Made by a program: the position numbers and the translations under genes. Below, one piece after another: positions 1-64,000 of a stretch of DNA of 64,000 bases (position 1 is its first letter; every line of letters starts with the position of its first letter). The DNA is taken from positions 124,001 through 188,000 of the forward strand of contig CDROCS010003925.1 in assembly GCA_977020255.1 (NCBI GenBank). Reading direction: 5' to 3'. The DNA comes from Obrimoposthia wandeli. Its lineage: Eukaryota. The notes beneath the pieces are model-generated. The model was not told where the DNA came from. It worked only from the letters and a program-made list of their open reading frames with translations, and made no database searches.

Positions 1-2
1 CA

Positions 3-2137
3 TTACAAAAAAATAAATATACAATCACAAAAACAAACCAAACTACTCAAACACAAGAAAAGAAAGTAAAACACAAGAAAAATCGTAAAAAAATAAAAAA
101 TCAAAAAACTAAAATTTTTAAGAATACAAATAATCTTAATAAAATGATGAAAAAATTATGGAAAATTATCCAGATAATATTAATAATATGTCTAATTATG
201 AACATGATAAAACCAATTAATGCTTTAGAAGCATATGATTGTTCAAAATATAAAATTCAAAATAAATATTCTTTAATGGATTTACAGCAATGTGCAGACG
301 CTGACCCAAATGAGGTAAAAATCCAAAATACTAAGTTGTATCAAGTATATCAGGAAACAGATTTCATATATGCAGAAGTTTTCGAATGTAGAGTACATGT
401 AGAGACATTTATAACATATTGTGGACAACATAGTCACAATTCAATAGTAAAACCAGCATTAGGAAAAACACCAATAATAGTTGACGCTTTAAATTGTAAA
501 GATGCTTTTGCAACAGGAGAATTGAGAATAGATAGAGAAATTAAAGTCCGAGCGGCGACACATAAAATAATTCAACAAATGATATCAGTAGTAGGTACGA
601 TTAAATCTGATGGAGAATGTACAACAGGAACTTATGTAGTAATGGGAGTTAAGCAAAGTGGTTTGGTAGTTATTAAAAATTTTGAAGTCGAACTAAGAAC
701 TTTCAAAGCAACATTCGACCCCTCAACAAACACAATGGTAACAATGCCATTTTGTGAAGCAAACATGGGTCACTGTAACACGGGTTCTTCAATACTTTAC
801 TACAAAGTAAAAATCGATCAATGTAAATTAATACATTTAAAATCAGAAACTTTTCAAATAATTCAAGGAAAAAGATTTAGAGATGATCCGGAACTAGATC
901 AACAGGTTCCAAAGGACATACACAAAATATATAGAACTAGAAAAATACGTAAAACACCAACTCCAACTATATTAATGTCTATTGAACAAGGATCAGGAAT
1001 GCGATTTATTAAAAAGAAAGAGGAATCCCGATGTGGACACTCTGTTTATACAACTAATTATAAAGGAATATATTTGAGTAATGAAAAAATACAAAATGCA
1101 AAAACGACACCAACTAAATTTGATATTAAAAATTATGATTATTTTAACAATAAATTAGATTATTTTTATCATAAAGGACTAATGACAATAGAAGCAATAT
1201 ATAGAGAAACCATAATGAATGATTGTAAATTAAATCAGGAGATATTAAAAACGAAATTGGCAATTATTGCTACTAACCCAGAATTAATAACACCATTATT
1301 ACCATTAGCTGACGGTACTTTTGGAAGAGTAATGGGAGAAGTGTTATACACTTATCAATGTAAAAAGTAATAGTTAACATAAGAAATCATCAAAAATGTA
1401 CAAAAGAATTACCAATTTCTTACAAAAATAATTCATTATTTGTAGAACCAATCACTAGAATCATACTTTTTAACACTTTTAGCATAAAAGAAATAAACTG
1501 CTCAAACATAATGGCACCTCATTATCAAATTTCAAAAGATATTTGGATTTCACTTCCAAGAAGAGATATTGTCGCAGAACCACAAAAATTACAATTAACC
1601 ACTCTCAGCAACGACATCAATATACAATCAGATAACGAATTAAACACAAAAGGAATTTATATACAAGAAGATATAGATAAGTTAAGAAAAGAAATTTTAT
1701 TTCCACAAATAAGATCCAGAATTTTAACACAAATCATAGAAAGATCAGTACCTGACGGAATTAGCCGTCCCGATTACGACTTATTACTTTCTCCAAATCA
1801 TTTTATAAAAGCCACTAAAAACACCATGTCAAAAATATGGGGTAAATTTTTAATTTTTGGACAAGCATTTTCTGGATTAGTTGGAATTTATGCTCTACTA
1901 ATTTGCTTTAAGATTCTACTAAGTCAAGTTTTATCAACATATTATATTTATAAAGTTGGAGGATTAACATGGAAATTAATCTTAGGATGTTTTCCATTTT
2001 TGGCAAAATTCCTTATTTTTAATCATCATCAAAACATAGTAAATACATTATCAAATGAAATGCGAGAAACAAATATACAAAAATTACAAATACCAAAGAA
2101 ACAGAAAAAACGGAATCTTCACAATATCCTGATTTAG
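3..2137 (+). CDS. Chuvirus-like / herpes gB-like class III fusion glycoprotein (one frameshift at ~1365; frame open from window start)
   Basis: Hydrophobic signal (KIIQIILIICLIMNMIKPINA) then AYDC..SLMDLQQC, YCGQHSHNSIV, CKKVIVNIRNHQKCTKELPI..FVEPITRI (restored by adding one A at 1362-1366), and C-terminal hydrophobic segments. This Cys pattern is typical of chuvirus-type G proteins. Confidence 0.8.
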
Positions 2138-3990
2138 AAAAATATATAGATAAAACAACTATACAAAAATCAACTGCACCAACAATATATACAATAAATC
2201 AAAAAGATAACGATAAACGACCATATGTAAAGGTAGAAATTAACGAATATAAACTTAAAGCTTTAATTGACACAGGATCAAGCGTAACAGTTTTAGACGA
2301 ATCTTTCTTAAAAACACAACAAAAATTACTTCTTCTTAAGGAAAATAGTCAAGTCACAGCAGCAAACGGTCAACCCGTAGATATAATAGGAAAATTAGAC
2401 TGTCTTTTTAAAATAGGAAATAAATACATAAAAATACCTACAAGAATAATGAAAAATTGTCCTTGCCAAATGATCATAGGAATAGATACATTAAGAAGAT
2501 TAGGAAATAATTTTCACTTTGATTTTGAAAAAAATCAAATAAAAGACATTTACAGACCTAATGCCAAAGATGAATACGAGTTAGAAATAAAAGGAGATAT
2601 CATTCTCCAACCAAGAACAGAAACAATGTTACAACTAGAAACTAACATAATCACAGAAAAAGATGTATTATTTGAACCTTATAAATATCAACAAGAAACC
2701 TTAAACTACGTTTTGCCAAATATAATTTGTAAAATAAAAAACAACACAATACCAATCAGAATCCTAAATGCAGACATTAATGAAATTCATCTCAAGGAAG
2801 GAGTACGTCTTGGAAAAATAAGTGTTATTGAAAATATTGAATTAATAGATAATGAAAAAATAGAAGATAAATCTACGATAAATTTTAACGATATTAAATT
2901 AAATGATTATGAAAAATCAAAACTTAAAACTTTAACAGAAAAATATGATGTAATATTTGCTAAAAATGAATACGATTTAGGTCGAACAAATTTGATAAAA
3001 CATAATCTTCCATTAACAACAAACACAGCAATAAAACAACGACCCTACCGAATTCCATATGCCTACAGAGATGAGGCTCAAAGACAAATAAAAGGAATGT
3101 TAGAAAATGAAATTGTTAGAAGAAGTTTTTCTGCATGGACATCACCTGTTGTTTTAGTAAAAAAGAAAGATGGTTCTTTGAGATTTTGCGTAGATTACAG
3201 AAAACTAAACGAAGTCACTCACAAAGATACTTATCCACTGCCAAGAATTGATGAAATATTAGACAAACTAAAAAATGCACAAGTATTTACAACTTTGGAT
3301 TTACAGAGTGGATACTGGCAAATAGAAATTGAGGAGTCAGATAAATATAAAACAGCTTTCTCAACAGGAGAAGGATTGTATGAATTCAATGTCTTACCAT
3401 TTGGATTAACCGGAGCTCCAGCAACATTTCAGAGATGTATGAGCCATATCTTAATGGATGCAGATCACGTAATGGTATATATCGATGACATTCTTATTTT
3501 TTCAAAAAATTTTGAAGAACATTTAAAAGATTTAGAAAACGTATTCTTAAGATTACAGGTAGCAGGATTAAAACTAAAACCAAAGAAATGTGAATGGATA
3601 AAAGATAAAGTAAATTACTTAGGACATGCTGTATCAGCAAAAGGAATACAACCAGACGAGAGTAATGTAGAAAAGATTAAAAATTTTCCAATCCCAAAAA
3701 CAGTAAAAAATATACAGGAATTTTTAGGGCTTGCAGGATATTATCGAAGATTTATTAGAAATTTCGCACAAATAGCAATACCATTAAATAAACTTATTAA
3801 AAAAGATGAAAAATTTGAATGGGAAAAAGAACAACAAGAATCTTATGAATATTTAAAACAAAAACTAATCGAAAAACCTATACTTAGATATCCTAATTTT
3901 AATAACTCATTTTTAGTTATGACTGACGCCAGTGGTTATGCGTTAGGAGCAGTTTTAGGACAACAGGAAAGTAACGAAAAGATCATGTGA
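2059..3990 (+). CDS. Pol: aspartic protease + reverse transcriptase + start of RNase H
   Basis: Frame of ORF 2449 is open back to 2059 and encodes RPYVKVEINEYKLKALIDTGSSVTVL; RT motifs LDLQSGYWQI, PFGLTGAPATFQR, YIDD; MTDASGYALGAVL. Confidence 0.95.
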   Translation, partial: NARNKYTKITNTKETEKTESSQYPDLEKYIDKTTIQKSTAPTIYTINQKDNDKRPYVKVEINEYKLKALIDTGSSVTVLDESFLKTQQKLLLLKENSQVTAANGQPVDIIGKLDCLFKIGNKYIKIPTRIMKNCPCQMIIGIDTLRRLGNNFHFDFEKNQIKDIYRPNAKDEYELEIKGDIILQPRTETMLQLETNIITEKDVLFEPYKYQQETLNYVLPNIICKIKNNTIPIRILNADINEIHLKEGVRLGKISVIENIELIDNEKIEDKSTINFNDIKLNDYEKSKLKTLTEKYDVIFAKNEYDLGRTNLIKHNLPLTTNTAIKQRPYRIPYAYRDEAQRQIKGMLENEIVRRSFSAWTSPVVLVKKKDGSLRFCVDYRKLNEVTHKDTYPLPRIDEILDKLKNAQVFTTLDLQSGYWQIEIEESDKYKTAFSTGEGLYEFNVLPFGLTGAPATFQRCMSHILMDADHVMVYIDDILIFSKNFEEHLKDLENVFLRLQVAGLKLKPKKCEWIKDKVNYLGHAVSAKGIQPDESNVEKIKNFPIPKTVKNIQEFLGLAGYYRRFIRNFAQIAIPLNKLIKKDEKFEWEKEQQESYEYLKQKLIEKPILRYPNFNNSFLVMTDASGYALGAVLGQQESNEKIM

Positions 3991-5715
3991 TAGCATATGC
4001 GAGCAGAGGTCTTAAAAAACATGAAAAGAATTACTCAACGATAGAAAGAGAATGCCTAGCTATTTGTTTCGCAATGGAACATTTTAAACATTACTTATTA
4101 GGTCGAAAGGTTTATGTTTACACAGATCAAAGACCATTACAATGGCTTTTAAATCATAAGGATACAACATCTAGATTAATGAGATGGGCATTGATTTTAC
4201 AAAAATATGATATTGAAATAAAATATAGAAAAGGAAAATCTAACGCTAATGCAGATTGTCTATCACGAATAAGAGAAGAAATAAACGAAATAACTGCAAA
4301 TGACATCGAATTAAATCTTTTTACAATAATTCAAGCTAAATATGATGAAAAAGTAATAACTAAACTTCAAAGCAAAGATAATGAAATTCAGCAAATAACT
4401 AAATACATTAGCACAAACGAAGTACCAACAGATGAAAAATTAAGAAAACATTTAAAAATTCACGAATCACGATACAAATATAGTAATGAAATATTATATT
4501 ATTTAAATGACAAAAATCTATATTCACTAGTTATTCCTAAAGAAATTCAGTGTCAATTACTTCTTCAATATCATAATGGAGCCCTAGGAGGACATTTATC
4601 ATCAAAAAAACACATTCACGATTAAATTTAAAATACTATTGGATTAACATGAAAGAAGATGTAAAAAATTGGTGTAAAACATGTGAAATATGTCTTAAAC
4701 GGAAAAATACTTTACGTACCACAAAAATACCTTTAAAGCCAATACCTTATCCATCAGCCCCCATGGAAACTGTTGCCATGGATGTAATGGGACCATTACC
4801 TGAAACACCCCGAGGAAATCGATATATAATAGTATTTTCTGATTATTTTACAAGATGGCCAGAGGCTTTTCCAACACATGATCATAAGGCTGAAACCATC
4901 GCGAAGGTTTTAGTCGAAAAAATTATTTTTACTTTCGGTACACCCCGAAAATTATTAACCGACAAAGGTCCTGAATTTATAAATAATGTATTAGCGTCAA
5001 TAGCTGAAATTTTTCACATAAAAAAGATCAATACAACACCATATCACCCTCAAACTGACGGGTTAGTAGAAAGATTTAATAGAACCCTCGAAGATATGAT
5101 GGCATCATACACAAACAACAATCAAACAGATTGGGATTTACACATACCTCCATGCCTTTTTGCATATAGAACATCAGTACATGCATCCACAGGAGAAACA
5201 CCTTTTTATCTTATGTTCCTCAGAGATCCTCAAATGCCTATTGATCTAACATTACTACAACCTACTACACAATATTTAGAAATACCTGAATATAAAATAG
5301 AAATTAGAGAAAGAATAAAACTAGCATTCGAAAAAGCTAAACTATTTGTAAAAACATACAAGAAAATTACAAAGAATATTATGATAGAAGAACTAAGCCA
5401 TCAAATATAAAAAGCGGAAGTAAAGTGATGATTCACAATCCACAAATTAATGTAGGATTGTCTCACAAATTATCAAAACCATACAAAGGACCATATACAG
5501 TCATTAGTACCAACGGAACCAACATAACAGCTAAACTAGATAATGAATCAAAATCAAAAGAAATAAGAGCACATATAAACAGATGTCGAGAAATACCTGA
5601 GGAGAATACAAAAGTAAAAAGTCACAAATATAACTTAAGATCAACTAATGATAATACAGTTCTACAAATGTTGACAATAAAAAACTCACAAAAAAACAAA
5701 ACAAAACTATTTTGA
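3987..5715 (+). CDS. Pol continued: RNase H + integrase with GPY/F C-terminal domain (frameshifts at ~3980, ~4610, ~5350, ~5415)
   Basis: IAYASRGLKKHEKNYSTIERECLA; YHNGALGGHL; WCKTCEIC; VAMDVMGPLP; LLTDKGPEF; YHPQTDGLVERFNRTL; KLSKPYKGPY; YNLRS. Confidence 0.95.
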
Positions 5716-6984
5716 GTCATCAAACCAGAAATACAATAAAAATATCAATAAAAGAAATTGGTAAAATAATGATGTTATTGATAATATATTTTATAATAAA
5801 ATATAACCTACTGAAAGTAAACGCAACAAACATAAATGACAATCAATCAATCATACAACAACAAACAAATAAATTCGACTCAACAACTCATCTCATAAAA
5901 AATTTTGGATTAATAACAATAATACCTGAAATCACATCAATAAAGTTAAAAATTTCTCTTCTTACAAACAAAACAGGAAATGTGCAAATCACACAAACAG
6001 ATAGAAAACAAAATATAATTATTTCAGAAATAAAATCACAAAAATATACAATACCATTTTTAAGAACAGAAACACAATATAAAATAAGAATTAAGTCGAA
6101 ATTAAAAAATATAACACTCTATGAAAGAATTATAGAAACTCACATATACCTAGCATCAATATTAAAAACAACAGCAAAATATATATCAAAACATAAAATA
6201 ATGATAAAATGGGAATTTCAACTAAAAATAGATGACTTAGATAAAGCCCTCATTAGAATTAGATATAGAGGATATAATGATCATTTTTGGAAAGACACAG
6301 AAAAACAATTAGAAAAAACACAAATCAGAACAAATTTAACCATAGAAAATATAAGATATCCAGAGAAAATAATAATGAACAATAGAGAATGCGTAATTAC
6401 TAATAAACCAATAATGTACAGACAATGGAGTCAAAAGTTTGAAAGTTATAAAAATTTAACAAAATTAACAATTTTAGGAAATAAGATATCCAAACTATAT
6501 CAACCTATAATTTTTTTGTGGTCGTTGGTCAACGGTAAAAATTAAGAAATATGTGAAAGATTTAACCACAAAACAATTGCTACATACCACAACATTTACA
6601 TCAAAAATTTACAGAATTACAAATCAAGTTGAAATTACGGAAAAAATAAGAATTAAATTAAAATTAAAAACAACAGAAATAATATCCTATAAATCATTTA
6701 ATGAAAGTTTAAAAATGCACTATAGTAAACAAGAACATTCAAGGAATGAAAATAAAGAAGAACTTATAATAATAGTTATAGTAATCGAAATAATTACATT
6801 TATAAATCAAATATCATGGAAAATGTTAATTTTGAAACATACAAAAACGATAGAAACAAAACAACGAAAACACTTTTGTGGGCCCCCAGGCCCTTTTACT
6901 GTTTATATTATTCCTAAGGATGATAATTCTTCAGAATTATCCATAAATACTGTAATAGAAAATAGAAAAAGAAATATAACATAA
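5655..6984 (+). CDS. Accessory type-I membrane protein with FN3-like repeats (frameshift at ~6515)
   Basis: Internal signal-like stretch MMLLIIYFIIKYNLLKVNA; FN3-like motifs YTIPFLRTETQYKIRIKS, IMIKWEF..IRIRYRG...WK, CGRWS; hydrophobic ELIIIVIVIEIITFI near the C-terminus. Confidence 0.55.
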
Positions 6985-7180
6985 TAATCAATTTTTTTTG
7001 AATAAAACCGTTTAAGTAACAAAAATGTTAGTACTATTAAGTAAATCTAAATTAATTAGGAAATAGAATGAAAATTTGATATATATATATTTTTAAAGAC
7101 GATTTAATGAAGTAATATTAAAATAAAATCACCAGGAAACGCATCCTGAAATTTAATAATGGTTATTTTTAGATATAAAA

Positions 7181-7576
7181 ATGAACAGATTGGCAAAAAC
7201 TTGTAAAAAATGCAAAAAATTAGAGAAAAAGATTCGAGATGTTTCCAGACAGCATGACGACTACTATATAAAGATCACAACTCAAAATGAATCACTGAAA
7301 CAGTTAATAAAACAAAGTGTGAAAGAAAAATTGAATAATGATTTAACAATTGACGAACTAGAAGGGAGATTGGCACATAGTTTTGGCAGAATAGACAATT
7401 TAATACAACAAACTTTAAGTCAACGATCAACTATAGCCTCATTAAGAAGACAAATGATGACCTATAGCGACATGATAAACTTTTATTTGACCATTAATCC
7501 TACTATCCCAACTAATACAACACTTGATGATGGATATGACTCGGATATAAACATTGGTGAACAAAATTCTGGTTAA
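7181..7576 (+). CDS. Retroelement accessory coiled-coil protein, unknown function
   Basis: Intact 131-aa ORF starting with CxxC (CKKC) and showing heptad-like periodicity; lies between INT and the LTR. Confidence 0.5.
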   Translation: MNRLAKTCKKCKKLEKKIRDVSRQHDDYYIKITTQNESLKQLIKQSVKEKLNNDLTIDELEGRLAHSFGRIDNLIQQTLSQRSTIASLRRQMMTYSDMINFYLTINPTIPTNTTLDDGYDSDINIGEQNSG

Positions 7577-7881
7577 ACTATAATCATACATCCTTCTTTT
7601 GTACAAATTGTCTAACTTTTGTTAATAAGTTTATTTTCATGACAAATCCCACATACTGCATGGATAAGACTGATATTTTTATAACTTTAAGACTGTGAAA
7701 TAATTATATTATTTTATTCAACTAACAAATCTATTAAAGCAGAATGGATAACAATCACCTGGATACGACTCCAGACCAGCTCACTCGGTCAGATCAAACA
7801 AAAAGCACAGCAAAGATAGAAAGAGGAAAAACGGAAAATATGCCAGAAAGGCTGATTTTAGGAAAATTCTTGTAACACAAG

Positions 7882-8911
7882 ATGCGTCAGTTTAGCAGTG
7901 CATACTTTAGAAACAACGGAGGAAGAAAAATGTTTTCAAATCAAACATTTCTTCCTAATAAGTTAAAATTACCACAGAAGAAAGAACTAGCGCACTTATT
8001 TTTACCAATGAAAAGAGACCAACCCATATGGCTCTCAGTGAAATATTCCCCAACATTAATTGTGAAAAAATAGATATTCACGTGGCACTAGGAGTAGCTC
8101 ATCTAAAAACCAAATCAGATAAGACATTAAATTTTCTGATGATAGGAAATCACACCTACACCTTACAAGCAGCTCAATTAGAAAATCAATATAGCATAAA
8201 AATAGGAAGAGGACCAAATCTATTATTTATAGAAAACATAAGAAGAGCAGAAGAACCTCAACAAATAACCCTTTTTGAATTAAAAACGCACAGAAACCAG
8301 CAATTTTATTCCTCGATTGCGAAATGGTGATATCAGTAGATAAACAGCCAGTTTTAGCAAGTGTGTCTATTATAAACTACATAGGTAACGTAATTATAGA
8401 TACACTGTGCGTAACTAGAGACAGAGTAAGAAATTACGTTACTAGAATAACTGGACTGTCGGATAGAAAGTTACAAGGATGTAGAGATGCTGATGAAGTA
8501 ATCGAGGAAGTAAAAAACATTGTGTATGGTAACATCATAGTAGGTGTGGGACTAACAAACGATTTAAAAGCTTTACGCCTACAGAAATGGATGTTATTCA
8601 ACATTGTTGATTTAGGAATATCCAAAAGCATAAAATCAGAACTAAATCACAATCACCCAAATATTGGACTCGCCAACATGGTGCGGAAATACTTAAATAT
8701 AGAAACACAAAAAGGAGTCCACACTAGCATGGAAGATGCAAATCACACCCGAAAAATTTTCATGATGAAGGAGGAAATGTTGATTAGAGAGTTTGATTTG
8801 ACCGAGGTGATGAATCCACCATCTTGCGAGAACAACCCCAGTTCATCGTTATCACATATGACCGGAAACTCGGAGTCCGGTACACAAAACTCCCCGATTT
8901 TGTTGGATTAA
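7882..8911 (+). CDS. Accessory protein with C-terminal REX4/ISG20-like DEDDh 3'-5' exonuclease (frameshifted; exonuclease at 8279-8911)
   Basis: Frame of ORF 8324 extends upstream to ILFLDCEMV; then LASVSII, YVTRITG, IIVGVGLTNDLKAL, HTSMEDA, giving the complete DEDDh set. Confidence 0.8.
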
Positions 8912-9121
8912 GGTAGTATTGTTATTATTTTATTTCTGTTTTCATTCTTGACTAAATTTTTAACGATATTTAACCAGACATGATTGTGATTAATAAAACA
9001 TTGAACAGTTGTAACATACAAACAACACTAGGTAACAATAGGAACAAGACAAAATAGTTTAACTAATAATTAAAATATAAATTATGATTCTGAGGACAGA
9101 GACTTTTATGACCCGGAGGAT

Positions 9122-9988
9122 TGTTGAGAAAAAATATTGAATAATTGTGTTAAAAAAGAAAAATAAAAATATAAATTTTTAAGGAAATGGAAGAAAAGGG
9201 AAAATTAATAAATTAAAAGTTAATTGGGAACTTTCCTTAATTAGGGAAAAGTTCCGATTTTAGGATTTGTGCACTTTGGCATTTTAGTCAATAGAGTGGT
9301 CAATCTCCGACGGGAAAAAAGCCCGTTTCGCCCTGCCGGGCTCATCAGGGAGATGGCGTGTTATCTCTGACTTCGCGGTAGATTCCGCGAAGCCAGAGAT
9401 AACAATAATAAAGCCAGGGAAAAGATTCCCCTTTCATGTGCCGACGAATATCGTCGACATATGATGTTGTTGTGCACAAATGCACAATTCAACAACACAC
9501 ACACACGCACAAACACACACGAACACAAATTTAGACGCACATACTACTCACTCACTTCTCATTCACTACTCACTCACTATTCATTCACTCACTCTCCCTA
9601 CTCACTCACTCACCTATCTATTGTGCACATGTGTGTGTATGTTTAAATTAAAATTTTTCCGCCTGCCCAGAGTTCGACAGGCGGTGGATTTTCCCGGCTG
9701 CACATGTGAGTGTGTGCAGAGCCGGGAAATATCGGTTCTTCTCCTCTCTGCCCAGATTTATCCAGTATGTGTGCAGCGGTTGGATATTTGGGCTGCACAC
9801 TGCTAGGTGAATATGTACAAATAATAATAAAAAGTCAGAAACAGAAAGTTATTATTATCAAACGGTTGTTGATTTCTCTGTCTGACTGCTGAAATCGTTT
9901 TTCCTCAACTGTCTACCGCACTGTGCTGACTGGATTTTCCCTTCGCTGTGTATCTCTAAACAGATCAGGATAGTTGAATCTGTCTACA
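9122..9988 (+). repeat. Probable 3' LTR
   Basis: Purine-rich GACCCGGAGGA immediately before TGTTGAGA; ends TGTCTACA; internal AATAAA (~9826) followed by a GT-rich stretch; CACT microsatellite at 9545-9612. The 5' LTR is not in the window, so this cannot be confirmed. Confidence 0.55.
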
Positions 9989-10064
9989 GAAATTCAATTT
10001 AAAGGACTGATTTTGTGAATTGGATCACACTATTTTAATTTGATTAAAAACCATAATATTTAGA

Positions 10065-10442
10065 TAACGGAAATTGATTATTACAACTACATATTATTGC
10101 CTGAAAACCTAACGGAAATTGATTATTACAACTACATATTATTGCCTGAAAACCTAACGGAAATTGATTATTACAACTACATATTATTGCCTGAAAACCT
10201 AACGGAAATTGATTATTACAACTACATATTATTGCCTGAAAACCTAACGGAAATTGATTATTACAACTACATATTATTGCCTGAAAACCTAACGGAAATT
10301 GATTATTACAACTACATATTATTGCCTGAAAACCTAACGGAAATTGATTATTACAACTACATATTATTGCCTGAAAACCTAACGGAAATTGATTATTACA
10401 ACTACATATTATTGCCTGAAAACCTAACGGAAATTGATTATT
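10065..10442. repeat. 45-bp tandem array, 8 full identical units plus a partial unit
   Basis: TAACGGAAATTGATTATTACAACTACATATTATTGCCTGAAAACC repeated at 45-nt period with no spacers. Confidence 0.97.
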
Positions 10443-10841
10443 GTTTGTTACCTGAATAAAAATTACTTCTTCATCTACTCGTTTATTAACACATATACAT
10501 AATCAGGAATGTAAAATCCCAAAATATTTTTCAATTGATCAATATCAGTTATTGTTAAAATTTCGATGAGATATTTATTCTGCACTTTTGATATTTTCAC
10601 AGGATTCATAACTCGTACAATTTGATGCCTCTTTAATATATTACATAGTTTTCATTTTGAAATTCTTTCTGAATAATAAAAATTTGCTACATATCTCTTA
10701 TTCATTCTAAAATAAGGAAACTGATTAAAAACAATGTTTATAAAAAAAATACATATAAGATACAAATAAGATACAAATAAAATTGATTATTAAATGAAAG
10801 AAACATAGTAAAACCGATTACAATTTATTACACGCAAAAAG

Positions 10842-11318
10842 TTAAAACATAGAAATATGAGCACGTTCAATTTTCCACATAGTCAACTTTGTTCCCATTT
10901 CATCTTTCTTGTAACCATAAAGTCGAATTGTTAGAGTCCATTGCTTCTTTTTCGGAAATGCATCAATATCAATATATCTTCCATAGTCATCTAGAAATGC
11001 TTCATCGGCTCCTTGGATATAAAATTCGTTCTTATTAAAAGTAAAATTTGGAACTGCCTTTTCTATTTTCTGTTTAAGATATTGAAAATCAGGTTTTTGA
11101 ATACCTGATAGATAGTAGCTGAACTTTCTTCTTTCAATTGTCACAGGATTTACTAAAGCAATCAGTTGAGCCTTCTTCAAGAATCTGACTTTGTATTTGA
11201 AATATTGTTTCACTTCTTCATACATATCCTTATCCGATTCTTCAAACATTTCTTCGTCATCGCTTAATACCCGTTGGCTATCATCCATTGTTGATAATTG
11301 TCTTTGATATGAATGCAT
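10842..11318 (-). CDS. Polinton protein of unknown function (possible OB-fold ssDNA-binding protein)
   Basis: Intact ORF with TATAAA at 11355-11350 upstream; homologous coding remnant at ~44640-44836; beta-rich C-terminus WTLTIRLYGYKKDEMGTKLTMWKIERAHI. Confidence 0.6.
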   Translation of the reverse strand: MHSYQRQLSTMDDSQRVLSDDEEMFEESDKDMYEEVKQYFKYKVRFLKKAQLIALVNPVTIERRKFSYYLSGIQKPDFQYLKQKIEKAVPNFTFNKNEFYIQGADEAFLDDYGRYIDIDAFPKKKQWTLTIRLYGYKKDEMGTKLTMWKIERAHISMF

Positions 11319-11535
11319 TTACTGTGATTTGTCCTCCAATGGTGCATTCTTTTATACTAATTTCTAACAAAGACATGAATCTCATTGGTTAATATAACTA
11401 AGCATTGAATTTTATTGGACTAAATATATCATCCAATTATAATAGGTTTGCAAGATAATTACAAGAAACGTGCAATAAAAAAGCAGGTTCAGACATATAT
11501 TAAAAAAAGATTTTACAGAATACAATTTCAGTCTA

Positions 11536-12043
11536 ATGAAACTCGTAAATATAAATTATAAAGGTAGAACAGAAGATGATGTTTCGTACTTACCATTCAA
11601 TGAATGGAAGTCGAGACAATATGTAGAAAAGTTTGACAATTTCACAGTTGTTATTTTTCCTACAGGTTAGTTTTTATTTTATTTTCATATTGAATTCTTT
11701 AGGAAATTGTCGTGTTATGGGATGCAAAATACCAATGCTTGGGTTCAATTTACCATTTGGAATTCAAATCACTGCAATACAATCAATCACGATTTCGGCT
11801 AATCTCGGGAAACAGATAAATCTTTTTAAAACTGCAGAGAAAATGAAAGAAGAATGCATGTTTGAACCAGAAATTTTTCCTGCTCTCAGTTATTTGAAGT
11901 TTAAACCGCTATGTGTAAATATATTTTCCAGTGGTAAAGTTATGATATTGAGATTGAAAAATTTTGATTATCCAGACATAGTTGATTTTAGAAAATATAT
12001 CTTATTACATCTTGTTATCTTTTCTATAAACAAACCCGTTTAA
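11536..12043 (+). CDS. TATA-binding-protein-like protein, join(11536..11665,11703..12043)
   Basis: Removing a 37-nt GT..AG intron gives TVVIFPTGNCRVMGCK (repeat 1) and IQSITISANLGKQINL..FEPEIFPALSYLKFKPLCVNIFSSGKVMIL (repeat 2). TBP has TALIFSSGKMVCTGAK and [34 protein letters not shown]. Confidence 0.8.
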
Positions 12044-12057
12044 ACTTATTGTTTTGA

Positions 12058-12330
12058 ATGAATAATACTATAAATAGAGACAATGAAGTGGATCGGCTTG
12101 CCGATGAAATATTTTCTGGAAAAATTAGGGGTAAAGAAATTTTATCAGAATTAAAAAATAATGATATAACAAGAGATAACATTGAAATATTGGTTAGATC
12201 ACACGTTATTCGAGAATTTAGAAATCGTACACAAATAAATAAAATTATAGCCAAATATTCATTAATTAATTTTTGTATTTCATCTACAATAGCTCTAACA
12301 TTGTACATTTCAATAAGGAAACTTCTATGA
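12058..12330 (+). CDS. Small protein with C-terminal hydrophobic anchor
   Basis: Intact 90-aa ORF, helical and charged, ending YSLINFCISSTIALTLYISIRKLL; TATAAACAA lies 33 nt upstream. Confidence 0.55.
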   Translation: MNNTINRDNEVDRLADEIFSGKIRGKEILSELKNNDITRDNIEILVRSHVIREFRNRTQINKIIAKYSLINFCISSTIALTLYISIRKLL

Positions 12331-12367
12331 TAATATAAACAATATTAAAAATGAAAGAGTATATGCA

Positions 12368-13015
12368 ATGGAGCTAAATAATAATGCTGTATTTCAAATA
12401 GTTGGCCCAAGTGGAAGTGGAAAGACACATTTCGTCTGTAAATTGTTGCAAAATGAATCTCTTTTCAAATCTAGTTTCAAAAATATTTATTGGCATCATG
12501 GTGGAGGAGGGGAAAGAGGGTTAACCAAAACAGAAGTTTGCAAGTTGAAGGGTATAAAATTTATTGAAGGATTTGATGCAAATTGGTGTGAAAGATTGAA
12601 AAAAGAAGATGTAATAATAATTGATGATTTGTATGAGGAGGCTAACAAGGAATCGGACTTTAATCATTTATTTACAAAGATTGCAAGACATCGTGAAGTT
12701 ACAGTTATATTTATCACTCAAAATCTGTTTCGCCAAGGAGGTCACCATAGAACAAGAAATCTTAATGTACATTACTTAGTTTTATTTAAAAATCCTAGAG
12801 ATCAAACAGTTGTTGATTTTGTGGCCAGACAGGCATTTCCTCAAAATAAGAACTTTCTAGTTGATTCATTCCACGATGCTGCTGAACAAGCACATGGTTA
12901 TATATTTATTGACTTTACGCAAGCTTGCCCAGATGGTATACGTGTTTTAACAGACATATTTAATTCTAAGGGAGTAACTGTTTATAAACATATAGAGAAC
13001 AATTATAAAAAATAA
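12368..13015 (+). CDS. A32/FtsK-like genome packaging ATPase
   Basis: Walker A GPSGSGKT, Walker B IIIDD, ARHREVTVIFITQNLF, RTRNLNVHYLVLFKNPRD. Confidence 0.95.
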   Translation: MELNNNAVFQIVGPSGSGKTHFVCKLLQNESLFKSSFKNIYWHHGGGGERGLTKTEVCKLKGIKFIEGFDANWCERLKKEDVIIIDDLYEEANKESDFNHLFTKIARHREVTVIFITQNLFRQGGHHRTRNLNVHYLVLFKNPRDQTVVDFVARQAFPQNKNFLVDSFHDAAEQAHGYIFIDFTQACPDGIRVLTDIFNSKGVTVYKHIENNYKK

Positions 13016-13194
13016 ATTCGCAATGCCTTTTCCAAAGTTGATAGTAAAACGTAAAGTAAAATCTAAGAAATCAAAAAAAAAGAATCATTAAGAAAAAAGA
13101 AGGGAAAATATTAATCAAATCTGTAGTTAGAAATAAAAAAAACTTAAATGGCTTCGAATATAAACAATATTTAAATTAAACCTTTTTTATTAAA

Positions 13195-13524
13195 ATGAAG
13201 AAAATACAAAGAAGCATACCCTATTTTAAAGCTTTAGTCAAAGCCTCTTCTAATAAGAGAATGATTATTCTTAAAGCATTTCCATCCTTTGTTGTAGATG
13301 ATTTATTGGAAGTTTTGTATAATATAGTTTTGGGTCGAGTAAAAGTTGGAAATCGGAAAAATATATTATATAAATATAGAAAAACTCTTCTAGATATTGC
13401 TAATGTAAAAAGTAAAAAAAGGAAAAGAAATATTATTCTTAAACAGAATGGTGGTTTCATAGGGGCTGTTATTCCAGTTGTTGCTTCAATTATCAGTAGT
13501 ATTATAGCTGCGACACGTTCATAA
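13195..13524 (+). CDS. Small basic virion core protein with adenain-type cleavage site
   Basis: Lys-rich; ends KQNGGFIGAVIPVVASIISSIIAA, the QxGGF + amphipathic tail seen in small Polinton proteins. Confidence 0.7.
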   Translation: MKKIQRSIPYFKALVKASSNKRMIILKAFPSFVVDDLLEVLYNIVLGRVKVGNRKNILYKYRKTLLDIANVKSKKRKRNIILKQNGGFIGAVIPVVASIISSIIAATRS

Positions 13525-13617
13525 ACAATTATTTATAAAATCGGCCAGACAGGCAAGATATGGGTGCTAGCCCTTCTTTACCTAAACTTAAATTTTCTTT
13601 CTATTCAAATTGTTGTA

Positions 13618-14630
13618 ATGGAGAAGATATGATTCAATCCAAAAGATCCAATTGGCTACACAGGAGTCTCAAAATTAGCAAAAAGAACAAAACAAAAATA
13701 CAAGAAAACGCAGAAATGGCTGAGCAACCAGTTAGCCTACAGTCTGAACAAACCGATGAGAAGAAGGTTTCCAACTAGAGCTTACAAAACCAGCGGTCCT
13801 AATAATTTATGGAAATGGATTTGATGGAGATGATCCCATATTCTTCCATTAATAAGGGATATCGATACATTTTAACATGTATTGATGTATTTAGCAGGTT
13901 TGCTTGTGCATTTCCAGTTAAAGCAAAGTCTTCAATAGCTATGCTTGAAGCCATTAAAGAAATATTAAAAGAGGACATTCCACAAAATATGCAAACTGAT
14001 TTAGGAAAAGAATTTTATAATAAGCAAGTTCAATCATTATTTAAACAAAATAATATAAATCATTACTCTGTGTTTTCACAATACAAAGCAGCAGTAGTAG
14101 AAAGATTTAATCGTACTCTAAGAGATCGAATAAAAAAGTATTTCACAAAAGAAGGAAATAAAAAATGGATCCAAGTTATACCTAAAATAATACATGCATA
14201 TAATCACTCTGAACATAGAGGTCTCAAGGGAATGAGACCTGTTGATGTTACTAATAAAAACTCTATGGACATTTGGATGAACAGGAAAAAAAAGAAAAAA
14301 TTAAAAAAGCTAAATATAAGAAAAACGAATATGTTCGAATTTCGAAAAATAGCTCTACTCCATTTATTAAAAACTTTGATCAGAATTGGAGCGATGAAAT
14401 ATTTTGTATAAGTAAAATTGATAAAAAGAGTAATCCAATAATGTATACTATTAAAGATGCTGACAATAATATCGTTCACGGTAAATTTTACGAGCAAGAA
14501 CTACAAGTAATATCAAATGAAGTAGTATTCAAAAAATATTAAAATCTAAGGGTACAGGTAAAAATAAACAATACTTTGTTAAATGGCATGGTTATTCAGA
14601 CCCAACTAGGATATCAGCATCTAATATAAT
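13618..14630 (+). pseudogene. Polinton retroviral-like integrase with C-terminal chromodomain-like region (stop and frameshifts)
   Basis: FNPKDPIGYTG..., MDLMEM, YILTCIDVFSRF, QTDLGKEFYN, KAAVVERFNRTLR, YNHSEH, GKFYEQEL, YFVKWHGY. Confidence 0.92.
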
Positions 14631-15581
14631 ATGAATTCTATGTATATGGTTTTACCAAGTAACGGATGTCCGAAGACTCAACCAGATAATGACGCTAGTA
14701 GCTTTATTATCGATTGGGAAAATCCTATAAATCTCCAAGGAGAATGGGAAGCGGCTTTAACAGAATTTTCTTTTTATTATTCTCCAATTACTATCAAAAA
14801 AAACTCACATATCTCGTTTACAAAAGAAGTTGATAATGAAATAACAACTGAAGTTGTGATCGGGTTTGATAGTAAAGGACAATTCTATTACAATTGTATA
14901 GATAAAGAAGTGAAAGTAATATTTGAAAATAACCAAGTCAGATTTAAAAATCGATTAAAATTTCTTCAAGTTATTAAAATTAATTTTGAATCTAAAAAAG
15001 AAGCTCTTCAATTCAGTTTTGATAGTGAACAAACAGTAGCTCGTAATAAACGGGATATTGTCTCATCTAAATCGGTTAGAAATGTTCCTGGTAGAGTAGC
15101 AAAAGTGTTGTTACTTGAAACGAGACCAAAGACTGTAGTGGAACTGAAAACGTTTTCAAATGATTATAAAATAGATAGTGAAGTGAATTTCTGTAAATTA
15201 ATACAGAAGGAATGTAGTGAATATTTGGATAAATTTGAAACATTAAATGGTAAATTAACGTTTACAGTAAATAGCAATATAAAACAAGTTTCATTTGATG
15301 ATAAACTCGCTAAAAACCTTGGTTTAAACAGAAATACCTTTGAAACTCATACAATAAAAACCATAAAAGCTAAAAATAAGGCAAAACTTTTAAATGCTGT
15401 TAATCATTTATATATTTATACTAATTTAATAGAACCAACGCTTGTAGGAGGACAGCGAGTTCCACTTTTGAGAACAATATGGATATCTAAAAATGAAACT
15501 AGATATGGGGACGCTGTCGGTATGTGTATAGATCAACCAATTGTATCTTCTAGTTTCTCTCTTTTCTATAAACAATATTAA
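14631..15581 (+). CDS. Minor capsid protein (penton); C-terminus frameshifted and continuing to ~15660
   Basis: MVLPSN...N..SSF...PINLQGEWEAALTEF at the N-terminus; LYIYTNLIEPTLVGGQRVPLLRTI near the C-terminus. Confidence 0.88.
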   Translation: MNSMYMVLPSNGCPKTQPDNDASSFIIDWENPINLQGEWEAALTEFSFYYSPITIKKNSHISFTKEVDNEITTEVVIGFDSKGQFYYNCIDKEVKVIFENNQVRFKNRLKFLQVIKINFESKKEALQFSFDSEQTVARNKRDIVSSKSVRNVPGRVAKVLLLETRPKTVVELKTFSNDYKIDSEVNFCKLIQKECSEYLDKFETLNGKLTFTVNSNIKQVSFDDKLAKNLGLNRNTFETHTIKTIKAKNKAKLLNAVNHLYIYTNLIEPTLVGGQRVPLLRTIWISKNETRYGDAVGMCIDQPIVSSSFSLFYKQY

Positions 15582-15667
15582 AGTAAATATTAGAGATGAT
15601 TCCGGACAACTAATAGATTTCACGTACGGGGCCAAGACAAGTTTAACAATACATTTAAGAAAACAAA

Positions 15668-16045
15668 ATGGCGAATCCAGCAATAATTGAAGCTTATAGT
15701 CAAAGCCAACAAGGTGGAGAAGTACCATATTTTGTTGGTAAACAATACAGATCTGGCTGGCTTAGAACATTAGGTAGATTTGCCTTTCCTCTTTTAAAGA
15801 GACTCGGGCGATTTATATCAAAATTAGGAAAGGATTACCTTTCATCTAAGGACAACAAACTAATACCAACTTTTAAGAAGCATGCGCTTGATGAACTTGA
15901 TAATGTTTTACCTGAAGTTGCTAATTTGATTAGAAAACGTAAATCAAATAAAAGTCAAGGAGGTAGTGGATTTAAAAGTAAAAAGAAGCTAAAAATTAAT
16001 ATAAACAAACGTAAGAATGTTGAAGGAACAATATTTGCAAAATGA
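15668..16045 (+). CDS. Conserved Polinton basic/amphipathic virion protein
   Basis: QQGGEVPYFVGKQYRSGWLRTLGRFAFPLLKRLG, the Q.G.G / F.G..Q.G.G + amphipathic helix pattern; SQGGSG followed by a basic tail. Confidence 0.7.
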   Translation: MANPAIIEAYSQSQQGGEVPYFVGKQYRSGWLRTLGRFAFPLLKRLGRFISKLGKDYLSSKDNKLIPTFKKHALDELDNVLPEVANLIRKRKSNKSQGGSGFKSKKKLKININKRKNVEGTIFAK

Positions 16046-17270
16046 GTTGCGCCAAAACTGAATTGTGTATTTTTGATAAACCGCTTCCACAAGTAGTTGT
16101 AGATAATGCTTCCTTTGAAGAAATATTCCTAGTTAACTCAGTTTCAGGAACCACTTTAACCGATTTAGAATTTAATATTAATGGTTCCAATAGCGAGTAT
16201 TTAGATTTGAATGATACTTTGCTTTATGTTCAAATAAAAGTATTAAATCTGATGGTACTAATTTAGATGAAAATGCCGATGTAACACCTGTAAATTATCC
16301 CTTTAATTCTTTATTTAATGATGCCATTGTTACTCTTAATAATGTCAAAATTGAAGGTGGAAATTCTTCCTATGCTCATAAAGCTTTGATTGAAAGTCTT
16401 TTGAATTATAGTACTGATACTCAAAATACCAATTTGGCAACCATTGGTTACGATAAAACGGTCGCAACTCGCAAAGAATGGATTGCAGGTTCTAAAGCTT
16501 ACGAAATGTGTGGGTCTTTGAGATTGAATTTCTTTTAACAACAGAAATATTTAATTCCCGGTGTTAATGTACATCTTCGTTTGAAATGTAATAAATGGAA
16601 TTTTTCTTTGATAAGCACGGACATTCTAAAACCTAGACTTCATATTTTGGATGCAAAATTGTATGTTCGAAGAGTTAAAACCTAGCAATCAGTTTTAATG
16701 GCACATAATATAGGAATGGAAAAAAACAATGCTTGTTATCCTATTAGAGAAACTAAACTTATATCTTATTCTTTAGGTACGGGTACACAAGCCTTTAATA
16801 AGGATCAAATTTTTGGTGATGTAAGATTACCGAAATTCATTTTAATTTCTTTTCAAAAAACTGCAAAGTTTCTAGGAAATTATACGACAGATGCAACTCA
16901 ATTTGACAATCTTAGTGTAGGTTCAGTGACACTTTCAAGAAATACTGATTATCGCGAAACATATAAAACATATTTCGAAGGTGACGCTTATGCTTTGGCT
17001 TATACGCAATCTATTATTCGGAATTTGGGCCAACTAGATAAAAATATAAACAATGGTATTTCTTTTACTGACTTTAAAAACAGCTGCCCGTTCTTCACAT
17101 TTGTTTTGGCACCAGACTTTGATATAAACCAATGCCAACTACCAAAGGATGGAAATTTACGACTAGAAATTAAGTTCAATGCAGCTTTAACAAATCCTAC
17201 TACGGTGCTTATTTACAGAGTATTTGATTCGGAAATACAAATCAATAAAAACAGAACTGTCATATTATAG
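16042..17270 (+). pseudogene. Major capsid protein (double jelly-roll, hexon-like), disrupted
   Basis: KTELCIFDKPLPQ, LEFNINGSNSEYLDLNDTLLYVQIK, KYLIPGVNVHLRL, RLPKFILI, GNLRLEIKFNAALTNPTTVLIY; frameshifts and an in-frame TAA at ~16537. Confidence 0.9.
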
Positions 17271-17271
17271 A

Positions 17272-17651
17272 ATGGAGTAAGACATATTTTAAATTTTTAT
17301 TTATTAATTTTTATTTAGTTCAAAACAAGTAAAAGAATCAGCAGAGAAGGTCTTGGGTGATAAATTTAATGGAGTTTATCCTATTGATATGATTCCATTT
17401 TTCAATCTGGAGGTTACATTATCAATACTCATACTTCGAATTTACCAGGAGAACATTGGATAGCTATTTATGTTAGAGAGTGGACAATACATGTATTTGA
17501 TCCACTTGCAATGTATTATCCACACAAACTTGTTTCAACTATTCAAAAAGGACGAAGAAGAGTATTTTACAACAAGATACAATATCAGGATCCTGCGACG
17601 AGAAACTGTGGACATTTATGTATTTTATGGTTATCGTTGCAAAACAATTAG
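17272..17651 (+). pseudogene. Adenain-like cysteine protease with 42-nt intron (17277-17318) and one frameshift (~17400)
   Basis: Spliced start MDSKQV..FNGVYPID; then YIINTHTSNLPGEHWIAIY, VFDP, YQDPATRNCGHLC (His-Asp-Cys triad plus Gln). Confidence 0.85.
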
Positions 17652-17916
17652 TGTGTTATAAAAATAAAAATTTTAAATGTTTTATTTTGAATTATTTTTT
17701 AAATTTCTAAAAATATAAGGGTAAAATAATAAAAGACATAAGACAAATTTTTTTAATACATTTATTAATCACAACATCACAATGAGATATGTCAGCAAAG
17801 ATAAGGTCCATCCTAAAAAATGTATTGAAATAACAAATAAGTTAAAGTCTAGGTGCCATAGGGATCTAAAATTTTAAAAAATTAAACTAAAAAAAATAAA
17901 ATAAAATGAAAACCGT

Positions 17917-20900
17917 TTAAATTCTGAAGTGTCCATAAGCCAGGCTAGCGTTATTTTCTACCCAAAAGCGCTTGTCGTCATTACTACTCAAAGCGATTTT
18001 GGTTGATTTATGGGAATACAGTTGATGGGCTCTTGAAATAAATCTAGTTTGCTCAACGCTTTCAATACACCCAGTATCATAAACTTTCCGATAGGCCTCA
18101 TGTGTAAGATTGTTTCTTCCCACACCCTTTGCTCTCATTGAACATGTATTATTAGATGCATGTAAACTGTAGCATTTAGGGCGTAGGAAAATACAATCAT
18201 CATACGAAACCTGTCCCTCGCTTTCATCCTTAAATTTCCCGATAATCTCCTTTAAACTCATAGAGTGTAGAGGATGGTTAGCGGGATATTTATGGGTATC
18301 TAGTAAGTTATCCCTAAACATTACTGGTAATAATTGATTATTTAAACTAACATTCCTACATTCTAAAAAGAAAGAGTCAGTGTCCCCTGCCGCGATTTTG
18401 ATCTCACAATTAAATTCTTGTCGGTATTTCTCCAATTCTATGTATTGAAGCTCATACATTCTGAGTTTAGAAATGTCTAAAACCGTTTGACCTATATAAC
18501 TCGGTCGATCGAGACAAATACTCTGTTTTCCTAATAACACTGCTACCAAGTCATCTGCAATTGTAAAACTACGCTTGAAGTTGTACTTGCTAGTATATGT
18601 TATTAGTTTACGCTCATCATTGCAAAACCGTAGACAAATACGTTTCCGCAAGTCCTCTACAGTTTTTCCAAAGAGACTATTACTTTTTAACTTGTAAAAA
18701 TCTCGATCGAATTTGCTAGTGGCCAAATTACGTTTTCTTGAATTCTTCTCAATAAAGTCTTTTAACACAAAGTTTTGACTGAAGCTTATAGCACGATGAA
18801 TTCGAGTAACTTTCGCTCCCAACTTTAAGTAGAATTGAAGAAACCGCCAATGCACAACATAATTCAACTTGTCTTCATGGGTTAACAATAATTTCTTAAC
18901 CTTTGAATTAGGTGGGCATTGATGAACAGGCGCTACTGGAAGATCATCTAATTTATCATGCACATTGGAATGGATTTTTATGACCACCTCAACCAAATAG
19001 CCGACGTCGGATGAAACTGTATCAACAGTAGCCAAATCTGTCATCAACTTATTCAACTCTTCCTCATCATCAACCCACTTAAAGTTGGCATGAGGTAGAG
19101 GTTGAGTAAGCGCCCACCCATACAAATTATTAATATCGATGTACAGAATCTCCGTGGATTGATTTTTGACAACATGATGTTTGTTGACAAAAGTCATTCC
19201 ACCGCGTATACCATAATCATATATTTGATACATCGCGGGATCTTGCAGTAACTCGATATTAATTTTAAGAGTTTTTATTGCTGTTGCCCATGAGAGACCA
19301 GGTAAACTAAAGAAATGCATTGGATCTAGCCCATCTTCTGCTAAAGACTTTACACGAAAGGACTCAAAAAGATCAGCTAAAAGATAAATGTCTAACTTCA
19401 TATAATAAAGCATATATTCTAAAAGATTTCGACAATTATTCGCCCAAAATGTACGGGCCTCATTATAGTCTTGAAAACTTACACCCTCAAATTCAGTTAT
19501 GGGTGGGATTTTCAGTTGTATTTTCTACTCTGAAGCCGGTAGGTGAATACTCTCATACAGGTTGTGCAATGCTAAAATTGACTCAAAATCTGCATACACC
19601 CTGAATTCCACGGGTATGCATTTTGCCAAATCCCTGAATTTTAAATCCTTATCCTTAGGCATGCTATATAGCGTATTGTCATCAGGATTCAGTGAACATA
19701 AATCCCCTTATCGTTAACCGAAGCTGGGAACACTGACTGTATAATTGGCCATGCATTTAAAGATGCCGTTAAATTTTTTAAAGAACCACTCAAAAACTGC
19801 AGAGAATCTATGAATCTTAAACTGCAGAATTCAGTATATGCAGTTAAAGATAAATATTTCTCTGAAGTTTGAGGTATACATGAAATTTCCCAAGAGCTTA
19901 ATGTACCCAACGCGTATTTAAGTATATGATGCAAATCATATCCTTTGAGGTTATGAAACACAATGGGAATTCGTGGTTTTTTAGGAAGACGACGGCCAAG
20001 GTTACAAAGGTTGCACGCCGCTCCCAAGTATCGCCCCGTAACATGATCGTGATCTCTGACTAACTTAGACTGGGTTCCACACAAATAACATAATCTTTAA
20101 GAATTAAAATTAACCCAGTCTATGCCTGTCATGATCATTGCTTGATGAGCATTGAGATCATACCACGGTTTGACAATTGTTGTTCCTAATTCCTCTAATT
20201 TTAACATAAAATCTAAAATACAATTTGGACCGGAAAATTTATGATACTGGGTAATATTGGGGCCTAAGAATAGTAGTTCTGCCGAAGCCGGTAGGTGAAT
20301 ACTCTCATACTGGTCGTGCAATGCTAAAATTGACTCAAAATCTGCATACACCCTGAATTCCATGGGTATGCATTTTGTCCAATCCCTGAATTTTAAATCA
20401 TTATCCTTAGGCATGCTATATAGCATATTGTCATCAGGATTCAGTGAACATAATGTCAGATGTTTGCTGTAAGAGATAAGTTTCCATTATTTAAATTTAG
20501 AAGATGATCTAAATTGGGAATTGCAGCATAATGGAATTTTTTATTATGTTCGAGCAAAATTAAGTTGACCTGAGTCCCCTCATTTTTGCTCCTATAAATT
20601 ACATCTACAAAAGGATTTTTAAAAATTTCTTCATCTGTTACATTAACTGGGATATCAGTATTATATTTGAATACATTAATACTCAAGTTATTAAGATGTT
20701 CAAATCTTGATATCGCAGTTAATTTAACAGGAAAAATTATTCCATGATACTGCAATTCATTTAAAAAAGGGGTATATTTACTGACACGCTCTCTATGCTC
20801 AGTAATTACTACCCTTTTGAGGATGGCCAACACGCTATACAGAAAGCAAAGGTTATCACTGTTTTGTACGTTAACAATGGAACGTGAAAGTTGAAGAGAT

Positions 20901-22518
20901 CTAGGTGAAGGAATGTATGAACTCCCCGAAAGATATATCATGTCAGTGAACTTTGTTAGAACAAAGCTAACATCGTGAATTCTAACTAGAGTCCATCCAC
21001 TACTTAACTCGCTATAATTAGCAATTTTTTCATCCAGGTTTCTTCCAATTTCAGTTACAAAATTATTATAAAAAACAGTTGCTTTATGTGAAATTACCCA
21101 AGTTTTAGTCTTCTCATTGACATTTTTAAACTGCACTGTTGCGCAAAATTGAACCTTAGCCTGTCCTAATTTAGTCACTTCTGATTTTAAAAGATTTTCA
21201 ATATTTGAATCTACACCTACGTTTAATAAAATTTCATTTCCTAATGGCACCTTAACTATAACATATTTATTATTTAGGTGATACTCTATAGTAGCACCGT
21301 TTTCTCTACGTTTTTTGGGTGGGACCTTATTAAGAAATTGGCCTCGCCTCTTTCTTCCGTTTGTCGCTGACAAACCTCCCCCTAATTGAATGGGAAGACA
21401 ACTATTTATATTAATAGTTGAGACAATCGCAGCTGAGGTTGAAGGTGCTGCTATTGGTGATGCTGCCGATGTTGAGGCAACCGTAGCTGATGTTGAAGGG
21501 GCTACTGTAGCAGGTGCTGCCGATGTTGATGAGACAGTGGCAGTTGTAGAGGCTGCATTTGAAGCTGACCTTGCCGATGAAGAAGCGGCTGTTGTAGAGG
21601 TTAGTGCTGCTGAAATAAATATATTAAAAAATAAATATATTTTTAAAAATTATTACCTCTAAGGCGTGCTAACATTGATGTAGGCACTCGCGATGGTGGA
21701 GGCATATCTGTTGTAGCAGATGACGATTGTATAACGGTATTTCCTGAATAAAAAAAATATATATATATATATATATAATAAAAAATAAAATATATAATTA
21801 CAATATTTTAAAAAAAAATCTGAAAAATAATAATAAAAAATACCTAATGATGGCAATCCAAGTTGAGCTGGAATGAAGTCCTCTTCATTGACGAAATCCA
21901 TCCAGCTGTCGTCCGTTGACTCGACGAAATCGGATTCCTCGATGATCTCCAACCAGCTGTTGTCGCTCCACTGAGGCTGCTCCATCTCGAAATCTGACTG
22001 GGTGATATTTCGCATCCAGTCATTGTTTGAGAATTGGGTTGCTGGTGCCAACTCCTCAAAATCTTCTTCGGAGATGTCGTTCATCCACTCATTGTTAGAC
22101 ATTTGAGTGGATGGGGCAGCAGCAGAATCAGGAGCCGGGAGAGAATGACCAATGGCAGGACCATAAACTGGTAGACTGACTTCCACTGGAATTGGAGGGG
22201 GAGCTGGAGCGGCCTGCGAATCGCGCACCAATTGGACGATATCCCTCTTCTTGTTGTTGGCCGTGAAATACGATAGGTGAGCTCGATGTTCACAGAAGAA
22301 TTCTCGAAACTCCTTCTCTTCCATTGTTCTTCAGAAGGGGCAGACGAAGAAGTGAACACCTTGAGACTTTGTCCAGTAGTATGCAGACATTGTCTCCATG
22401 CAGGACTCTCCTCCATGCGGAGCCGAAGCACCACAATACGCAGGGAATAGGTTACACGTAATCTGAAATAATAAATATTGATAAGGAAATAATAAATATA
22501 GAATCTTACCATAGGCAT
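17917..22518 (-). pseudogene. Protein-primed family B DNA polymerase with vOTU and EndoVII domains and a spliced N-terminal extension (introns 22509-22463, 21843-21744, 21656-21610)
   Basis: YIDINNLYGWA, KLKSNSLFGK, GDTDS, LRPKCY; ExoI ADFES, ExoII FHNLKGYD; EndoVII RDHDHVTGRYLGAACNLCN; vOTU NSDNLCFLYSV...HY. Upstream exons splice in frame through IQLGGG into ORF 20456..21373. Confidence 0.9.
19532..19701. repeat. 170-bp dispersed duplicate of 20284..20453 inside the pPolB gene
   Basis: Direct repeat with 7 mismatches by my count; it replaces the sequence expected after the KGIY motif. Confidence 0.9.
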
Positions 22519-22614
22519 TAATTCAAATTGTCGGGGATTTAAATGAAGAAAGTGTTTGCTTATATACTAAAATTTATGCACACATGCTCTTTTCCAATTG
22601 GATTAAAAAATTGA

Positions 22615-22850
22615 ATTTATTCCTCCAATGAGAAGGATTGTTTATCTGTTATTGGTTGAAAAAAATAATTTTATTCCTCCAATTAATGAGAAGGATTGTT
22701 TATCTATTATAGGTTGAAAAAATAATTTTATTCCTCCAATTAAAGAGAAGGATTGTTTATCTATTATTGGTTGAAAAAATAATTTTATTCCTCCAATCAA
22801 AAGGCTTATTTGTAAATAAATGTAAAATTTTAATAATGAATTCCTCCAAT
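22615..22850. promoter_or_regulatory. ~60-bp tandem repeats rich in CCAAT boxes upstream of pPolB
   Basis: TTATTCCTCCAAT..GAGAAGGATTGTTTATCT.TTA(TTG)GTTGAAAAA repeated 3-4 times; GTATATAAG (minus strand) at 22567-22559, 42 nt before the ATG. Confidence 0.6.
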
Positions 22851-22862
22851 TAGAAGAATTGT

Positions 22863-23351
22863 TTATCTACATGTCAAGTAATAATAAGAAAGACTTAAAC
22901 ATTTTTTATATGCGCAATGGTCACCATGATTACGATATGGACAGCAAATATTTTGTGGAATTTTTAATAGATGATCACGTGAAATATTTAAAGTATTCAA
23001 CCTCAATTTAGGAAAATATTTTTTTAAAGTTATATATTTTTTGCCATCCATTTCATCTAAAACATAAAAAATTCCATTTTCAATATCAAAATTAGATTTA
23101 ATAGTATCGAAAATACATATTTCACAAAAAGCCTTATGTCCTTCTTTCCATTTTAATAAATGGAAATATTTACTTAGATATAAATTAGTAAATTTTTTCT
23201 TATAATCTAAACTTTTAAATGGGATATCTATATGAAATATGAAATGCAAAGGATGAAAAACGACGCATACATCCATAATACATAATTCTTTTATAATATA
23301 ATCCCCATTTTTGTTAATGAAAGCCTCAAAATCTATGATATATTCCTGCAT
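22863..23351 (-). CDS. DEDD-fold / Maelstrom-like nuclease domain protein
   Basis: IIDFEAF...IIKELC, HFIF..P, YFHLLKWKEG, GKK..L, CPYRNHGDHCA: an acidic ExoI-like motif plus Glu-Cys-His-Cys residues; ORF intact. Confidence 0.6.
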   Translation of the reverse strand: MQEYIIDFEAFINKNGDYIIKELCIMDVCVVFHPLHFIFHIDIPFKSLDYKKKFTNLYLSKYFHLLKWKEGHKAFCEICIFDTIKSNFDIENGIFYVLDEMDGKKYITLKKYFPKLRLNTLNISRDHLLKIPQNICCPYRNHGDHCAYKKCLSLSYYYLTCR

Positions 23352-23459
23352 AATTACCCAAATTTGTAGCAAATCCCGTTGTTTATAACGAAAAACTATT
23401 AATCAAAAATTTATTAAAATGACGAGGTAGTATTTAGACAATTTTATATTTAGACAATT

Positions 23460-23819
23460 TTATAACATAATGAATAAACACAAAGTAATCAATAAAATTA
23501 ATTTATTTGTGGAAGGACCCTCTTCCAGTTTAATCTGGAGGATTCGCTTTCTTGCTGCTCGCCGAACATCCTCCGTCTCTTCTCTTCTTTTTTCCTCCAC
23601 CTTCTTTTTTTCCATTTCGATTTTCTTGTTCCACTCCACGACCCGACGTCGTTCTGCTAGCCGCCTGTCCTGAATCTCCACCCGACGATTCCACTCGGTC
23701 GCGACAGCAGTATACAAATTCTGGTTGAGGATCCTCTTTCGTAAGTCTCCTTTCTTCTCATTTATTCGTATGTTTGCTTCGATCTTCGTCACCAAACTTT
23801 GCAATTTAATAAATTCCAA
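23460..23819 (-). CDS. Small charged coiled-coil protein, unknown function
   Basis: Open frame with E/K/R-rich helix; TATATATA and a CCAAT box directly upstream; begins at TTG. Confidence 0.45.
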   Translation of the reverse strand: MEFIKLQSLVTKIEANIRINEKKGDLRKRILNQNLYTAVATEWNRRVEIQDRRLAERRRVVEWNKKIEMEKKKVEEKRREETEDVRRAARKRILQIKLEEGPSTNKLILLITLCLFIML

Positions 23820-24012
23820 TTTTTAATTATGAAGATGTTAATAAATTTGAACCTATATATATAAATTTAAGATATTTTTAATCCAATCACAAGCAAGTAA
23901 AATATATTTATCAAATGAAAGTTTAATAAATATATAACTAATCATTGCATTTATATTTAATCCTAAAAATTTTTAATTATTCCTTAACAATCTAATCACA
24001 TTTGAATAAGTT

Positions 24013-24145
24013 AACTTTATTTTTAATCTTGTTATTTTAATAAACTTAAGGAGGATATTTTAATATTACTAAATTCTAAACTTTATTTTTAATCTTGTTA
24101 TTTTAATAAACTTAAGGAGGATATTTTAATATTACTAAATTCTAA
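24013..24145. repeat. 66-bp tandem duplication (2 copies)
   Basis: AACTTTATTTTTAATCTTG...AAATTCTA at 24013 and at 24079. Confidence 0.9.
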
Positions 24146-24177
24146 AATAAATAATAATAAAAAGACAACACAAGAAA

Positions 24178-26034
24178 CTAATTTTTGTAAATTATATTTT
24201 TGAACATTTTTACGAAGTCATCATTGGGATCATCCGGGTCGTAATCCCTCCGACTAAGTATAATTGGAGAAAGCGGTACTGGTTCCTTCTCCTTTGGCCG
24301 GCCCAGTTTCTTTTTCGGCTTCACCGGTTGCTGTACAGCAATTGTCCTTCCCTCAGGTTTTGGCAATAGTTGCCGCAACTTTTTGGGAGGAGGTGCAGCC
24401 GATGTTGATGGCCCCGCCTTCCTCTTCCGCGGAGCTTTCTTCTGTTTCTCCTCCTTCTCACGCTGAAGCTGACGTGAGACGGCATCCTGTTGCCCACGCG
24501 AATCTGGAAGCATTGCCGGTGAATCCAGTTCCGCCAGGAATTCGTCCAAACCAGTGTCATCCCAGGCCCTCTTCAAGTTCTGGCTGGTTGTTGGACGAGG
24601 AGAAGCAGTCTCATGCAGACGTAGTTGACTCGAGAGCGGACTTATCTCGATCGGCGAGACTGGGATCCTCTCGTATAAAATTGGACCGTCGTCCACTGGA
24701 GGAGGGAGAATCTCCTGCTGGCCAATCACCGCCTCAGAATAATGGCCAATTGAGGTGCGAATTTTTCTCGAGCGCCTCGTCTTCTTCACCTCTGCCCGCT
24801 TTGTCCTTTTCTTAGGGAAAGGAGTAACTTCTCCCCAAGTTTCCTCAATTATCCGGACAGGTTCCTGCAAATGAAAACAAAAATAAAATTTCAAATACAT
24901 TTTATTTAATTAAAAAAATATTTAAAATACCAAAAAATTACCTCAATAATATTATACGGAAGTTTTTCCTGCCGCTCAATCGTTACTTCACTCGAATTGA
25001 GCAGACAGGATTTCGCCTTTCTAAGACGCCGTGTCTTCTGTACAGCAGCCTGCCTCGTTCGCTTCTGCGGGAAAGGAGAAATTTTGGCCCATGTCTCCTC
25101 AGTTAATATTATTGGTTCCTGCAACAAAAAAACATTAATAAAATTTAAACATATAGTCGGTAGGTATCTCTGATCACTCCTGGGATCATCCTGGCTACAT
25201 TGACTCGTCAAGTATTGCTGTTCAATTAGCCTCTCAATCGTGGTCACTGACGGTGCCAAATCTAGTTGCAGTTTCTGAAAATAAAATTAAAAAACATTTT
25301 AAATAAATGATTTCTAACCTGATTCGTCGCCTTTATTCTCCTAACAGGACGTATCGGAGATTGTGGCCTTCTGAATGGATCAGGCACTGTATTGTCGGGT
25401 ATCGGAGTCGGAGTTGTAGAGGGAGTGAGACCATCCCATTCGTCGGTGAACAGATGCCACTCATCTTCATCCATTTCTGCAACCATGGACTCGTTGGCTC
25501 CTGGGGCTCCGATACTTGGCTGTATCCATTCCTCCTCCCCATCCGACGGAACGTCATCAGTAAACAGCTCCTCGTCTGAGTCTGGTGCCAGTATTATCTC
25601 CGGTTGAGACAGTGGGATCAATTTCCAGGGGCATTTGATTGCCGCCTCAAAATTGTCAAAGATATTGGATCTCCTTGCTGCTACTGCTGAAGTTGCCGGA
25701 CGATTGGCTTCTGTGTTCAGCCTGGGAGTACAGTCTTCCCAATTCTCTATCGAATCCTGACTAGTCAGATCGATATATTGGGATCTCTGTACCCACCTCG
25801 CACGCTCATTGGTTCTTCTCTTGGAGTTGAGCTGACCAATGGCGGTTCTTCTAGCAACAGTTCGGCTCTTGCTGCTGCTTCTCCTTCGTCTCCTTCACTC
25901 ACCACCGACGAGTCTTGACTAAGTAAGTCAATGTACTGCGCCGGTGGTGGCGTTTGCTGCTGTACTGGAGAGAGATCTCCATACAGTTGAAACTCCGTCT
26001 CTTCGTCTAGGTCAACGTTGTTGTAGATTGGCAT
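24178..26034 (-). CDS. Multi-exon acidic/Pro-rich putative nuclear regulator (introns 25318-25275 and 24941-24865, probable degenerate intron ~25155-25120; frameshift ~25780)
   Basis: GC-rich exons separated by short AT-rich GT..AG introns that restore frame; duplicated exon EP...EETW...PFP.KRT; NLS-like PRKRK and PPPKKLR; AT-hook-like KKLGRPK. Confidence 0.65.
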
Positions 26035-26119
26035 TCTTGCTTCTTGATTAATGATATTTGATTTATGAAAAAATAATGAAAAGAGGTTTCCTTATATACA
26101 AAAATAATAGACTAACCCT

Positions 26120-26450
26120 CTTTTGTCGTCCAATGAGAGCGGGTTATTCAAATAATTTATTTGAAAATCAGTAGGCTTTTCTCAATTTTTTAACTATGTT
26201 TGAATGCTGGAATGTCATTGGATAAAACATATTTTATTCGAAAATATATAACTAATCTTTTGTCGTCCAATGAGAGCGGTTTATTCAAATAATTCATTTG
26301 AAAATCAGTAGGCTTTTCTCAATTTTTTAACTATGTTTGAATGCTGGAATGTCATTGGATAAAACATATTTTATTCGAAAATATAACTATTTTCTTAAGA
26401 TTTTGTTGCATAAGTTTAACGTCCAATGAAAACGTATTATTCAAAGAATT
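26120..26450. promoter_or_regulatory. 137-bp tandem duplication with CCAAT boxes upstream of the 26034 gene
   Basis: CTTTTGTCGTCCAATGAGAGCG at 26120 and 26257, partial third copy at ~26420; GTATATAAG (minus strand) at 26099-26091. Confidence 0.6.
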
Positions 26451-26559
26451 TATGGTATTTTCTTAAATTTTGTTGATGTTTGAATACATGTTTGTCTTTG
26501 GATTTAAAATAGTAATATTTTTTTGACTGTACATGTTTGGATGGTATAAAAAATTCATG

Positions 26560-26979
26560 AACTCATTTCAGGTCAAGTTAAGGTCATGACCTTATGAGGT
26601 CATCATCATGAGGTCAAGGTCATTTAAGGTCATCATGAGGTCAAGGGTACAAAGTTGTCTAGGTCATCATGAGGTCAAGATCATTTATGGTCATTTAAGG
26701 TCATGTATTTATTACTCGTTGATCCACCGCGGGCCCGGAGGGCACGCTTTGGCCAATTTTTTGGCCTCTCAGGACCTTAATCAAAATTTTGGGAGCATTA
26801 TGAGATTTTTAAATTTAAAAGGTGTTATATGGAGTTAATTATTTTTTTGAGTGTTTGGGAGGGGGGGTAGAAATTTTTTCTACACACCTATACGAAATTT
26901 CACTCCACACACATGCACGGTTTTAAAGGACAGTAGGGGGGGAGGGGTGTGGATTAGACCGGACACATCCACCTACTAC
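26560..26979. repeat. Polinton right terminal (TIR-type) region
   Basis: Degenerate AGGTCA/GGTCAT repeats at 26568-26703, G-rich tract, terminus ...CCTACTAC; a homologous segment recurs at ~45660-45730. Confidence 0.65.
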
Positions 26980-29900
26980 CATGGTAGTCAACAGGATTAT
27001 ATGGATATTTATTTCACTCAGAGCACCACATTTCGACGAAATTTCTGAAGCTATAGTAAAGTTGGGGAAGTGAGCCATGTATAAGATCTTGAACAATGCT
27101 GAGATGACTGATGAGGAATCAATCAAAGTTTTGATAGAAGTTGAACAGCTGGTAAATTCAATACCAATTAGTTATAGAAGAAAAAGTGAAGGTAATCCCG
27201 AGAAGAACAGATAATTTTTTTATCGAAAGGTGCTTTAGGGAACATGTTTATTTAAGAACATTCTTTGTTGCAATAATAATTATAACATTTTCTGATGGAT
27301 GTCTGATAACTTGTTTGCAGCTATGAAATTCTTCAGCTGTTCGAAGTTGTTAAAGTTATAAAGAAACGGAAATATAAGGACTGGAAGTGTCAAAATGCAA
27401 AAGGAACTTAACAGGAAATATTTGAATATTTCTCTATAAGCCATAAATATGGATAAATTCGTAATAAAATAACAAGTCCCCGTAAAGATGTTGTCGTCAG
27501 TTCCTTTAATTTATTTTATAAAATATATTTGATGGATATGCAAAGCATGTCAGATGACAATTAAAACCATGATGATTTGATTAAGTTTTGTGTTGTTGAA
27601 AGCTTAACATCGAAAAGGACAGCTGTAGTATTTTACAACTTGATTTCTAGTTATTTATTTGGTTGTGGGGACCCACATATCGTGTAGAGCGACACTAACC
27701 ATCAATGTATGGCAAATTTTATCACATAACAAAATGTGATATGACCTGAACTTATTATTGATCATGGAAAGCCAAGACATACACTTTCCCAAGGGAGTCT
27801 TGAGAGATCTGATGGCAATATTCATGGATGAGGCCCAACAACACCACAAATTTGGAATTTGGTAAATAGTTTGAGCAAATTTCGAAAGATCGCCGATATA
27901 ATGTTTTTAAAAAACAATCACCATGAGGCCTCGTTTGGTTGTGCACAATAAGTCAGTTTATCTACTACACCAAAATTGAGCTACAAAAGAACATTAAATA
28001 ACACTGCTTCCACAGAAACTGATGCTACTGGTATTACAAAGGCTATTAATTACAAAGTTGTTTACGTAACTGGCCACTCTATTCGAGAAGATAACATGTG
28101 TAATCTCTGTAAACACAAAGACCAGATCGTTAGAGAGAGAGACAAGCCAGAATTAATATTTTCCATGGCAAGCTGAATAAGTGGTTGCAAAGAGTTATCA
28201 ATTTGCGACCAATCGACGATGAAGATAATGTTACAGTACCCATTCCAAGCGTTGGCAGATGTTGGGTTATCCAATAAATATATTATGTGTTGTGACTGCC
28301 GTTGATTTTAACACTAAAAATATAAATTTGGAACACACGATTGACTACTTACATTTATATTCTCAAGAAATCAGTTTACAGCGTCATCATTTCATGGACT
28401 ATAAGAAACTGACATCGGTATTATTAATGGAATGAGTGTTCGTAAGAGAACATGATTACTATCAATTGGATATATACAAGGAATAGGCATATTTACTAGG
28501 ATATATATAACCAATTACTTTACTTGAGAAATGCCTTAAAATGTGTACCTGAATGATGAAAAGAAGAAAATAATTTTTTATTTATTCAATCAAGATAATT
28601 TTATATATAATGCTGATGAGATTGAACGGTTTTTCGAAAGTATGCCAGATAAAATTATTTGTGAAAAGAATGAAAAGAAAAAAAATTATTGAGACTCAAA
28701 AATAGAGTAACACAATTATTAATTTGTAATAAAACAGGTACTGATAAGCTTAAACCTTTAAATTTTAAGTTAAACTGCTAAACTGATATAATCATTGGTA
28801 AGTTTAAAACATTCAATGTTTTAAAAAATTTAAAAGCTTATCGTTTTTTAATCAAAAAAACAAATCTGCTTGGATGATGTCTTCAAAATGGACGGAATGC
28901 TTCAAAGAAAAAAAAGAAAATAGCTTTAATAGTTTAGTCAAAATATGCAAAAAAATGCAAGAACTTATAATCCAATATGAGACTACTTTAGATTTTTTTT
29001 GATCAATTAAACTATACAATATATGATAAAACTGATCCGCTTTGCTTTTGAAAAGTAATGCAAATCTCTTATCTTGCTGCAATAAACGATCTTTTCATAC
29101 CTGCTACAACAAGCTTAGTAGGAAGACTATTCTCAGTTAATCTCTATTGTTGGGCATATACGATTGACAAGCCATAACTTTTTTTCCTTACACGTTTAGC
29201 ATGACTTTAATGGGTAATGCATTTATTATTTGTCCAAACCATTTCGGAAATTCTTGGGTAACATTTAATATCAGAAAATTGAGTTAAAATTATCGGTATA
29301 TTCATAAAACGTTAGAGTCCCGTTTTCGAATTGAAAATTAAAGGCAATTTCAATGGAATATTCAGTAGTTTTCCAGAAATTTTTAAAATAGTTTGAACAT
29401 GATTCAAATAGTCACTTTTTCAATTTTAACTAATTTTAGAAATGGACAATGAACATGAGTAAATATTAATAAAATGAAGGCGGTCATAAATTTATTTTGC
29501 ATGGAATGCATAATTATAGGAATAAATCCCTGTTGATCTTTTAATCGCGTCAAGACATCGAATTACAACTCTATTCGAACAAAATGTTTTCTGATGGGTG
29601 GGGTTTAGAAAGTTTTTTTTTTTTAATTATAAAAAAAATCCTTACATTATCGCAAACAATGAAACAAGTACTTTTAAACAGTTTGTTACTAATAAGTAAA
29701 CTTCAACTAATATTCTAGGTGATTCTTTAAAGTAATGTTTGCATAATACTCTGCTTAATTCAACATTATTCATATTCCCCATTTGCCTATCTGTTAGACG
29801 CTAATATTTTCTTCTAATTCGCTATCGGTTAATTTCTAATTCGCCACTTTCATATACTCTTCAACATGTTATATACATTGCAATATTAATTGGATTCACT

Positions 29901-30527
29901 AGATTTAATATTTTAAAAATTTAAATAATCATGTACACCTATAAATTAAGTATAAAAATTGATTTATTTTATTACAATTTTTTTTACTCATGAAGCTAAT
30001 TCTTTACATATGAAATACAGGGCTGTTACAAAACCAAAACATGCAATAAAAACTCTTTGTGAAGACCTCAAAATACCTGGTTCTGTATTGAAAAGTCGGC
30101 TAAAAGATAAGAACTTTCTGAATTTCAATCTCCGTCGTTTACTCTTGAAAGAAAATAATTACACCAATCTAACCTTGACAATCTCGACAACTGTCCACTT
30201 GCAAAGCACAAGTAGGAGTTAATTGTGATTTATCATAAGGTGAAATGTGACCAGACTGTCAAAAACAAAAAGATACAGTGAATCTTGACTAATTTTTACG
30301 TTCTATTTAATGAGCCATTTTATTGGTTATGGAATAAAAATATATAGAATTATGTTTTGACTTGTATTAAGTTTTTCGGTCCCGGGCGCGAAGAATTATC
30401 CGGAGTGTACTGAATAGCTTTGCTATTTTGGAACGAAACATAAAAGAGAAAAGAAATAGAACCAGATAGAAAACACTTCATTTCTTGTGAAATATGTAGA
30501 TAAGTCGCGCTATACGTTAGGTCTGGA

Positions 30528-33500
30528 TCAATGACGACTGTTATGGAACCGTTTCCAAACTTCTTCGTTGTCGTCTTCCAAATGACGTTTTTCATATTCC
30601 TTCTGAAATTCTGGGCCCAACATCTTAAGATCTGCGTCGTCTCGAATGACCCCCTGAAATACGAATTTGCGCATGCATCATCAACACCATCAGCACTAGA
30701 GACCATGACTTTCTGCCACTCAGTTATAATTTTCCCACAACATCATTTACATTTAATGATCACTTTTGTAGGTATTTTTACTGATATTTACTTTACAACA
30801 ACATCCAGTAATTATTTATTGATAAATAAAACTCTTTCACTATTTTTTGTCTAAATTTGAAATTTATCATTACCAAGGAAAACAGAGAAATTTAAAAACA
30901 CTTTGACACATAATTTTATTTTTTTTGCCCCAGAAAACCATAGCCTCTATTTATAATAATAATAAAGTCAAAATCGTCTTCGTAGATGAATTATTAATTA
31001 CTTTTTAATTAGTGAATACTGTCTTTAAATATTTCAACTTTCGTTTAATTATTATTTATTATTCGAAGATTTTTTAAAAGTTTTTAGGTCTGAGAATTTT
31101 TATGTTAGTAATTCAACTGCTAGGCTGCATGAAAGGTTTGTCACAAGATGTAACGTGGTCTCTGTTGAACCTTTGTCCACATTAAGTCTTGAGTCAATAT
31201 TGTTACATTGTCAGAGGACAGCCTCATTAACATGCTTACTAATCCGCAGCTAGTTTCAACAAATACAGTTATATTCTCGAATATATATCGTGAAAAGTGA
31301 ATTGCTTGAAACTAGCTACAACAGAGAACAGTCAAATGTATATTGGATTATTGTTAAAAATATGATTCAACAATCCTCACCTTGGGAAGATAGCCCAAGA
31401 GCTGGTGCGCGTGTTGCTGCAACAACTTCTGTCGCTCTTCCTCGACAATCTGGCGACGCAGTTCTTCCATCTGGCGCTGATAGAGTCTGTCATGTTCCAC
31501 CTCCGCACGCGCTGCCTCAGCCTCCTCGCGTCTCTGCCGCATACTCTCCTCTACTATGCGTCGGTGCTCTTGCTGGCGCATGCGTCTCTTCTGAGCGCTC
31601 ATTTGCTCCAGGCGTTCTTCCTCAGCATACTGGCGCATCAGCTGCTCCCGTTCCGCCTCCTCGCGGGCTCTCTCTAACTGCTGCTGCTGCTCACGCTCTC
31701 GTAGTTGGGTCTCCCGGTCACGCTGCGCCTCCAGCCGCTGCCGCAGTCTGCGCTCTAGCTCCGAGCGCTCGTGCAGCCTGGCGCGCCGCTCCTCCTCCTC
31801 CAGTGCCAATTCTTGCCGAACTGCCTCCATCTCGGTCCGCTGCCGCTCGCTCTCAGCCATCCGCGCCGCCAGGTCCGCCTGGACCGTCGCCATTGCCGCT
31901 TCTCGAGCTCGACGCTCTTCCGACACCGCGCTAGCTCGCTCTTGTTGCACTGCCACAAACTGGCGGATTCTCGCGTTCTCTTCCTCGTTGCGACGGGCCT
32001 CTTCAGATCGCCACTCGGCACGCATACGACTGAACTCCTCGATGTATTCCTGGTTGGCTTTCTTCTTCAGCAGATTGTGTTCACGCTCCCTGAACGACGA
32101 CGATGACTTTTAACTAATTTGATGAGTTAATTATTTTGATCGATTACCCGGATATACTACCGAATATATTACTACAAACATTGAAATGACGGGCAAGAAA
32201 ATAATTCCGGATACCTATTTCTTAACATAATTTTTTACTGTTTTATAAATGTACATAAAATTTTTTCACGGTAAGAACTAGAAAATTAAATTATTTAATA
32301 ATTGAAGAGAAATGAAAATAAAACCTATGCTACATTATTTGGATTTAAGAATAATATAAACTGTATTAACAAAAAATGTTCAATTCATGTCAAGGAAAAT
32401 ATTATTAAATTGAAAATAAAACAAAGAACAATAGTTGCGTCCTCGATGTAAACATTACAATTGCATTAATTTATTATAGGTGATTCACAACTCTGAAGAT
32501 TATCACCGTTGAGTTGAGTTGGGTTTAAAATTAATAAAGTGATAAGCAAATACAACAGCCATAAAATCGAATAAAAGGCTTTAATACTGAGCTAACTACA
32601 ATGCTAATTACATGTAAACTTGATTTTCAAAATTATTTGATGTTTAATTTTCCTATTCAACATTTAAATTGCTTGCAAAAATAATTAAACAGAGACATCA
32701 TACTTATATTCAAATTTTAAAAAAGCTAGTACTAGTGAATATTTAAAGTAGCTTCATTGAGTACCTATCAATGCAAGAATTAAATTGAAGATCCTACTTA
32801 AAATTAAAAAAAAACTCTTTCCAAATAGCTTAAATATGTATATGATCTTCTCCAACATGGTGAAGTGATCATCTATATGAATTTTAGAAGCAAAATTAGG
32901 ATAAGCAACTACAGATCGGTCAAATAATTCTCATAAAAAGAGTGATGGAATATTCGAAATTTATGTTCGGTATCTTTACAAAAATATATCAATAGATATA
33001 AGAAACTGTAACAATGTTCAAAAATTCCAAAATGTAGCTAAAGACTTTTAGAAAATATCTCAAAGAATAATGGAAAACAGGAAGCGCTTTTGAGTAATAA
33101 ATATATTATTGTTATAGTTATGTAATCAGAAGCTGGAAATATCCTACCGGCAATATTTGTTCATAAAATGCCCTGTATATATGTATAAATGTATTGTGTT
33201 TGTAGAATCTGACCTTTTTGAATTATGTCTACGATAGAAAATCTTACTGTTATTGCTGTTATCTCCAAATTGAAAAATAAAACTGTGTAATGGTTTGATT
33301 GGCTCAATATTAAGGGTGTGTAGCACAACTTACTTGGCATCTTCATCACAGATCTTACGCACAATCTCATCGATCATGATCTTGTCACGCAGGAACTCCT
33401 CGTACGCCCGCTTCTTCTGCTGCTCCTTCTCCTCGAGTTGTGCACCCAGCTCCTCTTGGTAGCGTTTCTTTTGGCGCTCTGCTGCTGCTCCCCGTGTAAT

Positions 33501-34816
33501 TGCTTCCTCCTCTTGAGCCCGCAACACCTCCCCCTCCACAATACGTGCACGCTCTGCCTCAGCCACTGCTGCATCATAGGCCAGAGCACGCTTTTCTGTC
33601 ATCTGCGCCTGTCGCTCTTTAGCTACATAGGCTGATCGCAGTTTGCTTTCCAGAGCCTTGATTTCCTCGCTGCAATAAAACACAACTGTGGCATTTTGTC
33701 TGGATCATGAATAACATTCGGGACAGTGGTTCTCAATTCTTCTAGAACCGGTTTTCCCCATAATGCGTCTACTAAATAAAGCTTAAACCCTTAATCATTG
33801 AAGATACAACCATAGAAATTTACGAAACTGACAATTACAATAGATATACAGTAGGTGTAATTCTGTCAACGAAAAGTAAAGGTTTTGCGCACTAACCTAT
33901 TTTCCCGGATTTGCTGTCTCATTTTCTCGTCACGTGTGGACTCGACACGCGTTTTCTCCATCTGAGCGGCTATCTGTTCTTCTTGTGTTCGCTGCATTTC
34001 CAGAGTCCGGGCACGCATTTCCTTCTGCACAAAAAACATAGAATTCACAATTCCTTTAACAAAAATTTGTATATTAAGAAAATTTAAAGTATAAAATGAT
34101 AGAATACGTTTGGTAAGTTTTATTACATTTCAATTAAAGATAATATAACCAATATTGTCTCAATAACAAACCAAATACATTTAAAATGAGATATCAGTCT
34201 TCAAAAATCCATTATCAAAAGCGGTGGAGAAAAAAATACGGACTAAGTGAACATATACATGTCGAGGATTGCATAAAGATAAACTTAGAATTGTGAAATT
34301 ATCATGAAATCAGTTTTAAGACATTAAAATTCTCTTAGTAGGATTTCTATTATTTTCGAGAAACATCACCAATTCCTTTGACTAAATGGTCTTAAAAATT
34401 GAAAACACAGCAATACACAATATGAATGATCAAATGATGACCATCTCTAAATTCAGTTCCCCTTTAACAAAATACATATGGAATAAAACATTGTACTATC
34501 ATTAAATACCTCTTGAAGTTGCTGTATTATTTCCTCTTCATTCATCTGCTGTTGCATAAGTCGAATCATTCGCTTATTTTCAACTTTTTCGTCTCTTTTA
34601 ACCGCTTCTTCATAACGAAGTCTCGTTTTTCGATCATTGTCAGTATCTTTAATCCATTGTACTCTATCAGCTTCCTTTGCTTGATTTGCTAACCAAGTTT
34701 GTCTAAGTGTAGCCTAAAAAATCAAAAAGTAAGTCATAAATTAATATAAATTATTTTAAAAATAAAAATAATTTCAAATTTTATTAATTTCAAATATTTA
34801 TTTAATCCATTACCAT
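30528..34816 (-). CDS. MNS1: Meiosis-specific nuclear structural protein 1; exons 34816-34814 (ATG, tentative), 34713-34510, 34024-33897, 33669-33334, 32089-31381, 30653-30528 (~501 aa)
   Basis: EKMRQQIRENS, AYVAKER, LEQMSAQKRRMRQQEHRR, IVEEERQKLLQQHAHQLLGYLPK|GVIRDDADLKMLGPEF; all GT-AG introns are phase-compatible. Confidence 0.92.
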
Positions 34817-35449
34817 AGTAACAAAATATGTATATTTTAAACAATTTTAGTAATATTATATTCATAGATTAATTTACCAATATTAATACAAATGTGTCTG
34901 ATAACACCAATGAATATTATTTAACCATTACATTGCAATATACAATTTTTGATCATATAAATTTTTTTATATTAGTGCTTTTAGGAAGAATAATTTCTTC
35001 ACCTCTGAACATATGTTATTAGCCATCATAATAAATATTTTGTTTTTACTTATATCATATATCTAAAACAATATAATTTTTTTATATTATGATTTCAGAG
35101 ATTTACAATTTAACAAATCATAGTTTAACAAATCATATAATTTATTCTCACATATTTTGTAAAAATTTACATTTATATATTTAGTTTATATATAATTGGA
35201 TAACATATCATTTTTAACTAAAACTATGATATATTCTTTAGCAAAAATTAAAAACAGGGCGTATGAGCGTCTATCTGGAATCTGTTTACAAACACACACT
35301 CCAACGAAAGGAGCCAAACACTCAATCCCACACTATCCGCTGCTGACAGATCGTTTAATTTTAATTCAACGCACAATGGCTAAAAACTAATTTTAAATGT
35401 ACTGCCTGTATACGCATAATTTTTCGTGATCCACTGTATTTCCATCCTT

Positions 35450-36300
35450 GACTTTAGCAAGTCATATAGAGTGAGCCCTGTAGGAAATTGATGAATGATA
35501 GCAAAGGCAGCTGTGGCTACAATACCGACTACACAACAACACTATATGTTCAAAACTAAGGCTGTGACCCAACTGCTAGCATCAAGGATAAACCGTTACT
35601 TACATATGCATAATAAACTTAAAGCAACACTAACTCGAAACCTCTCAAATATATACAGTAACATTATCCCATTTAATTTTTACAACGAAATTATCTTGAG
35701 TCATATTCTCGGTCAAAATGACAAACTGAGCCAAAAAAGAGTAGCATAGCACAACAATCACTCAGGCGATCGTGTCACTGGGAAAATGAAAAGCCAGAAT
35801 GAAAGGAACGCACTTCCACGCTTTTGAAAACTTGCATATATGTGACTTGAACCTTTGATAATCAGTTGCTATACTAACCAACTAAACACAAATGATGCAA
35901 GAACGGTTGTTACTCGTTTACATCAAATATCTTCCGACACCACAAACTATGGATGACCATATCCATATGTAAATCTCTTGAATACTTTCAGAAATGTATC
36001 AGTATTGAGACACTGTGCCAACTTTAGATGGACTGAATACACTTGAAGACAAGTAACGATTTGCTCCTGTCTTTTGTCTTTCCTGGATTGATAACATGGG
36101 ACCTGCGAAATCAACACCTACTCTAGGAAACAGTCAAAACAAATTTCGAAAGCAGGAACTGGACAAATGCGCCAAATGCGACATTCCCTTCGCTGCGATT
36201 ATTTTGCATCTCTCTAACATATTGCCTACTTCTACAATCAATCTTCAAACATATAGAATCAAATAACGAGACTGAATCTAACTTAAAACATAATTTCTGT
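35450..36300 (-). mobile_element. Decayed BEL/Pao integrase remnant
   Basis: GVDFAGP (36118-36098) followed by TCL..VHL.L...L.TDTFL..FKRF; many stops. Confidence 0.7.
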
Positions 36301-38399
36301 GTGTTTAAAATATGCCAAAACTCATATGTCTGGCCAAATTACAGGGTAGGGAACATCGTAGCTCAATAATTCTGTATTATTATTCTGAAATTACATCTCA
36401 TTACATCTCATCCTTAACCATTTTTAATTTATAAATCATACTATCTCTTTGAATTTTATTTACCCTTTTTAAACACTTTTTATTCTTCTCAAAAAATTCC
36501 TTGTGACATTATCAGATTAAGTAAATCTCTACATCTAATGTCTCTTTTACTGACAGCTCTCCATATACCTTTCCCTTCTTTGTCAGTCTCCAGTTGTGCA
36601 AAAATTTGTTTACTTATGCTCTCACTCTATTAAAAAGTCTAAAAAGAAGAAAATATTTTTTAATTTTAAAGAGCTCGTTATTCCAACATAAAATCTCATT
36701 TTATGTGCTAAATACATTATCAGAAAGCTTTTGCGTTCCTCATTTTTCTTTTTCGGCTTGAAGTTACAACACTCCAGCTATAATTCTTACTCTTTTACCA
36801 AAAATTCCGTCATCTTACTATAATGTACTTTGTGCTAATGATTCGCCATTTGTTCTCTCATTTACATAGGTATCCCTGGGGATGAGTTCAATTATGTTAG
36901 TCACATAAGGTTTGACATTTTCTTGCAGCTCCACGTACCACAGAACATCCATACTATAAGACCAAAATAGAATTTCCACGATATTTAATTTAAGGCTACT
37001 ACTAGTTGTTTTTTTAATTTTACTCCAAAGCTTGCTGCCATCAATTCGAGTACAGGAATACTTAGGACGTTGAACAGCAACATCATTAATTTGGATGCAA
37101 TAGATTCTGAACGAATCCACTCGCCCTTCTGTCAATGGTGCTGTTAGAGTTAAATGTAAAAGAACATTAAAATAACAAATATATAAATTACTATCCTTTA
37201 AAAATGTTAAGCAAATAAATAACAATTGCTTAAGTTATGAATAAAGTGCAAACCAAAATATTTATTAAAATGTTATGTAGTGACCTACGATAAAGAATAA
37301 TAGTTTTAAAATATTAATTAATTTTGTGTAAAATCCACCTTGTTACAAATAACTTTTTAAAGAAAGACGATAGATTAAAATCTGCACTACACTAAATTTA
37401 GTAATGAAATATCGATTTATTTCATATATGCTCGAAAGTTTTACAACTTTTGTATTAAGAAAGATCCACAAAAATGTGAATTTTGTTAATTAAAACGTTA
37501 ATTAATTAAACTTTAAAGTAGAATTTCTAGACATCTAAAAGTCGCAAATAAATTAACAAAACATAATTTTAAAACATAAATTATTTCCAATTTAAATATG
37601 TACAGCTCATCAAAATCCCACCTTTGGGTAAAATTGTCCTATAGTATATGAAAGTACATAAAACTTTACAATACTAACAGGTAAACACACCTACTAACAT
37701 GTTACCCGATGGAACCTAGGTGGGCAAATTATCTAAATGACTAAACCCCATTTTGATTAAACTAATCTAAATCAAAAGCTTTGACAGGGAGATCCGGGCA
37801 CTACATAGAAATTAAAAGGATATAAAAACCCTGGTTTTTGGCAATAGGATAAACATTAATTGTAGTGGCAATCGTAACTGGCCTCCTACTAAAATCCTAC
37901 AGGTCATTATTTTGATTTTTAAATATTTTAACGTTTTAAAAATATTGAAATTTTTATTTGAGACCTCTCATAATTGTTGGCTCCCTGGTTATTTTATGTA
38001 TTTAATCAAATTATATTACAATTTTTGTATATAATTTAAGCCCAACAGTACACAACTGCTCAGTAAGCACTTTTCAAGCGTATATAAAAATGTGTACTTG
38101 AACATGTTACTAAATTTCGTATAAAACATCGTAATATGAACATCTTCTCTAATTTTTTACGATCCTCAATCCAATTTGTCATTTTCCATTCAATGACTGT
38201 CAGAACGTTCTCATCACAACGAGCACATGAAGCTTACAATTTCTGCATAATTATTTTCCCCTGCTTTGATTATCAGACTGACAAAACCTAATTGATTGAA
38301 TAATCGATTGCAGACAACAAACTTTAAATGTATTTTTGTGATCTTATCCACGTTTATTATTTAATATTGAAATCAAAAACATCTTCATTGCAATCTCAG

Positions 38400-39600
38400 C
38401 TGACTCCCAAATTATTCGCTGCTAACATTTATGCTTTTGGATTCTTATCGTCTGTGTAAGATTGTCTTTGCTATCTTCTCTTGTATATATTTAAGATTTA
38501 TCACCCACTTACAAAAACATCGACAGTACTATTCTTTCATTACTACACGTACCTGACAAACCTTTACACTTAAACTCCCAATTAACTACTTTCAAGTCGC
38601 ATGTAACGTCTTTCCCATCTAACTCTCTGAACTCATTTTTATTCTTTAATTCCCACTGTGTCATTCTATTTTACAGGAGTAGCCATCATATGTTTGCTCT
38701 TCCCTCAACTGACTTCCATTGGTACGAAACCAGCCTTCCACTTATGTCCAACTCTTGAGCTATTTGTTCATATTTATGGATTGTACTAGTATCGTCTAGC
38801 AAGGCGTCCACTCTCACAGACTTTTTTGTCATTTGAAGGCACAACTATAACTGTTCATAACACCACTACATTTAATTATTATGATTCCAACTTCTTATTT
38901 CTTATTTTAAATTCAATTTTTTTGACACTAGTCATTTCATTTCCGTAAAATAAGATACTGCCTTGGCTATTTCCTGATTACACTGTTCGTTCTTTTGCAA
39001 TGCTTGCCATTACTTCTTTTAACTCCCAATAACTACACTCTATCTGTTCCAATCCCTCTTCAAATCTTCGTTCAGCTACATTATCACCTAATATTACCAC
39101 TACTCCAACTTGTCCACTGACCTCTTCGTCATTGCTAAATACCTTTCCTCGTATTCCACTGTTAGGTCTCTTATACATGGTTTTCTTATTCTATACAGAA
39201 CTCGGTTTTGCAATCTCGTTAAAATTTCTTTAACGATCCTAATCTTTCTCACCCATTGGCTATGTATTCATCATAATTTAATCCTCCCTACACTCTTTAA
39301 AGTAGTCACATTATCATATCTTAGTCCAAAAACGTTTCTTATTTATCGCCAGATCCACAACTGCACTTTCTTTAAATATAATGAAGAATGTATCCTCTTG
39401 AATTTTCCACAACAGCACCGTAACATCATTTAATTTATCTTTAAGCTATTCTCCAACTACTTTCAATCTTTTATTTTTTCTATCACCACACTCGTCTTTG
39501 TCCGCTTGTTTAAAGTTCCTCTCCTCTTCTGTAGCTTGTTTAGGAATTTCAATCTTGCTCTTGTTATTGGCCTATCCAGTGTAGGTACTCAAAACAGCTT
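38400..39600 (-). mobile_element. Decayed BEL/Pao gag-protease remnant
   Basis: VRVDALLDDTST..IAQELDISG (~38820-38740) resembles the Pao aspartic protease; heavily interrupted. Confidence 0.5.
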
Positions 39601-42199
39601 TTGTTTGTGTCAGACACCAAATGTATGCTGGCCGGAATATTAAAATTTAAAATCTATTTAAGTAACCTTTTAATATCTAAAGAACGGAAAATTTTTCAAC
39701 CGATAATTTTTACAATATCCTACAAATCAGCCCTGCCTTTCCACACAGCTATTTCCTCTCACCTATCTAAGCTACTATCCATTTCGTTAACTGATAGCGC
39801 AATCTAATAGCCTCCAACATAGCCGCAGAACAAAACAGGTTGAGATAAAATGAAATGATAAAATATACCCATCTGCCTTGCTCAAGCGCGATTGTATTTT
39901 TCATTTTTCTAACGATACCACCGGTAACAATCAGTGAATCAGGTCCGTTATCTCCAACGACTCCAGCACTCGCATTTCGTTCAACCGCTCTGAGAAATGA
40001 CAAAACACATGTGGTATATCCGATGACCTTCTCAGCCCAGACGTCGTAGTCAGACCTCGAAGCCTCATCCTTTGTCGTCCCTCTTTGGTAAGCAAGATAG
40101 ACTCCATCCGTCATCCAGTGTTGGCAGGAGCTCTTGACTCGCACAGTGAACCGTTGAGTTTCCGGTGTTTGGAAACACATTTTTCATGGGATCAATTGGG
40201 TTAATCCTCATTGTGACCTCCAGTCACTCCACTTTTAATCTTTTGAATTTTGTCGTGTTTCCCTCTCCCATCAACATCAACTTTAGGGTTGCTGGCGTAC
40301 TTTTCTCCACGTAAACTTTCACAAACTCCTCAACCATCTCATCATCTCACTCCATATATTCAGCTAACTTCGCATTATAAACTTTCCCTTCTTTTGTAAT
40401 TTCAACCACGCTTCTCATACCATTTGGGAAAACAAAAATTTAATCATTTACTTAAACTATAATATATTATTTAAGAACAAATAAAATTTTAATTTCAAGC
40501 AAATGATCGTCTCTGCACGCTATACACCCTGCTACAAAAGGAGCAAACCCCCAATCATACCGACCTCCACTGCTGTAAGGCAAAAAATGTTGATAAACTG
40601 TAGGTACGCCTTTTCATTATAATTCAGCTTGACTAGTTTTAAATTTACTGTCCTAGATGTTCTTCTTTTTTGTGATACTCTAAATTGACAACGGTTATAT
40701 GTTATGGGGCACTTTTAAGTGATTATTGATAAAATTTGTACTTGGTTTTGTTTAGTTTTATTATTTATTTGTATTTAGTAATATGCAAAAATCAGTTTTA
40801 AGAAATGTTGGAAAGCCGCTGAAAATTAAAGAAGTGGAGAATCCCAACGAAGTGTGTCGAAAACATTGAAGATGGGTACATAAATTTGGAAAATATATTA
40901 AACTTCAAACGATATAAATGATAAGCTAAAGTCTAATCGCACCTAAAAGTAACCATGTGTGAAGAAAAATAAATATTTTTAATGTATCCGAAAAATAAAT
41001 TTACGTGGTCCAACGAATTATAGGAAAATTTGACAACCAACCAACAAATATCACTGAGCACTGTTAAACAAATCTTGAGCGTGGGTTAAAGTAGTGAGGC
41101 GGTGATAAATAGATTTATCACGAAAATACAAATAAAAACGGCTATTTTGTAAAATGCAATGTTGTCATGGAGTCAACAAGCGCTTCAAAATCTTTTCTTT
41201 TTGGAAGATAATTTTCTTAAAATTAACTTTTTATGTTCAAGTAGTAATGTACGTAAATGCAATTTTAATTGTAAAACTCTAATGATCTGGCGTTGAATAA
41301 AATATGATGGAATGTGCAATAATGTCAAAATAATGTGTATATCGATGAAAATCCCTTTTTAAGAGAAAAACCTTTTCAATTATATGAATCAATAAATATT
41401 TTTGTCGTAGACAGTGCTCTGGTTCATAGTTCTACGTTTACAATAGATTTTATTGAATAATATCGAGAATGTTTGATTAAAAATAAAGAGAGAAATGGAC
41501 AAAACAAAATTTACATAATTAAATGATGATTCATTCAATTTTAAATAGAAAATTAAAATTTTTAATCTATCTCTTCCGTGAAGACTTAATGCTGTAGAAA
41601 TCAACACAGGTGGTATATCAAATACTGACAGACTCACTAAGATATTTTCTTACATATATATGTGATTAATTTTCTTTGATTACAATAACAGTTAGTGGCT
41701 CATTTCTTTTAGCAATGATTTAGGCCAATTAATTTTCAAATGAATTTTTTACATAAATATAGTAAATCAATGTTGCTTATTATTGTTTGTGTATTAATTT
41801 ATATACAAAGTATATTATATACTAAAGTCATAGGGGTGTAATTATTTAATATGGCTCATAAAATATTATTGAAAGTGTACTTGTTAGTGGTAACGCCTAA
41901 ATTCATTGATGTTGGCTTTGAAGGTAATTAATATTTAATTCAAAAGGAAACAATGCTATTTTCGATTATTGTGTTTAGAAAAATAGACAATTGTTAAATT
42001 AATAAAACTAAATTATATTACCAGAAATAATTCATTTTAAATTAGTCAATAACTTTAAAATGATGTGTCCTATATTTTATAGTCAAATTCTTCTAATAAT
42101 ATTATTAGATTTTATTTGTATAATTCATATTTCTTCTTTATTAAATTTCCATCCACTATATTTATCAAAGAAAATCACAAAATGACTCTCATAACAATT

Positions 42200-43800
42200 C
42201 TGACGATAAATATATTATGTCCAGCTATTATATAGCCATAAATTCACACACACACACACACAATCCCATTGAATCAAAAACACGAGACAAAAAGCATAGG
42301 AAATTTCTTTTTGTTATCTTTCCAACCTTTGGCAACCCAAAATTATATTTAAATGCGTATTCCTTACACTGCCAACTCATACCTAATGTTGTCTGCTGCC
42401 AAGTATATGTGCCGACACGGATCTGCTATTTAGCGCCCATCTTTGCGCTCATTCATCAATTATCGCCTCGTGTACTTGATTATGGTCGGTACCAATTATC
42501 ACATCTACCTGGTTTTTACCTTTAAGCAACGAACATTTAATTGAATTTAAATATGTTCATTTTGTTTCATTTGTCTTTCAATTAATCCCCTGAAGATCCC
42601 CAGTAACTTTCTTTGCAGCCAAGGAATGGAATCTTGTCCTTAAATGTCTATATATGCTAAATATGATTATATTCTCAGGCATCGCCTGCATTATCTCTGT
42701 CTGTCCACCGATCACTCCGACGAGAACCCAAGTAGCTCTCCCATTCAACTGCAATTTGAGCGCAATATCAAGGCATACATAACTTGTAGTGCTTGTGTCA
42801 TCTAATAAATAATTTACCTGAAGATATCTTCCACTGTTTTTTTTTAATACAATTCGTACCATCCACAACGCCATCACTATTTGTACTATCTTGTAACTTC
42901 TTTCTACTTGAGTTACGAATGTTGCATCGTCATAACTACTGTTTTGAATCACATTAATGTTTTCTTTGACTGGGTGCAATAGCTAATGATGTTTATAGTT
43001 ACAAATCTTCTGTTTTCACATCTTAAAGTGTTTACAATCATTTCTTAAGTTACGTTTTCGCCAAAAAATACCACATAACTCCATCTCTCGAACTGCCTTC
43101 CGTTTGTCATTGGGGTGTAATGCTTTAAAACCAAAACATTGATCTAAATAATTATTCTTTCCACACTAGAAGCAAGTCTTCATAAATTCGTTTTTCTGTT
43201 CTGTATTGCTTCCTTCTTTATAACCAAAGTGTGCTTATTGATACATTTGAATTACTGTTTATTCTATATCTCTTATCATATCCAACACCTTTCTCAAGTA
43301 ATTACCCAAGTAATTCCACCTTTCCCAATTGATGATTCCCACTTCTGAGAGGTTTTGGAGCTTCTTTTGTAGTGTAAATACATTCTTTAATTTGTGTTCC
43401 TTTCCTAATTATTTCAAACGTATTACTGTTATTTCTAACAATTCTACTGGACGCTTCATATCTTTACAATCCACATATTCAATAACGATTAGCTTTTCAA
43501 CATCTTCAACTAAACTCAAATAGCTTCTTTCTGTACCGCCATACATGAATTCTTAATAAGGCAGCATTAAATGCTTCAGATCTGTAACCTAAATTCTCAA
43601 TTAACTTCAATGCGTCACTACTTAAGTATTGATGCAAGTGTAACAGCTTTTCCAATTTATCTTCTCTCACAATTTCATTACAGACACAAATATTGAACGC
43701 AATTTATCATAGTCTTACCTCCAAATATCGAATTTTTAAAGTTTTTTAACCTCCTCAAATCCCCATCTTGTCTAACATCTTCCAAAATTCCATCACAAGG
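42200..43800 (-). mobile_element. Decayed BEL/Pao gag-protease-RT remnant
   Basis: KLEKLLHLHQYLSSDALKLIENLGY (DUF1759-like gag); YLLDDTSTTSYV...LVGVIGG (protease); SRVFDSMG (cf. SxxFDPLG). Confidence 0.65.
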
Positions 43801-44629
43801 CGGTTGGGGCATTATACTATGATCTTAAATACTAGAGTACACACTTACTGATCTCCCAGCTCTCTCTGATTAAATTTCTCAATATTTATTTTAAATCATA
43901 ATATTTACTCTCGATCGCTGCTAACTCATCCTCATACTGTCTCGCTATCTCACCATTTCCCAATCTTTTTGTTAAATACATAAACCCCATCCATTTCTCT
44001 ACAAGTTCAATTCACATATCTTCGTACTTTTGTCTTAATTCATTAATCTCCGGATTCTCTAAACTAGCTAATACTTTATTTTGTAATCTCATGAAACCTG
44101 TTTTTTCAACACGTTTCTGTCGTATTCCCTGTTTTAAAATCTCCTCGTCCCTTAACCCACCCCTTAATCTCAATAACAATTGCACTACTAAACCATTTTT
44201 TACAACTACATTGCACATCGCTTGACATCCAATAATCTTCTGTTAAACATAACATAAAATTTAGTTTCGTCTATCTTCTATAGTTTTTTGTGTTCGCTCT
44301 CCTAATGGACAATTATCCTTTACTTTTAGCTCTTCTTCTCATCCCTTCCAATCAAATGTTCTTACTTTAGCTAAATCCATATTGTATTTGCTATCAGTGG
44401 GAAATTTCATCTGCATCAACTGGATTTTTTTATAAACTTCGGCCAAACTCTGTTCGTAGCCCTTTCCACAACACGAACCCAGAACAACTGCTTATTAATT
44501 TTTTTTTACATATATCAAAGACAGTTTTGCCTTTTACAGTTATTCATTCTCACAAACAACACTCTTTAGTCACCTTTCTTCCCGCTCCAAAATGTTGTCA
44601 GAAAAGCAGAAATACAAAAGATAGTTCGA

Positions 44630-45730
44630 AATTTTATATTCGATAAAAACAAATTTCATATCAAAGAAGATGATTCAGCATTTTTAGATGAATATAAAAG
44701 AAAAATAGATGTTGAAGCTTTTTCAAAAAAGTATCAATGGACTGTAACAATTCAACTTTATGTTTACAAGAAGGAAGAAATTGGAACAAAGCTATCTATG
44801 TTGAAAATTAAACGATCTCATATCCCTATGTTTTGACTGTTTTTTCCTTATATGTTACTTTATTTTTACCATGTTTTATATTTCTTCATGTTTTCAAGTA
44901 ATATATTGTAATCAGTTTTAATTTTTTTATTTCTTTTATAATATTTAAATCTTTAAATTTTTATATAAACATTGTTTTTTTAATCAGTTTTTTTAGAATG
45001 GATCATCTTCTGAGTTATTTACGAAATTTGTATTACAAGGAAAGACTTTTCAAAGGGAAACCCTGTAATATATCAAATAAGCATCAAATTATAAGTGTTA
45101 TGGATCCTGTGTAAATATCAAAAGTCGAAAACAAATATTTAATTAAAAATTTAACAACATCTGATATTGATGAATTCAAAAATATTCAGGGATTTTGAAT
45201 ATGCATATGAAGGATTTTTTTTCAGATTGAAGGTGATCCCAATTTGACTTGTAAAATTGACATTGGTCATTTGATTAGTCTATATTTAGATGGAGAAATA
45301 TGGAATATTTCAATAAGACTTAATGAGTACTATGCTGATGGCAATGAAAATTAACCTTCTTTAGACTTTGAATGAAGCTAATATATTTTATATGTGTTGA
45401 TTTTAGAAATTTATTAAAATTAATTTTATCTTAAATTTAGTTTTCTTCTCTCCAAAAAATATAAGCCTGAAATAGATTAATTTGTCCTCCATCCACTCCT
45501 AACAGGCTTATAAATGTAGTCTTTTATTCATACAAAATTATTATCTAAAATTTCGTCTTCGACAATTCGATACTGACGGGGTCAATACAGCTATCTGGAT
45601 GCAAGTGGTCTTCTATATTCACTTTTTGAGTACTTAATTTCATCCTTGGATGTCAGATGTTAAATTCATACACACATGAACAAAATTTCACTACATACAC
45701 ACATGCAAGGTTTTTAACGACAGAGGTACC
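44630..45730 (+). mobile_element. Remnant of a second, diverged copy of the same Polinton family (left end, inverted)
   Basis: DDSAFLDEYKRKIDVEAFSKKYQWTVTIQLYVYKKEEIGTKLSMLKIKRSHIPMF* matches ORF 10842..11318; 44960-45200 resembles the reverse complement of 10490-10760; 45660-45730 resembles the terminal region 26880-26935. Confidence 0.8.
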
Positions 45731-46301
45731 CCCTCCTATAGCTGGATTAATAGAAAGTAGGAATAGATAAAAAGTAACATTAAAATATAAATTTGTTAAA
45801 TAGATAAAAAGTAATATTAAAATATAAATTTGTTAAATTTATCATATATTTTTAATTTCAAAAATAGCTTTTGTTTTTTGAAATTTTTCTTCTCATAAAT
45901 CTTTAAACTCAGCCCTAATTTTTAACATTAAGAAAGTTATTTCCTTGAAGTGAACTAAAAAAAATTAATCGTTAAGGCGAAAGTTGAATTTTACTCATCA
46001 ATTTACATCAACAAATTCAAATAAAGGAAAGTTGAAAGCTAATGTTTTTTTTTCATTTCATTCTCATATTGTTTAATATTAAATATTTATATTAGAACAT
46101 TTTTAATTTAAAAAATCAATTCAGTATCATTCCCATAAATTCCAAACTGGAATTTATTTGAGAACATTACAAAAAGTGAATAATATATTGAAGTAACAAC
46201 CGAGTGAAATTAATATACAAATGACGATTTAAAACATGAACCATTGTAATCACAGCAAAGAATATGATCATACACCAAATGAGCGGATTGGAGAAAAATC
46301 T

Positions 46302-49300
46302 TCAGATAAGTCTACTGGATAACAGAAGTGATCTTCCACGGAAAAAGAGAGTCACAGCCGCAGCTGAATGAGTAAGAAACAATGAAATACATTTATATAA
46401 TAATGTGATATAAACAATAAGGAAGCGTAATATGAAAATTTTCCCTCTAATCAAAATAACTTTACGACAAAAATAATTTATGATTTTGTCTAAAAGCGCG
46501 AACTTTAAGCGAACCAAGCGAACTCGCACAAACTTGAAAAAATACAGATGCGTCACAAAAATACGAATCTGACATTGGACTTTTCATTTTCGTTTATTAT
46601 TCGAGGTAAACATAATTCACATTGTAGTGCACACCCAAATTACTGTATTATTATCAAGTGTAAAAAATTATGTTTATTGACCATGTCGATATCTCAAAGT
46701 ACTGATGAGATGAACATTTTTAAACAGCATTTTCTTAACAAGATAAGCCGTTTAGATCAGAAATTTGTTATTTTGTTAGAGGGAAAATTTAGAGGTTATT
46801 ATTTTTTTCGCAATTGAATAAAAGTAACATCCACTTACCTATGAGCGAAATGACGCAACCCGTGATGAATGAAATCATAAATGTTTTGGGGGCATCGGAG
46901 GAAGTAAGACTGCTCCAAATCACCGTAGTAATTGCACTGGTGATGAGACCTCCAACTGACTAATGAATACGAAAGACCCTTAATAATAAGAGCACCATAC
47001 GGTTGACAGCAGTTTTAAAATTTTAAATAAAAACCCGATAAGTTTTTGTTCTGATACTGAAATTATTTAAGGCTACAGTGGGAAATTTGAACCTCTTTAT
47101 TGTACATCTGCAATTAGTTTATATCTTAGACCTCTAGTTTTCTAGTTACGATTGTAATTCGTAATTTGTGTCAAAAGTTCTAACTATTATTATTTTAAAT
47201 TTCAAATGGGAAAATTTTAAGTGGGAAATTACTTATTTTATTATAATTAACTATACATTTTAAGTGTTAGTAGTGAAATAAATAAACATTTTAGGAAAAT
47301 ATAGAAAGCTATTTATATGAGATATAAACTAAATAGAATTTCAAATTTTAAAAAGTTCTAATAAAAAAGTTCTTCTGAAAACAAGGCGGTAATTTAAATT
47401 TGCACTATACTCAAAGAAATATAATTGCGTCATAAAATAATTGAAATATCTACAGTTTTCTATAATTTATTTTATGTAACATTTAATTAAAGAAAATTTA
47501 TTCATTCTTTTCAACTACTTTCAAAAATCTTTCTGAGAAAGTTTTGTGTCATTTCATGTAACGTATTCCATGTTTTATAGTAATGGCAGATTTTGAGATT
47601 CTCAACGTCTTCAAAATTATAATTGTTCATATAACTTTTATTTGATAATATTCTGAAAACATTTTCTATAATGTCTGAGGATTTAAACAGCCATAGAAGC
47701 AATATTGTTTCATCATTATCAGCAATATCATTATCAAGCATATTTCCCAATGCGTGGGCTTGTTTTATCTTGCTGAAAGAAAGGATTATTTGGAATGCCT
47801 TCTTCTTATTTAGATTTCCCTCGATTAATGACGTTGTCATATATACATAATTTGATATTATTCTCTATATCATACACTTTTCATGAAGATATTATTTAGA
47901 AAAATTAATTTATGCGTATTTATTCTGGATTATTTAGGCAAACTAATTTTTTCATTGGACTTTTTTCATCCCTAAAACTATTTTTAAACATCGCCAAACA
48001 GTATTTTTACATAATTCAGGATATTTTGTAATTAACCTTTTCTCTGTTTTAAACAGATAGTTGTTGTCATTTATTCATTTTTTCTTAACGTCCCTTTTTC
48101 AGATCTTGGAACAAATTTTGATATCATATTAGGGTTTTTTCTTGTTCCTGCATTATCACAATTTCCAACATTTTTTTATTCTTTAGACATTTATTATTAA
48201 ACAAACTTTATTAATCATATAACTGTTTATGATATAATCAATATCAATATAAAAAAATTATAAATAATATTAGTAGGGATATATTTTTGAAACGACAAAA
48301 TTTAACCGAGACTTTTATCAAATATAGTAGAACTTCCTACAAATTGATAATATATTTAAATATCAAGTTAATATTTTTTAAAAAGGATATCCCTTAAAAA
48401 CCCTTTAAGCTTTAGATTGTAATTGAGGGGCGTACATCAAATGACACAGTAGTAGGGTGAAATGTTTGAAATTTTCACACAATTTAAATTGTTTGAATAT
48501 TCAACAAGAAACATGAAATGTATTTAAGTTATATCCATATAATAATTATAAAGTCAGCAATTATATTTACGTGTCTGTTTTTGAGGGTACATATATTTAC
48601 TTGGATAAATATAGATATTTCCGAATAAAAAAATTTATAACGAAATTGGGAAGCTAAACTATAATATAAATGCGTAAAATAAAATTTATTTCTCAAATTT
48701 ATATCATGTATTAATAAACAGATCATTTTATGAAAATTGAATAATAAAATATTTGAATAATTTTAAATATGAAAAATTCTTATTAAAGAAATTGAAAAAT
48801 TTGCGTTTATTGTTATTTCTAAATCGCCCAAAATGAACCACATACGTAAGCTGTGAACAGCACTCCGTAGTTCCCAATGAAGTGGTTGCCACCGAACAGT
48901 TTGGAACACATTTTCGGAAAGATGGAGAAAATCCCAGCCGGGATGAAATGTAGAAACATCACCCAGAAGATATAGAATATGGTTGGGCTTTGTCTGATGG
49001 AGCTGATGGCGTAGCCCAAAGGAAACGTACCCAGGAACACGGCTAGTGACAGACACATGGTCAACATCACATTCTGCAAGTGTCAAATCGAGCATCATTT
49101 CCGTCCGTGTTGTAGATTAAAAAGAACGGCAAAATCAGCGATGAAAGGACTTAATCGTAACGTAATTTATTTAAAATATACGAATATTTAAGAGTAGAAA
49201 ATAAATTCAACAAGTTCGAAACATCAAACTTCTAAAGATCTATGGCTTAATTACAAAACTTCATACATGTCGGTGAAAATATTATTTATTTAAAAAAGTA

Positions 49301-52300
49301 AAATAAATAACATTGGTTGATAGCAGTATTACAATGAACTTGGAAATTATTGCAACAGTTGGTTTTGAAATTCATTTATGTCTTTGTTTCAGTTGTAGAA
49401 TTGTAATTCACATAAGCATAGCCAATAGATTATCTCGTAACAAAATCTCTACATAATCTTATAGACATGAAATTTCCATGCTTCAGGAACATCAAAATGC
49501 AGATCCGCAACGTAGATTTGAACGAGTAAGGCATTTAGTCTTTTTCTCTTAATTTCTATAACATTGACAAACATACGAACCATTATAAGCAATTTAATTA
49601 TGTCTCGCTATTATAAAGCCGGACAGTCACATGCACCAACAAACACACACTTTCGACCCAAATTCACCAATTCAAAACACTCATGATTCAGACATTTTGC
49701 AGAATCACATAATGAAATGTACTTCAAAGAACACTTCATAAAAATTTGAACAATATTCATTAAAAAGATTTATCAAATAGAAAAAAAATAGTACTGAGAT
49801 TTTTGCAATGCTTACACCACTACTTGGATTTCAAAATTATGTTTAATATTTTAGCTTATCAATGAAATCGTTCGCAAAATTTAAGCCAAGCTCCCAGAGT
49901 TCAAATACGGTTCAAATAAGATTTTTGAAAATTCCATCATATTTTAAACTACTAAAAATGGAATGGATTATTTCCCCGTTTTCACATTAAGAGTTGATAA
50001 TCTTGTAAATATCAACAAACATATCTGTTAGATAATAAAAATTGTAGTTTATAAGGCAAAAAAAGGTTAGACCCCTTCCAGATAAGATTCCATTAAATCT
50101 ACCTTGTAAGGATGACGATCAACCACCCAGCCCCAGAATATACGACCAAGGGCATTACAGCAGGCCCCTACAGCTGCTATGTAGTTCAAGTGTCTGCTTG
50201 GTATCTGCAGCATCTGACCGTAGCTCTGGAATTCGAAAAACTGTGTAAGAAACTGGAAAAAGGTTTATGCGTTATTGCTGACTGGTTGGAGAAGTACAGA
50301 TAAGGCAAAAGTAGCCAAACTAATTTATGATAATGTTACATAATTTTTTATTGTTGTATATTCAGCTTCACAAGAAAACAAATTTATTGGAGTTTAAATT
50401 AAACTGAAAATATGATATACATGGTACAAGGGCGACAGGAAAAAGAAGTCACAGTTCGACGTTTTTCTTCCGATTACGTCATTTTTTAGGAATCATGGAT
50501 GACGCAAGCATAGTCCTTCAAGACAACGTATATACATTCAACGGATGTGTCGTTATTTTTCTTGACGGGCAATAACGACAAAACTAAGTTCCTGCCTGTA
50601 AGTTGCGACTTACACACAGAAAAGGGGAAAAAAGAAACACAAACAAACAATTTATTAAAAATGTTAAACAATTTTATTAATCAAATCCGATTTATTCTGG
50701 AATTTCAGATTCGATTTGATCTTTAGATTTTTCTCCACTATCAGTGACATAAAATATCAAAATTTTTAGTACTTTAGTTGAATATTCACAGATAATAGCG
50801 GATTTACATAAATTGTAATGCAATTTTCGATCAGCGGTTTTGCAACCCCCCTAATAAAATTAGTAACACAATTATAATTAATAATTCAAAAGTTTTTTTA
50901 ATAAACAAATTTCTAACGCAAAAATAGCTTCATAAAATTATTGAACATTACTCTTCCGTATCACGGGAAAATTATATAAAAAGTACATAACCTGTACTTT
51001 TTCAAGGCGTACTTTTTTTAATTTTCTAACTTAAAACATAGCTTCGTAAAATTAAAAGTCGTGTTAAGAAATGTAATTGTTACATATGTTTGACTGGAAG
51101 AGCTACAAGTCATGCCAGAAATATTAAACATGAAAAAGATGAGAATAATGGTTTGTTTGGTGCTTCTGAAACCATCAAATTACCATTAAAACCAAAAGAC
51201 TTGGCTTATAATAAAACATCCTTTGACATATGTAACAAGTTGTTTTAAAGAAGTTGGGAAAGGTAAGCAACACAATTGTACCAAATCTCAACTTAGAAAA
51301 AATGATATAAGTTAAGTGAAAAATTTAATATCCCATTTTTGTAGCTAAAAAATTGGGAAATTTACACCATAAATCACCCATAGACCCAATGCTTTCTAAA
51401 GCTACTCTTACAACTTTAAAAATGTTATTGCTGCTTCTCCTTCGTTTAGAAATACTATATTGTCCAACAACTGTTTCTATTATATAAAGTAATATGATTT
51501 ATAATATATTGTAAAATATAGTTATTATTAACACCATAAGAAACTTTTTATAAATACAAGAAGCAGCTACAATTTCTTAGAGACAGTTTTAGAATGCTAA
51601 AACATGTACATTTTACATGGATATGCCATTTTGGTGTCATTTTCATTCAACCTCTTTTCCCTTTAGGAACAGTGTCCTGTATTGATTATCCTTAGGCTGA
51701 TTTAAAGCCCCCTAATTCAGTGATGGACCTTTCTTTACAAATGTCGACTAAATACAGTGTTGAGGAGGATTTAATATTTAAATTGAGAGAAATTAATTAT
51801 CGACTTTTGATACATGAATATCAGGTTGCACATATGTGACCTTTATGTTACCTTTATGGATCTGAAGAAGTTGTAAGGGAAATGTTGTGTGTACGATAAC
51901 TGGAATTTACGATAACCAAACCTCTGGAGGACTGACTGACCTTGTGTAGTGCAATGACGAGGATGAAACAGGCGGTCAGTAGAACATATGAAATCCACAT
52001 AACCCAGAAGTCAAGTTCCATCAGCATCAAGTAGGGCTTGATCTCGATAGCGGGTTGGTAACTAAATTTTGGCGATTGAATTAAGTTAAACTTTTAATTA
52101 AAAACTTTAAAATTTTCTCATACTTATATAAATATTTTTTAGCAATTACTACAGTAACAATTGCTCCACAAAAACAAGAAATTTAATACACTGAGAAAAA
52201 GCTTTTAATGAAACAACACATAAAATAAGAAAAAAACAAAGGCTAGTTTATGAGTTCAAAGTAATTTTCATAGACCGATGAGTAACAGTGTAAAAAATCC

Positions 52301-55300
52301 AAACAAGATCCAGTTGTATTTTGAAAAATCTCAGGCTGAATTCTGTTCTAAGCTCCAGTTAATACTGTTTCCATGGATTGAATATCAGTAACCTCTGTAA
52401 TTGAAATTTATGTAACAGTAAACCCCAATTCGAATAATCCATAACATTGAGGTCTGGAATTCTAGATGACGATTTGGTTAGGTTTCAAAAAGTCAGAAGT
52501 TTTGACTCTGAGCCAAACAATAATTTCTATGCCGATGAGCTTTCGCACCATCTTGCTGCCATGTCCATTCATCTCCACCCATTATTTGGTTTATGTCTAC
52601 AAACATTTCAGTACACAACTCACGTTTCTGGAATTATTGATTCAATTACGTTCCTTTTTTAATTTTAATTCTATGCATGCTTAAGATTAATCTTTCAATT
52701 CATATCGAAGTATGAATATTTTTATCTTTTAGAGCACTCTTCAGGGCTTGGAGACAAACTAAAACTAATATAGGATACTATCTAGAATTCCTTCAGCTGA
52801 ACTTTTCATAATATATTGTTATTGGTTATACAATCTACATACATTGATTCTGTGCCATTTTCTTTATTCGGATCAATAAATTCAAAATTGACTAAAGATT
52901 CTAACATTTATTTAAACCTTGTTTCAAACCTTGACTTTAAATATTTTGCAAATTTATTTATACAAGGCAGACATAATTATTTTTGTGTGATTTTGATGCA
53001 TTTAAAAAAAATCCCACACTAATCTTAAATTTTAAAATTTATTAATTATTTTAATGCAATTTAAATTACAACATACATATATGTATATTGTATCTATAGT
53101 ATCTTTGTAAAAGCCCTTTAATAGGATGGAAAATAAAAATCGATTTTTAAAAATGATTAAATGAAATTTATACAACAGTCTATTCTTAATTTTATTTTTT
53201 AGCTAAACCAACCGATTCTTTGAATTTGCATAAAATTGGTATCTTACATACAAAGTTTCAGTGCATACAAATAGAAAAGTCGTATTTAGTATCAATATAA
53301 ATATCGTCATTATATCTATTTTAAAATTTGATGAAGTATCAATTTTATAATTTCATGAAAATAGTTATAAATTAAATAAAAAATTGATAAATACCTATCC
53401 TGATGTGGTTTACTAGAGAATTTCTGCAGATATGGGCTTCAAATTTTAGAAAGAAAAAACCAATTAATTAAATTTAATTATTTCGAATATATTTTTAAAG
53501 TTACTATCAGTTTATTGCATATTTCCTGCTCTAAACTGTATTGTTTTGAGTAGAAAGAAACCTTTGACAGTAATTATCCGATAATAATAATTTATTTTCT
53601 CCAAAATAACATTTTTGACCATTTTTCTGAATAAAGGTATGTTAAAAAATAATACAGCGAATTTTGTCTATAATGACATTCATGGAATTCCTAATATTTA
53701 TTCATTACAAATTACGTAATAAAAAAGTATGTTGTAGAGCAGACATGTTTTTTGCGGCTCAAATAGGAAATAAAAACTCTACAATATTTTCCGGTACTTT
53801 AATTTTTTTCTGATTTATCAATGCTTAAAAAAAACAAAAAACAATACAGAGAAGCCGTGAGCCACAATCTAGTTTTGTTTTAATATTCAATGTTTCAATA
53901 CTTCAAATGTTTCTTGGAATGCGTTTTTCAATTGCACATTTTCAAATTCCGAGTGAAACTGTTGCCAGTCTAGATTTTTAATTTTATTTTTGTTCTAATT
54001 TGATCCTTTATTGAACAGTAAAACAGTTGTGTGATGAAAATCGAAAATCTAATGCAGAAGGTAATGTGTTTAATTTGTGGAAAAAAAGAAGGAAATTTAT
54101 AAACGAATATAATGTCAAGACACTATGAAAAGCAGCACTTCACAAAATAACAAATTAAATACGTTTGAATAAAATTTCTAACATAAGAAATTAACTACAA
54201 TCCAGGATTTTTAAAGACAGACACTGCTCCTATCTTCAAATGTCGTACAAGCAACTTACTCACTTTTTAAATTATTATTAAAGAAATTAAAGTCACTCAG
54301 TGATGGTCAATATATAAAAGAAGCTGTCATCTGTAATTTAAGAGATGATTTTCCAAAAATAAATTAAATTATTTTAAAATATCAGTTTAACTCAGCTAAC
54401 TATAGTGAGCAAAATTAGTGGTTTTTTAGACAACATTATAAGAACAAGTTTTAAACTTTTAAGCATTTAAATTATGCTTTGATGATAGCACTGACATGAT
54501 AGGCAATGTACAGCGATTTTCGTAAGTTGCGTGGATAATAACCTCCTAACATCCGAAGAGCTCTTAAATTTTTGGCTAAGCTTGATAGATTTTACATTAT
54601 CTTGTTCCTTATCTCCTGGAATAGCAACTGACAGGGCAATATTTCTATGTTAGGCAAAAAAAGGAGATTTTTCGGATTATTTAACAAGAAAATGATATAA
54701 TTTAAACGTGGTATATTTTTCATTGCCGATCCACAATGAAAATCTACATTGCAAAATATTAGAAATGTGATGAATATTGTCCTCGAATTAGTAAATATAA
54801 TACGATCTCATGTAACAAGTCATCTGAAATTGCAACAATTCGTCGTTGAACTGGCTGGTGATGCTGCTTACTGTTGCAAGTCAGATGGCTCAGTCGTGGA
54901 AAGTGTCTACGAAGGCTTCTTAAGCTCAAAGATGTATTTTAAAATGAAAATGGAATACTTCCAGAATTAAATGATCCATGGTTGATATATTTGCGCTTTT
55001 TGGTCCATATAACCGAGCATTTGCAACATTAAATCTGGAAAATTCGGCTCTTTGTTTTTTTTAATTTCTTCGAATGTGGCTTTGAAATTTGTTTGGGTTA
55101 GACGCCTGTCATAGACCACCATTAAAACAAATTAAAAATATTTTTCTAAATTTTTTCTCTTGAAAATTATTTTTAATAGTTTTGTCAACAATCTCTAATT
55201 TAATTAATTAGACTATTTCTCTTTGATAATTCTAAAACTAGGGTTTATGCTTCTTCCAGACAAAAGTTATTATGAAAGTGACTGCATTAAGCACATTGTT

Positions 55301-58300
55301 TAAAAATACAGACATTTATGAAACCCTTATCATTGTAATATTTAAACAATATTTTTATTAATAAATTTAATAATTATAATGATTTTGGGGAGATTTTTAG
55401 GAAGTGATTTACACACGTTCTTGATAATTATTTTTAGGATAAATTTGGTAATTAAAAAAACAATTAGTGATTTCCATTTTGATATTTTCCCCATAAAGTT
55501 ATACCTAAATTTATTACTTAGAAATAAATGTACCATATTTCCCATCAGTAATATTAAAGAAATTCTTCTAAATATACCAAATTAACCGAGGAATTTCCGA
55601 CCGATTCGAACTCTGGTAGAATAATTTCATCGTATAAATAGCTCAAAGATATAAATCACATTTCAGGTATTTCTCGAAATTAAGCATTGATTTTCAAAAA
55701 CCATCATTGTGTAGTCCAGTCGAACAAAGTTCAAGAATGTTTATCATATTAATAATTAAAATGAAAATTTATTATATTAATCGAATTTTATTGACTGTTC
55801 TTAAGAAAAAAATTCGAACTTCAAAACTTTGTTTATTTCGGTTATTTTTAAAGTAATTTACTCTTTCTATATCATTATATCATCTAAAAAGTTAAATTTT
55901 ATATCGAAATATATATTTAATTATTTTACTTTTGAGTATAATTGCAGTCTATTTACCCATTAATTCCTCATTATATATTCCAATAATTTATTATGATAAA
56001 ACATTTAAATAATATTCATCGCTCTCGACGTTTGTATTAAATATGTCATAGAAAAAAAGAAGAAAATCAATGAAATTATTTTTATAAACACTAATTTCTA
56101 ATATTTTTCTTAACAAAATCATATTTGTATTCAAGAGGCATTGAAGTCAAGTTTTTTTATACGAATTTAAAATATTTAAATTGGTAATTTATGATTTTTT
56201 AAAATTCACTTCAAAATTTATCACCGCGAACATTTTTTTATAAGTGATTGTATGCGGTAGCGCATGACATATTAAGTGAATCTTTATCTAAACCAGTTTA
56301 ACTTAACTTAAGATAGATTTTCTCGTAATAAAATCTCTGTAAACTCTTACAGGCGGGATATTTCCATGCTGTTGGAATCTATCGGATAGAACCGCTTCAG
56401 TAACATCAGGATGCAGATCTCCAACGTAAAGACTCGCATAAGTAACGGAATGAGCCATTTGTCTGTTTTTTTCATTACATCAACAACACAACACAACAAC
56501 AAAAAGCTGCACCACTCCATCAGATTGCGGTTCTAAAATACACAACCCATACACACAAATGCAGACATTCCACACAGCCATTCGCCCATCACCAGCATCC
56601 TCTAACCAAGCACACATCAGATTTGGCATATGATTGGTCAAATGTAAATGGCCTGTAATCACACTGAAATTGTTTAAAAAGTATCTCAAATAATTTAATT
56701 TCTGAACAAATAAGAAATTATTTAAAATACATAAATTATTTTAATTTCATTGAATACAAATTTTTCAACACCGTTTTAACGATTAGCACAAGGTTCTAAA
56801 TCATACATATACATAATTGTACGAACATACTAAACTTAATTATCGGTAGTTGATCGGAAACAGAAAGTTTTGTCTTGTATTGAAATAAGGTGCCTTTAAA
56901 ATAAAAAACAACTTTTAAAATATTTCATAAAATGATGTTAAATATTAACCATTTCTATTACTACATTTTTGCTTGTATTGACTTTAATATATTGATATAA
57001 ATAATCAAAAATTGAAATCTTAGAAATAGATATCATTACAATATATTTTCAAAATGTAAATTATGCTACGTGTACAGTTCGTACTTACAATACAGAAAAG
57101 AAACTAAATAATGTATTAGATGAACCAAAAGCAAGGATAATTATGAACCAATATGAAGAATGTTTAATCAAAATCGATAGAGGCATTGGAATTTGCGACC
57201 ATCATTGTTTCCAACTGTTGATATAGTTTTATATATAAAAAAGTAGTTATAAATTAAACGTGGCCACAGTTAAGTCTGTTAGATTCTCAAAATGTAGAGC
57301 TCGTAAATATCTAAAGGAATGTTACCAAAACCTGTACAAGCCGAGTAAAGTTCAATAACTCTAACCTAATGATTTACGTATAAGTACTGAATCACAAACA
57401 TCAGTTAGATTATTTTAAAAATCACTTTATTCAATGAAAGTTTTAGTATGGTGTGGCTTTTTTTCTCGATTCATTGTCGATCCATAGTTCTATAATAATA
57501 CTTTAAACGGAATCTACTATTTAAATCTAGAGTGTTTCGAAGTTTTAAGATTTTTTTCTTCTAATTCTAAGATGTATAAAATATTTTATGTCAATTTAGT
57601 TTAGTTGAAGATGGTGTTCATTCTAATAGATTTGTATGGTCATTTTATAAAAAAAATTTGGGTCAATTTAAAATATTATAATTTTAATAATTTAGTTAAG
57701 TTGAAGACGGTGTTACTTATTTTGGGTATTTTTAATAAAAATTTAGATTTGAGCCAATTTATAGATTTTCTGGTCAATTTATGAGTTGTTTTTGGATTAA
57801 TATTATTATAAATAAATAAAGTTGAGTAAATTTATAAGAAATAGTTAGTTTTTTTAAAAGAAAGTTGAGCCAATTTAGAGGAAAAAGTTAATATTATTAT
57901 TTATTAACTAATCCTTCAAGCCTCTTCTGAAAAATCTTGTTTTTTCCTAAAGGCCTGCTTTTTGTGTAATTAGGTCGATGAACATACCGCAGTAACAGAC
58001 TAACTGTGACTTCTCATGGTTGGTCTGTAGATTCCATGCTGCGAAATATGATATGAACTGATCCCACATTGGGGCTTTTGGTCTATCAGTTATTAAAATG
58101 TCATCTATGTGTGTCCCATTTCGTAGGAATCTTTTCATAATCAGGTTGAAGGCCCATAGCATGAGTGCGTAGAAAAAATAAACAATTTTGTTAAATATTT
58201 ACTCAAATTTAAAGTTTATCATAAGTTAACCAAAAATCCCTATAAATTGGCTCACATCTACATTTTTCAAAAAAATTCCCAAAAATAACGAATACGATCT

Positions 58301-61300
58301 TCAACTAAACTAAATTGACACAAAATATATTATAAATCTTAAAATTAAACGAAAGAACAATCTTGAAAGTCCGAAACTTCCGCCCACCCTGCTATTTATG
58401 CATCTCACATCCCCCATTTGTCAACGAGGCAATGCTCTTCTACGCCATGGAAGATACAGTTAAACAATATTTAACTCGAAGTTGTGACGTGAAGTCATCA
58501 CATGAAATATTATCAGAAGTTTTTGAAAGTGTTCCTCTACACTAAGGAGCAGTTGGGAATAAATAGGACCATCACAGGATAAAATGTCAGTGATTTTAAT
58601 AAATTCTAATAGCTAATCTTCAGTTGTTTATTATTTGATTTTTGTTAAAATATAAAATAGCTTTTAAACGCACTGCAATACTCTCAGTCAAAACCGGGAA
58701 CAAAACGTAACTTAGCATAATTTGGTGGGAAACGGAATTTGGTATGGATTTTCATTAAAAATACCTGCTATCTTTGTTGAAAACATTTCTGAACAGAGAA
58801 ACCGGGTCTGTGTCATCCATCTGTTAAAATGAGAATGTAAATCAATGGATCATCTACTGCTACGGTCAGATATTTACAGAACCCGCTTATAAAGTTGAGT
58901 GTTATCATGATGTGTCATTTGTATGTTTTCCTTCATGGATTTGTCAATAAAATATTTAATTAAATCATTAGTTCGGATGTCAAAAGGGTGTGCGGACGTT
59001 TGGACTGGCGTTTTTTTAAGTACGAAGTTTAGGACTAAAGAATTTCTATCTTCTCATTTTAAGATTTAAAAGATATTTTGTGCCAATTAAGTTTAGTAGA
59101 AGATGATTGTTGTTCTACTAGATTTGTTGGGTAAATTTATAAGATTTTAATTGTATATAATTTAGTTTACTTGAAGATGGTGTTCTAATAGGTTATTTTT
59201 TGTAATTTGTTTTATAGAAACATGTAATCGACAGATTAACTATGAGAATTCACTGGTAGTCCCTATGAACAGAATTACATACATCGACCTAATTACGCAA
59301 TACGCGAGTCTTTCAGAGGAAAATGGTGTACATGCGATTATGTAATCCAATTTTACAAATTTAATATTTTCCTCTAAATTGACTAAACTTTCTTTTTAAA
59401 AATACTTTTTATTTCGTATAAATTTACTCAAATCTTATTCTTTTATAATAATAACCCCAAACAATTCATAAATTTATCAATAAAACCTAAAAATTGGTTC
59501 AGATCTAACTCTTTTTATAATAATTCCAAAAATTAACATATTAGAGTATCATCTTCAAGTAAAATAAATTATATAAAATCTTATAAATTGACCCAAAAAA
59601 TCTAGTAGAACGAGCATCATCTTCAATTAAACTAAACCTTATAAATTGACCAATAAAACCTAATAGAACTAACACCATCTTTATCTAAACTTAATTGACA
59701 CAAATTATATTTTAATTCTTAAAAGTCCGAAACATCCGAGTCCGAAACGTCCTAGATTCTGTTAAAAGAGATCCCACGGATGCAGTAGAATAAATATTTA
59801 ATAAATTGATATTTTCATTTAAAACCTAATTTCAATGAAAGATTTTTGTAGCTAAATTGTATCTAAATTATGACTCAGAATTAATAAAGTATGACCTAAA
59901 TTGTTATTTAAATAAAAATGGAGACAACATAGAATAAAAATAATAAATCTTTGTACTCGTATTTATCATTATTTTCAACAATCAAACCCTTCTAAATTGA
60001 AAATATGTTGACTATATAAATAAAAATAAATATTCTTCAATATACAATTCAATATGAATGGAAACAACTTCATTTTTAAACTCCCGCCAAACTCAGCATG
60101 CCTGGGTAAGTGTTAAAACGTTAAAACTTTGTTGAAACGTTAAACTTAATAGTAATATTTCTAAAAAAATGAAATTCGTCAGTGTATTGTAACTTTCTAC
60201 GGGAATATAACAAAGGAAATTTGAGGTTATTTTTCCCAATAATAATTATTACATTAAATATATTGGAAGGTTATTAAGAAAGTTAGCTTGGTTTGAGACA
60301 CATTTGTATAAAACCCAATTACATTTTTAGCTAAGAAACATTTTTAAACAAGACTAAGAATCCAGAGAATTGATGTTTACTCAATGGATTAACAATATAT
60401 GAAAAAAACATATTTCTGAAACTCGAGGAGAGTACTTTCTAGACCAGTGATTCCCAATCTATGCGTCGCGACACACTAGTGTGTCGCCAAGCATATATAA
60501 GTGTGTCGCGAAAATTAGGAAATGAGAGTATGCTTGTCAGTAATACGTCCCAGAATTGAACGTTTGTGTGCAGAAAAACAAGCACATATTTCGCATTAAT
60601 TGATTTTTAAACGTACGTATTACATTTTGTTATTCAGAATGATTTTGTTATTTAATTTTAAGTTATTCGGACAGTGGTTGCATTTTTTTTTGGTGAGGAG
60701 GGAGAAAAAGAAACTCTTTTATGGAAACTGTAAAACTTTATCGATTTTGTTACAAATATTATTAAAGCGAATAATAAAGTGACGAATTATTTAATAATCC
60801 ATTTTTTATTTATTTAGCATTTATATCCATTTGTAACTGGTTTAGTTTCTTAAAATTTTAAATTTGATGTGTCGCGACATTAAGCGAAAAAAAAAAGTGT
60901 GTCGTTATTAAAAAAAGATTGGGAAACACTGTTCTAGACATGTAATATTCCAGGTGGCATAATCTTTACGACAGATCCGTTTGTCGCATATCCAGTAACT
61001 GTGTAACTCTGTAACTTGAAATTCTCTGCTGTGGTCATTTGAGTATCGCATTTCAAGAAGAATGATTTGGCAGCACTGGAAATGTGAAACAGCGGATTCC
61101 TCATCCTTACTCATAAGAGTCATTTTATGTAGGATCCATAGAATAATTATTATGAATAAAATATGGAAATTTTTGACGGGTGATTGATATAGACAACATT
61201 CATATATTAATAAAACGCGCGAGGCTAATAGAAAAAAAAATCATTTTTATATTATTAAGATTTAAAATTGAAAAATGGGTTAACCAAAATTTCTTACTTA

Positions 61301-63761
61301 TGAATATGATAATTTAACAATTAAAAAACCCCCACCGGAAAAAGTATTTTTAACACTATCCAATTAATTTAGTATAACTCCAAACACTGAACTTTCTATT
61401 TTAAGTAGTTTTTATACATAAATTTGTCAACATGTTATTTTCGAAAAGGGACTTTTGGGACACCTTGTATTATAGAAGAAGTTTTCTAGAACTTTTTATC
61501 AGAACCACATAAGCTTCACTGTGTTTAAAGTCGAAAATTCCAGTTTTAAGAAGGTTTATACGTTGAGAAGCAATTTTAATGTTATTCATTGAATATTTAC
61601 AATTCAAAAAGTATTGCAATGAAACAGCAAATAAGGGAATGTTTATTACTAACATGTTTGGATATGGAAACCCATCATCAGTACTGGCGTTAAATGAGAA
61701 TGTGCAACATACAAAATAGTAAGATTATACAATCAGGTTTTGTGTGCTTCTATATTATCACTACTTCTAATTGAGAGTATCTATTGGGTTTTCTAGTAGC
61801 TAACCTTCGGTTTTTCTTTCATCAATGCTGTTCCGATAATCTGGAGAATCACATAAATTGAACCCACAAGCAAAAACGACATCCGTATTCTTTCGTTTTC
61901 GTCTTTTTCAATAGATTTTGATTCGCTAAATGAATAAAAATGAATTAGGGCAGTAAGAAAACTTTCAGATATGTCTATGCCAAATAATTTCGTGTTGATA
62001 TAACCGAACTTCTTGTCTATAAACTAGACACCCAAAATCTTTACCATACATAAGTCGGTAACACCATAGTTAACCTTGTTTGTGTAGTCTTTAAATTTGA
62101 ATTCATTTAAATTTTGATTATTAGAAGGACTTGAAAATCTTATCCTATTCCTCAAAAACCTGAAGCAGTGAGTTGTGCAGAAAGGTGTGACAATGCGGCA
62201 GTGACTGAAGAGTTCAAAACATACGAATCAAACTCCCAGCAATGGAAAAGACAAAAACTTGTTATTAAAGCAGTGAATCTGAAAATGCATTGCCGTCCGT
62301 TCCGAAAATGGTTTAAACCAGAAGAGGAGTCACAAGAACGTCGATTATCTCTAGGCGCAATGACAATAAAAGAGCGTCTACCACTGGAATTTAATTTTGA
62401 GATATAGACATGGTCAGAAACATATGTATGCACAAACTAACAATTTAACATATGAAACAGAATATTTAGTTGTAACAATCAATTATTAGTTGCGATCTGT
62501 CACAAAAACATGAAATGGATGTATAGGCTTTTAAAAGATTTCATTTTCGAAAATAGGAACATTATATTTCAGCCTGTCATTTAAACAGATTCAAGAGTCT
62601 TACTAAGTCATTTAGCTACTCTGATTTGTTAATAAGTGTTCTCTAAACATCTGCATTTCATAATAAACATCAATATCTACATCTGGTATCGAAATGTTAC
62701 AAATTACAGTGATAATTTAATTAAACAAGGATAACAATATTAAAATGCTATTTTAGACATCAAATAATAATTTAGAATATTTTGACTTGATTGCGTATCA
62801 AAAGGATTTTTGTCATAATCAGGATGCAACACCATTCTTATAAGCTTATTTTTATTCGAGAGAAAATTTTCACTTTCATTCTGAGAAAGCGTACATTCTG
62901 TGTACATTTGTTACTTCATTTCATAGGCTCTGCACTTCTTGTATGACCCTTTTATATCACCTCAAACTAGCCTCACTGAAATTGCTAAAATTCGATTTTT
63001 AACCAATCTTTTACTGATTTCTAAATGAAACCTTTCTTGCGTCTCCATAAAAAGTAGAGTGGAAGGAAATATAAACACACGTAACTTTCTTAAGACCGAA
63101 GTTTTCCCACAGCTTTCAATATTTTCCTATAATTTAGTAAAATAAAAAACCTTGGTTGCGTTTCCAATGAAAATATTACCCTTCATTGCCAAATTAATAA
63201 AGTGATAATAACAATATTCCAGCTTAACAATTATATCACTAGCAATTTTTTTAAGAAAACCGTCAGAATTATATTCAAATGAGAGAAAAGTGCCAGTAAA
63301 AGTAAACATTTAATGAACCTTCATTGGCTTCTGTTCAATGTCAGAATTGAATTCAAGATCCTAATTATTATCAACTAATGTATTTTCTCACAAAAAGTCC
63401 AAATATTTATATGATCTTCTCGAGCCTGATGCAATAAGCATGTATATACATCTTAGGGCATCGATTATGATAATAGAATTGTAAAAAAGAAGAAATAAAT
63501 AAACAGAATGATCGAATATGATCGATTCGAAAATATACACTTCATGAGATATTACACTTTCGAGTAATAAATCATAGGTTAATTAGATATTAGTGCAGTA
63601 TTCAATAAATTATTGTTTTTCATCAAATTATCTTAAAGTTTATTTAAAAAATTCGAAATTACCTACATGAATGTGGATTGGATGAGGTCGAAAACAAAGG
63701 CTGATAGACCGAATCCCGAAACAATAAATCCCGAAATTGCTCCTTGTTTGCCAGGAAACCA
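46302..63761 (-). CDS. OxlT-like (oxalate:formate antiporter family) MFS transporter, 5'-partial; exons 63761-63667, 61925-61805, 58820-58765, 52061-51941, 50225-50103, 49073-48846, 46959-46839, 46363-46302
   Basis: [24 protein letters not shown]; [12 protein letters not shown] (MFS motif A); [30 protein letters not shown]; splice phases compatible across all junctions listed. Confidence 0.85.
52100..52800 (-). mobile_element. Decayed Tc1/mariner transposase remnant
   Basis: [11 protein letters not shown] (52560-52537) and [12 protein letters not shown] (~52457-52420). Confidence 0.65.
53739..55107 (+). mobile_element. Decayed hAT (Charlie/SPIN, GTF2IRD2-like) transposon
   Basis: MCLICG...EYNVKRHYEKQH zinc finger, [22 protein letters not shown]; ends resemble CAG..GCGGCTC / ..GACGCCTG. 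Confidence 0.65.
56303..56458 (-). pseudogene. Poly(A)-binding protein RRM1 fragment (truncated pseudogene)
   Basis: [48 protein letters not shown] closely follows the PABP N-terminus [27 protein letters not shown]; stop where RNP1 should be. Confidence 0.8.
57525..59765. mobile_element. Two inverted copies of a foldback/MITE-like unit with long repeated arms (57525-58390, 58975-59765)
   Basis: Arms start GGA(C/A)GTTTCGGAC and contain TTTAGTTTAGTTGAAGATGGTG repeats in alternating orientation; both cores share CATCGACCTAATTAC. Confidence 0.6.
60445..60931. mobile_element. Non-autonomous hAT (Buster/Charlie-type) MITE
   Basis: TIRs CAGTG(A/T)TTCCCAATCT; perfect 8-bp TSD TTCTAGAC at 60437-60444 and 60932-60939; internal TGTGTCGCG repeats. 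Confidence 0.92.
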
Positions 63762-64000
63762 CTGCGAAACAAAATCGACATTTTGCAGCTATAAATACAT
63801 ACACTTAATAGCAATAAAGAAACCAAAAAGACTGAAAATCCAAATTATTTTATGCATGGAAATTGATGGATTTTTTGCCATATTGGAAGTCTGGAGTTTT
63901 TCAGTAATAAGGTACATTCATATCAAATTCACTATCCAATCCCAATTACTTTAATAATTACAATAACATATAAATAATTTATATTTATTTGTATAATAAA

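Follow-up and report, generated by a model that had tools for sequence, protein, structure and literature searches.

The giant planarian Gypsy elements Burro, or GYPSM1, encode one polyprotein in which Gag carries two or three CCHC knuckles, an in-frame env that matches mononegavirus fusion glycoproteins lies between gag and pol, and PR-RT-RH-IN comes after (Arkhipova and Yushenova 2019, PMC6431247). "Ancient errantiviruses" with the order GAG-ENV-POL and an ENV of the HSV/gB type were reported in Platyhelminthes, Nematoda, and Bryozoa, with Smed_errantivirus_1 belonging to cysteine-bridge class C1a (Chary and Hayashi 2026, PMC13524379), and the same paper cites non-canonical nematode ERVs in which the env/pol order is flipped (Sacco et al. 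2022, J Gen Virol). Chuvirus-like G is carried by Anakin-type BEL/Pao elements (Dezordi et al. 2020, PMC7642597), and the rotifer LTR elements Juno and Vesta have a DEDDy exonuclease as ORF3, alongside which coiled-coil and transmembrane extra ORFs were reported (Rodriguez et al. 2017, PMC5408684).

The window analyzed here, 64,000 nucleotides from Obrimoposthia wandeli (contig CDROCS010003925.1, positions 124,001 to 188,000), contains an element in which the envelope glycoprotein (G) precedes the protease. A sequence-only reading of the window had taken this order to be exceptional; that premise was wrong, as the order has been published for Burro and for GAG-ENV-POL errantiviruses (PMC6431247, PMC13524379). 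The gene order gag-env-pol with a gB-type env is already known, and the window element is one further family. The non-canonical nematode ERVs, too, reportedly have a continuous gag-env-pro-pol frame. The present family is a compact, very young, high-copy case, in which frame continuity can be counted per copy and selection on the envelope can be demonstrated. Our main reading, to which we assign a probability of about 0.8, is that the copy in the window is a defective member of a high-copy Ty3/Gypsy family whose one frame encodes gag, class III fusogen, PR, RT, RNase H, and IN, likely made together as a single polyprotein that is threaded across the ER membrane. This model rests directly on frame continuity, domains, predicted fold, LTRs, a tRNA-Trp site, and target duplications, and the topology is one that we infer.

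The copy in the window and its damage

The window copy is a broken, 5'-deleted member of a very abundant, young Ty3/Gypsy family (Table 1). Upstream of the window, where gag, a primer-binding site (PBS), and a 5' LTR had been expected, a 558-bp piece of 5' LTR is present and abuts the gag end about 100 bases before window base 1; gag is mostly absent, and the PBS is absent from this copy. The junction between LTR piece and gag end occurs a single time genome-wide, and the piece is 99.8% identical to the 3' LTR over its 558 bp. The glycoprotein frame that the sequence-only reading followed from base 3 does contain a Lys-rich stretch and a signal-like segment, but it ends at 1370, within the Cys-rich ectodomain; the rest of G, with a C-terminus that is indeed hydrophobic, lies in another frame at 1364-2137, and G itself is broken here. 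No gag lies between G and PR, as had been stated, and no LTR either. The -1 offset between G and the PR-RT frame (open over 2059-3990), with its overlap at 2059-2137, is likewise present in the window but is not the form of the family. In a sibling copy, the exonuclease-domain ORF is carried as a 389-aa form.

Table 1. Layout of the element copy in the window (window coordinates)
Feature	Position	Strand	Remarks
Gag end and Lys-rich linker	3..146	+	capsid, zinc knuckles, and PBS deleted from window copy
Internal signal peptide 1 (predicted)	147..224	+	cleavage predicted INA/LEAYDC, before LEAYDC
Class III (gB/chuvirus-type) fusogen ectodomain (predicted fold)	225..1876	+	PF24664; frame break near 1360-1370
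Transmembrane anchor (1877-1948) and weaker hydrophobic segment (1964-2020)	1877..2020	+	hydropathy 2.2 and 1.7
G tail / linker to protease	2021..2217	+	frame break near 2078 in window copy
Aspartic protease (DTGS)	2218..2511	+	PF13975/PF09668
Reverse transcriptase (YIDD)	3040..3897	+	PF00078, E 1.5e-39
RNase H	3898..4208	+	PF17917/PF17919; frame break near 3975
Integrase: H2C2 finger, core, C-terminal part	4533..5640	+	PF17921, PF00665; breaks near 4607, 5348
Second signal-peptide-like segment	5769..5825	+	hydropathy 1.9; break near 5689 in window copy
Second putative ectodomain, FN3-like (lead only)	5826..6762	+	7 N-glycosylation sequons; break near 6410-6520
Second transmembrane segment (6763-6819), tail, stop of long frame	6763..6984	+	
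Separate small ORF, 131 aa, coiled-coil-like	7181..7576	+	weak coiled-coil family matches; present in siblings
Separate ORF of about 390 aa, DEDD-type exonuclease domain	7744..8911	+	PF00929, E 1.4e-7; broken in window copy
3' LTR (TG...CA) with internal tandem array	9122..10491	+	4-bp target duplication at 10492-10495

One reading frame across the family

Pfam domains in the family follow PR-RT-RH-IN, the Ty3/Gypsy order, and the best solved matches of RT are Ty3 RT (E 3e-81), with other matches trailing at E 4e-49 onward; no BEL/Pao-type Pfam match was found in the window element. The element measures about 14 kb, with about 2,760 codons counted from the first AUG. LTR pairs in siblings are 97.6-100% identical, 4-bp target duplications are found in 8 of 11 copies, and the PBS matches the 3' end of host tRNA-Trp in 10/10 siblings; four tRNA-Trp genes were located in an array locus of the host genome, and the first four pattern loci yielded no tRNA with ARAGORN. 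Sibling Gag has three CCHC motifs and matches Arc2 capsid (E 1.4e-4), with no Pfam match.

Sibling copies, a second family of this genome, and public proteins all support the one-frame order gag-signal peptide-G-TM-PR-RT-RH-IN. Among siblings, the commonest form is in frame for nearly every interval tested from gag through IN: its length is a multiple of three in 20/20 valid intervals that lie between gag and the IN end (two beside one misplaced anchor were excluded and re-scored as one), and the same holds for all 15 intervals between IN and the final stop. In natural copies, an open frame spans 1,328 codons of gag-G-PR, and one of 1,923 codons covers G-PR-RT-RH-IN and beyond; none of 11 full-length stretches is open end to end. 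A stop is never the commonest codon in columns with at least eight copies. The 172 minority indels are scattered; 158 are single-base, and 131 fall inside homopolymer runs, which constitute 15% of bases. Some intervals count against full continuity: within G, one kept the frame in just 7 of 20 scored copies, and two lengths drew level at 9 each; from PR to RT the count was 8 of 20, and for the last gag interval, to the signal peptide, it was 20 of 37, the remainder being 15 shifted and 2 with missing anchors. In the second family, whose G is about 41% identical, TM to PR is open in 17 of 30 loci, and the frames comprise 4,335-4,645 codons with BIR and RING matches. Of 20 public proteins scanned, 14 carry the protease downstream of G in a single predicted chain.

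At the G-PR junction itself, 13 of 19 other copies, chosen by likeness to the window, are in frame, and the window's offset recurs in 4. Because G and PR are in frame in those 13 copies, the -1 offset of the window is read as a homopolymer break, not a programmed shift. A layout of two separate ORFs, with a programmed -1 frameshift at 2059-2137 leading from G into PR, is very improbable: the offset occurs in the window and four other copies, but it sits in a homopolymer run, like the remaining breaks, and such a shift is largely refuted by the in-frame copies as well as by public relatives and the second family. Single-base losses also turn up in contigs of five public runs, with a maximum of 32% of the summed depth at any site listed (12 of 98 indel rows are listed, the window G/PR site not among them), and four of the five runs come from one sample, perhaps the source, so that assembly error and real decay are not separable there. 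Since the losses also occur in independent contigs, some of the frame breaks may be real and shared between copies.

Putative surface proteins and predicted membrane topology

Both window pieces of G match Pfam PF24664, Monjiviricetes_fusion (E 3.7e-40 and 3.6e-43). A model built from an unbroken natural sibling (pLDDT 90.5, helix at 303-350) was compared by VIA-align and against a viral library. Herpes gB accounts for its five best solved structure matches (Z 8.3-9.9), of which four cover about 400 residues at an rmsd of 6.5-7.8; rabies G and Bourbon virus GP come next, and the best viral match of the model is chuvirus G (E 3e-42). Of the 37 rows from a profile search with G, 36 were herpes gB, though the matches were weak (best E 0.005); a plain sequence search against the PDB gave no match. 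The structure model and the gB and chuvirus G matches thus support the class III fold that the sequence-only reading had predicted. Shared variants in G are 19 synonymous versus 3 non-synonymous, and the whole ectodomain is retained with conserved cysteines.

With chuvirus and related glycoproteins being the closest named viral structures, G could be thought to be a chuvirus fragment that integrated, an insertion with no relation to the element, or an env that belongs at the 3' side of the element next to it. However, G lies between gag and PR within one LTR pair in 10/10 siblings, neither LTR nor stop lies downstream of it, and the 19:3 variants indicate purifying selection. In a quick tree of 61 of 131 eligible G rows (the 16 rows flagged as polyprotein plus the first 45 of the rest), moreover, all 16 polyprotein-embedded rows fall inside one 19-row group (SH-aLRT 100), with 42 stand-alone rows outside it. 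An origin of this kind is refuted by position, selection, and grouping, and we regard it as extremely improbable.

Signal peptides and transmembrane segments in the family were called from hydropathy scans only. The first signal peptide has a hydropathy of 2.0 and is preceded by a net charge of +5, and in relatives a similar hydrophobic segment precedes AYDC/AFDC. Under the proposed topology, Gag would be synthesized in the cytosol, the internal signal peptide would direct G to the lumen of the ER, and cleavage before LEAYDC would be by host signal peptidase. The transmembrane segment would bring the chain back to the cytosol, where the protease, still tethered to the G tail, would release RT-RH and IN; a second signal peptide past IN would direct a second ectodomain to the lumen, with the last transmembrane segment as its anchor. 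Gag, Env, and Pol would then be made 1:1:1 at one membrane, yielding enveloped particles able to pass between cells. The weaker hydrophobic segment after the first anchor is a point against this topology: if membrane-spanning, it would place Pol in the lumen.

Capsids normally require Gag in excess over Pol, and the one frame could be expressed in other proportions if splicing, internal initiation, or A-run slippage supplied extra Gag or an envelope-skipping Gag-Pol. Shifts do recur at a few homopolymer sites (8/39 copies at one site before the signal peptide, 8/19 in G, and 7/19 at G/PR), and in 9 of 10 full copies the open frame extends about 130 codons upstream of the first AUG, a hint of an unusual start or splicing. 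However, the recurrent sites span the whole frame including RT and IN, as homopolymer errors or decay predict, and a single-frame gag-pol is common in Gypsy elements; we consider unequal products unlikely, though to be reckoned with.

Past the integrase, the long frame of the family continues to window 6984, likely encoding a second membrane protein with signal peptide, ectodomain, and transmembrane segment. The stretch from integrase end to the second signal-like segment is open in 25 of 34 copies, and the post-integrase slot is also filled in four public relatives. Atlas features place the second ectodomain at 0.93 to fn3 clusters, and the equivalent slot in P0004 at 0.92, both with low recognition, which makes the FN3-like label a lead only. 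The ectodomain gave no Pfam match, no PDB sequence match, no blastp match among relatives of 1,000+ aa, and no relatives in a search among long proteins, the last being weak evidence; its single-sequence fold has a pLDDT of 29. A membrane protein fused after integrase may be a new feature, and no description of a two-component surface with such a protein was found in the literature consulted.

If the proposed topology is true, capsid, fusogen, and enzymes would be coupled via host signal peptidase, not via frameshifting and splicing, the protease would begin tethered to the fusogen tail, and the second membrane protein would give such elements a two-component surface. We put forward, tentatively and at somewhat less than even odds, that these are reverse-transcribing viruses with a four-pass, RNA-virus-like polyprotein and two surface proteins: the class III fusogen ahead of the enzymes, and a variable type I membrane protein after integrase, FN3-like in this family and of unrelated kinds in some relatives. 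The latter would be an exchangeable partner that serves in attachment or modulates the host, much as gH/gL or an attachment protein works with other fusogens. G might instead serve, within the same polyprotein, as a membrane anchor for assembly or within-animal transfer and not for infection; germline or stem-cell transposition suffices for very high copy number, and no particle, fusion, or transmission data on such elements were found in the literature consulted. The complete ectodomain, its conserved cysteines, and the mostly synonymous variants nevertheless indicate more constraint than an anchor should need, and this role appears quite unlikely.

Comparison with described elements

The family agrees with Burro in having env in frame between gag and pol, and differs in size: Burro exceeds 30 kb with an ORF of 4,873-5,140 aa, against about 14 kb and 2,760 codons here. 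Burro carries MATH, BIR, BCL2-like, and ankyrin cargo, whereas the window family has no such Pfam matches; the available Burro text makes no mention of a membrane protein after IN, which the window family likely has (PMC6431247). With gB-type errantiviruses the family shares a Ty3/Gypsy pol, a gB-type ENV upstream of it, and many near-identical copies, and its G resembles the ENV of Smed_errantivirus_1 in a comparison by eye only (supplement, PMC13524379). The main text of that paper describes the ORF order without the words "fused" or "polyprotein", whereas the window family is read as one frame; no PBS tRNA is listed there for the Schmidtea elements, in contrast to the tRNA-Trp site here (PMC13524379). 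The non-canonical ERVs of Sacco et al. 2022, likened by description only, differ in having nematode hosts (PMC13524379).

The G of Anakin-type elements belongs to the same glycoprotein family, PF24664, but Anakin has a BEL/Pao pol with G on the 3' side, whereas the window element has a Ty3-type RT with G before PR (PMC7642597); one G match, P0043, carries DUF5641 ahead of G. Finally, the window family resembles Juno and Vesta in that an additional ORF on the 3' side encodes a DEDD-family exonuclease; in those rotifer elements this ORF replaces env, and in the window family it accompanies a built-in env (PMC5408684).

The window copy and its siblings

The features that the sequence-only reading had placed in the first 4 kb of the window are present, except that the frame of the gB/chuvirus-like (class III) glycoprotein (G) is interrupted at about 1360-1370 rather than unbroken. 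The frames on either side are two halves of one glycoprotein, both matching Pfam PF24664 (best stretches, profile positions 4-207 and 385-630). In the Pfam scan, RNase H (RH) and integrase (IN) lie downstream of reverse transcriptase (RT) in additional broken frames. The 5' deletion in this copy, whose junction occurs only once in the genome, has removed most of gag together with the primer site and the terminal part of the 5' LTR.

Features of the window, with two ORFs that follow the long frame
Feature	Position	Strand	Basis
Open frame, first half of G	3-1370	+	ORF scan
Open frame, second half of G	1364-2137	+	ORF scan
Open frame with protease (PR) and RT	2059-3990	+	ORF scan
DEDD exonuclease, separate ORF after long frame			Pfam scan, sibling copies
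Coiled-coil-like 131-aa protein, separate ORF after long frame			Pfam scan, sibling copies
Putative second ectodomain	5826-6762		
Tandem array in LTR	10040-10460		
ORFs presumably Maverick/Polinton-like	10842-23400		by eye
Presumed packaging ATPase of that set	12317-13015		by eye
Presumed integrase of that set	13806-14411		by eye
Presumed capsid-like ORF of that set	14625-17270		by eye
Presumed protein-primed polymerase of that set	17917-19524		by eye
Host-like exon, coiled-coil, Glu/Arg-rich	31354-32109	-	

The host genome is AT-rich and 1.35 Gb in size, with the window on contig C3925. Searching it with a 601-base probe across the G/PR junction yielded 1,461 candidates, and the 40 that were scored were 99-100% identical. 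Ten siblings were extracted with flanks: the elements are about 14 kb long, with LTR pairs 97.6-100% alike, a primer site that matches the 3' end of host tRNA-Trp (10/10), and a gag containing a capsid domain (Arc2 match, E 1.4e-4) and three CCHC knuckles. A 4-bp target duplication was seen in 8 of 11 copies, the window copy being one of the eight. The LTRs (1.07-2.0 kb) contain tandem arrays, in the window copy and in siblings, whose repeat unit varies from copy to copy. At one locus, tRNA-Trp genes form a tandem array with a period of about 207 bases (L158, contig C5734 of the host genome, G000).

One reading frame from gag to the final stop

The G-PR fusion is real at the level of the family. 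The sequence-only reading had proposed comparing siblings across the G/PR junction, and 13 of 19 other copies read through it as one ORF, with 4 having the window's offset and 2 another. From gag to the end of IN, the modal interval length was divisible by three in 20 of 20 valid intervals, two with a misplaced anchor having been excluded, and the same held from IN to the final stop (15/15); a retest of the excluded stretch inside G gave a weaker result, in which two lengths were equally common at 9 copies each and 7 of 20 copies were open. The breaks are scattered: minority indels were mostly single-base (158/172), and 131 of the 172 fell in homopolymer runs of at least four, which make up 15% of bases. 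Natural copies are open across 1,328 codons (gag-G-PR) and 1,923 codons (G-PR-RT-RH-IN and further), and none of 11 full stretches was open from end to end. When independent contigs were compared with an in-frame sibling, each listed indel reached at most 32% of summed depth, which does not separate error from decay as the origin of the window's breaks. Because G ectodomain variants common to at least three copies were 19 synonymous and 3 non-synonymous, G can be said to have been under selection during the family's spread.

Among ten full copies (L033:5800-6190 and nine others), nine keep the long frame open for about 130 codons upstream of the first AUG, for which the chance expectation is about 1e-6 to 4e-6; one copy of a second family has 118 such codons. 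This AUG-less extension may reflect initiation at a non-AUG codon, or a start supplied by splicing or trans-splicing.

Fold of G and the membrane module after integrase

Modelling upheld the class III fusogen fold predicted for G. An unbroken natural sibling sequence, folded with 115 sequences, gave a mean pLDDT of 90.5, and its five best solved-structure matches were herpesvirus gB (modest Z of 8.3-9.9; four with rmsd 6.5-7.8 across about 400 residues); rabies G and Bourbon virus GP came next. The top viral-model matches were chuvirus and related glycoproteins (E 3e-42). Among solved structures, the family RT is nearest to Ty3 RT.

Past IN, the frame continues, on hydropathy, with another signal-like segment, then roughly 310 residues that contain seven sequons (the putative second ectodomain), a transmembrane segment (TM) and a tail; 25 of 34 copies keep the interval from IN to this signal open. 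Hydrophobic segments are similarly arranged in four public relatives with sequence beyond IN (P0004, P0005, P0007 and P0018), and their post-IN ectodomains did not align to the second ectodomain, which also had no match in Pfam or PDB and whose predicted fold gave no usable model. By language-model features, it and its P0004 counterpart lie nearest fibronectin type III at low recognition, a lead to its identity. Its shared variants were 14 non-synonymous vs 9 synonymous (G, 3 vs 19; small counts), which would suit a surface protein that changes more quickly. No description of an in-frame membrane protein after IN was found in titles, abstract starts and passages of the literature, a scope outside which lie Repbase, figures and most subscription papers; further supplements of PMC13524379 may bear on its novelty. 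This module and the AUG-less extension are the parts that deserve follow-up.

On hydropathy, charge and general knowledge of signal sequences, we propose that Gag would be cytosolic, membrane-anchored via the cleaved signal until release, while G would enter the ER lumen with signal-peptidase cleavage. PR-RT-RH-IN would remain cytosolic, attached to the G tail, and the second ectodomain would be lumenal. This topology would require a weaker hydrophobic segment after the TM of G not to cross the membrane. Barring splicing or slippage, all products would be made in equal amounts.

Relatives and known systems

The second family in the same genome has a G about 41% identical to the window family's; from TM to protease, 17 of its 30 loci are open, 7 shifted, 5 interrupted by a stop and 1 missing. 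This Burro-like family (L105-L113; contigs C76, C6901 and C6390) has frames of 4,335 and 4,645 codons, in the order gag, G, protease motif, BIR, RING, second protease motif, RT, RH, IN, two dual-specificity phosphatase domains and several hydrophobic segments. Its presence, taken with a by-eye likeness between the window family's G and that of Smed_errantivirus_1, suggests that the host is probably a triclad flatworm. Among public predicted proteins, PR lies downstream of G within one protein in 14 of 20 scanned, and P0005 holds the entire layout within 2,694 residues. A quick tree of 61 G rows gathers the 16 rows flagged as polyprotein-embedded, without exception, into one 19-row group (support 100), and 42 stand-alone rows lie outside it. 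The window family has one aspartic protease only, whereas at least two aspartic-protease-like domains or motifs follow G in P0002, P0003, P0007, P0008, P0010, P0016 and the second family; this doubling could aid dimerisation of a membrane-tethered protease. P0004 (2,627 aa, same layout) carries the NCBI label of hypothetical protein from a Flavobacteriaceae MAG; the bacterial bin has probably picked up animal DNA.

A continuous gag-env-pro-pol frame was reportedly described by Sacco et al. in 2022. For the planarian giant Gypsy elements Burro, Arkhipova and Yushenova (2019, PMC6431247) describe polyproteins in which env is positioned between gag and pol and shares their frame, presented there as the first such case. 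Chary and Hayashi (2026, PMC13524379) report gB-type GAG-ENV-POL elements from nematodes, bryozoans and flatworms, with flatworms accounting for nine. The sequence-only reading was largely right and the fusion is borne out for the family, but its headline gag-env-pol arrangement is already in print. Exonuclease ORFs are likewise known from rotifer LTR elements, according to passages of PMC5408684. The window family works like a compact relative of Burro, although it falls outside Burro's size and cargo; it fits the GAG-ENV-POL errantiviruses, and its G resembles by eye that of Smed_errantivirus_1 in PMC13524379.

Follow-up and report, generated by a model that had tools for sequence, protein, structure and literature searches.

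Why a Polinton should encode a protein resembling the TATA-binding protein (TBP), and what such a protein would do for the element, is the question raised by a locus in Obrimoposthia wandeli. It lies in the 64,000-nt stretch of DNA analysed here (the window: assembly GCA_977020255.1, contig CDROCS010003925.1, positions 124,001-188,000 of the forward strand), and all coordinates below are relative to that stretch. We consider it probable that this Polinton-borne protein, a TBP fold stripped of two helices, is a late-promoter factor, predicted to bind the sequence TATAAAC and to recruit host TFIIB and RNA polymerase II (Pol II).

The gene runs on the forward strand from an ATG at 11536 to a stop at 12043 and comprises 156 codons. 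Exon 1 (11536..11665) encodes the bulk of the helix-less N-terminal repeat, and exon 2 (11703..12043) the end of that repeat together with the full C-terminal repeat and its E-P-E stirrup. The initial annotation proposed a spliced protein with both TBP repeats, and this reading stands: both motifs that it quoted are present and exon 2 matches the Pfam TBP family. It also described a shortened region between the repeats; the shortening is real, but it is more than a short linker, consisting of two deletions of about 11 and about 13 amino acids within the N-terminal repeat.

The 37 nt between the exons (11666..11702, forward strand) are predicted to be a GT-AG intron of phase 1, with its GT at 11666 and its AG ending at 11702, interrupting the Gly codon of IFPTG. 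Three indirect lines of evidence support this prediction. First, the intronless relatives P0001-P0003 are uninterrupted across the window's exon junction. Second, indels relative to the window occur within the intron in 65 of 70 sibling copies and within codons 1-135 in 9 of the 70; GT..AG is retained in 67 of these 70 aligned copies, at intron lengths from 33 to 41 nt. The siblings (75 loci tried, 70 aligned) were picked as top matches, and the set is therefore biased to intact copies. Third, a GT-AG intron interrupts the same codon in metagenome locus L045, about 53% identical to P0003; it is 40 nt long and differs in sequence from that of the window. Since the one host TBP gene that was read is uninterrupted at this codon and has its introns at other positions, the intron was probably gained in the element, and its GT-AG form suggests that the element is transcribed in the nucleus by Pol II. 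Contigs of four sequencing runs, all from one sample, look like DNA because one of them crosses the host TBP introns unspliced; among the best 15 of their 220 matches, none joins the two exons across 11666-11702. Two non-synonymous changes, at codons 26 and 127, are private to the window copy of the gene, and its 3' tail does not keep the register of most siblings; this copy is decayed and probably functional no longer.

The element around the gene is a family A Polinton copy (10492..26977) whose left end is missing from 10492 and whose right terminal inverted repeat (TIR; 26882..26977) ends in CTACT. A sibling, C346, has both ends, with a 6-bp target-site duplication (TSD) and TIRs with AG..CT ends, whereas the window copy has the right TIR only. 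The TBP-like gene had been said to head the plus-strand gene block; it does start that block, but this is not the end of the element, as sibling family A copies reach about 0.7 kb further left, to the TIR. On the reverse strand, ORF158 (10842..11318) likely encodes a Polinton ssDNA-binding protein: its model (pLDDT 86) has weak fold matches, the best being Enc34 SSB, T7 gp2.5 and ASFV CP312R (E 0.03-0.14, TM about 0.45), a canonical TATA box lies upstream, and the ORF is present in 14 of 60 metagenome loci.

The forward-strand block continues with ORF90 (12058-12330), an A32-like packaging ATPase (12368..13015; Pox_A32, E 1.9e-5), a PZ-like ORF (13195-13524) and an rve integrase split in three frames (13633..14542), which is a 342-aa ORF in two siblings. 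A putative minor capsid protein (14631..15581), a PW-like ORF (15668-16045), a putative, broken major capsid protein (16042..17270; a 406-aa ORF in family C) and an adenain-like protease fragment (17388..17651; Peptidase_C5, E 0.016, below the cut-off) follow. The PZ-like and PW-like names are inferred from position, and the capsid proteins are assigned by size and position, with no capsid family match on the window ORFs. On the reverse strand lie a broken protein-primed DNA polymerase B (pPolB; 17917..21649), assigned by similarity to family C (38-56% identity to the 1210-aa ORFs of this PF03175-positive family), and the conserved ORF162 (22863..23351), which often adjoins the TBP-like gene in relatives. 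ORF162 has no Pfam match; the provisional name EXO was given to it after a motif. The element thus has the pPolB, rve integrase, A32 ATPase and adenain protease of a Polinton, the protease at a sub-cut-off score and the polymerase through family C. The window copy is decayed and left-truncated, with integrase, capsid and polymerase split.

Several further features accompany this element. The C346 copy (L091-L093; both TIRs, TSD) lacks the equivalent of window 15504-20576 (capsid, protease and part of pPolB) and is a deletion derivative that retains the TBP-like gene. At 44610-45463 lies, in inverted orientation, part of the left arm of a related Polinton (about 73% identity). Remains of a Gypsy-type retrotransposon (RT, integrase) occupy 144-7576 and include a Monjiviricetes fusion-glycoprotein ORF (PF24664, E 2e-41); an RNase T-type exonuclease ORF lies at 8324-8911, and a 45-nt tandem repeat at about 10065-10442 is directly left of the Polinton break. 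An Rfam scan of 10000-28000 gave 0 matches.

Does the gene encode a TBP fold? Exon 2 matches Pfam TBP (PF00352) at E 5.9e-11 and 42.5 bits (curated cut-off 22.9), and the 35 PDB sequences that it matches at E<=1 are all TBP or TBP-containing fusions. The intronless relative P0003, 54% identical to exon 2, matches PF00352 in two stretches at 50.4 bits. Its AlphaFold model (pLDDT 95.9) has no helix before residue 86 and overlays TBP (VIA Z 13.6, rmsd 2.7, 151 residues; best non-TBP row Z 6.3), and the Foldseek matches listed for it at E < 0.001 are TBP chains. The fold proposed by the initial annotation is therefore predicted by Pfam and by the AlphaFold overlay alike, and the TBP-like gene is confirmed to encode a TBP-fold protein insofar as the model of P0003, rather than of the window protein, represents it. 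The deletions in the N-terminal repeat remove helices H1 and H2, neither of which is found in the P0003 model. The helix-less form falls within a 28-row subclade of the TBP-like family; deeper branches (P0179, P0209-P0228 and others) keep both helices of the N-terminal repeat and have the polar saddle in common with it.

The DNA-facing side of this fold is altered in a consistent manner. Counted over 153 family rows in yeast TBP numbering (aligned to Table 1 of PMC12529657), V122 is replaced by R in 97%, T124 by M in 99%, L205 by N in 99%, N159 by S/T in 99% and V161 by T/S in 98%, and less uniformly V71 by N in 74% and V203 by C in 81%. The saddle pairs of canonical TBP, N69/N159 and T124/T215, are not intact, since N159 has become S/T and T124 has become M. 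Phenylalanines F116, F190 and F207 are retained in 97-100% of these rows and F99 is lost, with no Phe among the four commonest residues at that position. N69 and P191 are also retained, as is the acidic C-terminal stirrup (E186 in 91%, E188 in 98% of the 153 rows). At the I194 position the wider family has Arg in 79%, and all 70 of 70 family A copies have Ser. Such near-invariant polar replacements point to a changed target rather than to decay. I194, V203 and L205 are the specificity positions of the altered-specificity mutant TBPm3, which discriminates against C in the downstream half of the box (PMC1636458).

A profile search limited to proteins of 61-275 aa gave 1710 candidates, among which 340 proteins belong to the TBP-like family (median length 150 aa in the 119 aligned). 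At 60 metagenome loci, 42 have a neighbour matching the window element and 25 a core-gene neighbour; among the 20 loci of at least 3 kb, the figures are 18 and 15. Most of these relatives have an open frame without an intron (55 of 60 are single-hit and free of stops). In the O. wandeli genome, all 150 scored matches are 88-100% identical to the TBP-like gene (the search gave 38,394 first-look candidates, which is not a copy number), and three Polinton families carry the gene, the two besides family A without an intron. The survey of other Polintons that had been suggested as a check thus places the gene in sibling and distant Polintons alike. Scans of viral contigs with the TBP-like alignments and with the ATPase alignment gave no confirmed locus. 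O. wandeli harbours at least four Polinton families, often nested or adjacent (e.g. C242/C1435/C919/C2685/C1961), and most of the 30-40 kb stretches fetched contained pieces of more than one Polinton.

Of the 66 rows in a quick tree, 54 belong to the family and fall into a single clade (SH-aLRT 100), from which four host TBP/TRF-like rows are separate. This tree has few cellular rows, is without an identified NCLDV or TRF2 row and leaves out the host C968 gene; its separate clade excludes a recent host capture, and the tree does not name the donor. Purifying selection is indicated by a median omega of 0.20 over 39 non-independent pairs from 41 ORFs. Among sibling copies, pN/pS over codons 1-135 drops from 0.75 in singletons to 0.05 in variants shared by at least 10 copies (Fisher p 0.006), the latter class consisting of 1 non-synonymous and 5 synonymous variants. 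By these sequence comparisons the family is confirmed as Polinton-borne and kept by purifying selection. The host has its own TBP genes, of which two lie head to head, two are intronless and divergent TBP-like genes and one is an intron-bearing paralogue (L081-L086; C238, C60, C1092, C968). It also has several Brf-like genes, and its TFIIB was found as exon pieces. An element-borne TFIIB was not found among the 12 PF00382 matches in 29 candidates, the 8 loci read resembling host TFIIB/Brf exons.

The suggestion that such a factor would direct the element's late genes gains a cis-element from the upstream regions, where YATAAAC precedes structural and packaging genes and not the TBP-like gene. 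In an unbiased 7-mer count over 17 element sequences, ATAAACA ranks first and TATAAAC third. YATAAAC stands 14-60 nt before 45 of 50 start codons of ATPase, PZ-like, capsid and ORF162 genes, mostly beginning 32-42 nt before the ATG, and before 0 of 46 starts of TBP-like genes; the 50 late regions belong to elements that are related to one another and were chosen by way of the TBP gene. In the window, TATAAAC is found on the forward strand at 12025..12031 (33 nt before ORF90), 12334..12340 (34 nt before the ATPase), 13159..13165 (36 nt before the PZ-like ORF), 15567..15573 (101 nt before the PW-like ORF) and 16000..16006 (42 nt before the major capsid start), and on the reverse strand at 23387 (36 nt upstream of ORF162); CATAAAC lies at 13520..13526 on the forward strand, 40 nt before an ORF at 13560. 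The site about 100 nt before the PW-like start, inside the upstream coding sequence, is conserved (window 15567; L039, L045, L049, L054). The region 5' of the TBP-like gene (11492..11512, forward strand) has a canonical TATA box in most siblings, changed in the window copy, and the strict form TATAWAWR occurs in only 20 of 46 upstream regions of TBP-like genes.

YATAAAC[AG] is 2.3-3.3-fold enriched over shuffles in five TBP-bearing elements and at about 1 or below in four TBP-less stretches, and it precedes 16 of 59 ORFs in the former and 0 of 33 in the latter. The TBP-less control, four stretches of a PF21738-capsid Polinton lineage of the same genome (family D) in which no TBP-like gene was detected, is a single distant and degraded lineage, so that motif and gene may simply be co-inherited; a fifth region (C2193, with a capsid fragment only) was left out. 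The PF03175-positive family C was rejected as a TBP-less control, as it bears the TBP-like gene. In family D (e.g. the C1961 and C2441 regions) ORF starts are preceded by a stretch resembling TTTTAAAAA, and TATAAA[AT] is over-represented, possibly another promoter code.

How might protein and motif work together? Host TBP would transcribe the TBP-like gene early from a canonical TATA box, the transcript then being spliced, and would likewise transcribe the SSB-like ORF158 from its own canonical box. The C at position 7 of the late motif, which TBPm3 disfavours, would be disfavoured by host TBP and read instead by the polar saddle of the viral protein (V71N, V122R, T124M, N159S/T, V161T/S, V203C, L205N and no Phe at F99); in TBP, recognition of the 3' half of the box falls to the N-terminal repeat. 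TBP and TFIIB form a well-established complex that depends on DNA, and the acidic stirrup (E186/E188), still present, would dock host TFIIB and thereby bring Pol II to the late genes. Helices H1 and H2 of the N-terminal repeat carry the TFIIA, TAF1, Mot1 and Brf1 contacts, and their loss would remove these surfaces and free the protein from host control. We thus infer that the TBP-like protein binds TATAAAC and recruits Pol II. Two findings are counterpoints: family A has Ser instead of the family's usual Arg at I194, yet shares the same TATAAAC motif; and F99 is missing here, whereas the herpesvirus TBP mimic ORF24 requires all four phenylalanines. Moreover, there is a crystal structure of wild-type TBP with a C(-25) TATA variant (PDB 1qn3), so that host TBP may read TATAAAC weakly.

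That last point lends some weight to a different scenario, in which host TBP itself reads TATAAAC as a weak promoter and the viral protein acts elsewhere, sequestering host TFIIB or obstructing host TATA promoters as a decoy or competitor. The retained TFIIB stirrup, the ability of host TBP to bind the C(-25) variant (PDB 1qn3) and the canonical TATA boxes at the ORF158 and TBP-like genes would all suit a decoy. However, a decoy has no need of a near-invariant, re-specified DNA face, and it leaves aside that the motif's C, absent upstream of the TBP-like gene, is a fixed base ahead of late genes, and that the TBP-less lineage is without the motif. On balance we regard it as unlikely. It is also conceivable that the protein is a repressor or timing switch that binds TATAAAC or canonical TATA and silences early or host genes, as the absence of F99 and of the N-repeat helices may make DNA bending and co-activator contacts abnormal. 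We give this little credence, as the acidic stirrup is conserved at 91-98% and the motif sits at promoter distance ahead of genes whose products are needed in bulk.

The motif might, alternatively, have nothing to do with the TBP-like protein and be a host forkhead site or a 3'-processing signal of the upstream gene. ATAAACA matches what we take to be the forkhead consensus, and certain sites do lie within the end of the upstream ORF. Nevertheless, in the 50 late regions ATAAACA is strictly forward (42 forward, 0 reverse), GTAAACA is absent (0) and AATAAA occurs in just 4; a T precedes ATAAACA in 47 of 52 cases, and upstream of the ORF162 site the nearest ORF of at least 100 aa is about 0.8 kb away. 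Such an origin of the motif is thus very improbable. Finally, the view of the gene as a host TBP pseudogene, captured and now decaying as a passenger of the element, fits the private changes and shifted tail of the window copy, of which alone 'decayed' is true, but is refuted for the family, and hardly credible, given one deep clade apart from the host genes, an omega of about 0.2, host TBP introns at other positions and relatives that are mostly intronless open frames (55/60); the check by phylogeny and by occurrence in siblings thus speaks against a recent host pseudogene.

The late-promoter reading can be set against several known systems. The core of vertebrate Polintons/Mavericks (PMC8097293) likewise comprises pPolB, ATPase, integrase, capsid, protease, TIRs and a 6-bp TSD; intact vertebrate copies have intronless ORFs, and 'TATA' does not occur in that paper, whereas here a TBP-like gene has a GT-AG intron. 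A Polinton-related virus has already been credited, in passing, with a TBP-like gene: the legend to Fig. 5 of Starrett et al. 2021 (PMC8502044) has a TBP label on a MELD-virus map, which in the accessible text occurs once and without analysis. By title and abstract, the full-text literature (subscription journals being outside it) yielded no paper on a Polinton TBP or on the TATAAAC motif.

With cellular TBPs (PF00352), including the host TBP/TRF-like proteins, the Polinton protein has in common the saddle fold, F116/F190/F207, N69, P191 and E186/E188. It differs in its 20-24% identity (fold alignments), its deletion of H1/H2 and seven or eight re-specified DNA-facing positions; F99, H1/H2, the saddle pairs and the tree placement all depart from the canonical pattern, and the protein, though of TBP fold, is not a canonical TBP. 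The top BFVD fold matches, at 12-20% identity and E 6e-8 and up, are NCLDV TBP-like proteins. Most viruses of that group have RNA polymerase genes of their own; by Pfam, none was seen among the ORFs of the window element.

A parallel in layout comes from herpesviruses, whose TBP mimics (KSHV ORF24, EBV BcRF1, HCMV UL87; PMC12529657) are likewise viral TBP-fold proteins whose DNA face is polar. In KSHV ORF24 the positions V122, T124, V161 and L205 hold polar residues (PMC12529657, Table 1), and herpesvirus late genes are marked by a TATA variant, TATTWAA, while early genes have host-type promoters and host Pol II is used (PMC12529657); the layout proposed here is similar. ORF24, however, has 752 aa, its own Pol II-binding domain and a need for five other viral factors, and as described in PMC12529657 it keeps four Phe and is without the TFIIB acidic residues. 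The Polinton protein, by contrast, is not a member of this herpesvirus group: it has about 150 aa (in a family search limited to 61-275 aa), stands alone, is without F99 and keeps the stirrup, and its motif changes TATA position 7 where the herpesvirus TATT motif changes position 4. Convergence with the herpesvirus mimics is likely, because the fold match to BcRF1 is weak (E 8e-3).

We are evenly divided over the broader proposal that this Polinton clade runs a herpes-like early/late cascade, in which one 150-aa factor and TATAAAC would form an orthogonal TBP-promoter pair, evolved apart from the herpesvirus mimics, that works without any other viral initiation factor, uses host TFIIB and escapes TFIIA/TAF1/Mot1 by the loss of two helices. 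If so, the protein would be the eukaryotic counterpart of an 'alternative sigma factor' in minimal form, and would speak for a programmed virion-producing cycle in Polintons. With a single small protein and a 7-bp site, it becomes possible to test how Polintons control transcription and whether they have a true lytic programme. As a natural experiment, the family can also tell which TBP surfaces are not essential, and it may supply an orthogonal TBP-promoter pair. The strategy known from herpesviruses would then have arisen a second, independent time, by way of changes at matching positions of the saddle.
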